A stretch of DNA of 63,700 bases. Origin: a virus. The stretch's first letter is position 1. Each line of letters starts with the position of its first letter. The position numbers and the translations under genes were made by a program. Positions 1-63,700 of this stretch are shown piece after piece. Below the pieces are notes generated by a model, which saw only the letters and a program-made list of their open reading frames with translations, had not been told where the DNA came from and ran no database searches. Location of the stretch: IMG/VR virus record IMGVR_UViG_3300029789_000007; one strand, written 5' to 3'.

Positions 1-123
1 CAAGACTACATATGAGCTGATAAACAAAAAATATGAGGTTTTGCTACTTGAAGCTCAAAACAAAATAGTTGACAGCTATTTTCAGTACATAGAGAAAAAG
101 CGTGAGCCTAAAGACCGATTTTA
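1..123. repeat. Terminal overlap identical to 63578-63700 (circular closure of the contig)
   Basis: Both ends read caagactacatatgagctgataaac...cctaaagaccgatttta in the same orientation; no mismatch seen. Confidence 0.95.
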
Positions 124-1501
124 TATGCCGCGTAGGAAACAACTAATCAAAATCGGACTTGTGGACGCATTACAAGGCATGATTGATGATAAATACGACA
201 TATTGTGCGTGAGCCTAGTGCCAGGAGCTGGAAAGAGTACGATTGAGAAATTTTTTCATTCGGCAGTTGCCGGTTGGTTTCCAAAAGACTACAGCCTATT
301 TTATTCACACAGTGGTGACATTACACGAATGTACTACGATGGAGTATACGACATTGTTACTAATGATGATGATTATGCATGGCATGACATTTTCCCTAAT
401 CTATCAGTTACAAGCACGAATGCCAAAATGGAGCAATTCAATATTGGCAAATACAAACCTTTTCCGTCAGTACAATGCACTTCTGTTGGAAGCAAGAATG
501 CCGGAAAAGTCCGTGCAAGTAAATTTTTGCTAGTTGATGATATGATAGGCGGAATTGAGGAAGCTTTAAATCCCACAACACTTGATAAGTTGTGGGATAA
601 ATACGCAGTAGACGCGAGACAGCGTAAAACGCAAGATACGGACGGAAAGCCATGCAAAGAGATACATATTGCCACTCGTTGGAGCGTACATGATGTTATT
701 GGACGCATTCAAAACATGTATGTCGGAAATCCGAGAGTCAAAACAATATCGGTTCCTGATGTGGACCCGACAACAGGGGAAAGCAATTTTGATTATGAGT
801 ATGGCGGTTTTACTAAAGAATTTTTTGCCGACCAACAATTACTCATGGACGAAATCTCTTACAGATGTTTGTATAAACAGGAACCTATCGAGCGTGAGGG
901 TTTATTGTTTCCCGATGATAAAATCCGCAGATACTTCAATCTTCCACATGGCGAACCGGAAATCATCACAGCTCAATGCGATACAAAAGGAAAAGGCACA
1001 GACTATTTTGTTATGCCGATACTGCAAAAATATGGCGAGGATTATTATTGCGTTGATTGTGTGTGTGATAATACGGCAGACTATGAAATGCAGTATGAAA
1101 ATGCGTCAAACACATTAGTCAATAATCAGGTACAGGAGTGTGAGTTTGAGCGCAATGCCGGCGGTGACAGAGTGGCTATGGAAGTTAATAAGCGAGTTGA
1201 AAATAAAGGGTGGATATGCAACATCACTGATGTACCGACAGAGACAAATAAGGAAGCACGTATTTTTCAGTGCTCTAACTGGATTTTACAACATATTATT
1301 TTCAAAGACCAATCACTTTATAAGCCCAATGAGCCTTATGGAGTAATGGTATCACTGCTGAAACGATATTCAGTAACAGGCAAAAAACAGCTCGATGATG
1401 TTCCTGATGTTTTTTCAAACTTTGCCTTAAGAATGACGCAAGGCAGTAGAATAGCAAAGGTTGAAGCAGTACACAATCCGTTCAGAGGAGGGCTTTATTA
1501 A
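1..1501 (+). CDS. terL: Terminase large subunit, 3' portion (ORF starts at 63339 and crosses the circular junction)
   Basis: Walker A-like VPGAGKST and Walker B-like LLVDDMIGG; frame is continuous with 63339..63700 through the 123-bp overlap; portal and head genes follow. Confidence 0.85.
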   Translation, partial: KTTYELINKKYEVLLLEAQNKIVDSYFQYIEKKREPKDRFYMPRRKQLIKIGLVDALQGMIDDKYDILCVSLVPGAGKSTIEKFFHSAVAGWFPKDYSLFYSHSGDITRMYYDGVYDIVTNDDDYAWHDIFPNLSVTSTNAKMEQFNIGKYKPFPSVQCTSVGSKNAGKVRASKFLLVDDMIGGIEEALNPTTLDKLWDKYAVDARQRKTQDTDGKPCKEIHIATRWSVHDVIGRIQNMYVGNPRVKTISVPDVDPTTGESNFDYEYGGFTKEFFADQQLLMDEISYRCLYKQEPIEREGLLFPDDKIRRYFNLPHGEPEIITAQCDTKGKGTDYFVMPILQKYGEDYYCVDCVCDNTADYEMQYENASNTLVNNQVQECEFERNAGGDRVAMEVNKRVENKGWICNITDVPTETNKEARIFQCSNWILQHIIFKDQSLYKPNEPYGVMVSLLKRYSVTGKKQLDDVPDVFSNFALRMTQGSRIAKVEAVHNPFRGGLY

Positions 1502-2124
1502 TGACAAATACTTGTTTTATGTGCGGAGCCACTATCGAAATTAACAAAAAGCAAAAATACGTTTGTGAGGAATGCGACAGAAAAATAAAATTGTTGAAAC
1601 AACTTACAAATGTGGATAAAGCAAAGGAAAAAATAGAGAAAAAGGCAAAACGAAAAAGAATTAAAGATTTAGATTATGAACAAGAGGCTTGCGAGGTCGC
1701 ACGAAAAATAATGTCTGAGGGCTATGTTTTTAATAGTGTAAATGAAATTTGCTTTGCTATACAGCTTGAAAAGGAAAACATTAAATATTATCCGAATTAC
1801 AAAATAGGCGAATGCAAAGTAGACTTTTTTATACCGGATTTAAAGAAGATTGTTGAAGTTGATGGCGAAATATATCACACAGATGAAAATAAGGATTTTT
1901 TAAGAGAAAGAAGGATAATGAGCTGTATTGACAATGGTTATGAGATTGTGAGAATACCGGCTTCGTTTGTGCCCGATTATATTCTATTGGGATTAAAAGA
2001 GGGTTTAGACTTTATAGTTGATAAAAGAAAGTTTGATAATAGATTTAGAGACACTCGGTTCGACAAGATATATTGGGAAGAATTTATTAATTATAAGTAT
2101 GCAATGAGGAGAGCGAAATTATGA
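1501..2124 (+). CDS. Zn-ribbon plus DUF559/Vsr-like (PD-(D/E)xK) endonuclease-domain protein
   Basis: N-terminal CxxC..CxxC; C-terminal CKVDFFIPDLKKIVEVDGEIYH..RRIMSCIDNGYEIVRIP resembles the DUF559 core; TAATG overlap with terL stop. Confidence 0.5.
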   Translation: MTNTCFMCGATIEINKKQKYVCEECDRKIKLLKQLTNVDKAKEKIEKKAKRKRIKDLDYEQEACEVARKIMSEGYVFNSVNEICFAIQLEKENIKYYPNYKIGECKVDFFIPDLKKIVEVDGEIYHTDENKDFLRERRIMSCIDNGYEIVRIPASFVPDYILLGLKEGLDFIVDKRKFDNRFRDTRFDKIYWEEFINYKYAMRRAKL

Positions 2125-2555
2125 ATACAAAAACTTACTTAAATCAAATCAGCAGATTAGATAAAATGATACAAAACAAGCTGTCTGAAATATACCGGCT
2201 TAAGACAATAGCATGTAGTGTTACTGTTTCAACGGACAAAGAGGCAGTTGATGTTTCATCGGACAAAGATAAATTAGGCAGTACAGTAACTAAAATTGTG
2301 GACTTGGAAAAAGATACAGACAGACTTGTTGATGAATTTATGAGAAAAAGAAATCATATCATCGGTCAAATTGATAGTATGGAGAATACTGACTACTATC
2401 ATGTACTCTCAATGAGATATGTTAATCAAAATACTTTTGAAGAAATCGCACAGGCTACAAATTGGAGCATAAGAAAGATATTTACAATCCACGGCAGAGC
2501 CTTACAAGAGTTTGAAAGGCTTTACGGAAAAGAATATCTTGAAAATGTGCAGTAG
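2121..2555 (+). CDS. Sigma-70 region-4-like / DUF1492-like phage transcriptional regulator
   Basis: C-terminal YYHVLSMRYVNQNTFEEIAQATNWSIRKIFTIHGRALQEF is a sigma r4-type HTH; N-terminus MNTKTYLNQISRLDKMI resembles DUF1492 phage proteins. Confidence 0.45.
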   Translation: MNTKTYLNQISRLDKMIQNKLSEIYRLKTIACSVTVSTDKEAVDVSSDKDKLGSTVTKIVDLEKDTDRLVDEFMRKRNHIIGQIDSMENTDYYHVLSMRYVNQNTFEEIAQATNWSIRKIFTIHGRALQEFERLYGKEYLENVQ

Positions 2556-2666
2556 TGTGCATAGTTTTGCATATCATTGCATATATACACTTAAAAAATT
2601 GACAGTTATAATATAACTATGAAAAAATCGTAATTCGTTCATTGCGTAAAATCTCTTTTAGAAATG

Positions 2667-2694
2667 GCACTCACAGATTGTGGGTGCTATTTTT
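2667..2694 (+). terminator. Intrinsic terminator-like hairpin in the leader of the portal operon
   Basis: gcactcac/agatt/gtgggtgc (8 bp, one G-U) followed by tattttt, 17 nt before the 2712 start. Confidence 0.55.
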
Positions 2695-2711
2695 AGTGAA
2701 ACGAGGACAAC

Positions 2712-2927
2712 ATGAATAATCAGAATATTGTACCAACAGGAAAACGAAGTGTAATGTGCCCTCGTTGCGGAAAGCTATTAACGTGGGTAAATAAAAGCGA
2801 TAAGAAGCACCACAAAGTAATGTGTACGCACTGCCGTAAATGGATATGGTTTCGGGCTGGCACACAAGAATTTCAGATAAAAGAGGTTCCACAGAGAACT
2901 TCTGCAAGTGGCATGAGGTTTTATTGA
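2712..2927 (+). CDS. Small Com-like / cysteine-rich zinc-ribbon protein
   Basis: CPRCG...CTHCRK four-Cys ribbon, 71 aa, stop overlaps portal start (TGATG). Confidence 0.4.
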   Translation: MNNQNIVPTGKRSVMCPRCGKLLTWVNKSDKKHHKVMCTHCRKWIWFRAGTQEFQIKEVPQRTSASGMRFY

Positions 2928-4378
2928 TGTATAGATATGCGCATAAAAACGTAAGACCTTTTTCAGCTGTCTGCCATAATAATTACGGCAGACAAGTTAT
3001 TTTCACACGTAAAAGGCAAATCACAAAAAATAACATAATCGAAGAACTGAATAAAGCACTTGTGATTCACGAACAAAACGCTATTGAGATTGAGTATCTT
3101 GACAGATACTATCGTGGTGACCAACCGATTTTGTATCGGCAAAAGGTAAATCGTCCGGAAATCAATAACAAGATTGCCGTAAATCTTGCGTATGAGCTTG
3201 TTGAGCGCAAAACCGCAGAGATGTGTGCCGAGCCAATCCAATATGTATTGCGTGGTACCGATAACCATAAGTCGGAAGAAATCACACAGCTTAACATTAC
3301 AATGGACTCGGAAAGCAAACAGGAGTGCGATATAGACATACATCGTTGGAGAAGTATATGCGGTACCGGCTACAGATTCATCGGTAATGATGATGGACAA
3401 GGACAGTTGCTTGATGAGAGCGATTTTTATCTATCGTCTGAAAATCCAATGTATACCTTTGTAGCATACTACTCAAACGGACGTCCGGCATTCTCTTGTC
3501 AAATCGGAGAGGACGAGGACGGAGCAGATATTTATTATGTGTTCACTGATAATGAGTGGTTTGATATTCGCAACGACAAGATTTATGCAAGTGGAATAAA
3601 CGGCAACAGAGCAATTCCGGTGATTGAATATCCAAACAATGCAAGGCGATTATCTGATATCGAAATGACTATTGCAATCACAGATGCTATTAACGTGCTT
3701 ACATCAGACAGAATTAATGGAGTCGAGCAGTTTGTGTCTGCATGGGTGAAATTCGTTAATTGTGAGATTGATATAGACACATTCAGAAAAATGAGACAAG
3801 AGGGAGCATTGGTAGTTAAATCTAACAATGGTTCAGAGAATAAGGCTGATGTTGATGTAATGACGAGCGAGCTTAATCAGACAGAGGGGCAAGTGGTATT
3901 TACTGACCTTTTTGAAAGATTTTTAAGCATACAAGGCCTTGCAAATCGACAGGGCAACACAGGCGGTGACACCGGTTCTGCTGTAGAACTACGAAACGGA
4001 CATTACGATGCCGGGCTTAGAACAGCTATTAACGAGCCTATTCTTAAGAAATCGGAGAGAATGGCACTTAGGCTTATTCTTAACAGGCTGAGAATTAATA
4101 AGGGCTTTACGCTTATGCCTAGCGATGTTGAGATACACATTAATCATAATAAGCTCGACAACATGCTTATTAAGGCAGAGGTGCTTGAAATATTACTTAG
4201 GTGCGGTATCAATTACAAGAGAGCCGTCAAGACGATTGATATGTTTAGCGACCCTGAACAAGTCACTCTTGAAAGCGCTAAGCGCATGGAAATGTTATTC
4301 CCGGAGGAACAGCCGACAACAGCTACACCTAACAATAATAATGATGATAAGAACAATGGAAAGACAGCCAATGAATAA
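2927..4378 (+). CDS. Portal protein (SPP1 gp6-like)
   Basis: YLDRYYRGDQPILYRQKVNRPEINNKIAVNLAYELVERKTAEMCAEPIQY is the portal N-terminal signature; size and position after terL; start chosen at internal ATG 2927. Confidence 0.8.
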   Translation: MYRYAHKNVRPFSAVCHNNYGRQVIFTRKRQITKNNIIEELNKALVIHEQNAIEIEYLDRYYRGDQPILYRQKVNRPEINNKIAVNLAYELVERKTAEMCAEPIQYVLRGTDNHKSEEITQLNITMDSESKQECDIDIHRWRSICGTGYRFIGNDDGQGQLLDESDFYLSSENPMYTFVAYYSNGRPAFSCQIGEDEDGADIYYVFTDNEWFDIRNDKIYASGINGNRAIPVIEYPNNARRLSDIEMTIAITDAINVLTSDRINGVEQFVSAWVKFVNCEIDIDTFRKMRQEGALVVKSNNGSENKADVDVMTSELNQTEGQVVFTDLFERFLSIQGLANRQGNTGGDTGSAVELRNGHYDAGLRTAINEPILKKSERMALRLILNRLRINKGFTLMPSDVEIHINHNKLDNMLIKAEVLEILLRCGINYKRAVKTIDMFSDPEQVTLESAKRMEMLFPEEQPTTATPNNNNDDKNNGKTANE

Positions 4379-4407
4379 TTGGCTGTCAATTTATTTTGGA
4401 GCTTGAT

Positions 4408-5034
4408 ATGGCAGACGAAATCCACGCACTTAACAAAAATGAAATACAGGACATAGATTATGATACATATTTTGGTGAGATGGATTTGTCCGACAAGGAA
4501 AAGGAAGATAGAAAAAAGCTTGCTGAAAAGTTTGAAAAAATCTTTGTTATGCTATTTGCCTTGTTATCCGGCAAGGAAGAAACAGAGATAACCACTATCA
4601 CCAAAGAATTTATTGTCAGATATGAGAGCATTGCCACACAGTACTGTAAGGCAAAGAGAACACCCTCATATATTACGGATTATGCCCGGTACATTGTGAA
4701 TGAAGTGGTTGACGCTACCACACAAAATACTGACGTAGAGTATTTTACTTCACAAAAGCGGGCAAAAAATGTAGCTGCGAATGAAGCTAATGCAGTCGGC
4801 AATTACAGATTGCAAACCGAAATGGTGAAACAGGGCTACAAAACAAAAGAGTGGCGTTCAAAAGAGGATTCACATGTCAGACCTACACATGCAGATGTTG
4901 ACAGAAAGAGAATTGATATTTTTGAGCCGTTTGAAGTCGGAAATTCGCTTATGATGTTTCCGAAAGACCATTCTTTAGGGGCACAGGTAAAAGAAATAGC
5001 AGGGTGTAGATGCAGTGTTAAATATTACAAATAA
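4408..5034 (+). CDS. Head morphogenesis protein (SPP1 gp7 / Mu F-like)
   Basis: WRSKEDSHVRPTHADVDRKRIDIFEPF motif; follows portal; GGAG 6 nt upstream of ATG 4408. Confidence 0.7.
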   Translation: MADEIHALNKNEIQDIDYDTYFGEMDLSDKEKEDRKKLAEKFEKIFVMLFALLSGKEETEITTITKEFIVRYESIATQYCKAKRTPSYITDYARYIVNEVVDATTQNTDVEYFTSQKRAKNVAANEANAVGNYRLQTEMVKQGYKTKEWRSKEDSHVRPTHADVDRKRIDIFEPFEVGNSLMMFPKDHSLGAQVKEIAGCRCSVKYYK

Positions 5035-5036
5035 TG

Positions 5037-5072
5037 AGCAACTTGTAAGGAAAACTTATAGGTTGCTTTTTA
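5037..5072 (+). terminator. Intrinsic terminator
   Basis: agcaac...gttgct stem followed by ttttt. Confidence 0.5.
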
Positions 5073-5167
5073 TTATACAAAAAATTTGCAGTTGTGCGTT
5101 AAACAACAGAAAAACTCGGCTGGTGCGACCAGCGATAACAAAAGCGTGAGTTACGGAGGTAATTGAA

Positions 5168-5722
5168 ATGACAAGAAATGATGTTTTGAAGCTTTTTCCC
5201 GATGCAACGGATGAGCAGATAACAAATCTGCTTAACAAGAGCGGTGAGGAAATGGCAAGAGAGAAAGAGAAAGCCAATCAGTATAAGGCTAAAGCCGACA
5301 AAGCTGACGAGCTACAGACACAGCTTGACGAGCTACAGAATGGCAACATGACGGAGCTTGAAAAGGCAAATAAAGCCTTAGAGACAGCCAATCAACAGAT
5401 TGCCAAGCTACAGAAAGATAATGCCGTCAGAGATTTACGAGAGAGTGCAATGTCTGATTTTGGAATTACAGCCGAACAGGCAAAGACAGTAGTAAAAGAG
5501 GATGGCTCTTTTGACACGACATCACTTGGCAAGATTATTTCCGACATGAAAGCCAATGCGATAGCAGAGTATGAGAAAAACGCTCTCAACAATACTCCGA
5601 ATCCAAGCAATGGCGGTAACAATAATGAACCCGACTCAAAGCCAGCAGATGTAGCAAATGCAGAACAAATCTCATTCGGTACAGTTGCAAGTGCTGAAAG
5701 TCAAAACAGCTATGTAATTTAA
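5168..5722 (+). CDS. Scaffolding protein
   Basis: Coiled-coil, K/E/Q/A-rich 184 aa, directly upstream of capsid genes. Confidence 0.6.
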   Translation: MTRNDVLKLFPDATDEQITNLLNKSGEEMAREKEKANQYKAKADKADELQTQLDELQNGNMTELEKANKALETANQQIAKLQKDNAVRDLRESAMSDFGITAEQAKTVVKEDGSFDTTSLGKIISDMKANAIAEYEKNALNNTPNPSNGGNNNEPDSKPADVANAEQISFGTVASAESQNSYVI

Positions 5723-5738
5723 AACAGGAGGTAGAACG

Positions 5739-6089
5739 ATGGGAAAGCCAATCGTAAGAGACTTTACACAGGGTAAAGGAATTTTAAAATTTTTCCCTTA
5801 TGAGGGTGCAGCGTGCCTTGTACCACAGACTATGGTAACAAGCGCAGATGGAAACGGAAGGAAGATTGTGCCGGCCGGTACACCATTCCCAAGCAATGAC
5901 GCAGAGTGCAAGGGCTATCTGTTACACGATGTAGATGTAACGATGGGTGACGCACCTGGAACATATGTATATCAGGGAACTATTGATTGGGAGAAAGTTA
6001 AGTCGCTTTCAATCGCAGATGAAGCTAGAACTGCAACACCTAGAGTTACTTTCTATGGCGCGCCAAAGATTGTAGCAAGTCAGGGTTAA
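5739..6089 (+). CDS. Head decoration-like / small capsid-associated protein
   Basis: 116 aa between scaffold and major capsid; call is mainly positional. Confidence 0.35.
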   Translation: MGKPIVRDFTQGKGILKFFPYEGAACLVPQTMVTSADGNGRKIVPAGTPFPSNDAECKGYLLHDVDVTMGDAPGTYVYQGTIDWEKVKSLSIADEARTATPRVTFYGAPKIVASQG

Positions 6090-6105
6090 AAGGAGGTAGA
6101 AGAAC

Positions 6106-7197
6106 ATGGCATTACCATTAGCAGAAGCATTTACAGCGAGAAGCCTCGGTGTAATGTGGGATAACTACAAAAAGACATTAGGAACTGCCCCTTATCTTGG
6201 CAGACAAAAATTCGGAACACGTAAACAGGACTCACTTGACCTTAGATTTATCAAGGGTAAGAACGGACTGCCGGTATCGCTCAAAGCTTCAAACTTTGAC
6301 GCACAGGCAGAGTTAAGAGATGTTGGAGGCTTCTCTGACATTCAGAACTCAATGCCATTTTATCGTGAGGGATATATGGTAACAGAGAAAGAGGAGCAGG
6401 AGTACGACAATTACAGAACTTCTGAAAACTCTAGCCTTGCCAATAACGTATTACGTGAAATCTCTAAGAAACCAATGATGTTAATTGAGGGCGCATTAGT
6501 TGTACCGGAGAGACAGATTTGGCAGTTACTTGCACCTACAGATGGTGTACCAAAGGTAAAGGTTGTACTTGGCGATAAGAACTATGTCGTTGATTACACA
6601 GCCGACAATGGTGCAGAGCATAAGGAAAAGCACTTTAAGTCAATTACCGGCACAAGTGCATGGGATAAGCCTACCACATGTGCACCGCTTGATGACCTTA
6701 TCACAGCTCGTAGAGACTTTGCAAAGGCTACAGGCTACTCACTTACACGTTTTACCATGAATACAGAGACTTGGGAAATGGTGCTTAAGGCAGAGGACAC
6801 AAAGAAACAGGTACTCGGTATCACTGCTTACAATGGCGGTATCAGATTACAGCAAGGACAGGTTACTGAATACCTTAGAGGATATGGTATCGAGATTGAA
6901 GTATACGATAAGCTCTATGTTGACGAGTCAGGGCAGACACAGTACTTTGTACCAACAGGTATTGTATCTGCGCAGTCTGCCGGAGTATTCCTCGGCGATT
7001 ACACATTCGGTAAGACTCCAGAGGAAAGAAGCGGAAGTATCACAGACGGAAACCTCTCACTTGTTGAGACAGGTGTATCTGTATACACATATGCTACAAA
7101 TCATCCTATCAATACTCACTGTATCGTATCTATGATTGGATTACCTACATTCGAGGGTATGGATAGCGTTATGGTTCTCAAAGTTAAGGAGGATTAA
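6106..7197 (+). CDS. Major capsid protein (capsid protein E-like family)
   Basis: 363 aa, position after scaffold, strong AGGAGG RBS, N-terminus resembles gpE-type capsids. Confidence 0.7.
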   Translation: MALPLAEAFTARSLGVMWDNYKKTLGTAPYLGRQKFGTRKQDSLDLRFIKGKNGLPVSLKASNFDAQAELRDVGGFSDIQNSMPFYREGYMVTEKEEQEYDNYRTSENSSLANNVLREISKKPMMLIEGALVVPERQIWQLLAPTDGVPKVKVVLGDKNYVVDYTADNGAEHKEKHFKSITGTSAWDKPTTCAPLDDLITARRDFAKATGYSLTRFTMNTETWEMVLKAEDTKKQVLGITAYNGGIRLQQGQVTEYLRGYGIEIEVYDKLYVDESGQTQYFVPTGIVSAQSAGVFLGDYTFGKTPEERSGSITDGNLSLVETGVSVYTYATNHPINTHCIVSMIGLPTFEGMDSVMVLKVKED

Positions 7198-7202
7198 GGC
7201 TT

Positions 7203-7454
7203 ATGATAGCAACGCACTCTATAAAGCATGATGGAGTGTGGTATAAAGTCGGAGACGAGGTACCGGAAAGCAATAGCAATTCGGTGCCTTCTGATTTTAT
7301 GAACCCACCTGAAACACCATACACAAAGACAGAAATTAACAGAATGTCAACAGCCGACCTAAAGAAGCTTGCGAGCGGAAATGGTATTGAAAATGCCGCA
7401 GAAATAAATGGCAGCGACTTGAAAAAAATGTTAATTGAAAAGTTTGGATTATAA
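7203..7454 (+). CDS. Small protein with Rho-N/SAP-like C-terminal motif
   Basis: MSTADLKKLASGNGIENAAEINGSDLKKMLIEKF resembles Rho_N/SAP helix-extended-helix. Confidence 0.3.
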   Translation: MIATHSIKHDGVWYKVGDEVPESNSNSVPSDFMNPPETPYTKTEINRMSTADLKKLASGNGIENAAEINGSDLKKMLIEKFGL

Positions 7455-7464
7455 GGAGCTTGGC

Positions 7465-7842
7465 ATGGAATACACCACATTAGAACAAGTCAAAATCAGA
7501 CTCAAACAATTTCATATTGATACAGTCACGAATGATGATGATACAACATCTGATGTGGTTGTATTCGATAAAAAGGAAGATAACCCACTCATTGAACAGC
7601 TCATTAAACAGGCTACGGAAGATGTAAAAGCAAAAAGGTGTTATCCGGACACTTTTACTGATGATGATATAACTGCCGATTTAAAGCAGTTTGAGAATGT
7701 CGTTATCAATCTTGCTGTCTACGACCATTCACAAGCCGGTGAGAACTACATGAGCGCATTAAGTGAGGGCGGAGTGAGCCGTACATGGAAAGACAGAGAT
7801 AAGCTGTTTGTCGGAGTTTTCCCTTTTGTCAAAGTGCTATAA
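7465..7842 (+). CDS. Head-tail connector (gp6-like DNA packaging protein)
   Basis: N-terminal LEQVKIRLKQ... and size typical of the gp6 connector family; AAGGAG RBS before ATG 7465. Confidence 0.5.
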   Translation: MEYTTLEQVKIRLKQFHIDTVTNDDDTTSDVVVFDKKEDNPLIEQLIKQATEDVKAKRCYPDTFTDDDITADLKQFENVVINLAVYDHSQAGENYMSALSEGGVSRTWKDRDKLFVGVFPFVKVL

Positions 7843-7938
7843 GCAAAAGAAGATTGTGCGTTACCAAAATGGTAGCAGGCGGTACACATTAAGTGGTGGT
7901 GGGCGGTGTGCCAATTACCAAAGACGAAAGGCTGTAAG

Positions 7939-8310
7939 ATGAATAATTTAATCTATCAGACATACATTATTGCCTTGCCAATTGTCCTGACAGCGCTTTT
8001 GGGTTATATTGTTTGGCTTTTACAAGAGCAGAAAAAGCAAAAAGCGATAGACACAAAAGAAAGAAACGAGCGCATTGAAGAGGAAAAGAAGCTACGACAA
8101 GCAAACGGAAAAGGTACAATGTTACTTTTACGAGTACAGCTTATCGAATACCACGATAAGTACATGAAGCTTGGCGAAATTCCCTCATATGCGTATCAGA
8201 ATTTTTGCGAGATGTATGACGCATACCACGCACTCGGTGGTAATGGCATGGTAACGAAAATGAAAAATGAGATTGAGGAAATCCATTTAGGCAAAGGAGG
8301 TAAAAGCTGA
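7939..8310 (+). CDS. Membrane-anchored coiled-coil protein
   Basis: One N-terminal TM (IIALPIVLTALLGYIVWLL) then a charged helix; immediately precedes the holin-like gene. Confidence 0.4.
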   Translation: MNNLIYQTYIIALPIVLTALLGYIVWLLQEQKKQKAIDTKERNERIEEEKKLRQANGKGTMLLLRVQLIEYHDKYMKLGEIPSYAYQNFCEMYDAYHALGGNGMVTKMKNEIEEIHLGKGGKS

Positions 8311-8579
8311 TGGACTTTACACAAGTACCTACAGTAGTTGCTATTATGGTAATTACTTATTTAATCGGATATGCTTCAAAGCAGATACCACAGGTTAAAG
8401 ATAATATTATTCCTATTATCGTAGGTGTAGCCGGTGGAATACTCGGTATTGTTGGAATGTTTGTAATTCCCGGTTATCCGGCAGACAACATTCTTGATGC
8501 AATAGCAGTTGGCATTGTGTCAGGCATGGCAAGTACCGGTGTTAATCAGATTTACAAACAGATAAAGAAAAATGCTTGA
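8310..8579 (+). CDS. Holin-like protein (Hol44-type, three predicted TM segments)
   Basis: 89 aa, VVAIMVITYLIGY / IIPIIVGVAGGILGIVGMFVI / AIAVGIVSGMASTG hydrophobic segments, basic C-terminus KQIKKNA. Confidence 0.5.
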   Translation: MDFTQVPTVVAIMVITYLIGYASKQIPQVKDNIIPIIVGVAGGILGIVGMFVIPGYPADNILDAIAVGIVSGMASTGVNQIYKQIKKNA

Positions 8580-8997
8580 CATTAATAAACAGGCCATGAA
8601 ATACGCGCTTCAAGGGCAAACTGTCACAGTCTATGAAAAAGACGAGGACGGAAATCTAAAGTTTTACGAAACAGAGGACGGAGAGAAAATATATTACACC
8701 CATGAAGAAACAGGCTTTTCGGAGCCGATTGATTTTCGAGCGAATATATCTTTTGACGGAGGAGAAGCGCAGAACAAGGAATATGGCTTTAATACGGCTG
8801 ATTTTGATGCTGTTTTGCTGACAGACAGAGGAGAATACCCTTTTAAAAAAGGTGACGTTATTTGGCTCGATAGCGAGCCTGCAAAAGGCGAAAACGGATT
8901 AGTTGATTCAACTTCCGCAGACTTTACAATAGTGGGAGTAAAACCCTCTCTCTACTCAGTTAAATACATGCTCAAAGCAGTTGTGAAAGAAGTGTAA
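8572..8997 (+). CDS. Head-tail joining protein (putative)
   Basis: Position between connector and tail genes; no motif recognised. Confidence 0.35.
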   Translation: MLDINKQAMKYALQGQTVTVYEKDEDGNLKFYETEDGEKIYYTHEETGFSEPIDFRANISFDGGEAQNKEYGFNTADFDAVLLTDRGEYPFKKGDVIWLDSEPAKGENGLVDSTSADFTIVGVKPSLYSVKYMLKAVVKEV

Positions 8998-8999
8998 TT

Positions 9000-9533
9000 A
9001 TGAAGATTGACGTTTCTCTGACAGAAAAATCTATACAAGATGCGATAGACAAGCTTGAAAGATACAAAGACCGCTTACAAGACAAGTGCATAGCGTTTGT
9101 CGGAGAGCTTGCTAGTAATGGTATAGCTGTAGCGCAAGCAAATACAGGCAATTTCGGACACTATATTACATTTAGTTACGAAATTAAAGACACAACAGAC
9201 GGCTGTACAGCTATTATTCTTGCGACAGAAACAGGGCAGATACAAAGCACATGGCAGACGGCAGATGGACTTAAAACAGTTGATGTATCGCCTTTGCTTA
9301 TGGCTGAATACGGCTCAGGCTGGAAAGCTAAACCACATTTCAATGACGCAAGGGGCGGTCAGGGCACTTTCCCGGGACAGACACACGCATTCGATAGTGA
9401 GGGTTGGTATTGGAGAGACGAAAGCGGAGAATTACACCATTCATACGGCATTACACCTACAATGCCGATGTATCACGCATTTGTAGAAATGGAAAATGAC
9501 ATTATGAGAACGGCACGGAAAAATTTTAGTTGA
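9000..9533 (+). CDS. Head-tail joining protein (HK97 gp10-like, putative)
   Basis: Position and size only. Confidence 0.3.
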   Translation: MKIDVSLTEKSIQDAIDKLERYKDRLQDKCIAFVGELASNGIAVAQANTGNFGHYITFSYEIKDTTDGCTAIILATETGQIQSTWQTADGLKTVDVSPLLMAEYGSGWKAKPHFNDARGGQGTFPGQTHAFDSEGWYWRDESGELHHSYGITPTMPMYHAFVEMENDIMRTARKNFS

Positions 9534-9544
9534 GGTGAGATAAA

Positions 9545-9961
9545 GTGGCAAGTCAAAATCAATGGGTATACGACCTTGAAAATCTCACATATGCGATTGT
9601 GAAAACCCGATGTGAGAAAAAATTGAAAACTAAATATCCCAAGCTAAAATTCACGCAAGAGGAACAGTCGGACAGTGCAACGGCTAGTTTCCCGACAGTG
9701 CTAGTTCAAGCACTCGAACCTATAGAACAGAATGAGGATTTAGAGTGTGAAAGAATAAATACAGTGTTATTTACGGCACAAGTAATTGTTACAACGAATA
9801 AAAGCCGTTCAGAAGCCTTGAATGTGGCGCAGGCAGTAGCTAATGAATACAAAGCTATGTCATTTAAGCTGACAACAGCCCCATTCGCTAGGAAAAACGG
9901 CAAAATATGGACAGCAACATTACGTGCTAGGCGGTCATTCGACTGGAATGATAGATTATAA
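9545..9961 (+). CDS. Tail completion / tail terminator-like protein (putative)
   Basis: GTG start after GAGGTGAG; last gene before the major tail gene. Confidence 0.3.
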   Translation: MASQNQWVYDLENLTYAIVKTRCEKKLKTKYPKLKFTQEEQSDSATASFPTVLVQALEPIEQNEDLECERINTVLFTAQVIVTTNKSRSEALNVAQAVANEYKAMSFKLTTAPFARKNGKIWTATLRARRSFDWNDRL

Positions 9962-9987
9962 GAGCCTTTTGGCTCTTATTTTTTTAT
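9961..9987 (+). terminator. Intrinsic terminator
   Basis: agagcc/tttt/ggctct then tattttttt. Confidence 0.6.
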
Positions 9988-10009
9988 GAAAAATTAGGAG
10001 GTAATAAAA

Positions 10010-10510
10010 ATGGCAACAGGTTTAAAAAGTAGAATTGCTTACAAGACACCAACCGCATCCACCACAAGTGGCGATTATTGGGCTGGAACTTACAAGCTCT
10101 TACTTAGAGCAAAATCAATTCCCTCACCATTCGGTTCACAAAACATGGTAGATACTTCAACTCTTGAGGATTTAGTAGAGACACAGGAAATGGGTAGACG
10201 TTCAGCCGGTTCTATGGAAGTTGAGGGAGCTTTTGAGAAAAAGTATAAGGATGAGATGGTAACTAACGAGGGCAAGAAGCTCGACTTTATCATTCTTTAT
10301 GGTACAGACGGAAAAGGTTCAGAGGGTATCTGCGCTTTTATCGGTCAGGAATCATTCGCCCCAGGTGAAGCTTCCGATGACCACTTAACAGGAACTGCGA
10401 CTGTATCAGTTCAGACAGTGCCTAAGTGGATTGAGGATAACTACGAGGTTGCGGTAACAGAGGATGACCAAGGCTATCCAACAGCAATCACACTCACAAA
10501 AAAAGGGTGA
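10010..10510 (+). CDS. Major tail protein
   Basis: 166 aa, strong AGGAGG RBS, upstream of chaperone pair and tape measure, flanked by terminators. Confidence 0.55.
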   Translation: MATGLKSRIAYKTPTASTTSGDYWAGTYKLLLRAKSIPSPFGSQNMVDTSTLEDLVETQEMGRRSAGSMEVEGAFEKKYKDEMVTNEGKKLDFIILYGTDGKGSEGICAFIGQESFAPGEASDDHLTGTATVSVQTVPKWIEDNYEVAVTEDDQGYPTAITLTKKG

Positions 10511-10594
10511 GCCAATCGGAAAAAGCCGTAGCGGTTGGCTATGATGATAGCACGGCTGACAGCGAACTTGAAGAAACAATATAGTAAGGTAATT

Positions 10595-10620
10595 GAGGCA
10601 GTGTTAAAACTGCCTCTTTC
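10595..10620 (+). terminator. Intrinsic terminator-like hairpin after the major tail gene
   Basis: gaggcag/tgttaaaa/ctgcctc then tttc. Confidence 0.5.
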
Positions 10621-10653
10621 CCTATATAAATTAGGGAGAAAGGGAAAGATAAA

Positions 10654-11058
10654 ATGAAAATTAAATTAAACGGAAAAGAGTATACAGTTAAATTCGGATA
10701 TGCACCGGTATATAAGAATAAAATTATCCCAAGGCTCGTAGGAATGGAGCAAAAGGGCGAGGGACTTGAAGTCATTGACAACATGCTTGGATTTTTACCG
10801 GAGTTTTTGCTCGTGGGCTTGCAAAAGTTTCACGCTGACGAATTTGGCTTTGATTTTGACGATAAAGAAGCAAAAGAGAAGCAATTAGCGAAGATGTATG
10901 ATTTGCTTGACGATTATCTCGACCCAGAGAATGAAGAGGGTGGAGATATAATGTCGCTCTACAACGATTTGTCGGCTGAAATGGAGAAAAACAGTTTTTT
11001 ATCAAAGATGCTGGCGAAAGAGGTACAGACAGCCAAGAAGAAACCAATCAAGAAGTAA
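10654..11058 (+). CDS. Tail assembly chaperone (gpG-like short form)
   Basis: Acidic 134 aa between major tail and tape measure genes. Confidence 0.65.
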   Translation: MKIKLNGKEYTVKFGYAPVYKNKIIPRLVGMEQKGEGLEVIDNMLGFLPEFLLVGLQKFHADEFGFDFDDKEAKEKQLAKMYDLLDDYLDPENEEGGDIMSLYNDLSAEMEKNSFLSKMLAKEVQTAKKKPIKK

Positions 11059-11453
11059 AAGAGCTTACATGGGAAGTATATTGTAACGAAATCCGCCCAT
11101 ATTGGCTTTTAGCAACTAAAGGCTATGGATTTAGCGTTGAGGACATAGACATGTCTTGTCCGGCTGATTTAGAGCCTTATTCAAAGGCTTATATGCTTGC
11201 ACAAAAAGAAGCCGACTCTAACATGTGGGCTTGGTGGGGCACATACGGATTGAGCGCAACTCTTACAGCTATCGACAGGGCATTGAACGGCAACAAAGCG
11301 AGAGCAAAATACATTGAGAAATCATTAAATGAGCAATACTCAAAAGATAACGAGCCTAAATACAAGGAGTCTAACGAGGAAATTGCCGTTTATGAAATGA
11401 AGCAACGAATTAACGCATTAAGACAGGTGGGATTACCTGAAAGTCCTGACTAA
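10654..11453 (+). CDS. Tail assembly chaperone long form (gpGT-like) made by -1 frameshift near 11001
   Basis: Overlapping -1 ORF downstream of a canonical X_XXY_YYZ site in the conserved G/GT position before the tape measure. Confidence 0.55.
10995..11001 (+). promoter_or_regulatory. -1 programmed ribosomal frameshift slippery heptamer T_TTT_TTA
   Basis: Zero frame reads AGT TTT TTA. The -1 frame is open from 10980 to 11453 (traced codon by codon); the zero frame stops at 11056-11058. Confidence 0.6.
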
Positions 11454-11465
11454 TGAGGTGAAAAT

Positions 11466-12524
11466 ATGGCATATAAAGGAATTGACGTATCGTCATATCA
11501 AGGAAATATTGATTGGAGTAAGGTTAAGTGGGCTGGAGTGCAATTTGCAATCCTTAAAATAATTCGCAAAGACCTTAATCCGGATAAGACCTTTGAGCAA
11601 AATTGGAAAGGCTGTACTGATGTAGGAATGCCAATACAAGGTGTTTACAACTACTCATACGCTACAACAGTAGATAAGGCAAAGACAGACGCACAGAGAG
11701 TGATTGAGGTACTTAACGGAAGAAAAACTTTCGTTTGGTTAGATGTTGAAGATAAATGTCAGCAAGGACTCGGACAGACACTTATTGATATTATCAACAC
11801 ATATCAGAGCGTTATCAAAAGTACCGGGCTTAACTTCGGTGTATACACAGGACTTAGCTTTTACAATCAGTACATTGCGCCATACGCAAATCAGATTAAT
11901 TGTCCGTTTTGGATAGCACGTTATCCGTCAACTAAAGGAATGTCTATTGGTGATGAGCCTAATAGCGCAAAGAAGCCTGTTATTCAACATCCTCTGTATG
12001 GCTGGCAGTATTCAAGCGCGTTTACTTGTAGCGGTCTGAATAACAGTACTGACGCTAACTTACTCTATGTTGAGCTTGGTAAGGGCGATGGAATAGAGAA
12101 TAATCCGGCACCAGTAGCAACTCCGACACCAATAGCAACTCCGGTAAAGAATAACGCTTGGAAAGGCAATGAGGAGTATTACCTCGATAATAATGATGTA
12201 AGAAAATGGCAGCACGCTATGAATGTAGGCTTCGACCTCAAAGGAGCTGATGTACTGAAAGAAGATGGTAAATTTGGAGCCAACTCGCAGGCATTCGCAA
12301 AAAACCACAATCTGTGGAGTGGTCAGAAACATTACTGCCCGACAGCCATTAAGTGGTTGAGAAAAACTCTACATGACAAGTATCATTTCTACAAACTTGA
12401 TACTGATTATAAAGAGTGGAGTGACTACCTCACTAAATGTGTCATGGTATTTCAAAAGAATAGAGGTCTTAAGCAAGATGGATATGTTGGATTGATTACA
12501 ACATACTATCTGCTCAAAGACTAA
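11466..12524 (+). CDS. Endolysin: GH25 muramidase plus two PG_binding_1-like repeats
   Basis: GIDVSSYQGNIDWSKVKWAGVQFAILKI (GH25 N-terminus); C-terminal KEDGKFGANSQ and LKQDGYVGLITTYYL peptidoglycan-binding repeats. Confidence 0.85.
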   Translation: MAYKGIDVSSYQGNIDWSKVKWAGVQFAILKIIRKDLNPDKTFEQNWKGCTDVGMPIQGVYNYSYATTVDKAKTDAQRVIEVLNGRKTFVWLDVEDKCQQGLGQTLIDIINTYQSVIKSTGLNFGVYTGLSFYNQYIAPYANQINCPFWIARYPSTKGMSIGDEPNSAKKPVIQHPLYGWQYSSAFTCSGLNNSTDANLLYVELGKGDGIENNPAPVATPTPIATPVKNNAWKGNEEYYLDNNDVRKWQHAMNVGFDLKGADVLKEDGKFGANSQAFAKNHNLWSGQKHYCPTAIKWLRKTLHDKYHFYKLDTDYKEWSDYLTKCVMVFQKNRGLKQDGYVGLITTYYLLKD

Positions 12525-12530
12525 ATACAT

Positions 12531-12561
12531 GAGAGCTACTTTAGTGTAGCTCTCTTTTTTA
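12531..12561 (+). terminator. Intrinsic terminator
   Basis: gagagctac/tttagt/gtagctctc then tttttt. Confidence 0.7.
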
Positions 12562-12583
12562 TTACATACAGGGAGGTGAGAAA

Positions 12584-15500
12584 ATGGCAGAGAGCATTGA
12601 GCTTCAAATCAAGTCAGACGCACAACAAGCGACTAGAGCCATAGGCAATTTACAAGCTAAGCTGCAAGGGCTTGGAGATACTCTCAATTCCCTCAATGGT
12701 GCAAGCATAAGCAATTTTGCGAGCGGAATGTCACAACTTGCAACATCACTTAGAAGCGTGAGCAGTATTGACACACGTACATTTAGCAAGATTGCCACTA
12801 ACATGGAAAAGCTTGGCAACCTTGATACTGCAAGGCTTGTCAGCTCGGCAAGCGCCTTAAAGAGCATGGCAACAGAATTGTCAGGCTTTGCGAGCATATC
12901 AAAGCAATCAGCAGAAATTACACAGCTAACAGCTTCAATTTCAAAGCTTGGCTCAAAATCAGCCGGATACGCTGCGGAGAATATCAGAAACCTTGGCAGT
13001 GCCTTGAAAGAGGTAATGACAACATTATCTAACGCACCGAGAGTCAGCAACAACATTATTCAAATGACCAATGCACTTGCTAATCTGTCACAGCAAGGCT
13101 CAAAAGTCGGCTCGGCTAGTAGGTCACTTGTAACAGGCTTTTCAAACACAACTAAGTCAATTAAGAGTACAAGAAGTGGATTCAGGGGCTTAGCTTCAAC
13201 TATCGGTAAGTTTTACGCAACTTATTGGTTGGTTATGCGAGCTGTCGGAAAGCTAGGCGGTGCAGTTGATTTAGCGAGCCAATTAACAGAGGTTCAAAAC
13301 GTAGTAGATACCACGTTTGGTGACATGGCAAGCAAAGTTGATGACTTCACAAAGACATCAATTCAAGATTTTGGAATGTCAGAACTGACAGTTAAGCAAA
13401 TATCAAGCCGTTTCCAAGCACTGGGTACTTCTATAGGTATTTCGTCAGAGCAAGTGGCAAATGGTACGGCAGTGGCAAATAAAGCTCTTATGAGTCAAAA
13501 TAACACGCTATACAAGACTACAGACAGTATGGCTGATATGTCACTTAATCTTACAAGATTAGCTGGCGATATGGCTTCGTTCTACGATGTAGACCAAGCT
13601 GATGTAGCAAAGAGCTTACAATCTATTTTTTCGGGAACAATAGCACCGCTAAGGAGATACGGACTTGATTTAACACAAGCCACACTTTCAGAATGGGCTA
13701 TGAAAAACGGATTTGACGCAAATATTAAATCCATGACGCAAGCTGAAAAGGTATTGCTAAGATATAATTATGTCATGGCAAATACGCAAGCTGCACAGGG
13801 TGATTTTGCCAAGACCGCAAATACCTGGGCTAACAGTGTAAGAGTCCTTAAGCAAGAGTTCCAAGCATGGGGCAGTATCATAGGTAGCGTAGTAATCAAT
13901 GCTTTAAAGCCATTTGTCCAAGCCTTAAGTAAAGTAATGCTCAAGGTTATCAGCTTTACAAGAACTGTAGCTGATGCACTCGGAGCAATCTTCGGATGGA
14001 CTATCGAGATAAGCGGTCGCGGTGCCACGGCTGACGGCATGGAGGACATAGCTGACGGAGTGGGCGATATTGGCGATAATGCTGATAGTTCTAATAAGAA
14101 AGCCCAAAAACTGAAAAAGACACTGCTTAGCATAGATGAGATACACGCACTTGACGATAACAGCGATAGTGGCAGTGGCGGAGGCTCAGGCAGTGGCGGT
14201 TCCGGTGGCGGTGGAGCTGGCGGTGGTGTTGACAGTTCGCTGAAAAAGACTGATGGATTGCTCGAAAAATACAAATCATCAATCAAAGACCTTTACTCAC
14301 TCGGAAAGTACATCGGTGACGCTCTTGCGAGTGCTATGGAGAGCATTGATTGGAAGAAGATATATCAGAAAGCTGACAATTTTGGAAAAGGACTTGCAGA
14401 TTTCCTGAATGGTTTAATCAGCCCAAGACTCTTTTATGATTTGGGCGCAACAATAGCCGGTTCACTGAACACAGCTTTGCATTTTCTCAATTCATTCGGC
14501 ACAACATTCGATTGGGCTAATTTTGGCTTGTCGATTGCTAACGGCATTAATGGATTTTTTGAGAATTTTGATTTTGCGTTATTAGCAAAAACTATTAACG
14601 CATGGGTACAAGGAATATACACCATGCTAACCACGGCAATTAAAAATGTGTCGTGGAAAGACGTACTCAAAGGAATTACGGACTTTTTAAGCAATTTAGA
14701 CATTAAAACTGTTGAGATAATAGTTGGCACATTGCTGATAAAAAAGATAATTTCGTTAAAATTGGGTTCAGTGGCACTCGCTTTTATTGGAAAATCATTA
14801 TCAAAAGCGATAGCACAGGCAATAGCTTCAAAAATTGGATTTGAGCTTGTAGAAGGAGCTGGTATTGGAACAGCAATAATGCAAGCATTTAAAACCATTT
14901 TCGCCTCATTGTCAACAAATCTTGGATTACTCATAGAGGGATTATTTAGCGGCTTAAGCTTGGGTGATGCAATAACAGCCGCATTCGGAACAGGGGCAGT
15001 AGACCTATTAGCAACAATTGGTTCTGCTTTTTCGGCAATAGCCGGAACAATTTTATCTATTGTAAATTTTGTCAAAATGTTAAAAGACGGATTTAGTTGG
15101 ATAAATGAAATTCTAATGGTAATAGGTGTTGCATTAGCCACAATCGGAGCAATATTAGCTGGTGTGGCAGCATTGCCGGCGGTAATTGTTGGAGCAATAG
15201 TAGCGGCAGTATCAACAATCGTTGTTTTAGTAAAAGATAATTGGAACACAATTTGTGAACTATTTTCAACGGTTGGCGATTGGTTCAATGGAAATGTCAT
15301 TGAGCCTGTAGTTTCGTTTTTTAAAGATATGTGGAAAACCATAAGTGGCTTTTTCGGTTCTCTATGGAAAGACATAGTAACTGTGTGGCAAGGAGCTTCG
15401 AAATGGTTTAGTTCCACAGTAATTGAGCCGATAGTTGGCTTTTTTAAAGGCTTTGCTACACGAGCACAACAGATTTTTCAAGGTGTTTGGATAATAATTC

Positions 15501-16357
15501 AAGCAATTTGGATAGTAGCTTCAAGTTGGTTTAATAATAATGTGATTACTCCAATTTCAAATCTGTTTAACTTTTTAAAAACACTTATACAGACAACGAT
15601 ACAGACAGCAAAAGATTTTGTATTTTCAACATGGCAAGGGGTGGCAAGTTGGTTTAGCGGTACAGTAATACAACCGATTTCAAACTTTTTTAATATGTTG
15701 AAAGCTGGTATAACATCGGCACTTAGCACAGCAAAGAACTTTGTTATATCTACTTGGCAAAGCGTGGCGGGTTGGTTTAATGGCAATGTTATTTCACCTA
15801 TCACAAACTGCTTTAATATTATGAAAAATGGAATTACAAGCGCATTTAATTATGTGTGGAGTTCAATAAAAGGCGGTGTTACAGGAGCTATGAACTACGT
15901 TATTTCTAAAATAGAGAATGGTGTTAATTTTGTTGTCAGTGGAATTAACTCTTTATTAAGAGGATTTAACAAAGTTGTTTCTATGGCTGCTAAGGTGGCC
16001 GGTGCAAATTGGAACGGAGTATCGTTAGTCCCGAAAGTACATATTCCAAGGCTTGCTAGTGGCGGAATTTTCCCAAGGGGAGAGGACGGCATGGCTTTTA
16101 TTAATCACAACGAGCTGGTCGGTAAATTCTCAAACGGCAAAAACGTAGTTGCAAATAACCAACAAATCACAGAGGGAATTAAGCAGGCTGTCATGGAGGG
16201 CATGGCACAAGTAATGATGAACTCTAATGCCGGCGGAAACTCTGCACCTATCATTGAAAACGTGTTCAAATGCGACAGCGAAACGCTCTATCGCATGACA
16301 CAGGTAGGTAAAGCAAAGCACGGGCAACGATATATTGTAGCAAATGAATTTGGCTAA
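12584..16357 (+). CDS. Tape measure protein
   Basis: 1257 aa with helical N-half, GSGGGSGSGGSGGGGAGGG linker, TM-rich centre and about five W-x-x-VI-x-PI-x-x-FF repeats near the C-terminus; canonical position. Confidence 0.85.
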   Translation: MAESIELQIKSDAQQATRAIGNLQAKLQGLGDTLNSLNGASISNFASGMSQLATSLRSVSSIDTRTFSKIATNMEKLGNLDTARLVSSASALKSMATELSGFASISKQSAEITQLTASISKLGSKSAGYAAENIRNLGSALKEVMTTLSNAPRVSNNIIQMTNALANLSQQGSKVGSASRSLVTGFSNTTKSIKSTRSGFRGLASTIGKFYATYWLVMRAVGKLGGAVDLASQLTEVQNVVDTTFGDMASKVDDFTKTSIQDFGMSELTVKQISSRFQALGTSIGISSEQVANGTAVANKALMSQNNTLYKTTDSMADMSLNLTRLAGDMASFYDVDQADVAKSLQSIFSGTIAPLRRYGLDLTQATLSEWAMKNGFDANIKSMTQAEKVLLRYNYVMANTQAAQGDFAKTANTWANSVRVLKQEFQAWGSIIGSVVINALKPFVQALSKVMLKVISFTRTVADALGAIFGWTIEISGRGATADGMEDIADGVGDIGDNADSSNKKAQKLKKTLLSIDEIHALDDNSDSGSGGGSGSGGSGGGGAGGGVDSSLKKTDGLLEKYKSSIKDLYSLGKYIGDALASAMESIDWKKIYQKADNFGKGLADFLNGLISPRLFYDLGATIAGSLNTALHFLNSFGTTFDWANFGLSIANGINGFFENFDFALLAKTINAWVQGIYTMLTTAIKNVSWKDVLKGITDFLSNLDIKTVEIIVGTLLIKKIISLKLGSVALAFIGKSLSKAIAQAIASKIGFELVEGAGIGTAIMQAFKTIFASLSTNLGLLIEGLFSGLSLGDAITAAFGTGAVDLLATIGSAFSAIAGTILSIVNFVKMLKDGFSWINEILMVIGVALATIGAILAGVAALPAVIVGAIVAAVSTIVVLVKDNWNTICELFSTVGDWFNGNVIEPVVSFFKDMWKTISGFFGSLWKDIVTVWQGASKWFSSTVIEPIVGFFKGFATRAQQIFQGVWIIIQAIWIVASSWFNNNVITPISNLFNFLKTLIQTTIQTAKDFVFSTWQGVASWFSGTVIQPISNFFNMLKAGITSALSTAKNFVISTWQSVAGWFNGNVISPITNCFNIMKNGITSAFNYVWSSIKGGVTGAMNYVISKIENGVNFVVSGINSLLRGFNKVVSMAAKVAGANWNGVSLVPKVHIPRLASGGIFPRGEDGMAFINHNELVGKFSNGKNVVANNQQITEGIKQAVMEGMAQVMMNSNAGGNSAPIIENVFKCDSETLYRMTQVGKAKHGQRYIVANEFG

Positions 16358-16386
16358 GACACTCACCCTTGCGTGGGTGTCTTTTT
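16358..16386 (+). terminator. Intrinsic terminator
   Basis: gacactcac/ccttgc/gtgggtgtc then ttttt. Confidence 0.6.
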
Positions 16387-16404
16387 ATGTGAGGTGATGT
16401 ACAT

Positions 16405-16761
16405 ATGGCGATGATGTTAGTAGACGGAGTGGAATTACCTACTCCGTCAAGCTTTGAATGGGGCTTGATTGATGTGTCTGCAAGCGATAGTGGACGTACA
16501 CAGGACGGCAAAATGCACAAGAATAGAATAGCGCAGAAACGGCAACTTAAATTGTCGTGGAATGGTACAGACAAGGCTAGGACAGCAAAGATACTTCAAA
16601 TGGTGAACCCCGAATATATCAGAGTGACATATCCTGACGCTATGAGCGGAACTGATGAAACACGTACATTCTATGTGGGTGACAGAACCGCACCTATCAA
16701 GATATGGACTGTTGGCAATAAGAGGTATGAGGTATTAAGCTTTCCTCTCATAGAAGAATAA
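16405..16761 (+). CDS. Small distal-tail-like component
   Basis: 118 aa directly after the tape measure; positional call. Confidence 0.35.
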   Translation: MAMMLVDGVELPTPSSFEWGLIDVSASDSGRTQDGKMHKNRIAQKRQLKLSWNGTDKARTAKILQMVNPEYIRVTYPDAMSGTDETRTFYVGDRTAPIKIWTVGNKRYEVLSFPLIEE

Positions 16762-16773
16762 GGCGGTGATTAA

Positions 16774-19206
16774 ATGCTAAACGTATCAGCTAAATGGCAA
16801 AGGGCAGTAATGCTCGATAATGACATAAACGTAAATTGTTTTGCTGACATAGTTACGGCAAGTGGCGAGAAAATCCCTATTAGTGATAGTGAGCTGTGGG
16901 CGAATGGCTTCGAAGTTAATGACTCAACATCAAGCAATGGTACTTTCACAATCGGGGCTTTGATTGCCGGAAAACTGAAAATTAAGCTGAATAATATTTA
17001 TGAAGATTACAACAAGTATGATTTTGATAAGGCAAGTGCAACAGCATATGTTTCAAAAAGCTTTTCTGACGGCACAACCGAAAAACTAAAAATCGGTGAG
17101 TATAGAGTCAGCGAGACGAGCTATGATGGCTCACTCATAACGCTTACTTGCCTTGACAATATTAATAATTTCAATCGCGAGTACGATAGCAATTTAAGCT
17201 ACCCTACGACAGCATATGAGGTAGTCAGAGACGCTTGTATTAAGTGTGATGTACCTTTTACTATGGCGAGATTCGATAACTCTGATTACGTGATTAACGA
17301 GATACCGAGTGATAATCAAAAGCTCACATATGGACAGGCTATAGCTTACATTTTGCAGTTAAGCGGATTATGGGGCAAATGCGGTCATGATGGCGAATTG
17401 CTTATCGAGTGGTATGATATGAGCCAGTTTGGGAGCCAAAATTACAATGGCGGAACTTTTAGCACAAAAACTACACCATACTCTGACGGAGACAGCGTTG
17501 ATGGTGGAAAGTTCACCGACTATTCAAGTGGAGATAGTGCTGATGGTGGAACATTCACGGAGGCGAGAAATTACCACAATATTTACACGCAAAAAGACTT
17601 GAATGTTGCGACCGATGATGTTGTTATCACCGGGGTAAAGGTAACTGTAACCTCAAAAGAGGACAAGACAAAAGATGTTAATGCTCTTGCCGGAAAAGAG
17701 GAATATGTAGTCTCAATCTCTGACAATCCCTTCATTCCGGCAGACAAGGCACAGACAGTTGCAAACTATATCTTCAAAAAAATCGGTGGCATGAGGTTTA
17801 GACCTCTTGACGCTACGCTCTTGTCAAACCCACTGATTGAGAGCGGAGATGTGGCGCTTGTGACAGACCGCAAGCAGAATACCTATAGCTGTTTTATTTC
17901 CAACCGAACATTTACAGTTGGAAGTGGCACTAAAATTTCGTGTGATGCCGAAAATGCCTCAAGAAATAGTGCTGATAAATTCAGTAATGAGACAAAGGCT
18001 GTCGTACAAGCTAGGAAAGTTGCGCAGGCACAATTAAGCGTATATGACAAGCAAATGCAATTGCTGACACAGTTAATGTCTCAATCACTTGGGCTTTTTA
18101 AGACTGAACAGGTGCAAGAGGATGGCTCAATTATTTACATTATGCACAATAAAGCTGACCTTAATTCAAGCAATATACAGTGGAAAATGACAGCTAATGG
18201 CATGGCTGTATCAAGCGATTATGGTAAAACGTGGAATGCCGGAGTTGATAAAGACGGAAACGCTATTTTCAATATTATGTCGGCCATCGGCATTAATTTT
18301 GACTGGGCGCATGGTGGTACGCTCACTCTAGGCGGTGAGAATAACACAAACGGCAAGCAGTATGTCAAAGACGCAAAAGGAAAAATTCTGATTACGCTTG
18401 ATAACAAGGGCATTACGCTCGCTGACGGAGTGAGTATTTCGTGGAACAATATCTCAGACCAACCCGATTTTGCAACAAACGATAAGTTAAACGAATTAAA
18501 AGACAATATTGGCTATACGCAAATAGGAAAAGAGTATGTTATTTCCCCAAAAATTGTAGGAGCATACGGCGAATTTACAAAAGCTTTCAATGTTGATGTT
18601 GTCAACCCGTCCACAGGACTCAATCAAAGTTTTTGGGCGCAAGACGCGGAAACAGGGACAAAAATAAGCGGAAATTACAGTGGAAATGATATTGATAATA
18701 ATCTTACAGTAAATCCAGAGGGAGCAAACCTTTTTTCAAACGTTGGAGGACATACTAGCGGTATGGGCTGTGGCGGTGGCTTTGCAAGCATAAACGGTGA
18801 AACGGTTAATGTAAGTGGAACTAACGTTGATATTACCGCAAACAATTTGACTCTTAATGGGGTTGAAACTGTTTTTGGCTCAAAAACATTTACCAATGAA
18901 AACGGCTGGTATTGGAGACAGTGGACAGATGGATATATAGAAATGTGGGGAAGTTTTCCCGCGACTGTCTCGTTTGGCTCTAAATATGGTAGTCTGTATT
19001 ATACTTATGGAAGCGTATATATGCCAGACGGAATAAAAAGTATCTTACATACTACAGGTACTGTGTTTTGTAGCGCCGGCGGGTTGTATTCTATTTTTTT
19101 TACAAGATGGAGCAGTAATGAGTTGGGGTTTTGTATAAACTCGGCTGCTGCAGAAACAAACAAACAATTGTATTTACAACTTCACGTTTTAGGCAAATGG
19201 AGATAA
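16774..19206 (+). CDS. Tail-associated / baseplate structural protein (Tal-like)
   Basis: 810 aa, second gene after the tape measure; no enzymatic motif recognised. Confidence 0.5.
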   Translation: MLNVSAKWQRAVMLDNDINVNCFADIVTASGEKIPISDSELWANGFEVNDSTSSNGTFTIGALIAGKLKIKLNNIYEDYNKYDFDKASATAYVSKSFSDGTTEKLKIGEYRVSETSYDGSLITLTCLDNINNFNREYDSNLSYPTTAYEVVRDACIKCDVPFTMARFDNSDYVINEIPSDNQKLTYGQAIAYILQLSGLWGKCGHDGELLIEWYDMSQFGSQNYNGGTFSTKTTPYSDGDSVDGGKFTDYSSGDSADGGTFTEARNYHNIYTQKDLNVATDDVVITGVKVTVTSKEDKTKDVNALAGKEEYVVSISDNPFIPADKAQTVANYIFKKIGGMRFRPLDATLLSNPLIESGDVALVTDRKQNTYSCFISNRTFTVGSGTKISCDAENASRNSADKFSNETKAVVQARKVAQAQLSVYDKQMQLLTQLMSQSLGLFKTEQVQEDGSIIYIMHNKADLNSSNIQWKMTANGMAVSSDYGKTWNAGVDKDGNAIFNIMSAIGINFDWAHGGTLTLGGENNTNGKQYVKDAKGKILITLDNKGITLADGVSISWNNISDQPDFATNDKLNELKDNIGYTQIGKEYVISPKIVGAYGEFTKAFNVDVVNPSTGLNQSFWAQDAETGTKISGNYSGNDIDNNLTVNPEGANLFSNVGGHTSGMGCGGGFASINGETVNVSGTNVDITANNLTLNGVETVFGSKTFTNENGWYWRQWTDGYIEMWGSFPATVSFGSKYGSLYYTYGSVYMPDGIKSILHTTGTVFCSAGGLYSIFFTRWSSNELGFCINSAAAETNKQLYLQLHVLGKWR

Positions 19207-19229
19207 TTGATGAAAGCGAGGCGTAATTT

Positions 19230-19745
19230 ATGGCAATTCAAATGAGACGAGGGGCATACGCACAGTTTGACCCCTCAAAAATGAAAGCCGGAGAATGGGC
19301 GGTATCGACCGACTCCGACACGAAAAAACAGCAGATATGGATGTGTTTCGCGCCCGGAATAGTTAAGCGAATGGGAACTGTTGAGGATTTTGACTTTGAA
19401 ATTCAAAGACTTATTCAGAGTTACCTTGACGGCATGGCTCAATCCGTGTCACAGGCTCAAAAATCAGCACAAACTGCGACAGAAAAAGCTAACTCGGCAA
19501 GCAGTTCTGCTTCTCAGGCTCAAAAATCAGCGCAAACTGCTTCGCAAAAAGCAAACGAGGTCGCGCAAGTTTCAGGAAAGATTGATACGGCGGTAAGTCA
19601 AGCAAACGCAGCTACAAAGGCTGCAAATGAAGCTGCACAAAGAGCAGAACAACAAGCCGGACTAGTCGAGCAGAAAGCAAACGGAAGAGGCATTACTTTT
19701 TCCGTGACAAGTGCCGGATTACTCAATGTAAGCAAGGAGGACTAA
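19230..19745 (+). CDS. Tail fibre protein with Mtd-N/hyaluronidase-type N-terminal motif and SQAQKSAQTA repeat
   Basis: MAIQMRRGAYAQFDPSKMKAGEWAVSTD matches the xRRGxxAxxxxxxLxxGE fibre N-terminus; internal 63-nt-spaced duplication. Confidence 0.5.
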   Translation: MAIQMRRGAYAQFDPSKMKAGEWAVSTDSDTKKQQIWMCFAPGIVKRMGTVEDFDFEIQRLIQSYLDGMAQSVSQAQKSAQTATEKANSASSSASQAQKSAQTASQKANEVAQVSGKIDTAVSQANAATKAANEAAQRAEQQAGLVEQKANGRGITFSVTSAGLLNVSKED

Positions 19746-19746
19746 T

Positions 19747-21015
19747 ATGAGCGGAATAGACATTATATCAGACACAACAGGGCAAGCGATTGTTGAGAGT
19801 ATTAAAGCCCTTGGTACAAAATTAAGCGAGGGAAGAGTTATTTATGGTGTTCACATTAATGGCGCGGACAGCAACCCAAAAACAAGAGTAAGATATTTAG
19901 CAGACGCAGTAGGCATGACTCCAGCAACCATGAATTTCGCGAGCGGAACTTTTGATTATGGTTCATGGGCGAATGCCTTTTTTATGCCAAAGCCATGTAT
20001 GCTTAAAACGAATGGCCAAGTTGACTATTACCTCAACGAGAACGATTTGACTAAAAAAACAGATGGCAGTGCGTCAGATATAGCAAACATTGATTACGAT
20101 GGAAACGCGATGATTGAGTGGGGAAATGGCACAGACATTATATGGTGGAAAATTGCACCCGACAAAGGTAATCCAAACAGTGCGAGCCTTTATGTTGCTA
20201 ACTATCAAGCTGATAAAGATTTTAAAAATCTAAATTTCATCGACATTAACGGCAATGAAAAATCTCATTTTTATACACCAATTTATAATGGCTCACTTGA
20301 CAGCAACAATAAGCTACGCTCAATAAGTGGTCAAACAGTTATTAAATCGAAATCTGCTAGTCAAGAAATGACATATGCAAGAGCTAATGGCGCCGGATAT
20401 GAAATTGAGCAATATATTGACAGACTCTTGATTAATATTTTACTTATCATCATGGGAAAATCTACTGATACGCAAGATGTATTCGGACGAGGCATGAGCG
20501 AAAATGCCGGTGATAAAAACTTGCTGCTTGAGATCGGTACAATGAATGACAAAGGCTTATTTTGGGGCGAGAATGCCGGAAAAGCCGGAGTTAAAGTATT
20601 TGGTATGGAGAATTATTACGGCAATCAGTGGCGAAGAACAGTTGGACTTATCCTTGCTAATGGCATAGTGAAAGTCAAGCTGTCTCCATCAACAAAGGAT
20701 GGAAGCAAAGCAACTAACTATAACACTGATGGAGCAGGATATATCGAGATACCTAATTCAACTCCTAGTGGTACAAGTGGCGGATATATCAAAGATATGT
20801 TATACACGGCATTAGGCATGTTTCCGACATCAATTACAGGTTCATCATCGACCTATTATCCTGATGGTTGTTGGTTTAACATTGCAATTATAGCCTTTGC
20901 TCTTTTCGGTGGCTCCCTGAACAACGGCCGCCCTTGCGGCCCGTTTTGCGTGGTCTTGGACGACGTGGCTGGTCCTGCGGGGTGGAACTTCGGGGCTTCT
21001 CTTTCCTACAAATAA
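19747..21015 (+). CDS. DGR target: receptor-binding/tail fibre protein with variable C-type-lectin-fold-like C-terminus
   Basis: Carries VR in its last 40 codons (AFALFGGSLNNGRPCGPFCVVLDDVAGPAGWNFGAS); start overlaps upstream stop (TAATATG). Confidence 0.8.
   Translation: MSGIDIISDTTGQAIVESIKALGTKLSEGRVIYGVHINGADSNPKTRVRYLADAVGMTPATMNFASGTFDYGSWANAFFMPKPCMLKTNGQVDYYLNENDLTKKTDGSASDIANIDYDGNAMIEWGNGTDIIWWKIAPDKGNPNSASLYVANYQADKDFKNLNFIDINGNEKSHFYTPIYNGSLDSNNKLRSISGQTVIKSKSASQEMTYARANGAGYEIEQYIDRLLINILLIIMGKSTDTQDVFGRGMSENAGDKNLLLEIGTMNDKGLFWGENAGKAGVKVFGMENYYGNQWRRTVGLILANGIVKVKLSPSTKDGSKATNYNTDGAGYIEIPNSTPSGTSGGYIKDMLYTALGMFPTSITGSSSTYYPDGCWFNIAIIAFALFGGSLNNGRPCGPFCVVLDDVAGPAGWNFGASLSYK
20893..21000 (+). 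repeat. DGR variable repeat (VR)
   Basis: 108 bp aligned without gaps to TR; 14 differences, every one at a TR adenine. Confidence 0.9.
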
Positions 21016-21036
21016 CTTGCAACAGGGAAGAGGGAA

Positions 21037-21074
21037 TTTCTGCCTAAGCAGAAAGGGAGAAACCGCGTTTCTCC
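21037..21074 (+). promoter_or_regulatory. Two tandem hairpins just 3' of VR (candidate DGR target-recognition structure and/or terminator)
   Basis: tttctgc/ctaa/gcagaaa (21037-21054) and ggagaaac/cgc/gtttctcc (21056-21074). Confidence 0.5.
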
Positions 21075-21133
21075 TAAGAAAATTTGTAACTATAAACGTG
21101 TGTAGTTAATTTTATATAAGGGATTTAGTTTGC

Positions 21134-21241
21134 GCCTTTGCTCTTTTCGGTGGCAACCTGAACAACGGCCGCCATTGCGGCACGTTTTACGTGAACTTGA
21201 ACAACGAGGCTGGTAATGCGAGGTGGAACATCGGGGCTTCT
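21134..21241 (+). repeat. DGR template repeat (TR)
   Basis: Non-coding copy of VR with 22 adenines; would encode AFALFGGNLNNGRHCGTFYVNLNNEAGNARWNIGAS (AAY-rich). Confidence 0.9.
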
Positions 21242-21374
21242 GTGCCTATCATTCATGGGATAAAATGAATGCAGACTAAATTCCGTACCCCTTGGTAAAA
21301 ATTAACTCGATGCAAGCTACTGCTAGTAGTAGGATATGGTCGAACGTGGTAGAGAGGATAGGAAGAGAATACGT

Positions 21375-22520
21375 ATGAGAACATACAGAAATCTATATGC
21401 TGAATTTATTTCAGACGAAAATATAATACTTGCAATTAAGAATTTCTCTAAGGGTAAAAAGAGAAGAAACAAGGTTAGGAAAATTTTAGCAGACCTTGAT
21501 ACATACATACCCAAAATTAGAGAATATGCGATTAACTTCACACCTTTTGAGCATAAGCCCAAAGAAATATATGACGGAATATCACGAAAGAAACGTAAGA
21601 TAGTAATACCGACAGTTATGGAGTCAATAGTACATCACATGATAGTAAACGTGCTTAAGCCCATGTTTAACAAGGGAATGTATGAGCATAGTTATGGCTC
21701 GGTTCCTAAGCGTGGCGGTGCGTATGGCAAGAAATGTATATGCAAATGGATAAGGCAAGGCGGTAAGACCATTAAATATTGTTATAAGCTTGATGTGAAG
21801 CAATTTTACGCTAGTATTCCACAGGATAAATTAATTGAAAAGCTTAAATCTAAAATCAAAGATTTTAAATTCATGCGGATTGTTGAAAATGTTATATACT
21901 GCGTGCCGAATGGCTTACCACTTGGCTTTTATACCTCTGTATGGTTTGCTAACTGGTATTTAAGTGAGCTTGACCATGAAATCAAATCACTCGGTATCGA
22001 ACTGAAATATGCACGCTATGTTGACGATATGGCTATATTTTGTGCAAGCAAAAAGAAATTGCACCAGGTAAAAGCCGTGATTGACAACAGGCTTGCAGAA
22101 TTAGGGCTGATAGTCAAGGTGAACTGGCAGATATTTCATTTTCACTATTTGCCCCGAAATCCATATGTCGGCAAGAATGGAAAGTCAGCAACATATGGAA
22201 GAGCGCTTGATTTCATGGGATATAAATTCTATAGGAATAGAACCACCTTAAGAAAAACGATCCTTAAGAAAATAAGAGCTAAGGCAGTTAGAATATGGCA
22301 AAAAACAAAGGTTACAATATTTGACTCAAAACAAATGGTTTCTGCTCTTGCGTGGATTAAAAATTGCGATATTTACGATTATTACAGGGAACATATTAAA
22401 CCATTTATAGATTTCGGAAAACTAAAACACAAAATTTCAACAGTAGACAGAAAGGCAAGGTGTATTGAATATGACAGAATACAAGCTCGTAGAGAGTATG
22501 CAATCGGACAAGCCGCTTGA
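21375..22520 (+). CDS. DGR reverse transcriptase
   Basis: LDVKQFYASI, GLPLGFYTSVWFANWYL and YVDDMAIF RT motifs; 133 nt downstream of TR; start set at ATG 21375 (MRTYRNLYAEFISDENI). Confidence 0.9.
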   Translation: MRTYRNLYAEFISDENIILAIKNFSKGKKRRNKVRKILADLDTYIPKIREYAINFTPFEHKPKEIYDGISRKKRKIVIPTVMESIVHHMIVNVLKPMFNKGMYEHSYGSVPKRGGAYGKKCICKWIRQGGKTIKYCYKLDVKQFYASIPQDKLIEKLKSKIKDFKFMRIVENVIYCVPNGLPLGFYTSVWFANWYLSELDHEIKSLGIELKYARYVDDMAIFCASKKKLHQVKAVIDNRLAELGLIVKVNWQIFHFHYLPRNPYVGKNGKSATYGRALDFMGYKFYRNRTTLRKTILKKIRAKAVRIWQKTKVTIFDSKQMVSALAWIKNCDIYDYYREHIKPFIDFGKLKHKISTVDRKARCIEYDRIQARREYAIGQAA

Positions 22521-22770
22521 CATTGACACAACATCTTCTCCGAATATCGTTTATCAGCGAAAAAACATTAAATCGGTTGAAGCAACAGGGAGAGAGGATG
22601 ATTTTACTTACAAGCCTAAGCATTGGGAGTACGAGGAGCGAGAGCTGACACAAGATGAATACTCGCAGTATCTTATTGCTATGGAACAGGCAAAAGAGAT
22701 TAACGAGCACTCTGATGAGGAAGCGATAGACAACTACACAAGACAGTTGATGGATGAGGGGGTGCTTTAA
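22471..22770 (+). CDS. Acidic phage protein preceding XkdX
   Basis: About 99 aa, ends ...TRQLMDEGVL; overlaps the RT 3' end; typical pre-XkdX position. Confidence 0.45.
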   Translation: MTEYKLVESMQSDKPLDIDTTSSPNIVYQRKNIKSVEATGREDDFTYKPKHWEYEERELTQDEYSQYLIAMEQAKEINEHSDEEAIDNYTRQLMDEGVL

Positions 22771-22771
22771 T

Positions 22772-22906
22772 ATGAGAATATTAGTTGAAAGTCTCAAAAG
22801 ATTATACGAGAGTGACAGAGTAACCAAGGAAGAACTGCTCGACAGAGTAGCAAGCGGTAAAATAACGCAAGAGGAATATGAGTATATTACTTCACAACTA
22901 GAATAA
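22772..22906 (+). CDS. XkdX-like small protein
   Basis: Own translation MRILVESLKRLYESDRVTKEELLDRVASGKITQEEYEYITSQLE; the ...ITxEEYxxIT ending is typical for the XkdX family (below the ORF-track length cutoff). Confidence 0.55.
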   Translation: MRILVESLKRLYESDRVTKEELLDRVASGKITQEEYEYITSQLE

Positions 22907-22932
22907 AAAAAGAGGGGGCTTCCCCTCCCTCT
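22904..22932. terminator. Hairpin between convergent genes (T-run on the - strand)
   Basis: aaaaaaa agaggggg ctt cccctccctct; on the - strand the stem is followed by ttttttt. Confidence 0.55.
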
Positions 22933-22934
22933 GA

Positions 22935-23816
22935 TTATTGCCCTATAAATACTCCGACATCATCTGCGAATGGATTGAAATTGTAATCCATTTCAATACT
23001 TTGCGCGTTTGTTGGAACTTCAAACGATATATCGACATTTCCAGTTCTGCCCGGCGAAAGCTCTAAAATCGAAGAGCTGTCAGTCAAATAAAGCTTGTTT
23101 TCGACTTGCACGTTATCAGCATATCCAGTTGCATTAGTATAAGAAAAACTAAATGTTTCATCACTATTATTTACCACTTGAAAGCTAAAAGTAACATATT
23201 TATATCCGCTTTTAGGCTTTTCGTAATCATAATTCGTATTTTCATAAAAATCAGTTAAAGCTACATTTATGTTGTCTTGATAAGTTATTCCCTCTCCGAC
23301 ACGAGCTTCAATCCTTTGATAATCTTGCGAGGAATTACCCTCTGTCTCGGCTTCTATTTCACTCTCAATTTGATTATTGGACTTCTTGTCACTTTTAGCG
23401 GTATCAGTACTTGAATGGTCTACAAAAATCAATCCTAAAGCAGAAAGAACACATATCACAATAGCAACAATCGAACCTACATGGCGCCTTGGAATTTGTT
23501 CTGAACTCTTAAGAGCTAAATCAATGATAGCAAGTATCAGTGCTGTTATGATACATATTACATCGAGAAAAAGCGGCGCGCATAGTATAAGCGGTAGGCA
23601 AAAGCAAATAGCTATTGTGCTTAATACAGAATCTTTCTTTTTAAACGGCTTATCTTGTATGTATAAATTTACATAATAGCTTGAAGTTTTGCGGTCAACG
23701 AGATAGTTACTCTCGATGTGTCTACAAACCATTTCCATATTACCTTGATAATACTTATCTAAATCGCCAATATTAACATAATGATTGTTAATGCAGTATT
23801 CTCTATATCTTTTCAT
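22935..23816 (-). CDS. Membrane protein with C-terminal DUF4352-like Ig-fold domain
   Basis: Central TM helices; C-terminus GYKYVTFSFQVVNNSDETF...LSPGRTGNVDISFEVP resembles DUF4352; prophage-expressed orientation. Confidence 0.55.
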   Translation of the reverse strand: MKRYREYCINNHYVNIGDLDKYYQGNMEMVCRHIESNYLVDRKTSSYYVNLYIQDKPFKKKDSVLSTIAICFCLPLILCAPLFLDVICIITALILAIIDLALKSSEQIPRRHVGSIVAIVICVLSALGLIFVDHSSTDTAKSDKKSNNQIESEIEAETEGNSSQDYQRIEARVGEGITYQDNINVALTDFYENTNYDYEKPKSGYKYVTFSFQVVNNSDETFSFSYTNATGYADNVQVENKLYLTDSSSILELSPGRTGNVDISFEVPTNAQSIEMDYNFNPFADDVGVFIGQ

Positions 23817-24032
23817 ATAAAAAATCCCCTTTCTAGCTCTTTTATCCTATTTTATTCTTTTAGAAATCAATTGTCAATATTCGACACAATATTTATTTTT
23901 CCAATGCTAGACTAATGATGTTCTCAACCAAGAGAACTCTTCAAGTTTCGGTAGGGCGGTGGATTTTTCTGCCGTCCTTATTGACGTTTAAGAACAAATG
24001 TTCTATAATTGATGTATCGGAGGTGGCATTGT

Positions 24033-24137
24033 ATGGAATATAAGGATGAAATAATTAAAATGATTGAGGGCTTGGAAGATAAAGACCTGTTATTGTACTT
24101 GTACATATTTATTAAAGGAAAAATAGAGGCAGAGTAA
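24033..24137 (+). CDS. 34-aa ORF (MEYKDEIIKMIEGLEDKDLLLYLYIFIKGKIEAE)
   Basis: GGAGGTGG RBS 7 nt upstream; followed by a hairpin. Confidence 0.3.
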   Translation: MEYKDEIIKMIEGLEDKDLLLYLYIFIKGKIEAE

Positions 24138-24148
24138 AAACTCTGCCT
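24127..24148. terminator. Hairpin shared by convergent small genes
   Basis: aggcagag/taaaaa/ctctgcct. Confidence 0.4.
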
Positions 24149-24153
24149 TGTGG

Positions 24154-24381
24154 TTATATTTTCTTTTCCCAAACGTTACCGCACTTTGAACACACAAACT
24201 TTGTTTTGCCGTTCTTGCCTTTAATTCCGGTAGCAGTACCGACAACGGCACCGACAGGCCCGAAGAGACCACCTACTGTGTTACCAACAAGTGCTTTACC
24301 GAATGAGAATTTTTTCTTGGTATCAACAGGTATGCCAACACCATCACAACCCCACTTAGGACATTTAACAGTTTTACTCAT
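24154..24381 (-). CDS. Small split zinc-ribbon protein with Gly-rich centre
   Basis: CPKWGC...CSKCG flanking GNTVGGLFGPVGAVVGTATGIKG; co-oriented with the repressor. Confidence 0.45.
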   Translation of the reverse strand: MSKTVKCPKWGCDGVGIPVDTKKKFSFGKALVGNTVGGLFGPVGAVVGTATGIKGKNGKTKFVCSKCGNVWEKKI

Positions 24382-24402
24382 AATAAAATACCACCTTTCT
24401 TA

Positions 24403-24762
24403 TTAATTTGATTTATTTTGAGTATTTTCATACATCATATCTATTAAATTCATAATATTTTCTTGCTCTTTATCCGACAATTTAGATAATTTCAACGCAT
24501 AGTCCTTGATTCTACTATCCATGTTCGACAGAGCCAAGTCTTTTGTTGCCTCTTCAACAACTGAATGGTGCTCTTTTCCGGTAACTAAATAATCAAGTGA
24601 ACAATCAAGACATTCTGCGATTTTTACCAGCTTAAACAATTTTGGACAGCTTTTTCCTTTTTTCCAATCTGAAAAAGTACTTTTAGGGAAACCGCCATAT
24701 TTAGCCACTTCTGAATCATTTAACCCTTTTGAGTCTCTTAATTTACAATATCTTTCGTACAT
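24403..24762 (-). CDS. XRE-family HTH repressor (CI-like)
   Basis: LNDSEVAKYGGFPKSTFSDWKKGKSCPKLFKLVKIAECLDCSLDYLV HTH; divergent from the Cro-like gene. Confidence 0.8.
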   Translation of the reverse strand: MYERYCKLRDSKGLNDSEVAKYGGFPKSTFSDWKKGKSCPKLFKLVKIAECLDCSLDYLVTGKEHHSVVEEATKDLALSNMDSRIKDYALKLSKLSDKEQENIMNLIDMMYENTQNKSN

Positions 24763-24788
24763 AGAAAATCTCCTTTAAAAAAAGTTGT

Positions 24789-25347
24789 GATTTCTCAACA
24801 TTTGGGGTTGACAAATAAGACTTCCTAATGTAGAATGAAAAAGAAGTTAGGAAATCTCAACTCAATAAAAAATAAAATTGAGAAAATAATATTATGTTTC
24901 TGGACAATTCATAGTATACACGATTTTCTAATTTTTATCAAGACTTAGTTAGGATTTTTGAACTAAAAACAAAAGCTGCTAGTGTACTACCACCAACAGC
25001 CGTTGCCTTATTTTTTACACCACATACATTTTGCAGTCTTTCGACGCACTGTGTAGTACCAATGCTTCTTTAAATGTTCCGTCACTTATGCAGTTTAAGT
25101 TCAGCAGTCTAATTGCCATTAGCTGACGGATTGAGAGGAGTATCTAGCGTAGCACGGCATATTATCGGACATGCCAACCATGATTTTTTATCGAGCTTTA
25201 CTGCCCAAAATGCGCTACATCGATTGCTACATTTTAAATGCGACCTCGCAAATATGGAACAGGCAAAATCAAAATTGCTTTCAAGGCTTTTACCTCCTAG
25301 CGTATTTTGCCTAATATGACATTTTTATTGTAACGGATTTCCTAACT
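24789..25347. repeat. Operator-like repeats in the switch region
   Basis: AGTTAGGAAAT-type: 24845-24856, 24947-24957, inverted 25336-25347, partial 24820-24828. TTTCTCAA-type: near 24791 and 24853, inverted near 24878. Confidence 0.45.
24808..24836 (+). promoter_or_regulatory. Sigma-70-type promoter TTGACA-17-TAGAAT (rightward early promoter)
   Basis: ttgaca 24808-24813, 17-nt spacer, tagaat 24831-24836. Confidence 0.6.
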
Positions 25348-25371
25348 ATTGTCAAGAAAGGAGATGGGAAA

Positions 25372-25581
25372 TTGAATAAGAAAAAACGACAGGCGAGTTT
25401 TAAAAAACTTGACACGCTCATAAAAGCTAGAAACGTTTCGTTTTACAAACTGTCGGAAGAGCTTGGAATGGCACGGAGTACTTTTTCGGATTGGAAGTCA
25501 GGAAAATCAATGCCAAAAACAGACAAGCTAATTAAGATTGCTAATTATTTTGGCGTAGAAGTTTCTTATTTTATCGAGTAG
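25372..25581 (+). CDS. Cro-like XRE HTH regulator (TTG start)
   Basis: FYKLSEELGMARSTFSDWKSGKSMPKTDKLIKIANYFGVEVSYF; AAGGAG RBS. Confidence 0.75.
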   Translation: MNKKKRQASFKKLDTLIKARNVSFYKLSEELGMARSTFSDWKSGKSMPKTDKLIKIANYFGVEVSYFIE

Positions 25582-25593
25582 AAAGGAGAAAAC

Positions 25594-26313
25594 ATGAACG
25601 ATTTACAAATTTTCAATAATGAAGAGTTTGGAGAAGTCCGAATGATAGAAATTGACGGAAAGCCATATTTTGTAGCAACAGATGTAGCAACCGCACTTGG
25701 ATATACAAATCCACGCAAGGCAGTTAATGACCATTGCAAGGGAGTAACGAAACGTGACACCCCTACATCTAGTGGAGTGCAATCTATGTCATACATAAAT
25801 GAGGGAGATTTATACCGACTTATTATGAAATCAAAATTGCCTAGTGCAGAGAAATTTGAGCGGTGGGTAATGGATGAGGTACTTCCGTCAATCAGAAAAA
25901 CAGGCAGTTATGGTATGCCAAAGACAACAGGCGGTCAGATACAGCTTTTAGCACAGGGCTATACAGAATTAGAGCAGAAAGTAAACGACATAAAAGATGA
26001 TGTGAGCGAGCTTAAGGAAAACGTACCACTTTATAGTTGCGATATTGACGAGATACAACAGCACGTTAAGCGCAGAGTTGCAAATATCCTTGGTGGCAAG
26101 CAGAGCGAAGCATACAGGGATAACAGTATCAGGCATAAGACATTTTCTGACATATGGACGCAGTTAAAGCGTGAGTATGGTTGTGTATCTACTTATAAGA
26201 GTATCAAGAGGAAGTATATAGACGATGTGCATGAGTTTATTGATTGCTATGTCGCGCCTAAGTATCTTGATGAGCTTATTCAGGACGCAAACGCTCAACA
26301 GAGCTTTGCATAG
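25594..26313 (+). CDS. Antirepressor (BRO-N domain plus C-terminal ORF6C-like domain)
   Basis: FNNEEFGEVRMIEIDGKPYFVATDVATALGY...EGDLYRLIMKSKLPSAEKFERWVMDEVLPSIRKTGSY is a BRO-N signature. Confidence 0.8.
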   Translation: MNDLQIFNNEEFGEVRMIEIDGKPYFVATDVATALGYTNPRKAVNDHCKGVTKRDTPTSSGVQSMSYINEGDLYRLIMKSKLPSAEKFERWVMDEVLPSIRKTGSYGMPKTTGGQIQLLAQGYTELEQKVNDIKDDVSELKENVPLYSCDIDEIQQHVKRRVANILGGKQSEAYRDNSIRHKTFSDIWTQLKREYGCVSTYKSIKRKYIDDVHEFIDCYVAPKYLDELIQDANAQQSFA

Positions 26314-26325
26314 TGAGGTGATTGT

Positions 26326-26604
26326 ATGAGAAAAAGAACTTTAAAAGAGAAGTTTTGCACCGGCTGCGGCTATTCGATTTTCGGAGCATTGGCATTTGCG
26401 TTTTTCCTTGGATTATCGGTGGCATACGGAATTAAGACAGCGAGTATTATCGTTGGAGCAATCGTAACAGTATTTTGGCTGATACTGATTGCAATATGTC
26501 TCATAGAGGAGGGCGAACCGCATGAGAAGAAAAAGGATATTGATGTTATCGACTTTAATAATTGGAACTATGACCTTAAAGCCAATAGCAACGAAAGCAG
26601 ATAG
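26326..26604 (+). CDS. Small membrane protein
   Basis: Two hydrophobic helices (GALAFAFFLGLSVAYGI, IIVGAIVTVFWLILIAICLI). Confidence 0.45.
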   Translation: MRKRTLKEKFCTGCGYSIFGALAFAFFLGLSVAYGIKTASIIVGAIVTVFWLILIAICLIEEGEPHEKKKDIDVIDFNNWNYDLKANSNESR

Positions 26605-27022
26605 TAAAGTTGAGCTGACAGCCGGTGTTACTTCCTATTTAAATGATGTAATGCTAGGAAAGATTGAGCCGACAGTAGTTCAGAATGAGCCGGTTGTAGT
26701 TGAGCAGACCTATGTAGAGCCGACAGTTCCAACTTGCCGTAAGAAATACAGTTGTAGCCGGTTTAAGAAGCTAGGGCGAGTCAGATATGGCAATTACACT
26801 TATACGTGGTACTCACAGAGAGTGTTACCTGGAGGCGGTCTAAATATTCCGGGTAGACATCTGAATGAGCACGGATTAGTAGTTGATGAAAACGAGTACG
26901 TTGTGATTGCAAGTGATGATTTACCACACGGAACTGTAGTTGATACTCCAATAGGCATACAAGGGATTGTATATGACGAGGGAAGTGGAAATGGAAATCT
27001 TGACATCTACTGCGATTGGTAG
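26522..27022 (+). CDS. Secreted 3D-domain-like (RlpA/DPBB-type) cell-wall protein
   Basis: Signal-like MRRKRILMLSTLIIGTMTLKPIATKA; C-terminus VIASDDLPHGTVVDTPIGIQGIVYDEGSGNGNLDIY; GGAGGG RBS. Confidence 0.45.
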   Translation: MRRKRILMLSTLIIGTMTLKPIATKADSKVELTAGVTSYLNDVMLGKIEPTVVQNEPVVVEQTYVEPTVPTCRKKYSCSRFKKLGRVRYGNYTYTWYSQRVLPGGGLNIPGRHLNEHGLVVDENEYVVIASDDLPHGTVVDTPIGIQGIVYDEGSGNGNLDIYCDW

Positions 27023-27164
27023 TCAATTGAAACGTCAGAGTGCTAACGATTACCTACAAGAACTATATCGAGCTAAACGGCACAAGGACAAATCGTTTGA
27101 CTTTCAAGCGTTACTAGATAAAGAAATGGAGAAACTGAATGAGCGACAATGTAAGAAGGATTAG
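26991..27164 (+). CDS. Hypothetical small protein
   Basis: ORF track; start uncertain. Confidence 0.3.
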   Translation: MEILTSTAIGSQLKRQSANDYLQELYRAKRHKDKSFDFQALLDKEMEKLNERQCKKD

Positions 27165-27342
27165 ACTAGGCGATACACGATACAGATTGAAGCCATTAAC
27201 AAGAGAGCAGAAGCTATTGCTCAACAAAGCTCATTACGTGGCGAGCGAGTGGCTTTTTGTATCGGAGTCGGATTCATACTTAAGAGTAGTTAAAAAATCG
27301 AGCCTACACGGAAATTTGATTCTAAAAACCATAAACAAATAG
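27139..27342 (+). CDS. Hypothetical small protein
   Basis: ORF track, co-oriented in the early operon. Confidence 0.4.
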   Translation: MSDNVRRIRLGDTRYRLKPLTREQKLLLNKAHYVASEWLFVSESDSYLRVVKKSSLHGNLILKTINK

Positions 27343-27358
27343 AAAGAGAGGAAATGCA

Positions 27359-29335
27359 ATGAAGATTACACACATTTTTGCACAGAATTTTTGTAAATTC
27401 TATGGCAAAAACACATTAGACACAGATTTTTCAATGAAAACTGTGTTGTCCGGTCAGAATGAAGTCGGCAAATCGACAGTTAAGAGAATTATTCTTGATG
27501 TGCTGAATTGTCACGATGAGAACGACAGAGAGATTACAGGCATAAGACCACACGACGAAAACGGAGTCGAGATTGACGATGTTGACATTGTAAGAGCCGT
27601 TACCTTTGAGATTGACGGAAAAACAAAGACTCTGAAAAAGGTTACAAGGCAGAAGCGCAACAAAAAAGGCGAAATTACAGGTAGTGTTACTGACTATTCA
27701 ATCAATGATGTGCCTTACAAAATGGCTGACTACAATCAGTACATCAATGACAACATGGCAGAGCTTGGAGTATTACCATTCTGTTTAAATGCCATGACAT
27801 TGCTCAACAAGTCACAGGCAGAGCAGAGATTAGCACTTGCAAGCTATTTTGGCACACATACTGATGAAGAAATCTGCGATATGTTTCCACAGTTTGCCGA
27901 ACTTAAGCCGATGTTTGATGATGGGGATGTAGACCAGCTCAAAAAAGTATGCCGTGGCAAGCTGAACGGCACAGGCAGTAGGAATGGCTCAAAAGGACTT
28001 GTCAAGGAAAGAGACGAAATCTCAACAAGGATTGATACAATTCATTCCACCAATGAGTATACAGACCTTGCAGAGCTTGAACTACAGAAGAAAACCTATG
28101 AGCCGCAGCTTAAGGAAATTGAAGATAAGCTGTCCGACTACAATAAGATTTTAGAGGATAAGCAGAAAGCCACAGAAGACATTATGAGCCTTAAATTTGA
28201 GCTTTCTGATATGGAGAGAAAAGCTAATGCCGAAAATCAGAAAAAGCGCATGGAGCTACAGTTACAGATTGATGGCTTCGACGCTTCAATCCGCAAAACA
28301 GAGTCAATGATAAGAGTTGGAAAAGCTAGCATTAAAAGCTCCGAAAGAGAGATTGGAGATTGCGCAATAGACTTAGCAAAGGTACGTGCTGACTGGAAAA
28401 AAGCAAAGGCACTTTCCTTTGATGAAAGCAGTGTTAATTGTCCGATGTGTGGTCAGAGATTACCGGAAGATACAATAGAGAGTTTGAGAACTGATTTTAG
28501 TGATAAAAAATTGAAGAAGCTTAAAGAGCTTGAGGATAAGGGCAATTCATTATCAAATGACAGTAAGGAACTCAAACAGGCTATTGAGGATAAGAAGAAA
28601 GAAATAGCTGACCTCGAAGCAGAACTTAAGGAGCTGACAGAAAAGCGTGATACTGTTGCTAACAAGTTTGAACGTGATAACATCGCTGAAGAGCTTGGAA
28701 TGGTACCTACTGATATTGATATGACAGGTAACAGTGAGTATCAGGCACTTAAAGCTAAAATCGAGGAAAAAGAGAAAGCTCTTGCCGATGAAAATGATAC
28801 ATCGGAACTTATCAGAAAGTTCAAAAACGAGCGAAACGAACTGTTAAGGCAAGTTTCATCAGTTGATACAAAGATTGAGCTTGGTGTGGCGAATAACAAG
28901 CGTATAGATGATAGCATAGCTGACCTTGAAAATAAGAGAACAGACCTCAATCAGGAGATAGCCGATTGGGAGAGAAAGCTTGATTTGCTGAAAGAGTTTA
29001 CTCGCAAGAAGAATGAGCTTTTACAGGCTGACGTTAATAAGTATCTGAATTTTGCCACAGCAAAGCTGTTTAGACCGCTCTTAAATGGTGATACCGAGGA
29101 GTGCTGCGACTTTGTATACAATGGTGAAGCATATGCGAGAAATCTGAATCATGGTGCGAGGATGCTGACAGAAGTTGATATATGCCGAGCTTTTCAGAAA
29201 GTGGCAAACGTTAATTTTCCAATTATTATTGATGATACAGAGAGCGTTGACGATTGGAGAATACCACAGATTGATAACCAGCTAATCTTGTTGAAGCATA
29301 CACAGGACAAAGAGCTTGTGATTGAGGCGGTGTGA
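27359..29335 (+). CDS. SbcC/Rad50-like AAA ATPase with coiled coil
   Basis: Walker A GQNEVGKST, long coiled coil with central CPMCGQ hook-like motif, C-terminal FPIIIDDTES. Confidence 0.7.
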   Translation: MKITHIFAQNFCKFYGKNTLDTDFSMKTVLSGQNEVGKSTVKRIILDVLNCHDENDREITGIRPHDENGVEIDDVDIVRAVTFEIDGKTKTLKKVTRQKRNKKGEITGSVTDYSINDVPYKMADYNQYINDNMAELGVLPFCLNAMTLLNKSQAEQRLALASYFGTHTDEEICDMFPQFAELKPMFDDGDVDQLKKVCRGKLNGTGSRNGSKGLVKERDEISTRIDTIHSTNEYTDLAELELQKKTYEPQLKEIEDKLSDYNKILEDKQKATEDIMSLKFELSDMERKANAENQKKRMELQLQIDGFDASIRKTESMIRVGKASIKSSEREIGDCAIDLAKVRADWKKAKALSFDESSVNCPMCGQRLPEDTIESLRTDFSDKKLKKLKELEDKGNSLSNDSKELKQAIEDKKKEIADLEAELKELTEKRDTVANKFERDNIAEELGMVPTDIDMTGNSEYQALKAKIEEKEKALADENDTSELIRKFKNERNELLRQVSSVDTKIELGVANNKRIDDSIADLENKRTDLNQEIADWERKLDLLKEFTRKKNELLQADVNKYLNFATAKLFRPLLNGDTEECCDFVYNGEAYARNLNHGARMLTEVDICRAFQKVANVNFPIIIDDTESVDDWRIPQIDNQLILLKHTQDKELVIEAV

Positions 29336-29336
29336 T

Positions 29337-29855
29337 ATGAAGAATGATAGATATATTGTAGAACAAGAGTTTGAACACGCAGGATATAAATGTGTCGTTA
29401 CATTCAATGTAATGGGGCATAGGTGCGGATATGTAGGCATTCCTAAAAACCACCCTTTATATGGTAAAGAGTATTCAGACTATCTCGAAATTAAGAAAGC
29501 AGATGTCGGAGACCGAAAAATAAGCGGTATTTTTCCTTTACTTGGAGCTTGCCTTGATAAAGACGAAAGAATACGAATTGAAGCATATTTTTCATGCCAC
29601 GGCGGTAATTCAAACTATCCAATAGAAAGTGATTTATGGTGGTTTGGATTTGACTGTGCACATTGCGATGACGCAAAAGAACTTGAACTCGCTTATGAGA
29701 GATTTCCTAATTACAGAGAGCGCCTTGCTATGCAGATTGAGTGTGAAGATAGATTTCGCATTGATGGCACGATAGTTCGCACAGAAGAATATGTAGCAGA
29801 AGAGTGTAAGGAGTTAGCAGAACAGTTAAAAGAGTTTGAAGAAAGCGAGGAATAG
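29337..29855 (+). CDS. Hypothetical His/Asp/Cys-rich protein
   Basis: GHRCGYVG, CHGG and WWFGFDCAHCDD motifs; translationally coupled to the ATPase. Confidence 0.45.
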   Translation: MKNDRYIVEQEFEHAGYKCVVTFNVMGHRCGYVGIPKNHPLYGKEYSDYLEIKKADVGDRKISGIFPLLGACLDKDERIRIEAYFSCHGGNSNYPIESDLWWFGFDCAHCDDAKELELAYERFPNYRERLAMQIECEDRFRIDGTIVRTEEYVAEECKELAEQLKEFEESEE

Positions 29856-29857
29856 AA

Positions 29858-30067
29858 ATGATTAAGGCAGAAGACGGAGAAGTTACATTTAGAGGCATAA
29901 AAAGTCATGTTATGGCAGAGGCGGTTACTGTTTTACGTGCGCTTAAAGAGACTGTTTCAGAGGAAGAGTACAAAACTGTGATTAGACTTGCTGATAAAAG
30001 AGAGAAGCAGTTGAGTGACGAAACTGAGAGAATGAGAGAAGTAATTAAAAAGTTACTTGGATTATAG
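29858..30067 (+). CDS. Hypothetical small protein
   Basis: ORF track. Confidence 0.4.
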   Translation: MIKAEDGEVTFRGIKSHVMAEAVTVLRALKETVSEEEYKTVIRLADKREKQLSDETERMREVIKKLLGL

Positions 30068-30078
30068 GAGGTATAGAA

Positions 30079-30234
30079 ATGAGTATTAAGAAGAGAAGTT
30101 ATTATATGGGTGGCAGAAAACATACTGTAGAGCTTAAGTATGACGGATATATGTATACAGTCATATCTGACGGAGTTTTATTTAAGCAAACAGCTAATGA
30201 ACTGTTTGCGGTTCAGGTTTTCAATGAGATTTAG
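30079..30234 (+). CDS. Hypothetical 51-aa protein
   Basis: Own translation MSIKKRSYYMGGRKHTVELKYDGYMYTVISDGVLFKQTANELFAVQVFNEI; AGGAGG RBS. Confidence 0.35.
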   Translation: MSIKKRSYYMGGRKHTVELKYDGYMYTVISDGVLFKQTANELFAVQVFNEI

Positions 30235-30245
30235 GAGGATTAATT

Positions 30246-30989
30246 ATGGCAGAGAATACACAGATAGTTGAGTATGAATCAAATGGGGAAATGGTAAAAA
30301 TTTCTCCAACAATGATAAAAAGATACCTTGTAAGTGGCGGTGGCAATGTATCTGACGGAGAAGTAATGATGTTTATGTCATTATGCAGATACCAGCACTT
30401 AAATCCGTTTTTGAGAGAAGCATACCTTATTAAGTATGGAAGCAACGACCCAGCCACAATAGTTACTGGAAAAGACGTTTTTACAAAGAGAGCCAATGCG
30501 GACCCACGATATAAGGGAAAGAAAGCTGGAATTATTGTAATTAAAAAGGACGGAGCTGTTGAAGAGCGAGAGGGAACAATGGTTTTACCTAACGAAACTA
30601 TCGTAGGTGGCTGGGCGAAAATCTTTATAGACGGAAAAGAGGACGAGTATCAGTCGGTAGGTTTTGATGAGTATGCAGGAAGAAAAAAAGATGGTTCGCT
30701 TAATAGCCAATGGGCGAAAAAGCCAGCCACAATGATTAGAAAAGTAGCTGTTGTACAGGCTTTAAGAGAAGCGTTTCCAGATAGATTTCAAGGTTTATAT
30801 GCACAAGAGGAATTTCAAAATGTATCAGATGTAAAACTTGATACAGAAAAGGTTGTTGCTGATGAAATCAAAGAAAACGCAAATAGTGTAGATTTTGATG
30901 AGGACAACATAATTGATGTAGAGCCGACCGACACAGCCGACAAGCAGTCAGAGGAGCTGCCGCCATTCATGCAGAGCGAGGAGAGCTGA
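30246..30989 (+). CDS. recT: RecT-family single-strand annealing recombinase
   Basis: MMFMSLCRYQHLNPFLREAYLIKYG...IVTGKDVFTKRA...PATMIRKVAVVQALREAFPD. Confidence 0.85.
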   Translation: MAENTQIVEYESNGEMVKISPTMIKRYLVSGGGNVSDGEVMMFMSLCRYQHLNPFLREAYLIKYGSNDPATIVTGKDVFTKRANADPRYKGKKAGIIVIKKDGAVEEREGTMVLPNETIVGGWAKIFIDGKEDEYQSVGFDEYAGRKKDGSLNSQWAKKPATMIRKVAVVQALREAFPDRFQGLYAQEEFQNVSDVKLDTEKVVADEIKENANSVDFDEDNIIDVEPTDTADKQSEELPPFMQSEES

Positions 30990-30990
30990 T

Positions 30991-31284
30991 ATGAGAGTAA
31001 TTTCACAGACAGGAAAAACAGATGTTCCTTATGAAAACTTTGTTTTTTCAATATTAAATAGTAGTGGTGGGAATTATGGAATTGTTGCAGTTAAAAATGT
31101 CGCAGAGCCACCGGAAGTGTTTATGAACAGCCTTATTGCGACTTATTCCGCCGAAGCAAAGGCAATTAAGGCTATGGAAATGCTTAGAGAAGCATGGATA
31201 AATGAAGCCATAGAATTTACGCATGGAATTTACCATAGAAATATTGTTTTTAAGTTCCCACAGGATGATGAAATCGAGGTGTGA
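30991..31284 (+). CDS. Hypothetical protein
   Basis: ORF track. Confidence 0.4.
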   Translation: MRVISQTGKTDVPYENFVFSILNSSGGNYGIVAVKNVAEPPEVFMNSLIATYSAEAKAIKAMEMLREAWINEAIEFTHGIYHRNIVFKFPQDDEIEV

Positions 31285-31286
31285 GT

Positions 31287-31634
31287 ATGAGAATTATTAA
31301 AGGTAAAGAGAAAGAATACAAGGATTGGTACGACAAGAATAGTGACGGATACAGCAGAGCTTGCTTCACTTATGCTGAAAGGTGGGCTGAGCTGTTAGAA
31401 GCAGAAATTGACAAGAGCAATGATGTTATGAAGTGTTTTGCTGATAATGCAGACAGATTGAGCCGTGAAGCAGACACAGAGGGCATTACAGGATTTATGT
31501 ACGGATGTGCAGTTAGCATTCTTTCACAGTGCTGGGAATACGGAGAGTATTTGAGAAAATGGCACAATAAAGAGTATGACTATGACGGAGACGGAGTTGT
31601 AAATCCGGCAGTTATAACAGTAGGTGCGAAATGA
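31287..31634 (+). CDS. Hypothetical protein
   Basis: ORF track; ATG 31287 with GAGG 6 nt upstream. Confidence 0.4.
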   Translation: MRIIKGKEKEYKDWYDKNSDGYSRACFTYAERWAELLEAEIDKSNDVMKCFADNADRLSREADTEGITGFMYGCAVSILSQCWEYGEYLRKWHNKEYDYDGDGVVNPAVITVGAK

Positions 31635-32362
31635 TGAAGCTTAAATGTATAGCAACAGGAAGTACAGGCAATACATATGCTCTAATTAGTGACACAGGAG
31701 AAATCCTATTACTTGATTTGGGCATGTCGGAAAAGACTATTAAAAAGGGCATTGATTGGAAAATATCAAATGTTGTTGGAGCTGTAATTTCGCACGGGCA
31801 CAAAGACCATTCTCTATCAGTTGAGGATTTTAAGTCAATGGGAATACCAATTTATGCACCATATTTGAAGATTGATTATATGTCAATGAATATGGGCGAG
31901 TTTACAGTAAAGCCTTTTGATTTAACGACAATAGACGGAAATTGGACACATACAGATGCAAATGGCGAACCTTGCCCGATATATGGCTTTCTGATAACTC
32001 ACAAGGAAATGGGAAGAATGCTTTACATAACTGATTGTGAACTAATCAAATGGAGATTTAAAGACATAAACCACATTCTCTTAGGTGTGAATTATGACAA
32101 GGATTTAATTGACAGGGACAACACAGGCAAAGCTAATCACGTTTTTAGAGGTCACTTAAGTATTGACACAGCTTGTGATTTTGTCAAGGCAAATTATTCA
32201 GATAGTTTGCAGAATGTCATAATGTGCCATCTATCAAGTGAAAATTCTGATAGTGGTAGTTTTATCGAGAAAATGAAAAAAGTCGCTTGTGGGGCAAATG
32301 TGGATGTTGCAGAGCGTAACAAGGAATGGGTTTTAAGGAAAGGAGATGAACCACCATTTTAA
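31631..32362 (+). CDS. Metallo-beta-lactamase-fold hydrolase (candidate recombination exonuclease)
   Basis: ISHGHKDH (HxHxDH) motif; sits in the RecT module. Confidence 0.65.
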   Translation: MMKLKCIATGSTGNTYALISDTGEILLLDLGMSEKTIKKGIDWKISNVVGAVISHGHKDHSLSVEDFKSMGIPIYAPYLKIDYMSMNMGEFTVKPFDLTTIDGNWTHTDANGEPCPIYGFLITHKEMGRMLYITDCELIKWRFKDINHILLGVNYDKDLIDRDNTGKANHVFRGHLSIDTACDFVKANYSDSLQNVIMCHLSSENSDSGSFIEKMKKVACGANVDVAERNKEWVLRKGDEPPF

Positions 32363-32388
32363 GCGATTGGAATGACATAAAAGAGCTG

Positions 32389-32739
32389 ATGGATTGTTTT
32401 CCCAACAGCGTTATTAACCATAACGGAGAGCTTATAGCACATATCAAAAGTAACACATATCTTATTTTAAGAGATTGCAATAGCAAGGAAGATATTAAAT
32501 GTAAGGTTTTAGAGTGGTTTTCAAGACCTGCTTACAAAACAGAGCCGTACAGCACAAAGCGAAATAATGATGAGTTTCACAGTTTCATCCTTGCAGGAGT
32601 AAATGATTACCTCGACACGGATTTTTCGGAAAAAGACATGGAGAAAATTTATACATATTTAGGTAATGCTTGCGACCACGAAAAGACGCTGAAATTTATT
32701 GAAAGTGGCTATGATATGAGCGTTTTGAAAGACGATTAA
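32389..32739 (+). CDS. Hypothetical protein
   Basis: ORF track. Confidence 0.4.
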   Translation: MDCFPNSVINHNGELIAHIKSNTYLILRDCNSKEDIKCKVLEWFSRPAYKTEPYSTKRNNDEFHSFILAGVNDYLDTDFSEKDMEKIYTYLGNACDHEKTLKFIESGYDMSVLKDD

Positions 32740-32752
32740 GGAAAGGAGATGA

Positions 32753-32989
32753 ATGTCCGTTTTGAGAATAGAAAGGACAAGATATGTCGTTATGAGACGA
32801 AATCGTACTGAAATATGGTGCGGTTTATCAAGAGAATTTCATTTTGTCAAAGTTGATGAATTGAAAGAGACGGCAATTAAAACATACAGAACAGCAAAAC
32901 AGGCTGAAAGCGGTTGCTCTTCTTGGGATAGAGATTTTGAAGTTGTTGAATGCAAGGAAATTATTGAAATAGAAAGTGAGGAAAAATAA
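32753..32989 (+). CDS. Hypothetical protein
   Basis: ORF track. Confidence 0.4.
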   Translation: MSVLRIERTRYVVMRRNRTEIWCGLSREFHFVKVDELKETAIKTYRTAKQAESGCSSWDRDFEVVECKEIIEIESEEK

Positions 32990-33399
32990 TGAATATTGTA
33001 ACATTAATCGGCAGATTAACTAGAGACCCGGACATTAGATACGCACAGGGTGAAAATGCAATGGCAATAGCAAGATTTACACTTGCCGTTGACAAGAATT
33101 TTAAGAAGAAGGACGATAAGGCAAATTTCATTAACTGCGTGGCTTTTGGCAAGATTGCTGAAACAGTAGAAAAGCACGTATTTAAAGGCTCAAAGATTGC
33201 AGTTATCGGTGAGTGGACTACAGGCAGTTACAAGAATAGAGACGGAAACACAGTCTACACTAACGATTGCAACATATCTAAGTTGGAATTTTGCGACAGT
33301 AAAAATTCAAGTGGCAGCAGTGCAGAACCACAGCCAAAGCCTGATGATGGCTTTATGTCAATCCCTGATGGTATTGACGAGGAATTACCATTTAACTAA
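32989..33399 (+). CDS. ssb: Single-stranded DNA-binding protein, copy 1
   Basis: MNIVTLIGRLTRDPDIRY OB-fold N-terminus and acidic tail DDGFMSIPDGIDEELPF. Confidence 0.9.
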   Translation: MNIVTLIGRLTRDPDIRYAQGENAMAIARFTLAVDKNFKKKDDKANFINCVAFGKIAETVEKHVFKGSKIAVIGEWTTGSYKNRDGNTVYTNDCNISKLEFCDSKNSSGSSAEPQPKPDDGFMSIPDGIDEELPFN

Positions 33400-33453
33400 G
33401 AGTTGGTTGATTATAGGGCAGTCAAATAACGGCTGTCCTAGAAAGGAAAAATA

Positions 33454-33819
33454 ATGGATTATACAAATAAAATATTTGCAAATATTGCAAAGGATATGTC
33501 GGAGCAAAAAGATATTGCAGTTGTAAGAGCGTTTGTATTTCAGATTACAGAACTGCTACAGAAAAACGGCATTATACCAATATGTACTGAAAGATACATG
33601 AATATGAATTCTGATAAATCAAGTTACAGTATTATCAGAAAAATCAATATCTCATTTGATGAGCTTGATTGTACCGAGCATGACCGAGAAGTTAGAAAAC
33701 AGGCATACAGTGATTTTATCAAGGAATTTGAGGACAGAGTTAATTCAAAAGATATATCTGAAAAACTCTTTGAAACTGAATGTATATTATTGGAGCGTGA
33801 TAAGAATGGGATTGATTGA
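33454..33819 (+). CDS. Hypothetical protein
   Basis: ORF track. Confidence 0.4.
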   Translation: MDYTNKIFANIAKDMSEQKDIAVVRAFVFQITELLQKNGIIPICTERYMNMNSDKSSYSIIRKINISFDELDCTEHDREVRKQAYSDFIKEFEDRVNSKDISEKLFETECILLERDKNGID

Positions 33820-34093
33820 CGTGGATGCACTAAAGAAAGATTTGGAATCAGTTACTTTAAGCAATGGAACTTTAGTAAATACAAATGCAGTATTGCTATT
33901 ACTGGATAAATATCCGACCGCCTATGATGTAGACAAGGTTGTGGAGCAGTTGGAAAAGAAGATACAGACGCATGAGTGTTGTATAGAATATGAAAAGAAA
34001 AATGGAACGATAACAGAAGAATTTCAGCAAAGAAAAGCGGTTGAAGTGTTGAAAGAAGCTGTGGAAATAGTAAAGGCAGGTGGTAATGCTTGA
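33806..34093 (+). CDS. Hypothetical protein
   Basis: Internal ATG chosen because the upstream part overlaps 33454..33819. Confidence 0.35.
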   Translation: MGLIDVDALKKDLESVTLSNGTLVNTNAVLLLLDKYPTAYDVDKVVEQLEKKIQTHECCIEYEKKNGTITEEFQQRKAVEVLKEAVEIVKAGGNA

Positions 34094-34698
34094 GTTATCA
34101 GAACATAGCAAGAGCCAAGGCAATAGAACAGGAGAATAAAAAGCGGCTATTGAAGCTGAATCCAAAACTAAATGATAAAAGTGGAATATACTTCTTACTC
34201 CGAGAAGATGAAAACGGATTTAAGTACGCTTATATCGGACAGGCGGTACATACACTTAGCAGATTGGCAAGCCACCTTGTGGGATATGAACAGCACATAG
34301 ACCTTAGTTTGAAACGCCATAAGCTGTACGATAAAGAGAAAAACCCTTATGGTTGGCGAGCTGAGTTTCTGAATTTTCCCGAAAGCCAGCTTGACGAGAA
34401 AGAGAAGTATTACATCAAGCTATATGCCGATAAGGGTTATCAACTTAGAAATGTCAGTTTAGGCGGTCAAGGGGAAAATCGTGCTAGTGGTTCAATAGGC
34501 GAGAGAAAAGCGCCTAAGGGCTATCTGCAGGGCGTACAGCAAGGTAGAAAGAACCTCGCAAGGGAATTATCGCATATCATCGAAAAACACCTTGTTGTGA
34601 CGATTAGAGAGGATAAACAGGGCAATAAGGTGTCACAGAAGCAACTAGATAAATTTATGGAGCTTATTAATGCAGATTCATATAAGGACGTTGAGTAA
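34090..34698 (+). CDS. GIY-YIG nuclease-domain protein, copy 1 (TTG start)
   Basis: SGIYFLL...YAYIGQA...KYYIKLYADKGYQLRN; near-identical paralogue at 40287. Confidence 0.7.
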   Translation: MSYQNIARAKAIEQENKKRLLKLNPKLNDKSGIYFLLREDENGFKYAYIGQAVHTLSRLASHLVGYEQHIDLSLKRHKLYDKEKNPYGWRAEFLNFPESQLDEKEKYYIKLYADKGYQLRNVSLGGQGENRASGSIGERKAPKGYLQGVQQGRKNLARELSHIIEKHLVVTIREDKQGNKVSQKQLDKFMELINADSYKDVE

Positions 34699-34938
34699 AT
34701 GAAAAGAAAGGCGGCAATTATGGATAAATCACAACACTTAGAAGAAATAAAATCAACTGCTGAGAATTGTTATAACATTGGATATAAGCGTGGATATCAG
34801 AGATAGCTTTTATTGTCGGTGGCATTAATGGAATGAACAAGGTGCAGAACACGTTGAGAAAAAGGTATAACAATATAAACAACGAGGGAAAAGATTAAAA
34901 TACATCAACCGAAACTTGAAGAAAATAGGAGATTAAAA

Positions 34939-35724
34939 ATGGCAGAACGTAGAATGTTCACTAAAAAAGTCACTGATGATGATAATTTCATGGCTTTATC
35001 ATCAAGTGCGCAAGCCTTATATTTGCATTTATCTATGTCTGCTGATGATGACGGATTTTGCAATCAGGTATCAGTTTCCATGTTCAAAGCTCACGCAAGT
35101 GTAGCTGATTTACAACAGCTATTGGAAAAAAGATACATTTATCAGTTTGATAATGGTGTGATTGTAATTAAGCATTGGCGCATGGCAAACGCTTTGAGAA
35201 AAGACCGGTATACACCGACGAATTTTAAGGAAGAATTAGCAAAATTAAAGATAAAATCCAATGGCGCATACACATTTTCTGATGATGGTTGCCGTGCGGT
35301 TGCCAATGGGTTGCCGGATGGTTGCCAAGTGGTTGCCACTTGTCTGCCACAGGATAGTATAGGTAAGGTAAGTATAGATAAGAATAGTATAGTTAAGGAT
35401 AGTAAAGATAAGGATATAAAAGAAAAAGATATTGATAAATCAATATCTAAAAAGAAAACGGTCTACTACCCCGATGACGCAATGTTGGAGAGTGCTTTTC
35501 AAGAATATCTGACAATGCGGAAAAAGATTAAAAAGCCAATATGCACCGACATGGCATTGCACCGAGCTATGAACACTATCGAGAGACTTTCAAAGGGCGA
35601 TAATGATTTGGCAGTTAAAATTCTTAATCAGTCAGTAGACCATTGTTGGCAAGGACTGTTTGCACTAAAGGACAATGAGCCACGTTCAGCTAACAAGGGT
35701 GCTATTGATTGGGATAATGTGTGA
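34939..35724 (+). CDS. Phage replisome organizer / replication initiator (DnaD-like N-terminus)
   Basis: MAERRMFTKKVTDDDNFMALSSSAQALYLHLSMSADDDGFCN matches the replisome-organizer N-terminal domain; contains iterons. Confidence 0.7.
   Translation: MAERRMFTKKVTDDDNFMALSSSAQALYLHLSMSADDDGFCNQVSVSMFKAHASVADLQQLLEKRYIYQFDNGVIVIKHWRMANALRKDRYTPTNFKEELAKLKIKSNGAYTFSDDGCRAVANGLPDGCQVVATCLPQDSIGKVSIDKNSIVKDSKDKDIKEKDIDKSISKKKTVYYPDDAMLESAFQEYLTMRKKIKKPICTDMALHRAMNTIERLSKGDNDLAVKILNQSVDHCWQGLFALKDNEPRSANKGAIDWDNV
35287..35337 (+). repeat. Five GGTTGCC iterons at exact 11-bp spacing (candidate origin)
   Basis: Copies start at 35287, 35298, 35309, 35320 and 35331, inside the organizer gene. Confidence 0.7.
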
Positions 35725-35733
35725 GGTAGAGAA

Positions 35734-36384
35734 ATGACAAGAGACGAGACAGTTAAGATTATCCGCATAATGTGTGATTGCTACCCCAATTACAAGCCGA
35801 GCAATTTATCAGAGACAGTAGATGTGTGGAATATGATGTTGGAAGAATACAGCTACCAACAAATTTCTATGGCATTGAAAGCTTACGTGCATTCCGATAC
35901 AAGCGGATTTGCACCGAGCATCGGACAGTTAATTAACAAACTGCATGAGGTTCAATCCCCACAGGAACTTAACGAAATGGAAGCATGGATGCTTGTTAGC
36001 AGGGCGCTACGAAATGGCTATTATGGTGCAGTTGAAGAATTTAATAAGTTACCGCCACTCGTACAAAAGGCTGTCGGAAGTCCTGATAATCTTAGGAACT
36101 GGGCGCTGACAGACAGTAAGAGCATTGAAAACGTAGTGCAGTCAAACTTTATGAGAACTTATAGGGTAGTTGTTAATCGAGCAAAGGAATATCAAAAAAT
36201 GCCAAAGGATATACAGGCATTGATTGAAAGTACCAATAAAAGCTCGTATTCGGCTCAAATCGGCTCTAAAAATCAACAGACGATAAAATTATCGCTCGAA
36301 GATAATAAAAGCCAAAATAAGCCGATTAAAGGTGTTCCAATGCCAAAAGAAATTAAGGAACGTATCGAGCAGATGAAAAGATAG
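35734..36384 (+). CDS. G39P-like helicase loader
   Basis: TVKIIRIMCDCYPNYKPSNLSETVDVWNMMLEEYSYQQISMALKAYV resembles the SPP1 G39P loader family; follows the organizer. Confidence 0.6.
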   Translation: MTRDETVKIIRIMCDCYPNYKPSNLSETVDVWNMMLEEYSYQQISMALKAYVHSDTSGFAPSIGQLINKLHEVQSPQELNEMEAWMLVSRALRNGYYGAVEEFNKLPPLVQKAVGSPDNLRNWALTDSKSIENVVQSNFMRTYRVVVNRAKEYQKMPKDIQALIESTNKSSYSAQIGSKNQQTIKLSLEDNKSQNKPIKGVPMPKEIKERIEQMKR

Positions 36385-36438
36385 GAGGTAAAGAGGTTTT
36401 GGTCGACCAATTAAAACATGTTTTACTCCTAGCGAAAA

Positions 36439-37050
36439 ATGATAAAAGACAAGTATTCAAGACAGAGATATGAAGAACGAAAAGCCAGTAACCTTTGCGT
36501 GCTTTGCGGAAAACCACTTGATAGAGAAGGCGTGGTTTGTACGGCATGTAACAGCAAACGCACAGCATACGGCCGAGAACTTTATAAAAAATTACAGGCA
36601 GTCGGTGTTTGCCCTAGGTGTGGTAAAAACTTGCTATATGGTGACGAAAAAAGCTGTGTTGAGTGTAGGGCAAAATCAGCCGAAGCCATGTCAAAGAAAC
36701 GTGCTACTGATGTTGAAAAATACAATGAGCGACAAAAAGCATGGCGAAAAGCACGATACGAAAAAGACAAAGAGAACGGCATATGCACACGCTGTCGCAA
36801 AAGGAAAGCAGACCCGGGACATACCACTTGCACATTTTGCCGGGAAACAATGAGAAGAGCACACGTTAAAATGCCCGAAAGAACTGGCAGATATGAACAA
36901 GGACTATGTTTTTTCTGCGATAATCCGGTAAAACCCGGATATAAAGTTTGTGAAATGCACTATCAGAAGAACGTTAAGAATGCAACTTGTGAAAAGGCAA
37001 ACTTGGCGCGGCAGAAGATAAAAGAGAGGAATCCGCAATGGACACCTTGA
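36439..37050 (+). CDS. Repeated zinc-ribbon (CxxC...CxxC x4) basic protein
   Basis: CVLCGK..CTACNS, CPRCGK..CVECRA, CTRCRK..CTFCRE, CFFCDN..CEMH. Confidence 0.45.
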   Translation: MIKDKYSRQRYEERKASNLCVLCGKPLDREGVVCTACNSKRTAYGRELYKKLQAVGVCPRCGKNLLYGDEKSCVECRAKSAEAMSKKRATDVEKYNERQKAWRKARYEKDKENGICTRCRKRKADPGHTTCTFCRETMRRAHVKMPERTGRYEQGLCFFCDNPVKPGYKVCEMHYQKNVKNATCEKANLARQKIKERNPQWTP

Positions 37051-37328
37051 AAGATTTTTACTATTTTTACCGACCACTGCAAAGGAAATATGACTTGCAA
37101 ATGATTTACAAAACAAATAGCAAGGAAGCAAAAATAACTATCCGGTGGCGCGGTAAAGAACTTGTAAAAGTCACAGAAGAAACTACCGAAGCCTGTTTTA
37201 TCAGGGCAAAACGAGAACTTGAAGAAAGAATGAAAAAATATGAGCAACAAACTAAAACTAAGGAAAAAGCACAAAGAGCCGGATTTTACATGGACAAAAT
37301 CCGAAAAAGCTACGCTGAAAAGCAGTAA
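37038..37328 (+). CDS. Hypothetical protein
   Basis: ORF track. Confidence 0.35.
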   Translation: MDTLKDFYYFYRPLQRKYDLQMIYKTNSKEAKITIRWRGKELVKVTEETTEACFIRAKRELEERMKKYEQQTKTKEKAQRAGFYMDKIRKSYAEKQ

Positions 37329-37851
37329 TAACCGCAGAAAGCTCGTAAGGCGGTCTTTCACAGACTTTATGGACTTAGGCTACTATGTACTGTATTTGCA
37401 CCATGGATTTGGAAATAAGCGCATTGTAAGGCTTGAAAGAACCATAAATGAGTACCTTGGCAGGGCACAGAGCGAAAAAGAAATGAAAACCGAAACGCTT
37501 GTTGAACTTTTGAAAGTGAGATACGGCATTGATGTGCAGAAAGAGATTAATTTAATCCCAATGCAACAGTTGATTAGGATTTATCAGAGAAATAATCCAC
37601 TTACGATAAACGACACGAGGCAGCTTTTAAATGACACGGCATACAGTTACATGGCTTTAGCATGTACGGCACTTAAATTGATGTTTAAATTGCCGGTTAG
37701 AGAAATTAAAGAATTTATCGCAGAATTTAGGGGCTTAATCGACACGTTGTATAAATTTAATCAATTCGGTCTGACATTACCAAAGGTGGCGCAATGCCTT
37801 GCTGATGAAGTTAATTACGTTGATGAAAGGTACATAAAGGTGATTGATTAA
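37240..37851 (+). CDS. Hypothetical protein (start uncertain; ATG 37369 possible)
   Basis: ORF track; 5' end overlaps 37038..37328. Confidence 0.4.
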   Translation: MSNKLKLRKKHKEPDFTWTKSEKATLKSSNNRRKLVRRSFTDFMDLGYYVLYLHHGFGNKRIVRLERTINEYLGRAQSEKEMKTETLVELLKVRYGIDVQKEINLIPMQQLIRIYQRNNPLTINDTRQLLNDTAYSYMALACTALKLMFKLPVREIKEFIAEFRGLIDTLYKFNQFGLTLPKVAQCLADEVNYVDERYIKVID

Positions 37852-38113
37852 TGAGTTACGCATGGGATAACAACGGAACCCAAAATGCTCACATAAAGCA
37901 GATGAGGGACGATAGGCAGAAAGCCTACATGGAAAAACACAGAGACAATAAGGCATATGAGAGATTCAAACATATGCCGGATTATGGGAAAGGAGCGAAG
38001 CATGATTAAAGGCAGAAAAGTATACGACCCATTAACTGATACATGGAGCACAGGTTATTGGGTGGCTGATGATAAAGGAAATTATTACCCAGTGTGGGTA
38101 GAAAGGAGCAGTA

Positions 38114-38509
38114 ATGGAGAGATTAACGATTGATGAGATAATTGAGCATTGCGACAGAAAAACAAGGATGTACGAAAAAGCTTGTGACATTAAGTATCTC
38201 GAAACAACTATGAATAATTCTACAAAGGAGTATTGGGAACATAAACAAGTTGCTGAATATTTAAGAAAGTTCAAAGATTATAAGGGCTTAGAGGAACAGG
38301 GCAGACTTATCAAGTTGCCTTGTGAAGATGTGTATTTCATTGTTGATATAAACAATCCTAAGTATGCAATGGTTATGAAAAGACCTATAAGGGAGCTTGC
38401 GATATACGAGATTGAGGATATTGACAAGGAAAACTGCAAATATTTTTCCACAAAAGAAAAAGCCGAAGCAAAACTGAAAGAATTGAGAGGTGGAGAAGAT
38501 GAGCGATAA
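38114..38509 (+). CDS. Hypothetical protein
   Basis: ORF track. Confidence 0.4.
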   Translation: MERLTIDEIIEHCDRKTRMYEKACDIKYLETTMNNSTKEYWEHKQVAEYLRKFKDYKGLEEQGRLIKLPCEDVYFIVDINNPKYAMVMKRPIRELAIYEIEDIDKENCKYFSTKEKAEAKLKELRGGEDER

Positions 38510-38948
38510 GCAGAGCAATCTCACAGACAAAGAAATGGAAGATTTACAGAGCATAGTAACTGACACATTAGCAAGTGTATGTGCTATGGCAGATAAGAAC
38601 AACATTGATAGAGATAGTATGCTGAAATACTTTGCTGATATGCTCACAGCTTTTACAGAAGTGGCAAGCATACAGAATTATGAAACTAACCACACTTGTA
38701 ACTGCCAGCGCAACAGCAATTCAAGAGATAATGAGCCTTGTTGCAGGTGCGATAGCAAACAGACCAATGCTGACAGGATAAGGAATATGTCGGATGAAGA
38801 GTTAGCAGAATGGCTTACGAACATGTGCGATATCGAAAGACATGGAGAACCATTTAAGTCAATTTACAATCTTGGCACAGAGCAGGAAGAGGAAATACAC
38901 GACAGTTACGGCGATTTACTTAATTGGCTTCAATCAGAAGCAGAATAG
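38499..38948 (+). CDS. Hypothetical protein
   Basis: ORF track. Confidence 0.4.
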   Translation: MSDKQSNLTDKEMEDLQSIVTDTLASVCAMADKNNIDRDSMLKYFADMLTAFTEVASIQNYETNHTCNCQRNSNSRDNEPCCRCDSKQTNADRIRNMSDEELAEWLTNMCDIERHGEPFKSIYNLGTEQEEEIHDSYGDLLNWLQSEAE

Positions 38949-38956
38949 GAGAGAAT

Positions 38957-39370
38957 ATGGAAGATAGATATTTATTCAAAGCTAAGAGAGTTAATAATGG
39001 AGAATGGGTTATTGGTTATTATGGAGTTATCGGGAAAAGAAATGTAATTATTGAGAAATACGCAGAAAATTATTATTGTCCTGATACATGCGAATCTCGA
39101 CATGGAAATCAAATTCACGAAGTAAATTCAAAGACAATCTGCCAATGCACAGGCTTGAGAGATAAGAACGGCAAGCTGATTTGGGAGAATGATATTGTAA
39201 AAATAAATAATGACAAGGTGAATACACTTATAACATTTAGAGATTTTGAAATTATATGTACAATTCCTAACGAAAAATATTATAAGCACAGACTTGAGTA
39301 TGATACTGAATATGAAGTTATCGGCAACATTTTTGATAATAAAGAGTTATTAGAAAGTGAGGAAAAGTAA
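38957..39370 (+). CDS. YopX-family protein
   Basis: FKAKRVNNGEWVIGYY...QCTGLRDKNGKLIWENDIV...YEVIGNIFDN. Confidence 0.7.
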   Translation: MEDRYLFKAKRVNNGEWVIGYYGVIGKRNVIIEKYAENYYCPDTCESRHGNQIHEVNSKTICQCTGLRDKNGKLIWENDIVKINNDKVNTLITFRDFEIICTIPNEKYYKHRLEYDTEYEVIGNIFDNKELLESEEK

Positions 39371-39555
39371 TAGTTTATATTTTATTAATTTTATTATTTG
39401 TACTTATTGAGTTAGGTATCTCTTTGATAGAAAGCTTTGTTATATCATGGATAGCTTGTATATTAGGCATTAACATAGCATTTAAGATAATTTTATTTGT
39501 GGTATTTATTATAAATTTGTTTTTGTCTATAAAAGGAAATTAAGGAGGAAAAGTA

Positions 39556-39987
39556 ATGAATCGTGTAATTTTATGTGGAAGAGTTGTTAGAGACCCAGAG
39601 ATTAGATATTCACAGACAGTAAACGGAAGTATGGCGGTAGCAAAATACACATTAGCCGTTGACAGAGCTTTTAAGAAAGAGGGTGAACAGGCAGCAGACT
39701 TTATTAACTGCATTGCATTTGGCAAGAATGGAGAGTTTGCAGAGAAGTATTTACACCAGGGAACTAAGATTATCGTTGAGGGCAGATGGCAGACAGGCAA
39801 TTATACTAACAAGGACGGACAGAAAGTCTACACTAATGATTGCGTTGTTGAAAGACACGAATTTTGCGAAAGCCGTGCTAATCAGCAGAATAATAATAAC
39901 AATGGAATTATGGGCGGTAATGCTAGTTCAGACAGCTTTATGTCAATTCCAGATGGTGTAGCTGACGAGGGATTACCGTTTAATTAA
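39556..39987 (+). CDS. ssb: Single-stranded DNA-binding protein, copy 2
   Basis: MNRVILCGRVVRDPEIRY and tail DSFMSIPDGVADEGLPF; about half of residues shared with copy 1. Confidence 0.9.
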   Translation: MNRVILCGRVVRDPEIRYSQTVNGSMAVAKYTLAVDRAFKKEGEQAADFINCIAFGKNGEFAEKYLHQGTKIIVEGRWQTGNYTNKDGQKVYTNDCVVERHEFCESRANQQNNNNNGIMGGNASSDSFMSIPDGVADEGLPFN

Positions 39988-39999
39988 AGAGGTGTGGGT

Positions 40000-40290
40000 A
40001 TGAAAGAGAATGAAGCAATAGAAAAACTGAAAAATATGCGATTATTTATGCAGATTGAGGACAAGAGCAACGACTTCAAGTTTACAGAAGATGATTACAA
40101 GGCTAACGAAATGGCGATACGGGCACTTGAAAAGCAGATACCGAAGAAACCTATTAAGAGCAAAAAACAAGTAGTTAGGTATGTTAATACATATTGTTGT
40201 CCGATTTGTAATTTGAAATTTACTGGAACAGGTATTGCAAAATGGTGTTACCATTGCGGTCAGAAATTAGATTGGGGTGATAGTGATTGA
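40000..40290 (+). CDS. Small C-terminal zinc-ribbon protein (paralogue of 41350..41565)
   Basis: CCPICNLKFTGTGIAKWCYHCGQKLDW compared with CPVCGQIFTGEDIIKYSYKWCYNCGQRVDF. Confidence 0.45.
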   Translation: MKENEAIEKLKNMRLFMQIEDKSNDFKFTEDDYKANEMAIRALEKQIPKKPIKSKKQVVRYVNTYCCPICNLKFTGTGIAKWCYHCGQKLDWGDSD

Positions 40291-40886
40291 ATTACCAGAA
40301 CATAGTAAGAGCTAAGGCGATTGAACAGGAAAACAAAAAGCGACTATTGAAACTGAATCCAAAGCTGAATGACAGAAGTGGGATTTACTTCCTACTCCGA
40401 GAAGATGAAAACGGATTTAAGTATGCGTATGTCGGACAGGCAGTACATACAATCAGTAGATTAGCAAGCCACCTTGTAGGATATCAACAGCACATAGACC
40501 TTAGTTTACGCAAACATAAGCTGTATGACAAAGAGAAAAATCCTTATGGCTGGCGAGTTGAATTTCTGAATTTTCCCGAAAGCCAGCTTGACAAGAAAGA
40601 GAAGTATTACATCAAGCTATATGCCGATAAAGGTTATCAGCTTAGAAATGTCAGTTTAGGCGGTCAAGGAGAAAATCGTGCAAGCGGTTCAATAGGCGTG
40701 AGAAAAGCACCTAAAGGCTATATGCAGGGTGTACAACAGGGCAAAAAGGTGTTAGCGAGGGAATTATCCTCTATCGCAGAAAAACACCTTATAATCCGCT
40801 TAAAGCCCGAAAAAGAGCATAACAAGGTATCACAGAAACAGTATGAGAAGTTTATGGATTTATTGAAAGTAGGTGAGAGCGATTGA
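40287..40886 (+). CDS. GIY-YIG nuclease-domain protein, copy 2 (TTG start)
   Basis: Most residues of the first ~165 aa are identical to the 34090 copy; long identical nucleotide runs. Confidence 0.7.
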   Translation: MNYQNIVRAKAIEQENKKRLLKLNPKLNDRSGIYFLLREDENGFKYAYVGQAVHTISRLASHLVGYQQHIDLSLRKHKLYDKEKNPYGWRVEFLNFPESQLDKKEKYYIKLYADKGYQLRNVSLGGQGENRASGSIGVRKAPKGYMQGVQQGKKVLARELSSIAEKHLIIRLKPEKEHNKVSQKQYEKFMDLLKVGESD

Positions 40887-41353
40887 ATAAGCCTATATTA
40901 GATGTTTGTTGTGGGAGTAAGATGTTTTATTTTGATAAAGAAAATCCTGATGTATGCTTTATGGATTGCAGAGAGCTAGAAGATACTCTTTGCGATGGCC
41001 GTAAATTAAAAATAAATCCGGATATAGTAGCAGATTTTCGGAACATTCCATTTGATGATAATACGTTTTACATGGTTGTGTTTGACCCACCGCATTTGTT
41101 AAAAGTTGGTGAAAAATCTTGGTTGGCCAAGAAGTACGGGAAGCTATCTGATACTTGGCCACAGGATTTAAAACAAGGATTCGATGAATGCATGAGGGTT
41201 CTGAAGCCATACGGAACATTGATTTTTAAATGGAACGAACAGCAGATAAAATTATCGGAAGTTTTAAAATGCTTTAGTAAAAAGCCTATATTCGGGAACA
41301 AAAGAGCAGATACGCATTGGATTGTATTTATGAAAGTGGGTGATTCAGAATGA
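40883..41353 (+). CDS. SAM-dependent DNA methyltransferase-like protein (DPPH motif)
   Basis: LDVCCGS (motif I-like) and VVFDPPH (DPPY/H-like motif IV). Confidence 0.5.
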   Translation: MNKPILDVCCGSKMFYFDKENPDVCFMDCRELEDTLCDGRKLKINPDIVADFRNIPFDDNTFYMVVFDPPHLLKVGEKSWLAKKYGKLSDTWPQDLKQGFDECMRVLKPYGTLIFKWNEQQIKLSEVLKCFSKKPIFGNKRADTHWIVFMKVGDSE

Positions 41354-41565
41354 AAAGGAATGATTGCATAGAGGTATTAGACCACTTAAAAGAAAAGCTG
41401 AAAGAAAAAGATATAATTGCTGTACAGGATAGTGAAGATGATTATAAATGTCCTGTATGCGGTCAGATTTTTACAGGAGAAGATATTATCAAATACTCTT
41501 ACAAGTGGTGCTATAACTGCGGTCAGAGAGTAGATTTTACTCTTCCGCGAAACAGATTTAACTAA
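41350..41565 (+). CDS. Small zinc-ribbon protein
   Basis: See 40000..40290. Confidence 0.45.
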   Translation: MKRNDCIEVLDHLKEKLKEKDIIAVQDSEDDYKCPVCGQIFTGEDIIKYSYKWCYNCGQRVDFTLPRNRFN

Positions 41566-41632
41566 CTAAAAATCAAAGAAAGGAATAGGTTGTCGCGACA
41601 TAAAACCGAGGTTTCCTTTTGGTAGATTTAAA

Positions 41633-42364
41633 ATGATAGTACATTGTTTATTTGAGCAGTCAGGCACATTCAAGAACGTTTTCAAAAAGTATGGAATTGA
41701 AGCCTACGACTATGATATTCAGAATGAATTTAACGAAACTGACTATGTTACTGACCTTTTTAAAGAGATAGAGGGGGGGTATCAAGGTGAGCCGAGTTTG
41801 TTTGATAAGATAAGCCCTGGCGATTTGATATTTGCGTTTTTCCCTTGCATAAGGTTTGAAAATCAGATAATGCTATGGTTCAGAGGACAGTCGGCAAGTC
41901 AGAAAAAATGGTCTTTAGAAGAAAAATGCGAATTTGATATGAATTTGCTTAAAGAAGTTTCACTTATGTATGATTTGGTAAACAAAATGTTTATTATTTG
42001 CACGAGAAAAGGATTAAAACTAGTAATGGAGAATCCTTATTCAGAAGAGCATTTTTTAAGACGATATTGGTGCTATTCCCCAGCGGTAATTGACAGAGAC
42101 AGGAGAGATAGCGGAGATTACTTTAAAAAGCCTACGCAATATTGGTTTTTGAATTGTGAGCCACAGAATAATCTTATTTTTGAGCCAATTAGTTATAACG
42201 CTATCGAATGTAAGGACACTATAAAAACAATGGCAAAAGAACATTATACAAAAACAGGGGCAGACAATGTTAAAACAGCAAGGTCAATGATACACCCACA
42301 GTACGCAGATAGATTTATCAGACAGTATATTCTTGATGAAGAAATATGGAGAGGTAAACAATGA
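41633..42364 (+). CDS. C5-cytosine methyltransferase-like protein (short)
   Basis: CLFEQSGTF (motif I-like), FFPCIRF (PC motif IV-like), VMENP (ENV-like); no obvious target-recognition domain. Confidence 0.4.
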   Translation: MIVHCLFEQSGTFKNVFKKYGIEAYDYDIQNEFNETDYVTDLFKEIEGGYQGEPSLFDKISPGDLIFAFFPCIRFENQIMLWFRGQSASQKKWSLEEKCEFDMNLLKEVSLMYDLVNKMFIICTRKGLKLVMENPYSEEHFLRRYWCYSPAVIDRDRRDSGDYFKKPTQYWFLNCEPQNNLIFEPISYNAIECKDTIKTMAKEHYTKTGADNVKTARSMIHPQYADRFIRQYILDEEIWRGKQ

Positions 42365-42621
42365 AACACTACAAACCAATTAAATGTGTAGTCTGTAGCA
42401 AGATATTTACACCGGCCGCAGCTAACCAAAATACGTGTTGCGAAGCGCATAGACAGCAGAGAGCTACGGAATTAAGAAAAATCAGAGAAAAGAAAAGACT
42501 TAAAAGAAAGCCTGTTAAGAAAAACAAACTTGCGGAAATCTGCGAGATTGCTAAGAGTAAGGGCATGAGCTACGGACAATATATGGCAGAACAATACAAA
42601 AAGGAAGTGATGATAAAATGA
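42361..42621 (+). CDS. Small basic Cys-containing protein
   Basis: CVVCSKIF...CCEAH then K/R-rich helix. Confidence 0.4.
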   Translation: MKHYKPIKCVVCSKIFTPAAANQNTCCEAHRQQRATELRKIREKKRLKRKPVKKNKLAEICEIAKSKGMSYGQYMAEQYKKEVMIK

Positions 42622-42758
42622 ATGAATGTTGTGGAAATTGCAAATATCATCAATACGAGGATATATCGCAAGGTTGGGTATGCTGTAACCAAGATAGCGA
42701 ATATGTAGCTGATTGGACAGATTATACCGATTGTTGCGAGGAATGGGAGAGCAGATGA
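42618..42758 (+). CDS. 46-aa Cys-rich ORF
   Basis: Own translation MNECCGNCKYHQYEDISQGWVCCNQDSEYVADWTDYTDCCEEWESR. Confidence 0.3.
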   Translation: MNECCGNCKYHQYEDISQGWVCCNQDSEYVADWTDYTDCCEEWESR

Positions 42759-42897
42759 ATAGCAGAACTATAAGTGATATAGAGCCGATTAAAAAACAAT
42801 GTGTGTACGAGGATAACAGGCCGTGTAACAGCTCATGCCGATACTCAAATACTTGTATACACAGTGCGAACAAAACCGAAGGATAGGAGATAGGCTT

Positions 42898-43299
42898 ATG
42901 AAGTTTTCAAAACTTACTAAGCCGGAACTTGAAGAGATTATGAAAAATGCCAATTTCACCGATGAGGAAGTGGAAGTTTTTAAGTTGCTAGTTGCTGATA
43001 AAAGCCTTGAAGAGGTATCACAGAGACTATTAATCTCAAAAACAACCACTTCCCGGAGAGTGGCAGACATTAAAGAAAAGATAGAAAGGAGTCAGGCAAT
43101 GATTAACAAAGTGCCAATATGGGAAAAGGTAACGCTGACGATTGATGAGGCCGCTGAATACAGCAATATCGGAATTAACAGAATCAATGATATGCTTAAT
43201 AATCCCTCGTGCCCTTTTGTACTTTTTGTCGGGAGAGGTAAGCGATTAGTCAAGCGCAAGGAATTTGAGAAATATCTCGAAAAGACAGATAGTATATAG
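42898..43299 (+). CDS. Sigma-r4-like HTH fused to excisionase-family HTH (Xis-like)
   Basis: FTDEEVEVFKLLVADKSLEEVSQRLLISKTTTSRRV plus VTLTIDEAAEYSNIGINRINDML..FVLFVGRGKRLVKRKEFEKYL; directly upstream of the integrase. Confidence 0.55.
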   Translation: MKFSKLTKPELEEIMKNANFTDEEVEVFKLLVADKSLEEVSQRLLISKTTTSRRVADIKEKIERSQAMINKVPIWEKVTLTIDEAAEYSNIGINRINDMLNNPSCPFVLFVGRGKRLVKRKEFEKYLEKTDSI

Positions 43300-43314
43300 A
43301 TATATTGAATTATA

Positions 43315-43358
43315 AGCCATTATGTAGTAATATAGAAATTATCATATAATGGCTTTTG
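43315..43358 (+). terminator. Hairpin with T-run between xis-like and int
   Basis: aagccattat...ataatggctt (10 bp) then tttt. Confidence 0.5.
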
Positions 43359-43383
43359 ATTTTGAAAGGAGCCATAAATCAGT

Positions 43384-44571
43384 ATGGGAAAGGATTTGAG
43401 AGGAAAAGAGCTGGGAGTCGGAATAACCCAGCGCAAGGACGGACTTTATCAGGGCAGATATAAAGATAGGTTCGGCAAGAGCAAGACAATTTACAACAGC
43501 AAGTTGTCAGAACTGCGGAAAGAACTCAGTAAAGCAGTGACCGACAATCAACAATTCGCAAGTGTTAGAGACAGCATTACCCTCGATGCGTGGTTTGACA
43601 GGTGGATGAATGTATACAAGAAAAAGAGAGTGCGCCCCAATACCATTAGGGAGTACACGCATATATATAGGAAGAACATTTCACCATACTTAGGAAACCA
43701 TGAAATAACATCTATTCGCAAGTCAGATGTGCAGTTACTTATCGACAAAGCTTCTGACGATAACTATAAGTATGAGAGACAGAGCAAAATCAAGGTTATT
43801 TTAAATGACATGTTCAGTAGAGCTATGGAAGATGACCTGATGATTAAGAATCCGGCGAAAGGTGTAAAGTTGAGAGCAGACAAGGAAGTTAATGCTTTTG
43901 CATTGACAGTAGAGCAGCAGAACGAGTTTTTTGAAGCGTGCAAGGGCACGTTTTACGACAACATGTATAATGTGGCGGTTAATACAGGCTTGCGCCCAGG
44001 AGAACTGTTTGCACTCACAATGGCAGATATACATATGGACGAGGGCTATATTGATGTTAATAAGACACTTGTGTATCAGAAATACCTTGAAGATAAAGGC
44101 AAGACATTTCATGTTGAGCCGCCAAAAACCAAGCAGAGTTACAGACACGTACCAATTAACAGTGTGTGCAAGGAATATCTGACAAAGCAATTTGAACTTA
44201 AAAAGATAGTTTCGGCACGCAGACCCAAGGAGCAAAACGAATATTTGTTTGTTACAAGGTTCAACACACCGATTAATTCGGTTATATACAGCGACTCTAT
44301 ACGTTCAGTTGTAAGACGGATAAATGACACAAAGAGCAGTGACAATGAATTTCCATTTTTTAGCGGTCACACATTCAGACATACGTTTGCGACAAGATGT
44401 TTTGAGTCAGGGATAGAGCCGAAAGTCGTTCAATCATATTTGGGCCATGCAACACTGAAAATGACAATGGACTTGTATACACATGTTACACCTGAAAAAT
44501 CGTTTGCTGACATTGAAAAAATCGTTGGCACCGGCAACAAAATCATAGAATATAGAAGAAAATGTGTGTAG
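43384..44571 (+). CDS. int: Tyrosine integrase with Tn916-Int-type N-terminal arm-binding domain
   Basis: GITQRKDGLYQGRYKDRFGKSKTIYNSKLSELRKEL (arm-binding type); C-terminal HTFRHTFATR...LGHATLKMTMDLYTHV catalytic region. Confidence 0.9.
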   Translation: MGKDLRGKELGVGITQRKDGLYQGRYKDRFGKSKTIYNSKLSELRKELSKAVTDNQQFASVRDSITLDAWFDRWMNVYKKKRVRPNTIREYTHIYRKNISPYLGNHEITSIRKSDVQLLIDKASDDNYKYERQSKIKVILNDMFSRAMEDDLMIKNPAKGVKLRADKEVNAFALTVEQQNEFFEACKGTFYDNMYNVAVNTGLRPGELFALTMADIHMDEGYIDVNKTLVYQKYLEDKGKTFHVEPPKTKQSYRHVPINSVCKEYLTKQFELKKIVSARRPKEQNEYLFVTRFNTPINSVIYSDSIRSVVRRINDTKSSDNEFPFFSGHTFRHTFATRCFESGIEPKVVQSYLGHATLKMTMDLYTHVTPEKSFADIEKIVGTGNKIIEYRRKCV

Positions 44572-44840
44572 TAAGTGTGTAGTAGTACACACTCTCAATT
44601 TACAGAATGTTGAAAAATCAGCACTTGTAGGGCATTTTTATACTAAAACTGGTAAAATTATTATGTATATCAAGGAGTGCCATACGATTTCGTAAATAAT
44701 GGCGCAATCCTAAGAAAATAAAGGGTCTGCGGGATTTTCGTAAAATCGTAAAAAATATAAAATTCTATGTATTTTAATGCATTTTAATGCGAAAAGTGTG
44801 TAGTAACTGTGTAGTAACCACCCCAAAAAGTGTGTAGTAA
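44564..44840 (+). repeat. attP region with five direct (G/C)TGTGTAGTA(A/G) arm-type repeats
   Basis: Copies at 44564-44574, 44575-44585, 44796-44806, 44807-44817 and 44830-44840; also tandem attttaatgc x2 (44771-44790) and gattt(t)cgtaaa x2. Confidence 0.6.
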
Positions 44841-44878
44841 AAATTGTATATAGAAAAGCCATTATATGACACAAATAT

Positions 44879-44911
44879 GAGAAGAACATGGAAATGCTCT
44901 TCTCTTTTTTT
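44879..44911 (+). terminator. Intrinsic terminator
   Basis: gagaaga...tcttctc then ttttttt. Confidence 0.6.
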
Positions 44912-45061
44912 ATGCCACAATTTAGGCATAAGGAGATGATGTTGTGTTTGACGATGATGTGAGAGAAAAAATATTTGCTAAAAGTGAGTTACAAAAAATC
45001 GACCTAATGACATTATCCCTTGTCATTAAAGTGATAGAGGAAGTTTTGGAGGAAAGAGAAA

Positions 45062-45517
45062 ATGAACATGCCGTATCAGCAACCAATGATGAATTATACA
45101 CCTAATTATGGAGCGTATCAGTACAACCCAATGGCGAGCTATCAGAGATACCAACAGCCCGAACCAACACAAGGCATAAGTGGCAGAGTAGTACAAGCGG
45201 TTGAGACTATTAACCCCAACGAGGTGCCAATGGATGGCAGTGTAGCATTTTTCCCAAAACAGGATTTAACAGAGATATATGCCAAGAGTTGGAATGCTGA
45301 CGGAACAATCCGCACATTGACTTTTAAGCCGGTTTTAAATGATAAGACAGACGTTTTATCGGGTGACACGGAAAAACTTGAATTTGACCTATCAGAGAAA
45401 GCCACAGAGGGTATTATGGCAAAGCTCAACGAACTATCAGAGAAAATTGAGCAATTATCTTTAGGGGCACAAAGAAAAACTTCGCGAACACAAAACAAGG
45501 AGAGTGAAAAAGCATGA
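45062..45517 (+). CDS. Cargo protein with Q/Y/N/P-rich N-terminus
   Basis: MNMPYQQPMMNYTPNYGAYQYNPMASYQRYQQPEP then a globular part; GGAGGAAAG RBS. Confidence 0.5.
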   Translation: MNMPYQQPMMNYTPNYGAYQYNPMASYQRYQQPEPTQGISGRVVQAVETINPNEVPMDGSVAFFPKQDLTEIYAKSWNADGTIRTLTFKPVLNDKTDVLSGDTEKLEFDLSEKATEGIMAKLNELSEKIEQLSLGAQRKTSRTQNKESEKA

Positions 45518-45711
45518 ATGTAATGGGAATAATGCAACAGATAATGAGCAATAATCGTGTAATGGGGAATCCAATGATTAAGAATGCAATGAGCATGGCT
45601 CAAAGCGGAAACAGCAAGGGAATCGAGCAAATGGCGAGAAACCTATGCAAAGAAAAAGGCATTAATCCTGATGATGTAATGAAGCAGATTAGAGGTAATT
45701 TTGGAATATAG
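45514..45711 (+). CDS. Small Met/Asn-rich protein
   Basis: ORF track; ATGA overlap with the upstream gene. Confidence 0.45.
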   Translation: MNVMGIMQQIMSNNRVMGNPMIKNAMSMAQSGNSKGIEQMARNLCKEKGINPDDVMKQIRGNFGI

Positions 45712-45767
45712 CATATGAGAGAACGTGCGCACGGCTCTTTATGAAATAAATTTTGGAGGTAAAACAG

Positions 45768-46535
45768 ATGTTCAACACAGGAAATTGTCCAAGCGTACCT
45801 ATTGTGGCGAATTTGGACGGAAACAACGGAAATAACTGGAATGACGGCTCTTGGCTTTGGTTCCTTATCGTAGTATTTGCGATATTCGGAGGCTGGGGTA
45901 ACGGCTTTGGTGGTTTCGGTGGCACTAATGGTGGTGTCGGCAGTGAAATCCAGAGAGGATTTGACAATCAGGCAGTTATCAGCAAGTTAGATGGCATTTC
46001 CAACGGACTTTGTGACGGCTTTTATGCCATGAACAACAGTATGCTCACAGGTTTTAATGGTATTAACACAAATATCATGCAGACAGGATACGGCATACAA
46101 CAGGCGGTAAACGCTGATACAGTTGCTAATATGCAGAATACCAACGCTTTACAGTCACAGCTTGCTAACTGCTGCTGCGAGACGAGAGAAGCCATCCAAG
46201 GTGTAAACTACAACATGGCAACTAACACTTGTGCTTTACAGAACACAATGAACAATAATACAAGAGATATTATTGACAGCCAGCAGGCAGGCTTTAGAAG
46301 CATATTAGACTACTTATGTCAGGATAAGATAGCAACACTTACAGCAGAGAATAACGATTTACGCAGAGCTGCTTCACAGGATAGACAGAATGCACTTCTG
46401 ACTACTACAATGGCAGCGCAGACAAATCAGATTATTGATGCAGTAAGACCTACACCGGTACCATCATTCCCGGCAAGCAACCTTTATGGATATGCTTATA
46501 ACGGATGCGGATGTAATACAGGTTGCGGATGCTAA
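45768..46535 (+). CDS. Membrane-anchored Gly/Asn/Cys-rich protein ending GCGCNTGCGC
   Basis: TM WLWFLIVVFAIFGGW, GNGFGGFGGTNGG, CCC and C-terminal GCGC repeats; GGAGGT RBS. Confidence 0.5.
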   Translation: MFNTGNCPSVPIVANLDGNNGNNWNDGSWLWFLIVVFAIFGGWGNGFGGFGGTNGGVGSEIQRGFDNQAVISKLDGISNGLCDGFYAMNNSMLTGFNGINTNIMQTGYGIQQAVNADTVANMQNTNALQSQLANCCCETREAIQGVNYNMATNTCALQNTMNNNTRDIIDSQQAGFRSILDYLCQDKIATLTAENNDLRRAASQDRQNALLTTTMAAQTNQIIDAVRPTPVPSFPASNLYGYAYNGCGCNTGCGC

Positions 46536-46670
46536 ACAATTAAATAATTGAGTATCTTAATCGAGTTCTTTCGAGTTTCTTTCGAGTTTCCACTCGAAGA
46601 CCTGAATACAAGATTATGTCTGCTAAGCAGTATTACTTGATGTTACCGACACAAATGTCGGGAAGATAAA

Positions 46671-46696
46671 GGGCAGACTATAATGTTTGCCCTTTT
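46671..46696 (+). terminator. Intrinsic terminator
   Basis: gggcagac/tataat/gtttgccc then tttt. Confidence 0.55.
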
Positions 46697-46768
46697 GCAC
46701 ATTGAAAACCGAATATTAGTTGATGATTTGTAGATTTGATTTTTTCTAAAAAAACTTGAATTTTGGGG

Positions 46769-46797
46769 TTGACTTTTTGTACGTACTATTATATATT
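46769..46797 (+). promoter_or_regulatory. Promoter TTGACT-17-TATATT
   Basis: tggggttgac context also seen at the 24808 promoter. Confidence 0.45.
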
Positions 46798-46828
46798 AAA
46801 TGTGCGGACAGAAAGTGAGGTGTTTAAA

Positions 46829-47002
46829 ATGTCTCCACGCACAGGCAGACCTAAATCTGAAAATCCAATGAATGATAGGATTTATGTAAGAGTAACAAAA
46901 CAAGAGAAAAAAGAAATTATGGACTTTTCTTCTGAAAATGGTTATTCGATACTAGAACTAATCAGAATTGGCATTGAAAAGATAAGAAGTCAAAAAAAAT
47001 AA
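46829..47002 (+). CDS. Ribbon-helix-helix (CopG/Arc-like) regulator A
   Basis: MSPRTGRPKSENP..RIYVRVTKQEKKEIMDFSSENGYSILELIRIGI; paralogue at 49634. Confidence 0.6.
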   Translation: MSPRTGRPKSENPMNDRIYVRVTKQEKKEIMDFSSENGYSILELIRIGIEKIRSQKK

Positions 47003-47122
47003 AGTGTTGCACCGCTACCAACGAACACAACACTTTAAAAACACCAATCCGAAAGAGATTGATAAATCTATCATATCAGTTTCTTTCGGAAAATCAAGTA
47101 TTTTTTGAAAGGATAAGATATT

Positions 47123-47542
47123 ATGGAATTAGAACGCAAGAGTATTGATGAAATGACAAAGGCAGAACTTAAAAGGGAGCTAGATGACCTTAGATGTGAC
47201 TATGACACATTAAAAGCCAAGGATGACATTATCAAGATATTAGACCGCATGCCAACGAGCATTGAGCTAGAGGAAATAAGGAAGTATGCTGAAAAGGTGT
47301 ATCAGAAGTCCGTGGATAAGCATTGGAGCTTCTTAAATGGAGTACACGATAACATCTGCAATATGGTAGATAATTTGTTGGAATCAAGAGACTACAGTAT
47401 GCTAAACTATCTGAACTGTTTTGTATATGGCAAGTTATTAAGCGAAAATCCGACCGCAGCAGAAGGAGCAAAGACAATGACAGACGATATGGAAAAGTTA
47501 TTGTTGAGACACTTAATGGCAGAGAGAGGCGGTGTGGCATAA
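47123..47542 (+). CDS. Hypothetical helical protein
   Basis: ORF track. Confidence 0.4.
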   Translation: MELERKSIDEMTKAELKRELDDLRCDYDTLKAKDDIIKILDRMPTSIELEEIRKYAEKVYQKSVDKHWSFLNGVHDNICNMVDNLLESRDYSMLNYLNCFVYGKLLSENPTAAEGAKTMTDDMEKLLLRHLMAERGGVA

Positions 47543-48327
47543 TGAATGTGATTAACAATGTAATAGATATGAAAACTCCGATTGAGATTGCTTTACAGAT
47601 TGATGAAAGCGGTCACACTACAGCGAGAGCGTTGTATGATTTTTTGGAGCTTACACCAAGTCAGTTTTCAAGATGGGCTAAAACCAATATTGAGGGTAAT
47701 GAGTTTTATGAAGAAAATAAAGATTGGTGGGGGTTCGACATTATGTCGAACGGTAATAAATGTAAGGATTATCGACTTACAACAGATTTTGCGAAGCATC
47801 TATCTATGGAAAGTCATTCTGCCAAGGGCAAGACAGCAAGGCAGTATTTTGTTAAAGTAGAAGATAAAGTAAAGGAAGTTGTAATCAATCGTTCTCAGTT
47901 ATCTCCGCAGATGCAGATGTTTTATGCAATAGCAGACGAACAGGCTAAAATGGAGCTTGAACAGAAACGACAGGCGGAGCAGATAAATAAAGTTGAGCAG
48001 ACTGTTGACAATATGAAAGAGATATTTACACAGCCTATCGGAGATTGGAAAGCTGAAATCAATGCAAGGGTGCGTGAAATTTCAATCAAGAGCAAAATTG
48101 ACTATCAGATACTTTATAATCAACTCTACGGAGAATTGGAAACCACTGCACATTGTAGCTTAAAGAGATTACAGGATAATAAGAAAAAGCGTATGGAGAA
48201 AGCGGGCAATACCAAAACAGCAATTAAGAATGAGACAACAAAAATTGCTATTATCTTTGAAAAACCACAACTTAAAGCTATTTTTGAGAATATCGTCAAG
48301 AAATATGCTATGAGTTATTGTGCATAA
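47542..48327 (+). CDS. AntA/AntB-type antirepressor-like protein
   Basis: ARALYDFLELTPSQFSRWAKTNI..FYEENKDW...DYRLTTDFAKHLSMESHSAKGKTARQYFVKVE. Confidence 0.6.
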   Translation: MNVINNVIDMKTPIEIALQIDESGHTTARALYDFLELTPSQFSRWAKTNIEGNEFYEENKDWWGFDIMSNGNKCKDYRLTTDFAKHLSMESHSAKGKTARQYFVKVEDKVKEVVINRSQLSPQMQMFYAIADEQAKMELEQKRQAEQINKVEQTVDNMKEIFTQPIGDWKAEINARVREISIKSKIDYQILYNQLYGELETTAHCSLKRLQDNKKKRMEKAGNTKTAIKNETTKIAIIFEKPQLKAIFENIVKKYAMSYCA

Positions 48328-48337
48328 TCAAATTTAG

Positions 48338-48375
48338 AAACCATCAACTAATATCGGTTGGTGGTTTTTTATTTT
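48338..48375 (+). terminator. Intrinsic terminator
   Basis: aaaccatcaac/taatatcg/gttggtggttt then tttttt. Confidence 0.65.
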
Positions 48376-48395
48376 ATGAAAGAGAGGTAATAAAA

Positions 48396-48824
48396 ATGGC
48401 TGAATTTTCAAGCATTGCAACACAGACAGTTGCAGTAAACGGAAATGTATTATTTACAGATGCGCCAACATCTGTATGCAATAAAGGATATATTTCGCAC
48501 AGAACAGGGAGCGGATTAATTAACCTTAAAGGTGCTACCAATACTTGTAAAGCAAAGTACAGAGTAGAATTTAACGGAAATGTTGCAGTTCCTACGGGCG
48601 GAACCGCAGAAGCAATTTCATTAGCCATTGCTGTCGAGGGCGAGCCGGACTTATCTACATTGGCAATTTCTACACCGGCAGCAGTTGAAGCATTTAACAA
48701 TGTGTCTATGGCTACAGATGTATGGCTCCCTTGCGGTTGCTGCCAGGCAATTTCTGTCAAGAATACATCTGCACAGGCTATCAGTGTTGCAAATGCTAAC
48801 ATCACAGTAAATCGAATTGGTTAG
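48396..48824 (+). CDS. All-beta protein resembling BclA C-terminal (C1q/TNF-like jelly-roll) domains
   Basis: Pattern VNGNVLF..GYISH..GSGLINLKG...YRVEFNGNVAVP..LAIAVEGE....ISVKNTS...ANANITVNRIG; no collagen repeats. Confidence 0.35.
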   Translation: MAEFSSIATQTVAVNGNVLFTDAPTSVCNKGYISHRTGSGLINLKGATNTCKAKYRVEFNGNVAVPTGGTAEAISLAIAVEGEPDLSTLAISTPAAVEAFNNVSMATDVWLPCGCCQAISVKNTSAQAISVANANITVNRIG

Positions 48825-48835
48825 GGGGCGAGAGT

Positions 48836-49489
48836 ATGCACGTTGAAAGAATACACAAAATGCAGGAGTGTCTTACAGAGAAAGCTGTCAACGAGCTTGA
48901 AAAGGGCGTTGAGAATGTTGACACTTCCGAGATGGGACAGGTCGTAGATATGATAAAAGACCTTGCAGAAGCTGAGTATCACTCAATAATTTCCAAGGCT
49001 ATGAAAAAGGCTGATGAAGAGGAAGAAGAGTACGACAAAGAACTCCTAAGAAGTCTTAAGGCGGAATATGGCGAAGAAAGTGGCAGAAGATATTACGACC
49101 AATATCGCTATGCAAATGGCAGACTTGCCCCTAAAGGTCATGGAATACGCAGAGGATATGAGGAACCGCCATATTATCACATGCCGGTAAACTACAACGA
49201 CATGGAGTATATGCGTGACATGGATAAGAGCCGAGGCAAGATGTACTACTCTGAACCGATTGCACCACATGTGAGTGAAAGCAATTATGACAGAGCAAAG
49301 AGACATTATACCGAGACAAAGGAAATGCACAAAGGAGCTTCTACAGAGGATAAAGAGCATAAAATGAAAGCCCTTGACATGTACATCCGTGAATTAAGCG
49401 GAGACATATCGGAGCTTCTGAATGACATGACACCCGATGAACGCAACCTTTTGCGCACCAAAATGAGCAATCTTGCGTCAAAACTGTAA
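48836..49489 (+). CDS. Hypothetical charged, Tyr-rich protein
   Basis: ORF track; YYDQYRYANGR...PPYYHMPVNYNDMEYMRDMD. Confidence 0.45.
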   Translation: MHVERIHKMQECLTEKAVNELEKGVENVDTSEMGQVVDMIKDLAEAEYHSIISKAMKKADEEEEEYDKELLRSLKAEYGEESGRRYYDQYRYANGRLAPKGHGIRRGYEEPPYYHMPVNYNDMEYMRDMDKSRGKMYYSEPIAPHVSESNYDRAKRHYTETKEMHKGASTEDKEHKMKALDMYIRELSGDISELLNDMTPDERNLLRTKMSNLASKL

Positions 49490-49495
49490 TTATTA

Positions 49496-49529
49496 AGGCT
49501 ATGGGTAGTAATGCTCATAGCCTGTTTTT
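49496..49529 (+). terminator. Intrinsic terminator
   Basis: aggctatg...catagcct then gttttt. Confidence 0.65.
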
Positions 49530-49580
49530 CGCACATTGATAACTGAATATTGGCTAGTGAAAAATATTTTAAAATAATGC

Positions 49581-49609
49581 TTGACAATATGGTGTGACAT
49601 AAATATAAT
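49581..49609 (+). promoter_or_regulatory. Consensus promoter TTGACA-17-TATAAT with GGTGTGACA direct repeats
   Basis: ttgaca 49581-86, tataat 49604-09; ggtgtgaca at 49591-99 and 49613-21. Confidence 0.65.
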
Positions 49610-49633
49610 AAAGGTGTGACAAGAAAGGAAGCG

Positions 49634-49843
49634 ATGTTTATGTCACCAGCAGGCAGACCTAAAGTTGGCAATCCGAAATCAAGCAGATTTAGTATCAGAC
49701 TTGATGAGGAAACAGAAAGAAAGCTGAAAGCCTATTGTGAACAGCACAATTTTACAAAAGGTGAAGCCATCAGAAGAGGAATACATTTACTTTTAGATAA
49801 AACGGAGGCTATTCATGAAAAGACAAAAAATAGGAACTTTTAA
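49634..49843 (+). CDS. Ribbon-helix-helix regulator B
   Basis: MSPAGRPKVGNPKSSRFSIRLDEETERKLKAYCEQHNFTKGEAIRRGIHLL. Confidence 0.6.
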   Translation: MFMSPAGRPKVGNPKSSRFSIRLDEETERKLKAYCEQHNFTKGEAIRRGIHLLLDKTEAIHEKTKNRNF

Positions 49844-50039
49844 CAACCTTAAAAATGGAGATTTGATAATCAGCCCCATTGATAATGAGGTCACTCAATA
49901 TTATATAGATAAAGACGGAATAAAGTATTTATCTAGCAAGAACTCATTGTTTGGCATATTTCAATTTGATGCCGAAGATTTTTATTTTTATAATGGGGAA
50001 AAGAAATGTGGAGAAATAGATAAACACTATTTTCTCTAG
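49815..50039 (+). CDS. Hypothetical small protein
   Basis: GGAGG RBS; ORF track. Confidence 0.45.
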   Translation: MKRQKIGTFNNLKNGDLIISPIDNEVTQYYIDKDGIKYLSSKNSLFGIFQFDAEDFYFYNGEKKCGEIDKHYFL

Positions 50040-50042
50040 TAA

Positions 50043-50076
50043 AAAGCCACTAGCTGATATTCGGTTAGTGGCTTTT
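50043..50076 (+). terminator. Intrinsic terminator
   Basis: aaagccacta...tagtggcttt. Confidence 0.6.
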
Positions 50077-50101
50077 GCTTTATTCAGAAAGGAGTATACA
50101 G

Positions 50102-50425
50102 GTGTTTATTAATGTTAATGATATATTGTGGCACATACAATTTAAAAAGCCCACATCAAGCGAATTAAGGCGGTCTGACGGCACTATAAGTTTAGGAGTA
50201 ACCGACAACACAACCAAGACAGTAACGATAGCTGATAATGTGTCTGATTACATGGCCGACAAGATACTATGCCACGAGCTGGTGCATGTGTACTCATTCT
50301 CATACGGCTGTGACATTGACATAGAGACAGAAGAAATAATCGCAGACTTTATGAGCTTGTACGGACGGAATATTGTATACACGGCTGACAAAATATTTAA
50401 TTTATTGGAGCAAAAATATGGATAA
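50102..50425 (+). CDS. Small HExxH metalloprotease-like protein (ImmA/IrrE- or SprT-like)
   Basis: ILCHELVHVYSF motif; GTG start 8 nt after AAGGAG. Confidence 0.45.
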   Translation: MFINVNDILWHIQFKKPTSSELRRSDGTISLGVTDNTTKTVTIADNVSDYMADKILCHELVHVYSFSYGCDIDIETEEIIADFMSLYGRNIVYTADKIFNLLEQKYG

Positions 50426-50564
50426 AATAGACAGACTATTAGAATACATACACCGGACTAATCCGGAAATGACACGGCAGAAATTGATTGAAAAACTAGG
50501 AGAGAGCGACTACAGTGCCAAGAGTATTTATTTTTTGACGATTCAAAATTCAAAAAAATCCTAA
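50418..50564 (+). CDS. Hypothetical 48-aa protein
   Basis: MDKIDRLLEYIHRTNPEMTRQKLIEKLGE...; GGAG RBS; overlaps upstream stop. Confidence 0.35.
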   Translation: MDKIDRLLEYIHRTNPEMTRQKLIEKLGESDYSAKSIYFLTIQNSKKS

Positions 50565-50629
50565 AATATTTTGATACCCCCTACCTTTTGAGCTTTTTAA
50601 TTTCAAAAATCCGTTCGCAAAATTTTACA

Positions 50630-50883
50630 AAAACTTGCCGAGAACTTGCAAAGAACTCGCACCACACTTTAATCGAGTGAAGTTTTCTGAAAATTCAAGC
50701 AATTTCCATGAGTTGGTGTGCCTGACTTGTAACAACTCGCACCCGGCACAGCTTGACGGCTTAAGGCTCTACAACTATATCGCAAAGCGTTGTAAACGGC
50801 TTGTTTTACGGCTTATTTTAGCGTGCTTGATAAAATCCACGCTAACACGTTTAAAAGCCCTTAAAGCGTCAAATACACGGCTT
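50630..50883. repeat. Iteron-like short direct repeats in non-coding DNA
   Basis: ACGGCTT at 50756, 50796, 50808 and 50877; (A/G)AACT(T/C)GC at about 50630, 50643, 50654 and 50731; hairpin agcgtg...cacgct 50820-50843. Confidence 0.45.
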
Positions 50884-51028
50884 TAAAATGTATATATCAT
50901 AAAATCATAGAATATTTTTATTAATTTGTCAATGTACTACACCCGGACTTATAGCCGGACAACTCGCGACAGTTCCAACGGCTGCACGCTTGATTTTTTG
51001 GCACAACAAAAAGGGATACAGAATATCC

Positions 51029-51283
51029 CTAATAATAACGTGTGATATATTTTCCGGCTTGATAGTCGCAAAACAATGTGACCGGGTGAACGTGTGCACG
51101 CTTTTCAACAACTTGCAACCATTCACCGGACCTTTGAACTGTTATTTTTAACTCGTGTGATTCCATCCATTCTATACAATCGTACTTGATATAATCAAAG
51201 TCACTTATTTTTGGCATCTCATAGCCTAGCGCCTTGGCTCGCTTATATATTTCCTTTTTTCCTAGATATTCATAATTAGACAT
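51029..51283 (-). CDS. Hypothetical small protein
   Basis: ORF track; leftward island. Confidence 0.45.
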   Translation of the reverse strand: MSNYEYLGKKEIYKRAKALGYEMPKISDFDYIKYDCIEWMESHELKITVQRSGEWLQVVEKRAHVHPVTLFCDYQAGKYITRYY

Positions 51284-51293
51284 AATACACCCC

Positions 51294-51566
51294 CTATCTA
51301 TAACAAGCCTTAATTATTGGGCTTATATAGTTTTTATGGTTTAGGTAGTTATCAAAAGCCGTCCGGCGGTATTCCTTGCCACTAATAAGCACAGTAACAT
51401 CGTCACACGTGCCCGACTCTGCGACAGCTCTGAAAATATCTGTTATCGCTTTACGTGTGGCGCGTTCGCTTGCTTGATATTCCGGCGCGCTCTTGTATTT
51501 GCCGTTGTAGCGCGCTTTTATTTCACACTCTACCGCGTCAAGCGTAGTTAGTTCGTTATCGTTCAT
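51294..51566 (-). CDS. Hypothetical small protein
   Basis: ORF track; leftward island. Confidence 0.45.
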   Translation of the reverse strand: MNDNELTTLDAVECEIKARYNGKYKSAPEYQASERATRKAITDIFRAVAESGTCDDVTVLISGKEYRRTAFDNYLNHKNYISPIIKACYR

Positions 51567-51878
51567 CCATCAACCCTCTTTTCTATTCGTGCGTGGTTTA
51601 TAGGTTACTTTTTGACCTTTTCGCGGTCTGTCGTGCGTTAATCTGTTTTTATAGGTGTAAAATAACGCAAATCACCTATAAAGGGCGCACAATTGTTTTT
51701 CAGGCGTTGCACCTCTTGAGCCTGATATAAATATAAAGGCATTTATAAGACCTCTTGGCGCGATTATTTACCGGACGCGCGGACGGAGTGCAATATATAC
51801 AGTTGTAAAGCCGTATAAAAGCACCTATGAAAAATATTGAATTGATTAATACAAGGCCTGAAAAGCCTTATATATAAA

Positions 51879-51937
51879 GCTAATAGCCGGAATCGAACCG
51901 GCTAGAATACACCATGTTAATTTGTATCGCTATTAGC
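51879..51937 (-). ncRNA. 59-nt tRNA-like minihelix (acceptor stem plus T-arm plus one hairpin, no D-arm)
   Basis: - strand reads GCTAATA-GC-GATACA/AATTAACATGG/TGTATT-CTA-GCCGG/TTCGATT/CCGGC-TATTAGC. Confidence 0.4.
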
Positions 51938-51962
51938 TTGCGAATTATTCCAATATCATCCC

Positions 51963-52157
51963 TTATTGTTCAATGATTTCAAAGCATTTTTGTATCTCTT
52001 CTAGGCTGTGACAGCATTCCCCACCGGGATAACGATATATAGCCATATAATCACCACCACATAGGGGTTGCATATCTTTCAAATATGCTCTATATCCTCC
52101 ATTACCTTTTATAATTTTGGGATATCCGTCTTTTATCATTTTCTCAATTCTTGTCAT
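51963..52157 (-). CDS. Hypothetical small protein
   Basis: ORF track. Confidence 0.45.
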   Translation of the reverse strand: MTRIEKMIKDGYPKIIKGNGGYRAYLKDMQPLCGGDYMAIYRYPGGECCHSLEEIQKCFEIIEQ

Positions 52158-52251
52158 TTTCTTATTTCTCCTAATTAAATAAAAATTAAGTCGATAGTAT
52201 CAGTTGAGTTATGCGACTTTTTGTTGAAATATGTAACTTACTAATTGCAAT

Positions 52252-52344
52252 TTAATAAAAAAATAAAAATAAACCACCATACCCAATAACAAGGCATGAC
52301 ACAAAAAGCCCGAAAGCCTTTAAAAGTTCTTTTAAATCGTCCAT
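52252..52344 (-). CDS. 30-aa hydrophobic peptide
   Basis: Own translation MDDLKELLKAFGLFVSCLVIGYGGLFLFFY; GGGGGC RBS-like element upstream. Confidence 0.3.
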   Translation of the reverse strand: MDDLKELLKAFGLFVSCLVIGYGGLFLFFY

Positions 52345-52354
52345 AGTTTGCCCC

Positions 52355-52615
52355 CTAACAATAACAAAAATCACCTTGTAACCCGGTTGTAATAACCATT
52401 TTCCCATCCTTACGGCGGTAAACTACACCACAACCGCCATCACTTAAAGACCATACAAGCCAGCCGGCCGGAGTTATTTTTTTATGCTTCTTATAATCAT
52501 AAAAAGCATAATGCGGTTTTATTCCGCTTTTTTCCTGTTCAAGTGCATTGTTTATAATTTCATCGTCCGTTAATAACAACGCTTTTCCGTTTTTCTGTCG
52601 TCCACAATATCTCAT
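52355..52615 (-). CDS. Hypothetical small protein
   Basis: ORF track. Confidence 0.45.
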   Translation of the reverse strand: MRYCGRQKNGKALLLTDDEIINNALEQEKSGIKPHYAFYDYKKHKKITPAGWLVWSLSDGGCGVVYRRKDGKMVITTGLQGDFCYC

Positions 52616-52670
52616 ATATTTACACCTCTTTAATATAAAGCCGGTGAACTTGCACCGGCTTAAATGCTAA

Positions 52671-53024
52671 TTACTCGTTGTCATCGTATTTCCAACTTGC
52701 TGGAACTCCGTTCCAAGGTGTGCCAAAATGTGTTACACCTAAAATATAAAGGTCTAACGGCTCACAATAATAAACGAGTTCGTTAGTATATTCGCTCAAT
52801 CTTTCGGCGTCGCTGTCATTGATAATAAAATACTGAAATACCTCTAAGTAACAATCATCCTCTTCGTCGTAGTCGGTACCACAATAAATATCAAAATCAA
52901 AACCTTTTGAAATTAAAGCTGGCATGATGTCATTGTTTAATACTAAATCGTCACAACAAAAATCAATCATTGCTCTGTAGTCTTTTCTTGTCTCTTTTAA
53001 TGTCTTTAATACTTCTTTGCTCAT
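52671..53024 (-). CDS. Strongly acidic 117-aa protein (DNA-mimic candidate)
   Basis: About 26 Asp/Glu against 9 Lys/Arg by eye; first gene after the AT-rich divergent promoter region. Confidence 0.45.
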   Translation of the reverse strand: MSKEVLKTLKETRKDYRAMIDFCCDDLVLNNDIMPALISKGFDFDIYCGTDYDEEDDCYLEVFQYFIINDSDAERLSEYTNELVYYCEPLDLYILGVTHFGTPWNGVPASWKYDDNE

Positions 53025-53417
53025 AGTTTACACCTTTTTCCACGTATGTTATAATATACGCGCCTTTCAATTATTATTTTGTTTGGTGCCTGTCGTTTTG
53101 TTGGAAGCTCTGCGACAGGCTTTTTTATTTTGTTCCTTGCCTTTCGACTTGACTATACATTATCATATTATATTAGTAATGTCAATACATAATTGCAAAA
53201 ATATTGCAAAAATATTTATGCTACTAATTAGAATAATATTTATATTCATAATTTCAAAATTATATATAATAAGTAATAAAACAATAATTGCAATAATACA
53301 TGTAATTAATATTGACATAGTAATTTAATTGTTATATATTTATGTATAGCAATATTATTTATAGTATTATTGCCAGTGAATATTGATATTATTAATTTAT
53401 ATAATGAGGTGTGAAAA

Positions 53418-53633
53418 ATGGATGAAAAGAAAATGATTGAAAACTATAAAAGTAGAGTAAAGAGACAGAATGAAAAAGCAAAAGAGAACTATGACAGAAT
53501 AAGCGTTATGCTGCCAAAAGGCACAAAAGACCGAATACAGGCGCAAGGGCTTACAATTAACGGCTTTGTAAATCAATTAGTGCTGGATAAGCTGGACGAG
53601 CTGGAAAACAATAACAATGAGTGTCCATTCTAA
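53418..53633 (+). CDS. Ribbon-helix-helix (Arc/MetJ-type) protein C
   Basis: RISVMLPKGTKDRIQAQGLTINGFVNQLVLDKL. Confidence 0.5.
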   Translation: MDEKKMIENYKSRVKRQNEKAKENYDRISVMLPKGTKDRIQAQGLTINGFVNQLVLDKLDELENNNNECPF

Positions 53634-53885
53634 AATTTAAAGTCGGTTTTTATGGCCGGCTTTTTATTTTATATATAATTAATATATATGTATGTGATAT
53701 GGTATATATTAATCAATACAGTTGTTGTTATATATCCAATAGCTCTATGTATTGACAAAACAAGTATATTTGATTATTATTATTTTAATTAAATTAATAA
53801 GCGAATGCCGGCTAGCTCGTATTACTTGGAATTGTTCCAGGTGGTGCGGGCTTTTTTATTTTGGCTTTTTGGGGGATGTGCTGCA

Positions 53886-54515
53886 ATGTCAGATCAGATT
53901 GAGATTTATGAAAACGATTTATTATTTTATTTAAACGAATTTTGTGAAGTAAATAAGATTGAGGATATTAAAAAAGAATCTCAAAGTGTATGGAATAGCG
54001 CTTTATATTATATTCAAAAAAAGTTATTTGATATTAATTATTTTAAATCTAAAGAAAATTATAAATTAGATAATGGAATGTATAAAGAGAGTAACTTTAA
54101 TAGTTATAATTTTGAATTGGTAATGTATGTATTAGATATATATATATATGATATGTGTATGAAATACGATAAAGAAGTTAGTATATTGGGATTTAGTTCT
54201 CTAACTGGTATTCCTGATAGTACTATTTATGACTGGGAGAAGAATACGCTAAGCCCGATAGCATCGGAGATTTTGGAAAAACTGAGGAAATATCAAGAAG
54301 AAAGTCTATCAAATAAGCTCGTGACCGGGGCAAAGAACCCAGTTGGAGTTATTGCAATACTCAACAGGCGTTACGGCTGGGCCTCACCGTATACAAGCGA
54401 TAGCAGACAGCAAGCGAGAGCTTTAAGCGCTAATGAGTTGCCACAGCTAGGTGGCTCAAATAGTCAGACTATTAAAGCATTATCGGATAACAACGTGGTT
54501 GATAATGCCAAGTAA
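53886..54515 (+). CDS. Terminase small subunit-like protein
   Basis: HTH-like GFSSLTGIPDSTIYDWEK and GAKNPVGVIAILNRRYGWASP, resembling the terS C-terminal motif. Confidence 0.4.
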   Translation: MSDQIEIYENDLLFYLNEFCEVNKIEDIKKESQSVWNSALYYIQKKLFDINYFKSKENYKLDNGMYKESNFNSYNFELVMYVLDIYIYDMCMKYDKEVSILGFSSLTGIPDSTIYDWEKNTLSPIASEILEKLRKYQEESLSNKLVTGAKNPVGVIAILNRRYGWASPYTSDSRQQARALSANELPQLGGSNSQTIKALSDNNVVDNAK

Positions 54516-54928
54516 TTGTATATACAATACACACAATTCTAAGTCCTTGATTTACAAGGCTTTGAGGGCTATTGAATTATTACAACTATTCACAAAACAG
54601 TTGTTTAGCGAAGAGTTGAAAGCATAGAATTAAATTGTACATGCAATAGATACAATTTAAAATGCTTGATGTTTGAGAGCCGAGCAATGCACATATTGGG
54701 TGCCCTGGGGGTGTATACGAAAAGCGACAAACCGCCCCACTTAGCCCCCAAAATATCCGCCAAAACAAAAAGGCCTTTACTCATACCTTAACCTCGCCAA
54801 GCAGTATTTATTATTATAACATAAGTTATATATTAATTAAACAACATACACAATAATAATATATATACATACAACTATGATTAAATATTAGTTATATATA
54901 ATATATAACAGTAAAGGAGCTAACAGTG

Positions 54929-55378
54929 ATGAAATTAACAGGATTTGAAACCAACAAAATTAATTCCGATATGGTAAATCACCCTAGCCACTATAACTTG
55001 CCTAATCGTAAAGAGTGCATTGATGAAATGATTGACATTTACGGGCTTAAGGATGTGGCTAAATGGTGTGAAATTACTGCATACAAGTATAAATATCGTG
55101 CCGGACATAAAGGCTCTGTAACTGAGGATATGAGTAAGGCTGCATGGTACACAATTAAGGCTCATGAGCTTAAATCTAAGCGCAAATGGAAGATTTTCGA
55201 CAAGATTGTTTATAAATTCATGCCAATGTTTCTTAAGGGCCTGTATACATGGATAATTTTATTTTGTATGTTTTACGGAATACTCTTTTCTGACCGATGC
55301 TCAATGGTAGTCTCAATAGTGTTTTTAGTTCTTGCGTGCATAGCTGAGGCAGTATTGAAAGAAAATAAAGACGATTAG
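54929..55378 (+). CDS. DUF3310-family protein with C-terminal TM segments
   Basis: VNHPSHYN...ECIDEM...AKWCEITAYKYKYRAGHKGSVTEDMSKAAWY. Confidence 0.65.
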   Translation: MKLTGFETNKINSDMVNHPSHYNLPNRKECIDEMIDIYGLKDVAKWCEITAYKYKYRAGHKGSVTEDMSKAAWYTIKAHELKSKRKWKIFDKIVYKFMPMFLKGLYTWIILFCMFYGILFSDRCSMVVSIVFLVLACIAEAVLKENKDD

Positions 55379-55395
55379 ATTTTGAGGTGTAAATC

Positions 55396-55554
55396 ATGTT
55401 TGTACTAAAAATTGCAACAACAGTATGGCTGACATTAATTGCGCTTGGAATGACAAGTGCCACATTAAACGAAAAAGAGACAGTTAGCTCGAGACTTTTC
55501 GGCGCTGCGGTAATGCTCGGTCAAATACTTGCCATAGCATTCATGTGGCAATAA
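55396..55554 (+). CDS. 52-aa membrane peptide
   Basis: Own translation MFVLKIATTVWLTLIALGMTSA...GQILAIAFMWQ; GAGGTG RBS. Confidence 0.35.
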   Translation: MFVLKIATTVWLTLIALGMTSATLNEKETVSSRLFGAAVMLGQILAIAFMWQ

Positions 55555-55558
55555 ATAT

Positions 55559-55630
55559 AGGGCATTCGCCAAGCGGTAAGGCACAGGATTTTGATTCCTG
55601 CATTCGTTGGTTCAAATCCAACATGCCCTG
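55559..55630 (+). tRNA. tRNA-Gln (anticodon TTG)
   Basis: Cloverleaf folded by hand: acceptor agggcat/atgccct, anticodon arm cagga-ttTTGat-tcctg, T-arm gttgg-ttcaaat-ccaac; D region tcgccaagcggtaaggca as in bacterial tRNA-Gln. Confidence 0.85.
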
Positions 55631-55975
55631 TTCGGGGTTTACTTGGTTCCCCGACATTGGACTTAGTAGTTCCTTTCACCCTCATAGTGGAAAGCTGTTA
55701 AGAGCCGTCACAAGGCTCGTGAGGGTTAATCGTGTATAATCCCACAATGCACGAGCGTGAAAACCAACCTGTCGTAAAGACACCTGTAATAGGCAGAGTA
55801 GACATATATACCCCCTTTAATTGTTAAACTAGGGCAACTCAAATCATATGAGTCTTAGGTGAGGTGCAATTCCTCACATGTCCTTTGCTGTAGGTTTCTT
55901 AGTTCTTTTCCTACAGCACATACAAATTTATATCTCCGGAGGGTGTAGCCACTCCTTAGACTACACCCTCATTAT
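55631..55975 (+). ncRNA. 345-nt ORF-free, hairpin-dense spacer (candidate structured RNA)
   Basis: Stems at 55632-37/55649-54, 55678-84/55720-26 (enclosing gagcc..ggctc), 55859-64/55872-77, 55888-94/55910-16 and 55939-48/55961-70. Confidence 0.35.
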
Positions 55976-56048
55976 TGGCTTGTAGTTCAAAAGGTAGAAC
56001 GCTTGACTGTTAATCAAGTAGTTGTAGGTTCGAGTCCTATCAAGCCAG
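55976..56048 (+). tRNA. tRNA-Asn (anticodon GTT)
   Basis: Acceptor tggcttg/caagcca, anticodon arm cttga-ctGTTaa-tcaag, T-arm gtagg-ttcgagt-cctat. Confidence 0.85.
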
Positions 56049-56292
56049 CTTGCAGAAATAAAATATAGCGTAAGATATGGTAGCAGCTACAAGGTGTTGC
56101 GTGATATACAAGTCGGGTAAACAGCTGGGCAACACTCTACCAATAAACAACAGAAAATCATAGCGCATGTCCCTGTCTAAAGGTGCCGACTAACTGTTGC
56201 ATAGTATCATTTCTGCAATTAAGGGTTCTTCCCTTTAATGAAATTTTTCGTATTTTTTGCTTAAACAGAGCTATTAGGTTAGTTCTGTTTAA
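56049..56292 (+). ncRNA. 244-nt ORF-free spacer closed by a 10-bp long-range helix (candidate structured RNA)
   Basis: ttgcagaaat 56050-59 pairs with atttctgcaa 56209-18; gtgttgc 56094-100 pairs with gcaacac 56129-35; terminal hairpins attaaggg..ccctttaat and aaacaga..tctgttt. Confidence 0.35.
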
Positions 56293-56365
56293 CGGCATGT
56301 AGCTCAGTGGTAGAGCAGTCGGCTATTAACTGATTTGTCGTGGGTTCGATTCCCAACCTTGCCGA
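56293..56365 (+). tRNA. Asn-type tRNA-like gene with anticodon ATT and imperfect acceptor and T stems
   Basis: tagctcagtggtagagc D-arm and cggct-ATT-aactg loop match an Asn tRNA body with G34 replaced by A; one acceptor mismatch, G-A at the T-stem end, one extra nucleotide. Confidence 0.45.
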
Positions 56366-56367
56366 TT

Positions 56368-56484
56368 ATTGATGTGTGGCGAAATGGGTAAACGCTATTG
56401 CCGTAAGATAATTCGTTGAAACCGGCAACTTAGATGACGAGAGTCGCGACAATCATGCGTGGTTCAAATCCACACCACATCAAT
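56368..56484 (+). ncRNA. 117-nt tRNA-like element (9-bp closing helix, Leu/Ser-type D-arm, T-arm, oversized centre)
   Basis: attgatgtg/cacatcaat helix; tg-gcg-aaatgggtaaa-cgc D-arm; cgtgg-ttcaaat-ccaca T-arm; ttgccg..cggcaa stem with a 19-nt loop; too long for a normal tRNA. Confidence 0.35.
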
Positions 56485-56693
56485 CATACGTCGGTTTAGT
56501 GCGAGCTGTTATATCTTGAATAGCGGTTGCGTAACGCTGATGGTCTGCAATATAGCAGTTTCGGAAAAATAAAAGAAAACACACAAAAACAAGTTGCTAG
56601 TAGGTACGCGCGACTGAAAGCAATGGGGTGAGACACTTCAAAATTCTGTAATGTGTTTTGATGAGCCTTTTGATGGAGTGTATCTTGCCTTTT

Positions 56694-56774
56694 CGGATAG
56701 TAGTTCAGTTGGAAGAACAACCACTGCAATAGCAGTAATTGAGGGAGTCACAGGTTCGAGTCCTGTCTATCCGA
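56694..56774 (+). ncRNA. 81-nt tRNA-like element whose anticodon arm is a 5-bp stem with a 4-nt loop
   Basis: Perfect acceptor cggatag/ctatccg, D-arm gttc-agttggaa-gaac, T-arm acagg-ttcgagt-cctgt, but centre is actgc-aata-gcagt plus a 13-nt extra arm. Confidence 0.4.
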
Positions 56775-56870
56775 TTACAACAAACTAGGTTAGCTACCGA
56801 AAAGCACAAGCCTTAGTGCCTGTTTGTTGTTTTGTTAATAAGGCTATTATCAGAAAGGCAGGTAATAAAC

Positions 56871-57962
56871 ATGCTATCAGAAAATGAAATCCAAACAAAA
56901 GTTAATTTCTTATCATCAGCAAGGTGCAATCACACGTTCCATAAATACATTGACATAACAGGTGACTTGATAGAGGGAACACTTTTATCAAGGATTTTAT
57001 ATTGGTTTGCGCCAAGCAAAGACAATAAGAGCAAAGTTAAGATATACAAGGACGGCGAATATTGGATTGCAAAGCAAAGAAAAGATTGGTGGGAAGAAAT
57101 ACGGATTACTGAAAGACAGTATGATAAAGCGATTAAATCGTTGGTGAAAAAGAAATTTGTAATTACAGCAAAATACAAATTCAACTCAATGCCGACTATA
57201 CATATAAGACCTAATTATGATGTTATCAACGCAGAAGTTAAAAAATGGGAAGAAAATATCAGACAAGAGGTTATAGCAGAAGATAGAGGACAGGAATTAC
57301 ATAAACAGGCAGACGGGAATGACACAAAATGTAATTCCCAAGGGAATAACACAAAGTGTAATTCGGGAATGCCACAAGGTGTAACTCTTTTAACAGGGAT
57401 TACTAATAATGATTACCTTAACACTAATTACGAAACATTAAATACTAAAAGTAATTCTCTTAACAGAGAACAGTGTAATTCTTTTTCACCTAAAGATAAA
57501 AAAGTGAAAGAGTTTAAGCCGATAAGCGAATACTCTCAAAAAGATTGGGAAGTTGCCGAAGAAAGAATGGTAAACAGAGCTGGTAAGATAGCCTATGATT
57601 GGACTAACGATGAAACACTTAAAGAAAATGTAAAGTTATTCTTTGAATACTTCCTAGGCAAGCATAGAGAATACACCGGAGAATATCACTATCCATTAAC
57701 AGACAAGGTTTTATCAAGAGTGGTAGACAGTTTAACAAAAGAAACTGAAATAGAGCGTGACGGATATACGGACAATTATTACTCAACGATAAGCAACATG
57801 AAAGATAATACAGACTACAAGATGTTAGTTGATGAATATTTCAATACAAAGTTTTCAACACAATGCGATTACAGCTTGGCACATTTTTCTTCTGAAAAAG
57901 TTTTGACCAACATTATGAACCATGTTTGTAAGAGCAGTTGGTGTGAAAGCAAAGAGTGGTAG
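56871..57962 (+). CDS. Second replication-initiator-like protein (winged-helix-like N-terminus, internal iterons)
   Basis: LLSRILYWFAPSK...EYWIAKQRKDWWEEIRITERQYDKAIKSLVKKKF; three ~24-bp repeats inside the gene. Confidence 0.35.
   Translation: MLSENEIQTKVNFLSSARCNHTFHKYIDITGDLIEGTLLSRILYWFAPSKDNKSKVKIYKDGEYWIAKQRKDWWEEIRITERQYDKAIKSLVKKKFVITAKYKFNSMPTIHIRPNYDVINAEVKKWEENIRQEVIAEDRGQELHKQADGNDTKCNSQGNNTKCNSGMPQGVTLLTGITNNDYLNTNYETLNTKSNSLNREQCNSFSPKDKKVKEFKPISEYSQKDWEVAEERMVNRAGKIAYDWTNDETLKENVKLFFEYFLGKHREYTGEYHYPLTDKVLSRVVDSLTKETEIERDGYTDNYYSTISNMKDNTDYKMLVDEYFNTKFSTQCDYSLAHFSSEKVLTNIMNHVCKSSWCESKEW
57315..57387 (+). repeat. Three tandem ~24-bp repeats GGGAAT(G/A)(A/C)CACAA(A/G)(A/G)TGTAA(T/C)TC
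   Basis: Copies start at 57315, 57342 and 57365; they encode GNDTKCNSQGNNTKCNSGMPQGV. Confidence 0.6.
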
Positions 57963-57974
57963 GAGGTATTCACT

Positions 57975-58472
57975 ATGAGTTCATATAAAGATTTACAGAC
58001 TAAAATTTTTGAGAGAGATAATTACACTTGCCAATATTGTGGAAAAAGCAGTAGAGAATACAGGGCATTGGTGATGGCACACATAAGAACGGCTTCATTG
58101 TGTGGAGATGATAGAGAAAGCAATTTAATTACATTATGCAGACATTGCTACAGCCATATTTCAAACAATGAGATTAGAGCAAAGTTTGAAACAAAGGAAA
58201 ATGCGGATTATTTTTGGGGGTTATATCACGAAAAAGTCAAAGGCTATTGCTATTACACCAACTATATCAGAAAAGTATTTACTGAAAATGGTGTAATTAT
58301 GACAAGACCGCAAATAGATAGATATGTCAATGTATACATCAAAAATGACAGCGACTTTGATAATTTTAAAACAGAGCTAAAAGAAATCGGCTGTGAAAAT
58401 ATGAAGTATAAAATGCACAGAGAGATGGCAAAACACAAACATCAAATTGAAAAGCAAAAAATGGAGGTATAA
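57975..58472 (+). CDS. HNH endonuclease
   Basis: CQYCGK...MAHIRTASLCGDDRESNLITLCRHCYSHI. Confidence 0.7.
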   Translation: MSSYKDLQTKIFERDNYTCQYCGKSSREYRALVMAHIRTASLCGDDRESNLITLCRHCYSHISNNEIRAKFETKENADYFWGLYHEKVKGYCYYTNYIRKVFTENGVIMTRPQIDRYVNVYIKNDSDFDNFKTELKEIGCENMKYKMHREMAKHKHQIEKQKMEV

Positions 58473-58474
58473 AT

Positions 58475-58669
58475 ATGGCAAAAGGAGTTAAAACACGAAA
58501 TATCGACTCATTCCGAGAGGGATTGATGGAATACGCATATGGCAGATGTTCACAGGCAGAAGCAGCAAAGATAGCCGGTATGAGCGTACCAACATTTAGG
58601 AAGTACGCAAATATGCATTTTTTAGGCATTCCATTTCCTGACACACTGTTTAAGGCAAAGGAGAAATAA
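58475..58669 (+). CDS. Small HTH protein
   Basis: CSQAEAAKIAGMSVPTFRKYANMH. Confidence 0.4.
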   Translation: MAKGVKTRNIDSFREGLMEYAYGRCSQAEAAKIAGMSVPTFRKYANMHFLGIPFPDTLFKAKEK

Positions 58670-58905
58670 TGATTAAGAAAATTGTTGATTGTTGGATAAG
58701 ATATAAGACAAAGAATCTTACAAGGATACCGCTTTTTACGATGGTGTTTAATTACCGCAAGTATAAAGCGGACTGCAAGAAAGATAGTTGCATGTTTTAT
58801 GCACACCCTAATATTGCAAAAGATGAATTTGTAAAAAGCAAATTACAGGAAGTTGTTGACTATATCAGAGATAACTATGATTTGGATATATTTACAAAGA
58901 TTTGA
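58669..58905 (+). CDS. Hypothetical protein
   Basis: ORF track. Confidence 0.4.
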   Translation: MIKKIVDCWIRYKTKNLTRIPLFTMVFNYRKYKADCKKDSCMFYAHPNIAKDEFVKSKLQEVVDYIRDNYDLDIFTKI

Positions 58906-58913
58906 GGTGCGGT

Positions 58914-59216
58914 ATGAAAGATTGCTCAATTTGCAAATATTGTGATGAAGATTTTGTTTTTGATGAGGAAATAGGAGAAGAATATCCGGTTTATAATTGT
59001 CAAAAAGGAAATGATACATCACTTGACTGCGAGTGCAAGGATTTTAAGAAATACAGGCCTCGAAAATATAAAGAGAAAAATACCGAATGCGATATATGCG
59101 AATACAGAGAAAAATGTGCAAAATATAGTTCCGGGATAGACTGTACAGCCAACATGGATATAAAAACGCATATTATTTATCCACAAGACAAATGTATTAA
59201 AAAACAAAAGAACTAG
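58914..59216 (+). CDS. Cys-rich small protein
   Basis: CSICKYC..., CECKDF, CDICEYREKC. Confidence 0.4.
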   Translation: MKDCSICKYCDEDFVFDEEIGEEYPVYNCQKGNDTSLDCECKDFKKYRPRKYKEKNTECDICEYREKCAKYSSGIDCTANMDIKTHIIYPQDKCIKKQKN

Positions 59217-59227
59217 GCACTGAGATA

Positions 59228-59482
59228 TTGAAAACTATTTCAAAGAATATGGGATTGAGGCGTAATATGTGCGAGTTTTGTTGCAAAATAGGAAAATTGG
59301 AAAAAATCAAGCAAGGAGCTTTTAGAGGCGGATATTATCCCGAAAAAAATGAAACACAAATTGTTGAATTTAAAAATGCATTTCATTTATTTTTCGGATG
59401 TAGTGACCCTTTTATGTCTGGAATTGAAATCGAAGATATAAAATTTTGCCCTATCTGCGGTAGAAAGTTGGTGGAAGAATGA
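59228..59482 (+). CDS. Zinc-ribbon small protein (start uncertain)
   Basis: CEFCCK...CPICGRKLVEE. Confidence 0.4.
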   Translation: MKTISKNMGLRRNMCEFCCKIGKLEKIKQGAFRGGYYPEKNETQIVEFKNAFHLFFGCSDPFMSGIEIEDIKFCPICGRKLVEE

Positions 59483-59850
59483 AACCATTAGAAGAAATAT
59501 TTTTTAGAGCTTGCGTGAATGAACAGAAAAGAAAATTGCCTTCAAGCAATCGAGAATTGAGCATAAGAACTATTGGAAATATTTTTGAAAGGCTTGGATT
59601 CTCATATAAGCAGTTAATGTATTATGTCAGAAAGTGGTCTGACAGGGGGTTTTATGATTACGGAGTAACACTTGACTTGGGATGGTTTGAATTTGACAAA
59701 CTGACCGGAGAATATAAGCGGATTTATGATTCTATGACAAGTACGGACGGATGGGAAGATGGGGATTTAGCAAATTATATTGTTAGTAATTCTTTTAATC
59801 GAAAGAGAATAACACCACTTGATATTCTGTATATGTACGGATTGATTTGA
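59479..59850 (+). CDS. Hypothetical protein (paralogous C-terminus with 59865..60212)
   Basis: ...ITPLDILYMYGLI compared with ...ISGLDILCMLGLV. Confidence 0.4.
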   Translation: MKPLEEIFFRACVNEQKRKLPSSNRELSIRTIGNIFERLGFSYKQLMYYVRKWSDRGFYDYGVTLDLGWFEFDKLTGEYKRIYDSMTSTDGWEDGDLANYIVSNSFNRKRITPLDILYMYGLI

Positions 59851-59864
59851 AAGTTGGTGGAAAA

Positions 59865-60212
59865 TTGAAAGAAACAATTTTATATATTTCAAAATCAGAA
59901 CAGGATATACAAAGTTTTCTGAAATATCTTCAATCAAAGCTAAAAGCGGAGCAAAAGGGATGCACCCTAGATGAAAAATACGATATTTTAAAAGTACCAA
60001 AATATTATGATATTGTCGGAAAGAGCGTTCACGGCACCATGCTTGGTGCAGGCTATGGATATTGCAAATATTATTGTTTTTCAGAAGCGTATGATAGAAA
60101 TAAATACAGCAATGCAGAAAATGAAAAACTTAAAGATATTCTTATGCACACAAGAGAGGGTGCGGAGAGAATATCGGGACTTGATATTTTGTGTATGCTA
60201 GGGTTGGTTTAA
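59865..60212 (+). CDS. Hypothetical protein (TTG start)
   Basis: Conserved junction gttggtggaaaaTTGaaa corresponds to gttggtggaagaATGaaa at 59479. Confidence 0.35.
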   Translation: MKETILYISKSEQDIQSFLKYLQSKLKAEQKGCTLDEKYDILKVPKYYDIVGKSVHGTMLGAGYGYCKYYCFSEAYDRNKYSNAENEKLKDILMHTREGAERISGLDILCMLGLV

Positions 60213-60226
60213 AAGGCGGTGGAAGA

Positions 60227-60469
60227 ATGAAACATCAAAAAGAATGGTGCACTTGCGATAGGTGCGGAAAAGAGATAATACGCTACGATGAAAAATGTGC
60301 ATATATCAAAACAAGAGAGGTAAAACCTCTTTACGAAAAAAGCATATGCACAGCCGAAGATTTAGCAAGGGAAGTGTTTCCAATGGCTATATGGAGAGAT
60401 AATATCCAATACGATTTATGCCCTAAGTGCAGGAAAGAGTTCAAGAGGTTTATGAAAAATGGAGCATGA
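60227..60469 (+). CDS. Zinc-ribbon small protein
   Basis: WCTCDRCGKE...DLCPKCRKEFKRFM. Confidence 0.45.
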   Translation: MKHQKEWCTCDRCGKEIIRYDEKCAYIKTREVKPLYEKSICTAEDLAREVFPMAIWRDNIQYDLCPKCRKEFKRFMKNGA

Positions 60470-60626
60470 AAGAAAATGGTGCACTTGCGATAGGTGCGGT
60501 GCAGAAATTAAAAAAGGAATACTGTGTTGAAATTCGGTTACAAAGAACGGCATTTTTAATACCACATACGACTTGTGCTATAAATGCATGGAAGAATTTG
60601 AAAGATTTATGGAAAATGAAAAATAA
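60459..60626 (+). pseudogene. Paralogue of 60227..60469 interrupted by one in-frame TGA (60528-60530)
   Basis: MEHERKWCTCDRCGAEIKKGILC-TGA-NSVTKNGIFNTTYDLCYKCMEEFERFMENEK; both halves match the intact copy in one frame. Confidence 0.5.
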
Positions 60627-60651
60627 TAAATTGTAAAGGAGAAAATAAATT

Positions 60652-60915
60652 ATGAATTTTGGACAGGCAATTGAAGCATTAAAAAACAGCAAAAAAGTAG
60701 CAAGAAAAGGTTGGAATGGCAAGGGAATGTTTGTGTATTACGTTCCGGCCGGCAATTTTAAGTCTTATACAGAAATTGGGAAATCCATTGCAGATAAAGA
60801 CGATTTAGTACATTACAATCCGTATTTTGCTATCAAAAATGTTAATAGCACTGTTTCTACATGGGTTCCGTCAATTAATGATTGTTTAGCAGAAGATTGG
60901 TATGTAGTTGAGTAA
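60652..60915 (+). CDS. DUF2829-family protein (Tad2-like, candidate Thoeris anti-defence)
   Basis: MNFGQAIEALKNSKKVARKGWNGKGMFVYYV...CLAEDWYVVE matches the DUF2829 consensus (FxxALxxLKxGxxVxRxGWNGK...EDW). Confidence 0.65.
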   Translation: MNFGQAIEALKNSKKVARKGWNGKGMFVYYVPAGNFKSYTEIGKSIADKDDLVHYNPYFAIKNVNSTVSTWVPSINDCLAEDWYVVE

Positions 60916-60937
60916 CATATGGGAGCGTGTTTGAACT

Positions 60938-61171
60938 ATGAGCATGGCAGAAGTAATTAAATCAATAGAGCGTGAAGCGTTTAGAGAAGCACAATCGCAG
61001 GAAATAGGCGGTAGAAATGACAAACCGATAGAAACAGCTTTTGGAGTAGATATTTCGCAAAAAGCTGTTGAACAATATGCAGAGACGCACTTGGGACGAA
61101 AACCGCGAAACTATCAAGAATTTAGTTCGGCAAGAAATGCAAAAATAATAGAAGAGTCAAAAGAACTATAA
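60938..61171 (+). CDS. Hypothetical protein
   Basis: ORF track. Confidence 0.4.
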   Translation: MSMAEVIKSIEREAFREAQSQEIGGRNDKPIETAFGVDISQKAVEQYAETHLGRKPRNYQEFSSARNAKIIEESKEL

Positions 61172-61196
61172 AAGAGTGCGGAAAAGGAGCGAGATT

Positions 61197-61355
61197 ATGG
61201 AATGTCAAAACACAATGCTTTGCGGCGATATATCCGGTGGTTATTTAACAAAGACACCATGTATAAGCAAAGATGATTCAATTCCGAAATGGCTTAGAAA
61301 AAATGTCGAGAGAGCAATAATTGATGGGATTGTGGAGGACGGCAAAGATGAATAA
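61197..61355 (+). CDS. 52-aa ORF
   Basis: Own translation MECQNTMLCGDISGGYLTKTPCISKDDSIPKWLRKNVERAIIDGIVEDGKDE; AAGGAG RBS. Confidence 0.35.
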   Translation: MECQNTMLCGDISGGYLTKTPCISKDDSIPKWLRKNVERAIIDGIVEDGKDE

Positions 61356-61569
61356 ACCTAGATTTCTTTTTGGAGATATTGTTGTAGTAAACAAGTCGGA
61401 CATAGGAGTTATCTGCAAAACGTGGGAAAAATCAAACGGAAAATACGAATACGAAGTTTATGTAAGACTTGCAAACAGTATAATTACATTCGCGGAAGAA
61501 GATATTGACAGGTACAGAGTGAGACATAAATATCTTAGCGAAGAGGAAATGGAATGGCAGTGGAATTAA
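61348..61569 (+). CDS. Hypothetical small protein
   Basis: ORF track; ATG 61348 overlaps the upstream stop. Confidence 0.4.
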   Translation: MNKPRFLFGDIVVVNKSDIGVICKTWEKSNGKYEYEVYVRLANSIITFAEEDIDRYRVRHKYLSEEEMEWQWN

Positions 61570-61602
61570 ATTGCTGATTATCGGCAGAAAGGGGAACATA
61601 TT

Positions 61603-62811
61603 ATGGCTGATTTGAAAATATTTACAGAAAATATAGAACATGAAGCATTAAATCAGATATATACGCTTATAAAACAGCCGGCATTTTCGGATTGCAAGAT
61701 AAGAATTATGCCAGATGTTCATGCAGGAGCAGGGTGTGTTATCGGGTTTACTGCTGATTTAGGGGAAAAAGTAATACCGAATATTGTTGGAGTTGACATA
61801 GGCTGTGGGATGCTTACTACAAACTTGGGGAATATTGATATTGATTTTGAGAGATTAGATAACATCATTAGAGAATATGTTCCAAGTGGTAGAAGGGTTC
61901 ATGAAGAAGAAAACTCATCTGTCGCAAGCGATATTATTGAAAAATTGTATTGCAAGGAACAGTTGAAAAATATAGATTGGCTGAAAAGGAGTTGCGGCAC
62001 GTTGGGAGGCGGCAATCATTTTATCGAAGTTGATAGCGATAGCAAGAATAATAAATATCTTGTTATTCATTCGGGAAGTAGAAATGCCGGAAAGCAAGTT
62101 GCAGAAATATATCAGCAAATGGCGATTGATGATATATCGGGAAAATCGAATTTCAAACAAGATAGTGAGAAATTGATTGCTGAATACAAAAAATGTAAGA
62201 GAGAAAGAGAAATCAGCAAGGCTATCAAAGAATTAAAGCAGTCCTACGAAAAAAATACAACTAAAATCCCTAGAGAGTTATCATATCTTGTTGGAAAACA
62301 TAGAGAAATGTATTTACACGATATGAAATTATGCCAAGAGTTTGCGGAAATTAACAGAAGAGCCATTCAGAGCATTATTTGCTACTATATGGGTTGGAAA
62401 GTTACAAAAGAAACGGAGCGATTTCAAACAATTCACAACTACATTGAACACGATACAAATATTGTTCGTAAAGGCGCTATTTCTGCAAAAGCGGGGGAAA
62501 AAGTACTAATACCAATAAACATGCGTGACGGTTGCATTTTGGGAATTGGCAAGGGAAATGAAGATTGGAATTATTCAGCACCGCATGGAGCGGGACGAAC
62601 TATGAGTAGGTCAAAGGCAAAAGAAAGCATTTTACTAGAAGAGTATCAAAAAGCAATGGACGGAATATTTACAACATCTGTAAATACATCTACGATTGAT
62701 GAAAGCCCTATGGCATATAAAACAATGGATGAAATAATTGGAAATATAAAAGATACTGTTGAAATAGTTGACATTATAAAACCGATTTACAATTTCAAAG
62801 CAAACGAATAA
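61603..62811 (+). CDS. rtcB: RtcB RNA 3'-phosphate/5'-OH ligase
   Basis: IRIMPDVHAGAGCVIGF, VGVDIGCGM, GTLGGGNHFIEVD, HSGSRNAGKQVA, APHGAGR. Confidence 0.9.
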   Translation: MADLKIFTENIEHEALNQIYTLIKQPAFSDCKIRIMPDVHAGAGCVIGFTADLGEKVIPNIVGVDIGCGMLTTNLGNIDIDFERLDNIIREYVPSGRRVHEEENSSVASDIIEKLYCKEQLKNIDWLKRSCGTLGGGNHFIEVDSDSKNNKYLVIHSGSRNAGKQVAEIYQQMAIDDISGKSNFKQDSEKLIAEYKKCKREREISKAIKELKQSYEKNTTKIPRELSYLVGKHREMYLHDMKLCQEFAEINRRAIQSIICYYMGWKVTKETERFQTIHNYIEHDTNIVRKGAISAKAGEKVLIPINMRDGCILGIGKGNEDWNYSAPHGAGRTMSRSKAKESILLEEYQKAMDGIFTTSVNTSTIDESPMAYKTMDEIIGNIKDTVEIVDIIKPIYNFKANE

Positions 62812-62847
62812 AAACATTACCGACTAACAAGTGGAAAGGAAATAAAT

Positions 62848-63234
62848 ATGAAAAAATTATTTGTGAGTGTGCCTATGAAAGGCAGAACAGAGGAAGAAAT
62901 CAAAGCAAGTATTCAGAAGATGAAGAAGATTGCTGAAATATACGAGGGTGAGGAATTAGAGCTTATCGACAGCTATATTGAGGATAACCCACCGAAAGAC
63001 AGCAACGAAGGTGTATGGTATTTAGGTGAAAGCCTTAAGAAGCTGGCACAGGCCGATGTATTTATCGGAATTGATGAAGCATATGATTGGAATGGCTGCT
63101 ATATTGAAAGAGATACAGCGCAAAGATATGGTATTAAAGTGCATATAGTCCAAGTAAGGGGTGTAATTGATAATTACAATGCACTTTTACAGAAATTACA
63201 TCCGGTTTGCAACGACCCAGTGCTAACATTTTAA
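62848..63234 (+). CDS. DUF4406 / nucleoside 2-deoxyribosyltransferase-like fold protein
   Basis: MKKLFVSVPMKGRTEEE...ADVFIGIDEAYDWNGCYIERDTAQRYGIKV. Confidence 0.4.
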   Translation: MKKLFVSVPMKGRTEEEIKASIQKMKKIAEIYEGEELELIDSYIEDNPPKDSNEGVWYLGESLKKLAQADVFIGIDEAYDWNGCYIERDTAQRYGIKVHIVQVRGVIDNYNALLQKLHPVCNDPVLTF

Positions 63235-63300
63235 TAAAAATTTACCGGCTACAGATTGATTGTAGTCGCTACCCTAAAACAATTATAGGCAGAGGTCTAT

Positions 63301-63333
63301 AAGCACCTTTGCTTTTTAAAAGTGGAGGTGCTT
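63301..63333 (+). promoter_or_regulatory. Hairpin overlapping the terL Shine-Dalgarno (terminator-like)
   Basis: aagcacct 63301-08 pairs with aggtgctt 63326-33; the GGAGG at 63324-28 lies partly in the 3' arm; followed by ttttc. Confidence 0.45.
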
Positions 63334-63338
63334 TTCTT

Positions 63339-63700
63339 ATGGCTAGTCAGAGCCTTATTTCCACAGTAAACGGATATGAAAACTACATAAAGGATAAAGG
63401 AAAAGACGAGCAAGTAATTAATGCCTATGTAGACGCTTGCAGTGTAGCCATAAATGGCGAGAAAGATATTGAGTATGGACTACAGCTCACTAAGAGAGCA
63501 AAAGAGCTTATAGAGGGCTTCTGCACGGCTAAAACAGGTGGTACGATTTGGGATTTGGAAAAATACGCATTCGACCACAAGACTACATATGAGCTGATAA
63601 ACAAAAAATATGAGGTTTTGCTACTTGAAGCTCAAAACAAAATAGTTGACAGCTATTTTCAGTACATAGAGAAAAAGCGTGAGCCTAAAGACCGATTTTA
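63339..63700 (+). CDS. terL: Terminase large subunit, 5' portion (continues at base 1 after removing the 123-bp overlap)
   Basis: ATG 63339; (63618-63339) is divisible by 3, so it is in frame with the 41..1501 ORF. Confidence 0.85.
   Translation, partial: MASQSLISTVNGYENYIKDKGKDEQVINAYVDACSVAINGEKDIEYGLQLTKRAKELIEGFCTAKTGGTIWDLEKYAFDHKTTYELINKKYEVLLLEAQNKIVDSYFQYIEKKREPKDRF
63578..63700. repeat. Terminal overlap identical to 1-123
   Basis: See first feature. Confidence 0.95.

Follow-up and report, generated by a model that had tools for sequence, protein, structure and literature searches.

A diversity-generating retroelement without an accessory gene and its tail-fibre target in a temperate gut phage, probably of Agathobacter rectalis

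The window, the whole stretch of viral DNA that was analysed (63,700 nucleotides), contains a real diversity-generating retroelement (DGR). With a probability of about 0.93, we read it as an accessory-less TR-RT (Architecture A1) DGR in a temperate siphovirus-like phage, probably of Agathobacter rectalis, that recodes the C-terminus of a tail-fibre protein. A DGR was recognised by differences between TR and VR confined to TR adenines, an in-frame VR with adenines at codon positions 1/2, and an adjacent DGR-class reverse transcriptase (RT). The adenine pattern, an in-frame VR in the target gene, and the adjacent DGR-class RT were all found (Table 1).

Tens of thousands of DGRs have already been reported from gut phages (MGV catalogue, PMC8241571), and because such DGRs are so numerous there, the element is a clean but ordinary example that adds little alone. 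IMG/VR contained more than 40 near-identical relatives of it. The comparison provides a well-documented natural series: dozens of genomes combine an identical or almost identical TR with VRs that all differ, and relatives that have lost the cassette carry a frozen VR. This suits the study of how DGRs act and are lost in A. rectalis, a dominant gut Firmicute. The comparison also links RT-18, an orphan Rfam motif, to Avd-less DGRs, and it bears on whether DGR reverse transcription can run without Avd and on the building of compact diversification tools.

Table 1. Positions in the window of the retroelement, its target gene and the predicted structures around them
Feature	Position	Strand	Description
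DGR target gene	19747..21015	+	422-aa tail-fibre ('tail collar fiber'-type) protein, VR at C-terminus
VR	20893..21000	+	36 in-frame codons, ending 4 codons before the stop of ORF 19747-21015
Three hairpins directly 3' of VR	20999..21074	+	DNA fold; 20999-21007/21024-21032 (encloses the stop codon), 21037-21054, 21056-21074
TR clamp helix, 5' strand	21120..21133	+	GGGAUUUAGUUUGC, abuts the TR start
TR	21134..21241	+	108 nt, 22 adenines, 8 AAY codons, non-coding
Short stem-loop	21251..21270	+	AUUCAU / GGGAUAAA / AUGAAU, just 3' of TR
TR clamp helix, 3' strand	21271..21284	+	GCAGACUAAAUUCC, ends 1 nt before RT-18 hairpin P1
RT-18 RNA (Rfam RF03021)	21286..21365	+	P1 hairpin 21286-21297, A-rich run, multi-stem core with conserved UAGUAG
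DGR reverse transcriptase	21375..22520	+	381 aa, YVDD catalytic motif, motif 4 = LGFYTSV

The repeat pair

Direct re-alignment of VR with TR reproduced the ungapped match proposed in the first-pass annotation, with 108 nt in each copy at an offset of 241 nt. The adenine-only pattern described there was recovered in full: all 14 mismatches fell on TR adenines, none of the 86 non-A positions differed, and 8 of the TR adenines were unchanged. Non-adenine mismatches, which had been named in advance as evidence against the element, did not appear on computational re-alignment. The probability of all 14 mismatches landing on A by chance was 2.3e-12, and an ordinary duplication is unable to explain the pattern because the differences fall on the adenines of one copy only. 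Every change in VR lay at codon position 1 or 2, and the 11 predicted amino-acid changes (N>S, H>P, T>P, Y>C, N>V, N>D, N>D, E>V, N>P, R>G, and I>F) were confirmed.

The same pair was recovered independently by a repeat search (family D1). When every A of TR was changed to N and the result was used as a query, just these two copies were found in the window, against 0 expected; the window holds one VR and one TR. Extension of the repeat beyond either end was impossible, even with A-mismatches tolerated. VR and TR have in common a G/C-rich, adenine-free end, TCGGGGCTTCT, and diverge immediately after GGGGCTTCT, and extended IMH/IMH* homology past the repeat was not found. Directly 3' of VR, the three hairpins gave a DNA fold with z = -2.66 (2 of 200 shuffles folded as well) and were near-invariant in close relatives. 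By analogy with Guo et al. 2011, they are candidates for a target-recognition structure and/or a transcript end.

This arrangement resembles the prototype DGR of BPP-1 (mtd-avd-TR-brt), where VR likewise lies at the 3' end of a tail-fibre gene, TR lies upstream of the RT gene, and the adenine-only TR-to-VR differences occupy codon positions 1 and 2 of AAY-rich codons. Structured spacer RNA between TR and RT and hairpins downstream of VR are also common to both. Unlike BPP-1, the window has no avd; 118 nt of non-coding DNA, in which no ORF was detected, separate the target stop codon from TR; no extended IMH/IMH* repeat is recognisable; and the probable host is a Gram-positive gut anaerobe.

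Target protein, phage, and host

The target ORF matched phrog_5302 'tail protein' (7e-92), one of its homologs is named 'tail collar fiber protein' in nr, and a Foldseek search of the target model against BFVD returned tail collar fiber proteins (down to 8e-26), including crAss-like cr6_1, cr7_1, and cr85_1 proteins. In its fold family, as judged from this search, the target resembles those of the gut-phage 'tail collar fiber' DGRs (crAss-like, gut Myoviridae; PMC8241571; PMC7290462); in contrast to those phages, the present one belongs to a different lineage and its target is shorter. Distant loci on contigs of 130-170 kb (L049-L053) have the C-terminal domain, RT-18, and the architecture in common with the window. 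Around the target, phrog tail proteins lie upstream and an XkdX-family gene downstream, and the fibre shaft seems to be the product of its own 171-aa gene.

A C-type-lectin fold, which the first-pass annotation had attributed to the target, was only partly supported by structural modelling. The top PDB Foldseek match of the full-length AF2 model (mean pLDDT 61.9, pTM 0.72) was the C-type-lectin DGR variable protein TaqVP of Thermus aquaticus (PDB 5vf4; probability 0.99, E 1e-3), and no other PDB match exceeded a probability of 0.1. TaqVP, the only confident solved-structure match, also carries its VR at the C-terminal end. However, its superposition on this moderate-confidence model gave 13-15% identity, a TM of 0.37-0.40, and an rmsd of ~10 Å, with no sequence-profile match, and TaqVP is a cellular protein, whereas the target is a phage fibre protein. 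At the sequence level, no match to a C-type-lectin family was found: Pfam detected no C-lectin or FGE-type domain in the target, its C-terminal half, or the distant targets. The C-terminal 228 aa modelled alone reached a pLDDT of just 43, a poor model. PDB searches with the target, by single sequence and by profile, returned nothing meaningful. Weak Pfam hints of Mtd_N were seen in the L049 and L051 targets and in the 171-aa upstream ORF. Tentaclins, which are DGR-targeted phage receptor-binding proteins, have an N-terminal C-lectin domain with the VR, followed by at least one Ig domain (PMC10743442). Membership in that group was ruled out by topology, as the target carries its VR at the very end of the C-terminus and showed no Ig domains.

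From the position of the gene and by analogy with BPP-1, we infer that the diversification would allow programmable host-range switching, as had been predicted from the sequence earlier. A somewhat unlikely alternative is that the DGR works and the diversified protein has no role in host range, binding mucus glycans or non-host surfaces or acting as a secondary adhesin. No homolog of the target has been characterised experimentally, Pfam gave no match to it, and adhesin or immune-cell binding roles have been proposed for other DGR-targeted gut-phage proteins (PMC10743442). In addition, an 810-aa protein encoded upstream could be the primary receptor-binding protein because it matches a 'host range and adsorption' PHROG. 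However, the target gene sits where a distal tail fibre is expected, flanked by the tail proteins and the XkdX-family gene, tail collar fibres are its closest neighbours by structure, and BPP-1 offers a precedent for tropism switching; these points argue for the host-range reading.

The phage is a ~60-kb temperate siphovirus-like one whose portal is of the SPP1 type and whose integrase is of the Tn916 type. Its host is probably Agathobacter rectalis, as suggested by the source names of the target homologs (Agathobacter). Megablast of the 3.8-kb region against GenBank phages (INPHARED) gave no match, so an annotated isolate is not available. When genome contigs were scanned for a prophage host, one related locus (L132) was found on a 30-kb contig in a MAG labelled Bacteroidaceae; a Bacteroidaceae host on this basis was set aside as a probable binning artefact.

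Diversification in relatives, accessory genes, and RNA structures

Comparison between genomes is strong evidence of DGR activity in this lineage. Related phages yielded 39 distinct VR/TR pairs, made up of 39 distinct VRs against 21 TRs, in which 477 mismatches lay at TR-A and 13 elsewhere. The 776 TR-A sites were still A in 299 cases and had become G in 195, C in 142, and T in 140, so substitution reaches all three bases. In seven genomes with an identical TR, every VR was different: TR showed 0% divergence, adjacent non-coding DNA 0.4-0.7%, and VR 14.4%, and 309 of the 327 pairwise VR differences fell in TR-A columns. At the protein level, entropy was 2.33 bits at TR-A codons versus 0.22 in the remaining protein, and 46 of 51 VR peptides were distinct. 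The mismatches were likewise A-only in all independent distant DGR loci (11/11).

No Avd or other accessory gene adjoined the cassette or was present among the 10 small basic ORFs scanned in the window. The ORF after the RT encodes an acidic protein (pI 4.4) that matches phrog_20201 and has no Avd match. Accessory genes (avd, HRDC, MSL, or CH1) are typical of DGRs, not universal, and are absent in Architecture A; Avd is essential in BPP-1. The missing Avd, like the lack of extended IMH/IMH* homology and the altered RT motif 4, speaks against the reading preferred here. Accessory-less Architecture A made up 29% (75/372) of curated DGRs in Wu et al. 2018 (PMC5758913), and because of this count, the missing gene is compatible with DGR membership. 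The element resembles Architecture A1 (TR-RT) of that study, including avd-less 'Lineage 3', in having, in this order, a target with VR, a TR, and an RT, and no accessory gene. Lineage 3A DGRs were reported there in Bacteroides and relatives only, whereas the probable host here belongs to the Lachnospiraceae. The description of the DGR as 'complete' in the first-pass annotation is borne out for TR, VR, an intact RT, and a target in the tail module; with no accessory gene, it is complete in the sense of Architecture A only.

The sequences flanking TR are predicted to form a clamp of 14 bp (dG -20.8, z -3.6). A clamp with compensatory or different sequence occupied the equivalent position in the related loci L132, L044, L045, L048, and L129, and it was weak in L049 and L051. 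A 19-nt inverted repeat (21104-21122/21289-21307) was considered as the main clamp and rejected: in six relatives one of its pairs is lost through T>C at 21303, and the repeat is absent from distant loci, the 14-bp helix being the conserved one. The short stem-loop between TR and the 3' strand of the clamp was present in both the MFE and the centroid folds and was conserved in L132.

In the spacer between TR and RT, the Rfam motif RT-18 scored 43.7 bits against a gathering score of 41.3, and its 3' end overlaps the ribosome-binding site of the RT. At the equivalent position in distant DGR loci it scored 42-58 bits, and it exceeded the threshold in 9 of the 11 independent ones (L046 was unscanned, and L132 had no gathering-level match). 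Its structure was taken from the Rfam covariance model. Compensatory changes were seen in hairpin P1, the only element that MAFFT and RNAalifold recovered from the RT-18 regions, because the 3' half was misaligned. In BPP-1 the spacer RNA is RT-10 instead.

The order in the window is the 14-bp clamp, hairpin P1, and AAAAA. Judged from sequence, this clamp beside a hairpin and an A-run matches the cPRT Stop layout that was published for BPP-1 together with 207 other DGRs (bioRxiv 10.1101/2023.10.23.563531). A cPRT-Stop-like layout, so far reported only from an analysis of Avd-containing DGRs, is present here too. A TR:spacer priming duplex like the TR:Sp of BPP-1 was sought by eye, and none was identified with confidence; a scan for promoters and terminators around the cassette gave no more sites than shuffled sequence.

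We considered that the element should function as follows. An RNA spanning TR and the downstream spacer would be transcribed, and the sequences flanking TR would pair to form the clamp. The clamp and the adjacent RT-18 may then bind the RT and set the start of the cDNA at the 3' end of TR. The RT would copy U, C, and G faithfully and insert any nucleotide opposite adenine, and VR, in the 3'-terminal part of the tail-fibre gene, would be replaced by the mutagenised cDNA. As many as 14 adenine-containing codons would thereby be recoded within the 36-codon C-terminal stretch, with the scaffold held constant. The data show the parts themselves, the adenine-only pattern, VR diversification alongside a fixed TR in related genomes, and the conserved RNA helices; we infer how priming works, that Avd is dispensable, and that the outcome is altered receptor or host specificity.

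Alternatively, the DGR could be decayed or currently inactive, with its parts present and VR no longer diversified, for instance after loss of a trans-acting accessory factor. No Avd was found, and the lineage often loses the cassette: 17 target-based loci with enough downstream sequence have lost it and kept a fossil VR alone, L077 has a TR-only deletion, L065 a truncated RT, and L132 an RT with an internal stop. Against this, the RT ORF in the window is intact with its YVDD motif; TR, clamp, and RT-18 differ by <1% from those of the same-TR genomes whose VRs all differ; and the whole clade lacks Avd, yet its A-specific diversification is abundant. Inactivity is accordingly improbable, and the reading of a working DGR is preferred.

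The reverse transcriptase

The RT was found as annotated, an intact ORF beginning with ATG 133 nt after TR and containing the quoted motifs, including YVDD. It matched Pfam RVT_1 (1.4e-20) and phrog_1423 (1.7e-85). Its best PDB match was the Bordetella phage DGR enzyme bRT (8ub7), with E 9e-15 by single sequence (residues 3-303). The clade profile matched bRT at 6e-31 (111 bits, profile positions 2-338), as opposed to at most 81 bits for group II-like and retron RTs. Among the top matches, bRT alone was aligned across the N-terminal extension and far past the palm, whereas the runners-up stopped at about position 252. The class call is a similarity ranking by single sequence and clade profile.

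An RT from a group II intron, a retron, or a DRT/UG abortive-infection system, with the repeat an ordinary diverged duplication, is hardly credible: models of these families do match the RT, but far under their curated NCBIfam cut-offs, bRT is the best solved-structure match, and the mismatches lie on adenines of one copy, all of them here and nearly all in the relatives. The scores were 107.8 bits against a cut-off of 300 for TIGR04416 (group II intron RT/maturase), 59.7 against 235 for Retron St85, 87.6 against 200 for Drt3a, and 34.7 against 250 for AbiA. PADLOC RT_UG17 gave 104 bits, and the three proteins scanned included no further component of such a system next to the RT. Under gathering or E-value thresholds, Rfam found no group II intron or retron RNA in the window, only RT-18. 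A group II intron would call for flanking intron RNA domains, and a retron, DRT, or UG/Abi system for an msr/msd or system-specific ncRNA and effector genes; the neighbours here are tail genes.

More tentatively, and at clearly less than even odds, the clade may retrohome mutagenically with the RT alone, RT-18 and the clamp supplying Avd-like scaffolding and a V replacing the signature Q in the dNTP pocket. If so, RT-18 would become the first of the orphan 'RT-n' motifs, apart from RT-10, with an assigned DGR function. The element would then consist of just one protein and one RNA, a minimal two-part system with which proteins could be diversified in a targeted way in Gram-positive hosts.

In bRT, R74 and I181 promote adenine mutagenesis, and the descriptive signature of the DGR RT motif is [I/V/L]GxxxSQ (PMC7826257). 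The residues aligned with R74 and I181 are an arginine and a leucine here, and motif 4 conforms to the [I/V/L]GxxxS part, with V in place of the final Q (Q187 in BPP-1). Handa et al. 2020 reported that bRT Q187P leaves the frequency of adenine misincorporation unchanged. Because that substitution is harmless in this respect and V-bearing genomes diversify A-specifically, the V is no argument against function. The same V was present in L132 and in 41 of 43 close-relative loci, the pattern being unmatched in the remaining two, and distant clade members carry SQ or AQ in motif 4.

The repeat pair and its target protein

The region 19600-22700 was re-read and both repeats were realigned by script. 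The variable repeat (VR) and the template repeat (TR), each 108 nt long and 241 nt apart, aligned without gaps and differed at 14 positions, all of which lay at TR adenines (22 in total), while 0 of the 86 non-adenine positions differed. The first-pass annotation had described an ungapped alignment with adenine-only differences, and computational realignment revealed no other mismatch. If differences were scattered at random over the 108 positions, the probability of all 14 falling on the 22 adenines would be 2.3e-12. A separate repeat search recovered the same pair; even with adenine mismatches tolerated, neither end of the repeat could be lengthened. Using TR as a query with A replaced by N, only these two copies were found in the 63.7-kb window, with zero expected; the window contains a single TR and a single VR. 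The VR is in frame with the target ORF and ends four codons 5' of its stop. All 14 changes affect codon positions 1 or 2, and the 11 amino acid replacements listed previously were reproduced exactly.

We consider that the element is a diversity-generating retroelement (DGR) of Architecture A, the accessory-less class of Wu et al. (2018), acting on as many as 14 codons within a 36-codon C-terminal stretch of a tail fibre (probability about 0.93). The TR-spacer RNA, with its clamp helix and RT-18 motif, would be both template and scaffold. The two core features by which DGRs are defined (Wu et al., 2018; PMC5758913) were found, and we regard the element as a family member that would operate like the DGR of BPP-1.

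Features of the DGR locus and of the surrounding phage genome
Feature	Coordinates	Strand	Details
GH25 muramidase	11466-12524		weak sub-threshold peptidoglycan-binding domain match
171-aa ORF	19230-19745		alanine-zipper coiled coil
Direct repeat in 171-aa ORF	19449-19493 / 19512-19556		63-nt spacing, 84% identical
Target ORF	19747-21015		422 aa
VR	20893-21000
Hairpins directly 3' of VR	20999-21074		three hairpins, z -2.66
Deletion sites in related loci	21016-21032 and 22190-22431		L060, L065, L077, L086, L092, L094, L095, L102, L108, L111, L112, L121
8-bp direct repeat	21022-21029 / 22384-22391		one deletion junction type
TR clamp helix	21120-21133 / 21271-21284		14 bp including G-U, dG -20.8 kcal/mol, z -3.6
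TR	21134-21241
RT-18 (RF03021)	21286-21365		Rfam, 43.7 bits vs gathering score 41.3; ends at RT ribosome-binding site
Reverse transcriptase (RT)	21375 (likely ATG start)-22520	+	381 aa, intact ORF, 133 nt after TR, YVDD catalytic motif
CI-like repressor	24403-24762
FuFi-1 RNA (RF02986)	24970-25130	-	124 bits vs gathering score 59.6
Tn916-type excisionase and tyrosine integrase	42835-44571
tRNA cluster	55558-56843 region		Gln-TTG, Asn-GTT, second 'Asn' (ARAGORN: ATT anticodon), Leu-CAA
int-alpA RNA (RF02996)			53.8 bits; directly after the four tRNA genes
376-aa ORF	56832-57962		after int-alpA RNA; no Pfam match
RtcB RNA ligase	61603-62811		Pfam 2e-57

The target matched PHROG 5302 'tail protein' at 7e-92. 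Upstream of it are a tail protein of 810 aa, which matched PHROG 6616 and secondarily a 'host range and adsorption' family, and the 171-aa coiled-coil protein; downstream lie a small acidic protein and one of the XkdX family. By comparison with PBSX-like tail modules, we take this neighbourhood to be the distal tail-fibre position. Searches of PDB and Pfam with the target sequence and profile gave no match. A full-length AlphaFold2 model built with 44 homologs reached moderate confidence (pTM 0.72, mean pLDDT 62), and the C-terminal domain modelled alone gave a poor model. Among solved structures, the sole confident match of the full-length model was TaqVP (probability 0.99, E 1e-3, TM 0.37-0.40), a DGR variable protein of Thermus aquaticus that has a C-type-lectin fold. 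Among predicted viral structures, the model matched 'tail collar fiber' proteins, some of them from crAss-like phages, with values as low as 8e-26. Of the tail protein with a C-type-lectin fold proposed by the first-pass annotation, the tail-fibre part is well supported by PHROG 5302 and the collar fiber matches; the fold is plausible and only partly supported, through the TaqVP match of this model. Diversification may change the receptor or host range. A working DGR whose target binds something other than a host receptor would be compatible with the main explanation, and we consider it rather unlikely.

The N-terminus of the 171-aa ORF carries a very weak Mtd_N domain hint (E 0.057). In two distant DGR loci (L049 and L051) this hint lies at the N-terminus of the target itself (E 0.0015-0.012), so the fibre may be split into two genes here.

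Diversification and cassette loss among related loci

VR and TR were extracted from every related locus. Across 39 distinct VR/TR combinations, 477 mismatches coincided with an adenine in the TR of the same locus and 13 did not, and all 39 VRs were different, compared with 21 TR variants. The 776 TR-adenine sites comprised 299 unchanged, 195 converted to G, 142 to C, and 140 to T, so that every alternative base was represented. An identical TR is shared by seven genomes, the window among them; across these the regions flanking the TR were 0.4-0.7% divergent and the VR 14.4%, with 309 of 327 pairwise VR differences in TR-adenine columns. Mean entropy in 51 close homologs was 2.33 bits for adenine-containing codons, 0.75 for other VR codons, and 0.22 for the remaining protein, and 46 of the 51 had distinct VR peptides. 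The VR has diversified against a fixed TR, and this between-genome pattern is what would be expected, at lineage level, of repeated mutagenic retrohoming. That the copy in the window genome itself is inactive appears improbable.

Among same-TR genomes (L001, L002, L004, L005, L030, and L040), the target body (19747-20892) was ~5% divergent, compared with <1% for the non-coding region containing TR, clamp, and RT-18 (21001-21374), which suggests strong RNA constraint or cassette recombination between fibre alleles.

Both VR and TR were present in 40 of 77 target-protein loci, and a further 17 with enough downstream sequence kept only an adenine-depleted, VR-like 'fossil'. At the fossil loci, homology to the window ends a few bases past the target stop and resumes within the RT 3' end; as RT remnants are present, sequence was deleted at these loci and not inserted in the lineage of the window. 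One type of junction falls exactly within the 8-bp direct repeat ACAGGGAA. Several other, independent-looking deletions share a left end at about 21023 and differ at the right end, which is at ~22192 in L065 and at ~22393 in L086 and similar loci. In L077, the TR alone was lost, between two GGGA repeats. The first of the three hairpins 3' of the VR carries this recurrent left breakpoint in its loop.

Reverse transcriptase, non-coding RNA, and search for an accessory gene

The length, position, and catalytic motif previously proposed for the RT were verified in an intact ORF, whose likely ATG start is preceded by a GGAAGAG ribosome-binding site. It matched Pfam RVT_1 (1.4e-20) and PHROG 1423 'reverse transcriptase' (1.7e-85). 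When all solved structures were searched, the top match was chain 8ub7, a 328-aa 'Reverse transcriptase'; its alignment numbering sets I181 and Q187 on IGxxxSQ, as published for bRT, the BPP-1 DGR enzyme, and the chain is therefore that enzyme. This match spans residues 3-303, whereas the next solved RTs end at about residue 251. A profile of the window RT and six relatives (five distant), all from adenine-specific DGRs, scored 111 bits against bRT (E 6e-31, positions 2-338), at most 81 against group II intron-type RTs, and 34 against retron Ec86. The NCBIfam group II intron, retron, Abi, and Drt models all scored far under their cut-offs (e.g. 108 vs 300). This similarity ranking, which is not a phylogeny, consistently points to the DGR class. 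An RT from another retroelement beside an ordinary duplication is contradicted by these failed cut-offs and by the adenine-only pattern, and is extremely improbable.

The RT signature motif [I/V/L]GxxxSQ reads LGFYTSV in the window. The final valine recurs in L132, a locus from a MAG labelled Bacteroidaceae, and in 41 of 43 close-relative loci, with no match to the pattern in the remaining two; distant clade members end in SQ or AQ. In bRT, the glutamine touches the incoming nucleotide (bioRxiv 10.1101/2023.10.23.563531), and Q187P left the adenine misincorporation frequency unchanged (PMC7826257). Since valine-bearing genomes show abundant adenine-specific diversification, the change appears to be tolerated. 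The L132 RT (4001-5137; 69% identical) has an internal stop codon, and the L030 match (4001-5142), 1 nt shorter than those elsewhere, may be frameshifted; decay of these copies or errors in assembly could account for both.

RT-18 was found at the matching position in nine distant loci (42-58 bits), with RT identity of 34-41% or target identity of 44%. The order target-VR, TR, RT was seen at eleven distant or independent loci, with 7-16 adenine mismatches and 0-2 others; RT-18 scored in all but L046, outside the scan, and L132, which gave no gathering-threshold match. Weinberg et al. (2017; PMC5737381) tied RT-10 alone, as the BPP-1 spacer, to a DGR and speculated that further RT motifs act in such elements; these loci support RT-18 as one of them.

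The 5' strand of the clamp directly abuts the TR start, and its 3' strand ends one base 5' of hairpin P1 of RT-18. In L132, all 14 pairs are retained through two double-sided changes; L044, L045, L048, and L129 have a helix of different sequence at this position, and in L049 and L051 the clamp is weak, with an apparent extra hairpin inserted. P1, which shows compensatory AU-to-GC and CG-to-UA changes, is followed by a conserved adenosine run. The same layout, a TR-flank duplex followed by a stem-loop and adenosines, constitutes the BPP-1 'cPRT Stop', predicted in 207 of 278 Avd-containing DGRs (Handa et al., bioRxiv 10.1101/2023.10.23.563531). By analogy, this suggests the same cis-primed mechanism; neither a priming nucleotide nor a TR:spacer primer duplex was identified in the window. 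The hairpins downstream of the VR might be the counterpart of the BPP-1 target-recognition hairpin (Guo et al., 2011; PMC3240598) or, alternatively, might form the tail-gene transcript end.

The gap between the target stop codon and the TR is only 118 nt long and non-coding, and the ORF 3' of the RT encodes an acidic protein with no relationship to Avd, the BPP-1 accessory protein. A scan of 10 small basic ORFs from other parts of the window gave no match to the Avd family, and no plausible ORF was seen in the longer VR-TR gaps of the two distant relatives inspected (L049 and L051). Accessory-less DGRs make up 29% of the set of Wu et al. (2018; PMC5758913), who also noted one RT lineage without avd, so the lack of an accessory gene is a known variant. 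The element may act independently of Avd; that the clade is truly Avd-independent with RT-18 as its scaffold is a tentative proposal. Neither the missing accessory gene nor the Q-to-V change touches a family-defining feature, and we regard both as variations.

The phage genome and its relatives

The window is a temperate phage genome encoding a terminase, an SPP1-type portal, an E-type major capsid protein, and a 1257-aa ORF in the tape-measure position without a Pfam match. It also encodes a GH25 lysin, a Tn916-type integrase and excisionase, a CI-like repressor, RtcB, and four tRNAs. Target homologs named 'uncultured Agathobacter sp.' and 'Agathobacter rectalis' indicate A. rectalis, a dominant human-gut Firmicute, as the probable host. 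Megablast against INPHARED GenBank phages gave no match; close relatives of the element are already in IMG/VR, which holds >40 with RT identity of 90-99%. DGRs are very common in gut phages: among 25,620 gut viral genomes of high quality that carried an RT, 85.7% were reported to have a TR-VR pair, and the DGRs numbered tens of thousands overall (Nayfach et al., 2021; PMC8241571).

The GH25 gene sits within the tail module, just 5' of the 1257-aa ORF, and not in a lysis cassette. The integrase region is mid-window and not at an end, which fits a circularly permuted phage contig better than a prophage flanked by host DNA. FuFi-1, an orphan structured RNA, adjoins the CI-like repressor gene in the lysogeny-control region and is kept in related phages (L043, 7594-7754; L033, 7590-7742). 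Some 5 kb separate the RtcB gene and the tRNA cluster, and phage RtcB may be a tRNA-repair counter-defence module.

What the first reader, a model, noticed from the sequence alone, without database searches (positions are those of the whole stretch)
55559..56830. A 1.27-kb ORF-free island of tRNAs, tRNA-like elements and hairpin-dense spacers
Five T-arm signatures (GGTTCA/GA-TCC) occur on the + strand, but only two units fold as canonical tRNAs: Gln-TTG and Asn-GTT. The spacers of 345, 244 and 209 nt have no credible ORF. They are rich in stems and long-range complementarity, for example 56050-59 with 56209-18, 56094-100 with 56129-35, and five strong hairpins in 55632-55970. Large ornate RNAs of Bacillota prophages (the GOLLD and ROOL classes) are known to lie next to tRNA genes. 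This locus could hold one of them or an undescribed relative. I cannot assign a class by eye.
Basis: partly seen in the sequence, partly recalled or inferred. Interest (0 to 1): 0.7.

Follow-up and report, generated by a model that had tools for sequence, protein, structure and literature searches.

The report
Phage tRNA island carrying unlisted RNAs
This gene-free stretch of a gut phage genome is an array of two ordinary tRNAs, three tRNA look-alikes that probably cannot decode, and at least three conserved folded RNAs that Rfam does not list, one of which also sits unannotated in many cultured phages of Enterococcus, Leuconostoc and relatives.

Summary
The observation largely holds. Window 55558-56870 has no conserved ORF, five T-arm units and real hairpins. 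The GOLLD/ROOL idea fails: Rfam gives no hit even at E<=10, and relatives shuffle the pieces independently, so this is not one large RNA.

What is there:
- Canonical tRNA-Gln(UUG) and tRNA-Asn(GUU).
- Two tRNA-scoring units with abnormal anticodon arms.
- A 114-nt tRNA-Leu-like "frame" (56370-56483). Its anticodon and variable arms are replaced by cargo that differs among close relatives. The frame type has 41 covarying acceptor stems in IMG/VR and occurs unannotated in GenBank Firmicutes phages.
- In spacer 1, a three-way junction resembling a tRNA without an anticodon arm (55678-55726). It has strong covariation and is preceded by a hairpin plus a (U)CCUCCUUUC-like tract; the window's own copy reads GUUCCUUUC.
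- In spacer 2, a pseudoknotted domain (56106-56201) that is also found inside such frames in Enterococcus phage EFDG1.
- An int-alpA terminator-like motif at the end.

Spacer 3 shows no excess structure.

Best reading: a co-transcribed tRNA/ncRNA array cut up by tRNA-processing enzymes. That step, and all functions, are inferred. Possible functions are translation interference or counter-defence; the phage also encodes RtcB.

The parts
55558..55631 (+). tRNA-Gln(UUG), canonical
   Evidence: ARAGORN. Rfam tRNA 63.1 bits. Present in 155 related loci.
55632..55677 (+). Trailer of tRNA-Gln: hairpin 55632-55654, small hairpin 55659-55673, then the pyrimidine tract GUUCCUUUC (55669-55677). The tract reads (U)CCUCCUUUC in most other types.
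   Evidence: Sequence. The tract lies 0-7 nt before helix P1 in 24 of 30 distinct family members, and a hairpin abuts it in 21 of 30.
55678..55726 (+). R1 motif, a three-way junction. P1 = 55678-55685 with 55719-55726. Small hairpin PD = 55686-55696. Linker GUUAA = 55697-55701. T-arm-like hairpin P2 = 55702-55718.
   Evidence: Covariance-model hit 55666-55780, 84 bits, E 3e-20, the only copy in the window. Covariation: 9 of 11 pairs and 10 of 11 pairs. PD is supported independently of the model. The same fold appears in the thermodynamic centroid.
55727..55975 (+). Rest of spacer 1 (type I): hairpin P3 55730-55754, conserved GUGAAAACCAAC 55757-55768, C-rich CCCCC 55811-55815, hairpins 55859-55877 and about 55888-55918, and a terminal 10-bp hairpin 55940-55971.
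   Evidence: 93-100% identical in 109 loci. One-sided changes keep G.U pairs on the + strand. z -3.65 for the whole spacer.
55976..56049 (+). tRNA-Asn(GUU), canonical
   Evidence: ARAGORN. Rfam 72.2 bits.
56050..56218 (+). Spacer-2 RNA: 10-bp closing helix 56050-56059 with 56209-56218 around domain X. Helix 56094-56100 pairs with 56129-56135. The pseudoknot is Ha (56111-56116 with 56186-56191) crossing Hb (56148-56153 with 56194-56199).
   Evidence: R2 model hit 56106-56201, 86 bits, E 4e-13. Homologues in Enterococcus phage EFDG1 and 17 IMG/VR loci. 99.5% of pair cells are paired; Hb has 4 pairs and Ha 1 pair with compensatory changes. Alignment.
56261..56292 (+). 12-bp hairpin ending 1 nt before the next tRNA-like unit
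   Evidence: Inverted repeat I3. Compensatory changes at pairs 56265-56288, 56266-56287 and 56269-56284 among 11 variants.
56293..56365 (+). tRNA-like unit 'tATT': a tRNA-Asn-derived body with anticodon loop CUAUUAA (A34)
   Evidence: ARAGORN Asn(att). Rfam 46.4 bits. Across relatives the same body carries ATT, AAT, AAC or (rarely) GTT.
56370..56483 (+). Frame-F tRNA-like RNA (U5). Acceptor 56370-56376 with 56476-56482. tRNA-Leu-like D arm 56379-56395. About 59-nt cargo 56397-56455. 6-bp T stem and loop 56457-56475. Discriminator A at 56483.
   Evidence: Not called by ARAGORN default or by Rfam tRNA at E<=10. Called only as an 'intron-containing Leu' at relaxed settings. The frame is constant while the cargo is variable in relatives. 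Family covariation.
56484..56692 (+). Spacer 3: no excess structure, with an A/C-rich low-complexity stretch
   Evidence: z +0.27. 76-100% identical in about 63 loci, with indels. The ORF in it is not conserved.
56693..56775 (+). tRNA-like unit 'tLeuL': acceptor, D and T arms intact, but the anticodon arm is replaced by the ACUGC-AAUA-GCAGU hairpin
   Evidence: ARAGORN Leu(caa) with 2 mismatches in the anticodon stem. Rfam 45.6 bits. Relatives carry other non-anticodon arms in the same frame, including a 5-nt loop.
56778..56843 (+). int-alpA RNA motif (RF02996): outer helix followed by a U-run, immediately upstream of the replication-initiator gene (ATG at 56871)
   Evidence: 53.8 bits against a gathering score of 35.8. 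It is always the last element of the island in relatives and in a Lachnospiraceae MAG prophage.

Best explanation
The region is the non-coding tRNA/ncRNA array of a 63.6-kb temperate gut phage, probably of Lachnospiraceae. It holds two decoding tRNAs (Gln-UUG, Asn-GUU). Between and after them lie tRNA-shaped elements that keep the acceptor, D and T arms but have lost a usable anticodon arm: tATT, tLeuL, the frame-F unit with a 59-nt cargo, and the anticodon-arm-less R1 junction. The array also holds structured RNA domains: the remainder of spacer 1, and domain X in spacer 2.

Proposed mechanism. The array is transcribed as one precursor together with the upstream genes and stops at the int-alpA terminator-like motif. 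RNase P and RNase Z recognise every acceptor/T-arm stack, in real tRNAs and in mimics alike. They cut the precursor into tRNAs plus discrete small RNAs whose ends are protected by the hairpins that sit just before each tRNA 5' end. In this view the tRNA-like parts act as punctuation and as stabilising scaffolds, and the variable inserts and spacer domains are the working parts.

Function is a lower-confidence inference. These RNAs may act on the host translation apparatus or on tRNA-directed defences. The clues are a 16S-tail-like pyrimidine tract that would be exposed at a 3' end, anticodon arms and cargos that change fast between close relatives, and an RtcB RNA ligase gene 5 kb downstream.

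Shown: the elements, their conservation, their covariation and their modular exchange. Inferred: co-transcription, cleavage by RNase P and RNase Z, stability and function.
For: - Inventory.
- Modular exchange across about 160 loci.
- R1 motif: one copy in the window (84 bits) and one per related locus. 98.5% and 96.9% of pair cells are paired. 9 of 11 and 10 of 11 pairs have changes on both sides. 0 of 500 shuffles reach the observed values, and slid controls give 28-54%. The small hairpin PD, which was not in the model, also covaries (AU 24/UA 5; GU 13/CG 10/GC 3). The thermodynamic centroid gives the same junction.
- R1 lies 25-83 nt after a tRNA, mostly tRNA-Gln.
- Domain X.
- Frame F: more than 10 unrelated cargos in one frame among close relatives. 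41 different acceptor stems, each matched by its 3' strand. 98.9% paired against 72.3% when shuffled, with 11 of 16 pairs changed on both sides. Both halves are found unannotated in at least 42 GenBank phages. In EFDG1 the unit starts 2 nt after a phage tmRNA.
- Strand: one-sided changes keep G.U pairs on the + strand, the strand of the tRNAs.
- Conservation beyond the neighbours: spacer 1 is 95-96% identical in phages whose adjacent rep protein is only 61-64% identical.
- No conserved ORF.
- There is no room for a promoter between the upstream ORF (ends 55554) and tRNA-Gln (starts 55558), and no sigma-70-like site on the + strand inside the island.
- RtcB gene at 61603-62811.
Against: - No transcript data of any kind. 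Co-transcription, processing sites and stability are untested.
- The R1 junction and frame F do not score as tRNA in Rfam. The P2 loop of the window copy (GUCACAA) lacks the U...A of a classic T-loop. So recognition by RNase P or RNase Z is a structural analogy only.
- Covariation counts for R1 and X come from model-fitted alignments. For frame F they come from units that my own finder selected for pairing. Invariance of the frame-F D arm follows from the search pattern.
- Spacer 3 and much of the 3' half of spacer 1 have no cross-type covariation.
- tATT has a normal 7-nt loop with U33 and A37 and could still decode AAU codons.
- The link to RtcB and to host defence is circumstantial.
Confidence: 0.6

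Rival explanations
1. A decaying tRNA gene cluster. The odd units are tRNA pseudogenes and the spacers are neutral leftovers with chance hairpins.
For: Two units have damaged anticodon arms. Spacer 3 has no excess structure. The island varies in content among relatives.
Against: Spacer 1 is 93-100% conserved in 109 loci, more than the neighbouring proteins. Compensatory changes maintain P1, P2 and PD over more than 10 sequence types. Ha and Hb are maintained in domain X. The acceptor and T stems of frame F are maintained across 41 acceptor types in phages from many environments. Decay would not keep acceptor, D and T arms intact while replacing only the anticodon domain.
Confidence: 0.08
2. 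One large ornate RNA of the GOLLD/ROOL kind, or a new relative, spans the island with embedded tRNAs.
For: GOLLD and ROOL lie next to tRNAs in phages (PMC5737381, read). A related tRNA array does carry ROOL (L164). Spacer 1 is 344 nt long and highly structured.
Against: No Rfam hit at E<=10. The modules occur independently: spacer 2 is in only 14 loci, spacer 1 in 109, and spacer 3 in about 63. No long-range pairing links the spacers. The conserved cores are only about 50-100 nt.
Confidence: 0.05
3. The three atypical tRNA-shaped units are functional decoding or nuclease-evading tRNAs. Their altered anticodon loops let them escape host anticodon nucleases, and the frame-F insert is an intron removed by an unknown endonuclease and sealed by the phage RtcB.
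For: Both tATT and tLeuL pass the Rfam tRNA threshold. tATT has a 7-nt loop with U33 and A37. RtcB is annotated as a tRNA-splicing ligase. ARAGORN can model the fifth unit as Leu(tag) with a 26-nt intron. From my own recollection of the literature, phage tRNAs with anticodon-loop changes have been proposed to evade host nucleases (van den Berg et al., eLife 2023).
Against: - The ARAGORN intron model needs a mismatched stem and relaxed scoring.
- In relatives the insert is 57-145 nt of unrelated sequence, and removing it leaves no anticodon arm at all.
- The tLeuL frame carries a tetraloop or a 5-nt loop.
- A34 anticodons (AUU, AAU, AAC) on one unchanged Asn-type body would need three different synthetases.
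Confidence: 0.12
4. The features act as DNA, not RNA: a replication origin, packaging site or recombination hot spot upstream of the replication-initiator gene.
For: The island abuts the rep gene. The modules are exchanged by recombination at conserved tRNA-like sequences.
Against: There are no iterons or other direct repeats beyond the tRNA arms. Pairing is kept through G.U wobble on the + strand only; on the other strand, or in duplex-derived hairpins, these would be A.C mismatches. The same motifs occur in phages with other neighbouring genes.
Confidence: 0.05

Closest known systems
Stable small RNAs of the phage T4 tRNA gene cluster (species 1 and 2, RNA C and D); from my own knowledge
   Same: Non-tRNA stable RNAs encoded inside a phage tRNA operon, co-transcribed with the tRNAs and released by the tRNA-processing machinery. 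Their function is unknown.
   Different: No sequence relation was tested. The elements here include tRNA frames with replaceable cargo and a pseudoknotted domain. The hosts are Firmicutes.
RNase P-processed phage regulatory RNAs (C4 RNA of P1/P7, CI RNA of P4) and plant mitochondrial t-elements (PMC1920247, listed)
   Same: An acceptor/T-arm-like fold without a decoding function is used as a processing signal that defines RNA ends. The R1 junction (7-bp P1 stacked on a T-arm-like P2) and frame F have that shape.
   Different: Cleavage has not been shown here. R1 has its own conserved features: an invariant U.G pair, a GUUAA linker and an upstream CCUCCUUUC tract.
GOLLD (RF01998) and ROOL (RF03087) large RNAs
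   Same: Same genomic niche: phage or prophage tRNA arrays. ROOL is present in one related array (L164).
   Different: No model match. The elements here are 50-200 nt modules, not a 600-800 nt ornate RNA.
tmRNA and YrlA (bacterial Y RNA): natural RNAs built on a partial tRNA shape
   Same: The acceptor and T-arm (plus D-like) part of a tRNA is kept and the anticodon arm is replaced by another domain.
   Different: ARAGORN calls no tmRNA and no tag reading frame in the window. The YrlA model gives only chance-level hits (E 0.2, driven by the real tRNA-Asn), and YrlA is circularly permuted relative to frame F. Whether any window ORF encodes a Ro60/TROVE protein was not tested; Pfam was run on 26 selected ORFs only.
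tRNA-miRNA encoded RNAs (TMERs) of murine gammaherpesvirus 68, mascRNA/MALAT1, and the engineered 'tRNA scaffold' for RNA expression; from my own knowledge
   Same: A tRNA-like module drives processing and stabilises an attached RNA cargo.
   Different: Those are eukaryotic or synthetic. In frame F the cargo is inserted inside the tRNA in place of the anticodon arm, as in the synthetic scaffold, not appended to it.
3'ETS-leuZ type tRNA-spacer-derived sRNAs of E. coli; from my own knowledge
   Same: A functional small RNA derived from the spacer next to a tRNA. The hairpin plus CCUCCUUUC piece between tRNA-Gln and R1 would be such a product.
   Different: No target or sponge activity is known here. 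The piece would be released by a tRNA-like element rather than by RNase E.

Membership tests
GOLLD RNA (Rfam) | Match to the family covariance model at or near its gathering score | tested here: not met
   No hit in the window at gathering score, nor in 55300-57100 at E<=10 with relaxed filters.
ROOL RNA (RF03087) | Match to the 574-position covariance model (gathering score 99.1 bits) | tested here: not met
   No hit. Positive control: the same scan finds ROOL at 292 bits in L164.
tRNA (RF00005), unit 56293-56365 | Cloverleaf scoring above the gathering score | tested here: met
   46.4 bits against 29. ARAGORN Asn(att).
tRNA (RF00005), unit 56293-56365 | An anticodon of a kind used for decoding in bacteria, stable within the gene lineage | tested here: inconclusive
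   The loop is CUAUUAA with A34. The same body carries ATT, AAT, AAC or GTT in relatives, and most copies have C32 and G38, which could close the loop to 5 nt. Decoding itself cannot be tested here.
tRNA (RF00005), unit 56693-56775 | 5-bp anticodon stem with a 7-nt loop carrying U33 | tested here: not met
   The ARAGORN drawing has 2 mismatches in the stem and G at position 33. The alternative is a perfect ACUGC-AAUA-GCAGU hairpin. Relatives have other arms in its place. The overall model score is still above threshold (45.6 bits).
tRNA (RF00005), unit 56370-56483 | Cloverleaf recognised by ARAGORN default or by the Rfam model | tested here: not met
   No call and no Rfam tRNA hit at E<=10. 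Only ARAGORN -i -ps90 gives a forced 'Leu(tag) with a 26-nt intron'.
Intron-containing tRNA (spliced) | Removing the insert restores a complete anticodon arm | tested here: not met
   In all cargo types the constant parts end after the D arm and resume at the T arm, so no anticodon arm remains. The inserts are 57-145 nt with no group I intron match.
int-alpA RNA (RF02996) | Match to the covariance model above its gathering score (35.8 bits) | tested here: met
   53.8 bits, full length, at 56778-56843. 45-59 bits in relatives.
YrlA / bacterial Y RNA (RF02553) | Model match | tested here: not met
   21 bits against 69, overlapping the true tRNA-Asn.
YrlA / bacterial Y RNA (RF02553) | A neighbouring Ro60 (TROVE) gene | not tested
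   Pfam was run on 26 selected window ORFs only, not on all of them.
tmRNA | tRNA-like ends plus a tag-peptide reading frame, recognised by ARAGORN or Rfam | tested here: not met
   No tmRNA call in the window. A true phage tmRNA lies next to the homologous element in EFDG1.
RNase P/RNase Z processing signals (t-element-like tRNA mimics) | An acceptor-like helix stacked coaxially on a T-arm-like hairpin, about 12 bp in total | tested here: met
   R1: 7-bp P1 contiguous with a 4-6-bp P2 carrying a 7-nt loop. Frame F: 7-bp acceptor plus 6-bp T stem.
RNase P/RNase Z processing signals (t-element-like tRNA mimics) | Actual cleavage by RNase P or RNase Z | not testable with these tools
   Needs enzyme assays or end-mapping.

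The most novel reading that the evidence does not exclude
Firmicutes phages use a dedicated tRNA-shaped frame as a natural RNA scaffold. The frame has a 7-bp acceptor, a tRNA-Leu-like D arm and a 6-bp T stem with a UGCAAAU or UUCAAAU loop. Interchangeable functional RNA cargos, domain X among them, are plugged into it and swapped rapidly between close relatives. That pattern is expected for weapons in a phage-host conflict, for example decoys or inhibitors of tRNA- or rRNA-directed defence nucleases. In the same array, the R1 mini-tRNA would direct RNase P to release a hairpin RNA ending in CCUCCUUUC-3'. That end copies the anti-Shine-Dalgarno tail of 16S rRNA and could titrate Shine-Dalgarno sequences or decoy factors that act on the 16S 3' end.
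Probability: 0.2. Interest if true: 0.9.

Novelty: new variant of a known kind. Interest (0 to 1): 0.72.

Why it matters
Phage tRNA arrays are usually read as codon-usage helpers and annotated only for what tRNA finders call. This island shows that such arrays also carry conserved, covarying RNAs that are neither tRNAs nor in Rfam 15.

One of them, the tRNA-shaped frame with replaceable cargo, sits unannotated in at least 42 GenBank phage records, including Enterococcus Schiekvirus phages and phages of dairy lactic-acid bacteria. That makes genetic tests immediately possible in culturable phages such as EFDG1.

If the frames are natural scaffolds and the cargos are effectors, this would be a new layer of RNA-based phage-host interaction, and a natural counterpart of the engineered tRNA scaffold. 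The pyrimidine tract that matches the 16S rRNA tail suggests a directly testable link to translation initiation.

Tried and rejected
- **GOLLD, ROOL and every other Rfam family for the spacers:** no hit.
- **YrlA:** chance-level hit only.
- **Minus-strand small ORFs.** One has a good Shine-Dalgarno site (AAAGGGGG-5 nt-ATG, 55698-55805). Rejected because a 1-nt indel and stops disrupt it in most homologues, and it is absent in the other motif types.
- **H-type pseudoknot 'P0' between CCUUUC and GGAAAG in spacer 1 (my first reading).** Largely superseded by the local hairpin PD, which covaries across types. P0 may still be an alternative conformer in type I. Unresolved.
- **Extended -10 promoter at 55743-55750 (TGTATAAT):** not called by the scan and not conserved in the other types.
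- **Iterons or an origin:** none found.
- **Intron model for the fifth unit:** rejected.
- **GenBank BLAST for the R1 motif:** only Dulem virus 39.
- **Genome-collection scan with the rep protein:** one Lachnospiraceae MAG prophage, without R1. The host assignment is therefore weak.
- **Overlap with the 10,006 phage candidate RNAs of PMC10690425:** could not be checked because no supplement is held.
- **RNAalifold on type-I spacer 1 alone:** no double-sided covariation because the copies are too similar.
Full report
**Observation.** The sequence at 55558-56870 is as described. It has five + strand T-arm signatures, spacers of 344, 243 and 209 nt, and the quoted complementary segments are exact. 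ARAGORN and Rfam call four tRNAs rather than two: Gln-UUG 63 bits, Asn-GUU 72 bits, 'Asn-AUU' 46 bits and 'Leu-CAA' 45.6 bits. The last two are atypical, however. One has an A34 anticodon. The other has two mismatches in its anticodon stem and an alternative ACUGC-AAUA-GCAGU hairpin. The fifth unit (56370-56483) is found only with ARAGORN's relaxed intron mode. None of the small ORFs has a Pfam match, and the two best candidates are broken by frameshifts or stops in most homologues. Spacer 1 folds much better than shuffled sequence (z -3.65). Spacer 2 does so marginally (z -2.1). Spacer 3 does not (z +0.27).

**Context.** The window is a circular 63,577-bp phage genome; its last 123 bases repeat its first 123. 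It encodes terminase, an SPP1-type portal, a capsid protein, a GH25 lysin, a reverse transcriptase with an RT-18 RNA (a probable diversity-generating retroelement), a tyrosine integrase, an HNH nuclease and RtcB. The island lies between a DUF3310 gene plus a 52-aa ORF and a replication-initiator gene. The only GenBank relative is Dulem virus 39, with 85% terminase identity. IMG/VR holds well over 100 related contigs. The one hit in the genome collection is a Lachnospiraceae MAG prophage.

**Not one large RNA.** Rfam finds no GOLLD, ROOL or other family in the spacers, even at E<=10. It does find int-alpA at 56778-56843 (53.8 bits), and it finds ROOL in a related array, which serves as a positive control. 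In about 160 related loci the modules are shuffled. tRNA-Gln plus spacer 1 occurs in 109 loci, spacer 2 in 14 and spacer 3 in about 63. Other tRNAs (Ser, Tyr, Cys) replace the ones seen here, and int-alpA is always last.

**Spacer 1.**
- The whole 344-nt unit is 93-100% identical in 109 loci. It is 95-96% identical even where the adjacent rep protein is only 61-64% identical.
- Its core recurs in at least ten diverged sequence types.
- A covariance model of the core finds exactly one copy in the window (55666-55780, 84 bits) and one in each of 80 related loci tested, including Dulem virus. It also finds weaker copies (28-72 bits) in other phage groups.
- On 73 distinct sequences, 98.5% of pair cells are paired and 9 of 11 pairs change on both sides. 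On 30 distinct sequences the figures are 96.9% and 10 of 11. No shuffle in 500 reaches these values, and slid controls give 28-54%.
- A third small hairpin (PD) was not part of the model and also covaries.
- The result is a three-way junction. A 7-bp helix P1 has an invariant U.G pair at its base. It is followed by PD, the linker GUUAA, and a hairpin P2 with a 7-nt loop (UGCAAGA or GUCACAA) that runs directly into the 3' strand of P1.
- This is the layout of a tRNA without its anticodon arm. The thermodynamic centroid gives the same fold. ARAGORN's mitochondrial mode places a tRNA-like call on it, which is weak support.
- In 24 of 30 distinct members a pyrimidine tract, (U)CCUCCUUUC, lies 0-7 nt upstream of P1. 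In 21 of 30 a hairpin abuts the tract. From my own knowledge, this tract matches the 3' tail of Firmicutes 16S rRNA.
- The element lies 25-83 nt after a tRNA, usually tRNA-Gln.
- Within type I, changes are one-sided but keep pairing through G.U on the + strand.

**Spacer 2.**
- Its centre (56106-56201) is homologous to the cargo of about 200-nt tRNA-framed RNAs in IMG/VR contigs and in Enterococcus phage EFDG1.
- A model built on six sequences scores the window copy at 86 bits (E 4e-13), EFDG1 at 100 bits, and 17 IMG/VR loci at 84-117 bits.
- Two crossing helices form a pseudoknot: Ha (AGUCGG with CCGACU) and Hb (CAACAG with CUGUUG). 99.5% of cells are paired. Four Hb pairs and one Ha pair (UA 8, GC 4, CG 2) change on both sides.
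- The 12-bp hairpin at 56261-56292 has three compensatory pairs among only 11 variants.

**The fifth unit.**
- Its ends are a tRNA-Leu-like acceptor and D arm (UGAUGUG-UG-GCGAAAUGGGUAAACGC) and a 6-bp T stem, loop and acceptor strand.
- Among close relatives the same frame carries more than ten unrelated inserts, giving total lengths of 109-201 nt.
ARAGORN calls only 5 of these sites a tRNA.
- In 179 of 199 instances a T arm and a matching acceptor 3' strand follow within 800 nt. I estimate the chance expectation at about 1.5e-4 per site. There are 41 different acceptor stems and unit lengths of 82-205 nt, of which only three are of normal tRNA size.
- On 44 distinct frames, 98.9% of cells are paired against 72.3% when shuffled, and 11 of 16 pairs change on both sides. 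One caveat applies: my finder required pairing, and the D arm is fixed by the search pattern.
- Most members have the T loop UGCAAAU rather than UUCAAAU.
- Both halves of the frame occur within 200 nt in at least 42 GenBank phage records (Enterococcus, Leuconostoc, Lactobacillus, Weissella, Brochothrix among those listed), almost always with no annotated feature. In EFDG1 the unit begins 2 nt after a phage tmRNA, inside a tRNA array.
- Several cargo classes are themselves conserved across different frames.

**The two low-scoring 'tRNAs'.**
- The 56293-56365 body is a tRNA-Asn derivative. Across relatives its anticodon is ATT (most copies), AAT, AAC or, rarely, the ancestral GTT.
- The 56693-56775 frame carries a tetraloop hairpin here. 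Elsewhere it carries a 5-nt loop or other arms.
- Together with frame F and R1 this gives a consistent pattern: the parts of the tRNA shape that processing enzymes read are kept, and the decoding arm is free to change or be replaced.

**Mechanism.**
- Shown: the elements, their conservation, their covariation, their strand and their modular exchange.
- Inferred: the array is transcribed with the upstream genes. There is a 3-nt gap before tRNA-Gln and no + strand promoter match. Transcription ends at the int-alpA helix and its U-run. RNase P and RNase Z cut at every real or mimic acceptor/T stack. Hairpins just upstream of each tRNA 5' end would protect the new 3' ends.
- One product would be the tRNA-Gln trailer, a hairpin RNA ending in the CCUUUC tract.
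- I consider action on translation or on tRNA/rRNA-directed host defence the most likely function. The reasons are the 16S-like tract, the hypervariable cargos and anticodon arms, and the RtcB gene. This is conjecture.

**Comparison and novelty.** The closest known things are:
- the stable RNAs of the T4 tRNA cluster;
- RNase P-processed phage RNAs (C4, CI) and plant t-elements;
- tmRNA and YrlA as partial tRNA shapes;
- viral tRNA-linked RNAs and the engineered tRNA scaffold.

None is a family match. The GOLLD, ROOL, YrlA, tmRNA and intron tests failed, and int-alpA passed. I could not check the 2023 catalogue of 10,006 phage candidate RNAs (PMC10690425), which may already list some of these under anonymous numbers. 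I therefore rate this a new variant of a known kind rather than categorically new.

Noticed in passing
window 1-123 and 63578-63700: The two ends are 100% identical, so the window is a circularly closed phage genome of 63,577 bp.
   Followed up: yes
window 24970-25130 (-): Full-length FuFi-1 RNA (RF02986), 123.7 bits. This is a motif of unknown function.
   Followed up: no
window 21286-22520 (+): An RT-18 RNA motif (43.7 bits) overlaps the start of a reverse-transcriptase ORF (RVT_1) downstream of large tail-fibre-size ORFs. Probably a diversity-generating retroelement.
   Followed up: partly
window 61603-62811, 57975-58472 and 43384-44571: RtcB RNA ligase (Pfam 2e-57), an HNH endonuclease and a tyrosine integrase. 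RtcB next to a tRNA/tRNA-mimic array suggests an RNA-repair theme.
   Followed up: partly
L282 (Enterococcus phage EFDG1, KP339049) 1300-1700: A phage tmRNA (RF00023, 55.5 bits) ends at 1495. The unannotated tRNA-framed X RNA starts 2 nt later, at about 1494-1700.
   Followed up: partly
L022:26-94(-), L105:1702-1771(-), L188:8558-8625(+), L247:1292-1362(+), L164:3293-3916(+), L001:3777-3860(+), L191:1772-2082(+): Loci holding the related tRNA arrays also carry Hammerhead type II and Pistol ribozymes, ROOL, RAGATH-27 and a permuted tmRNA.
   Followed up: no
L176, L177, L229, L247 (cargo 'Y'); L164, L271 (cargo 'Z'): Further cargo classes are conserved across frames with different acceptor stems. 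Class Y, for example, shares AGCAGGAGGA...CAUUAAAC...GAAAAA. This points to several more RNA families inside the same scaffold.
   Followed up: no
relatives of window 56293-56365 (e.g. L003:3197-3269, L012:3194-3265): One tRNA-Asn-type body carries anticodons ATT, AAT, AAC or GTT in different phages. Every derived copy has A34, which is unusual for bacterial systems.
   Followed up: partly
L161 (Lachnospiraceae MAG CAJTPS010000002) 2880-3229: A prophage with a 45%-identical rep protein has tRNA-Tyr, tRNA-Cys and an int-alpA motif in the same position, but no R1 motif. This is the only host clue.
   Followed up: partly
window 56836-56856 and 56863-56883: A 21-nt imperfect direct repeat (TAATAAGGCTATTATCAGAAA / TAATAAACATGCTATCAGAAA) brackets the start of the replication-initiator gene.
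   Followed up: no
window 49700-53800: About 4 kb with only small ORFs (45-117 aa) on both strands and lower G+C (0.347 against 0.383 for the whole window). It looks like an early or lysogeny region of small genes.
   Followed up: no
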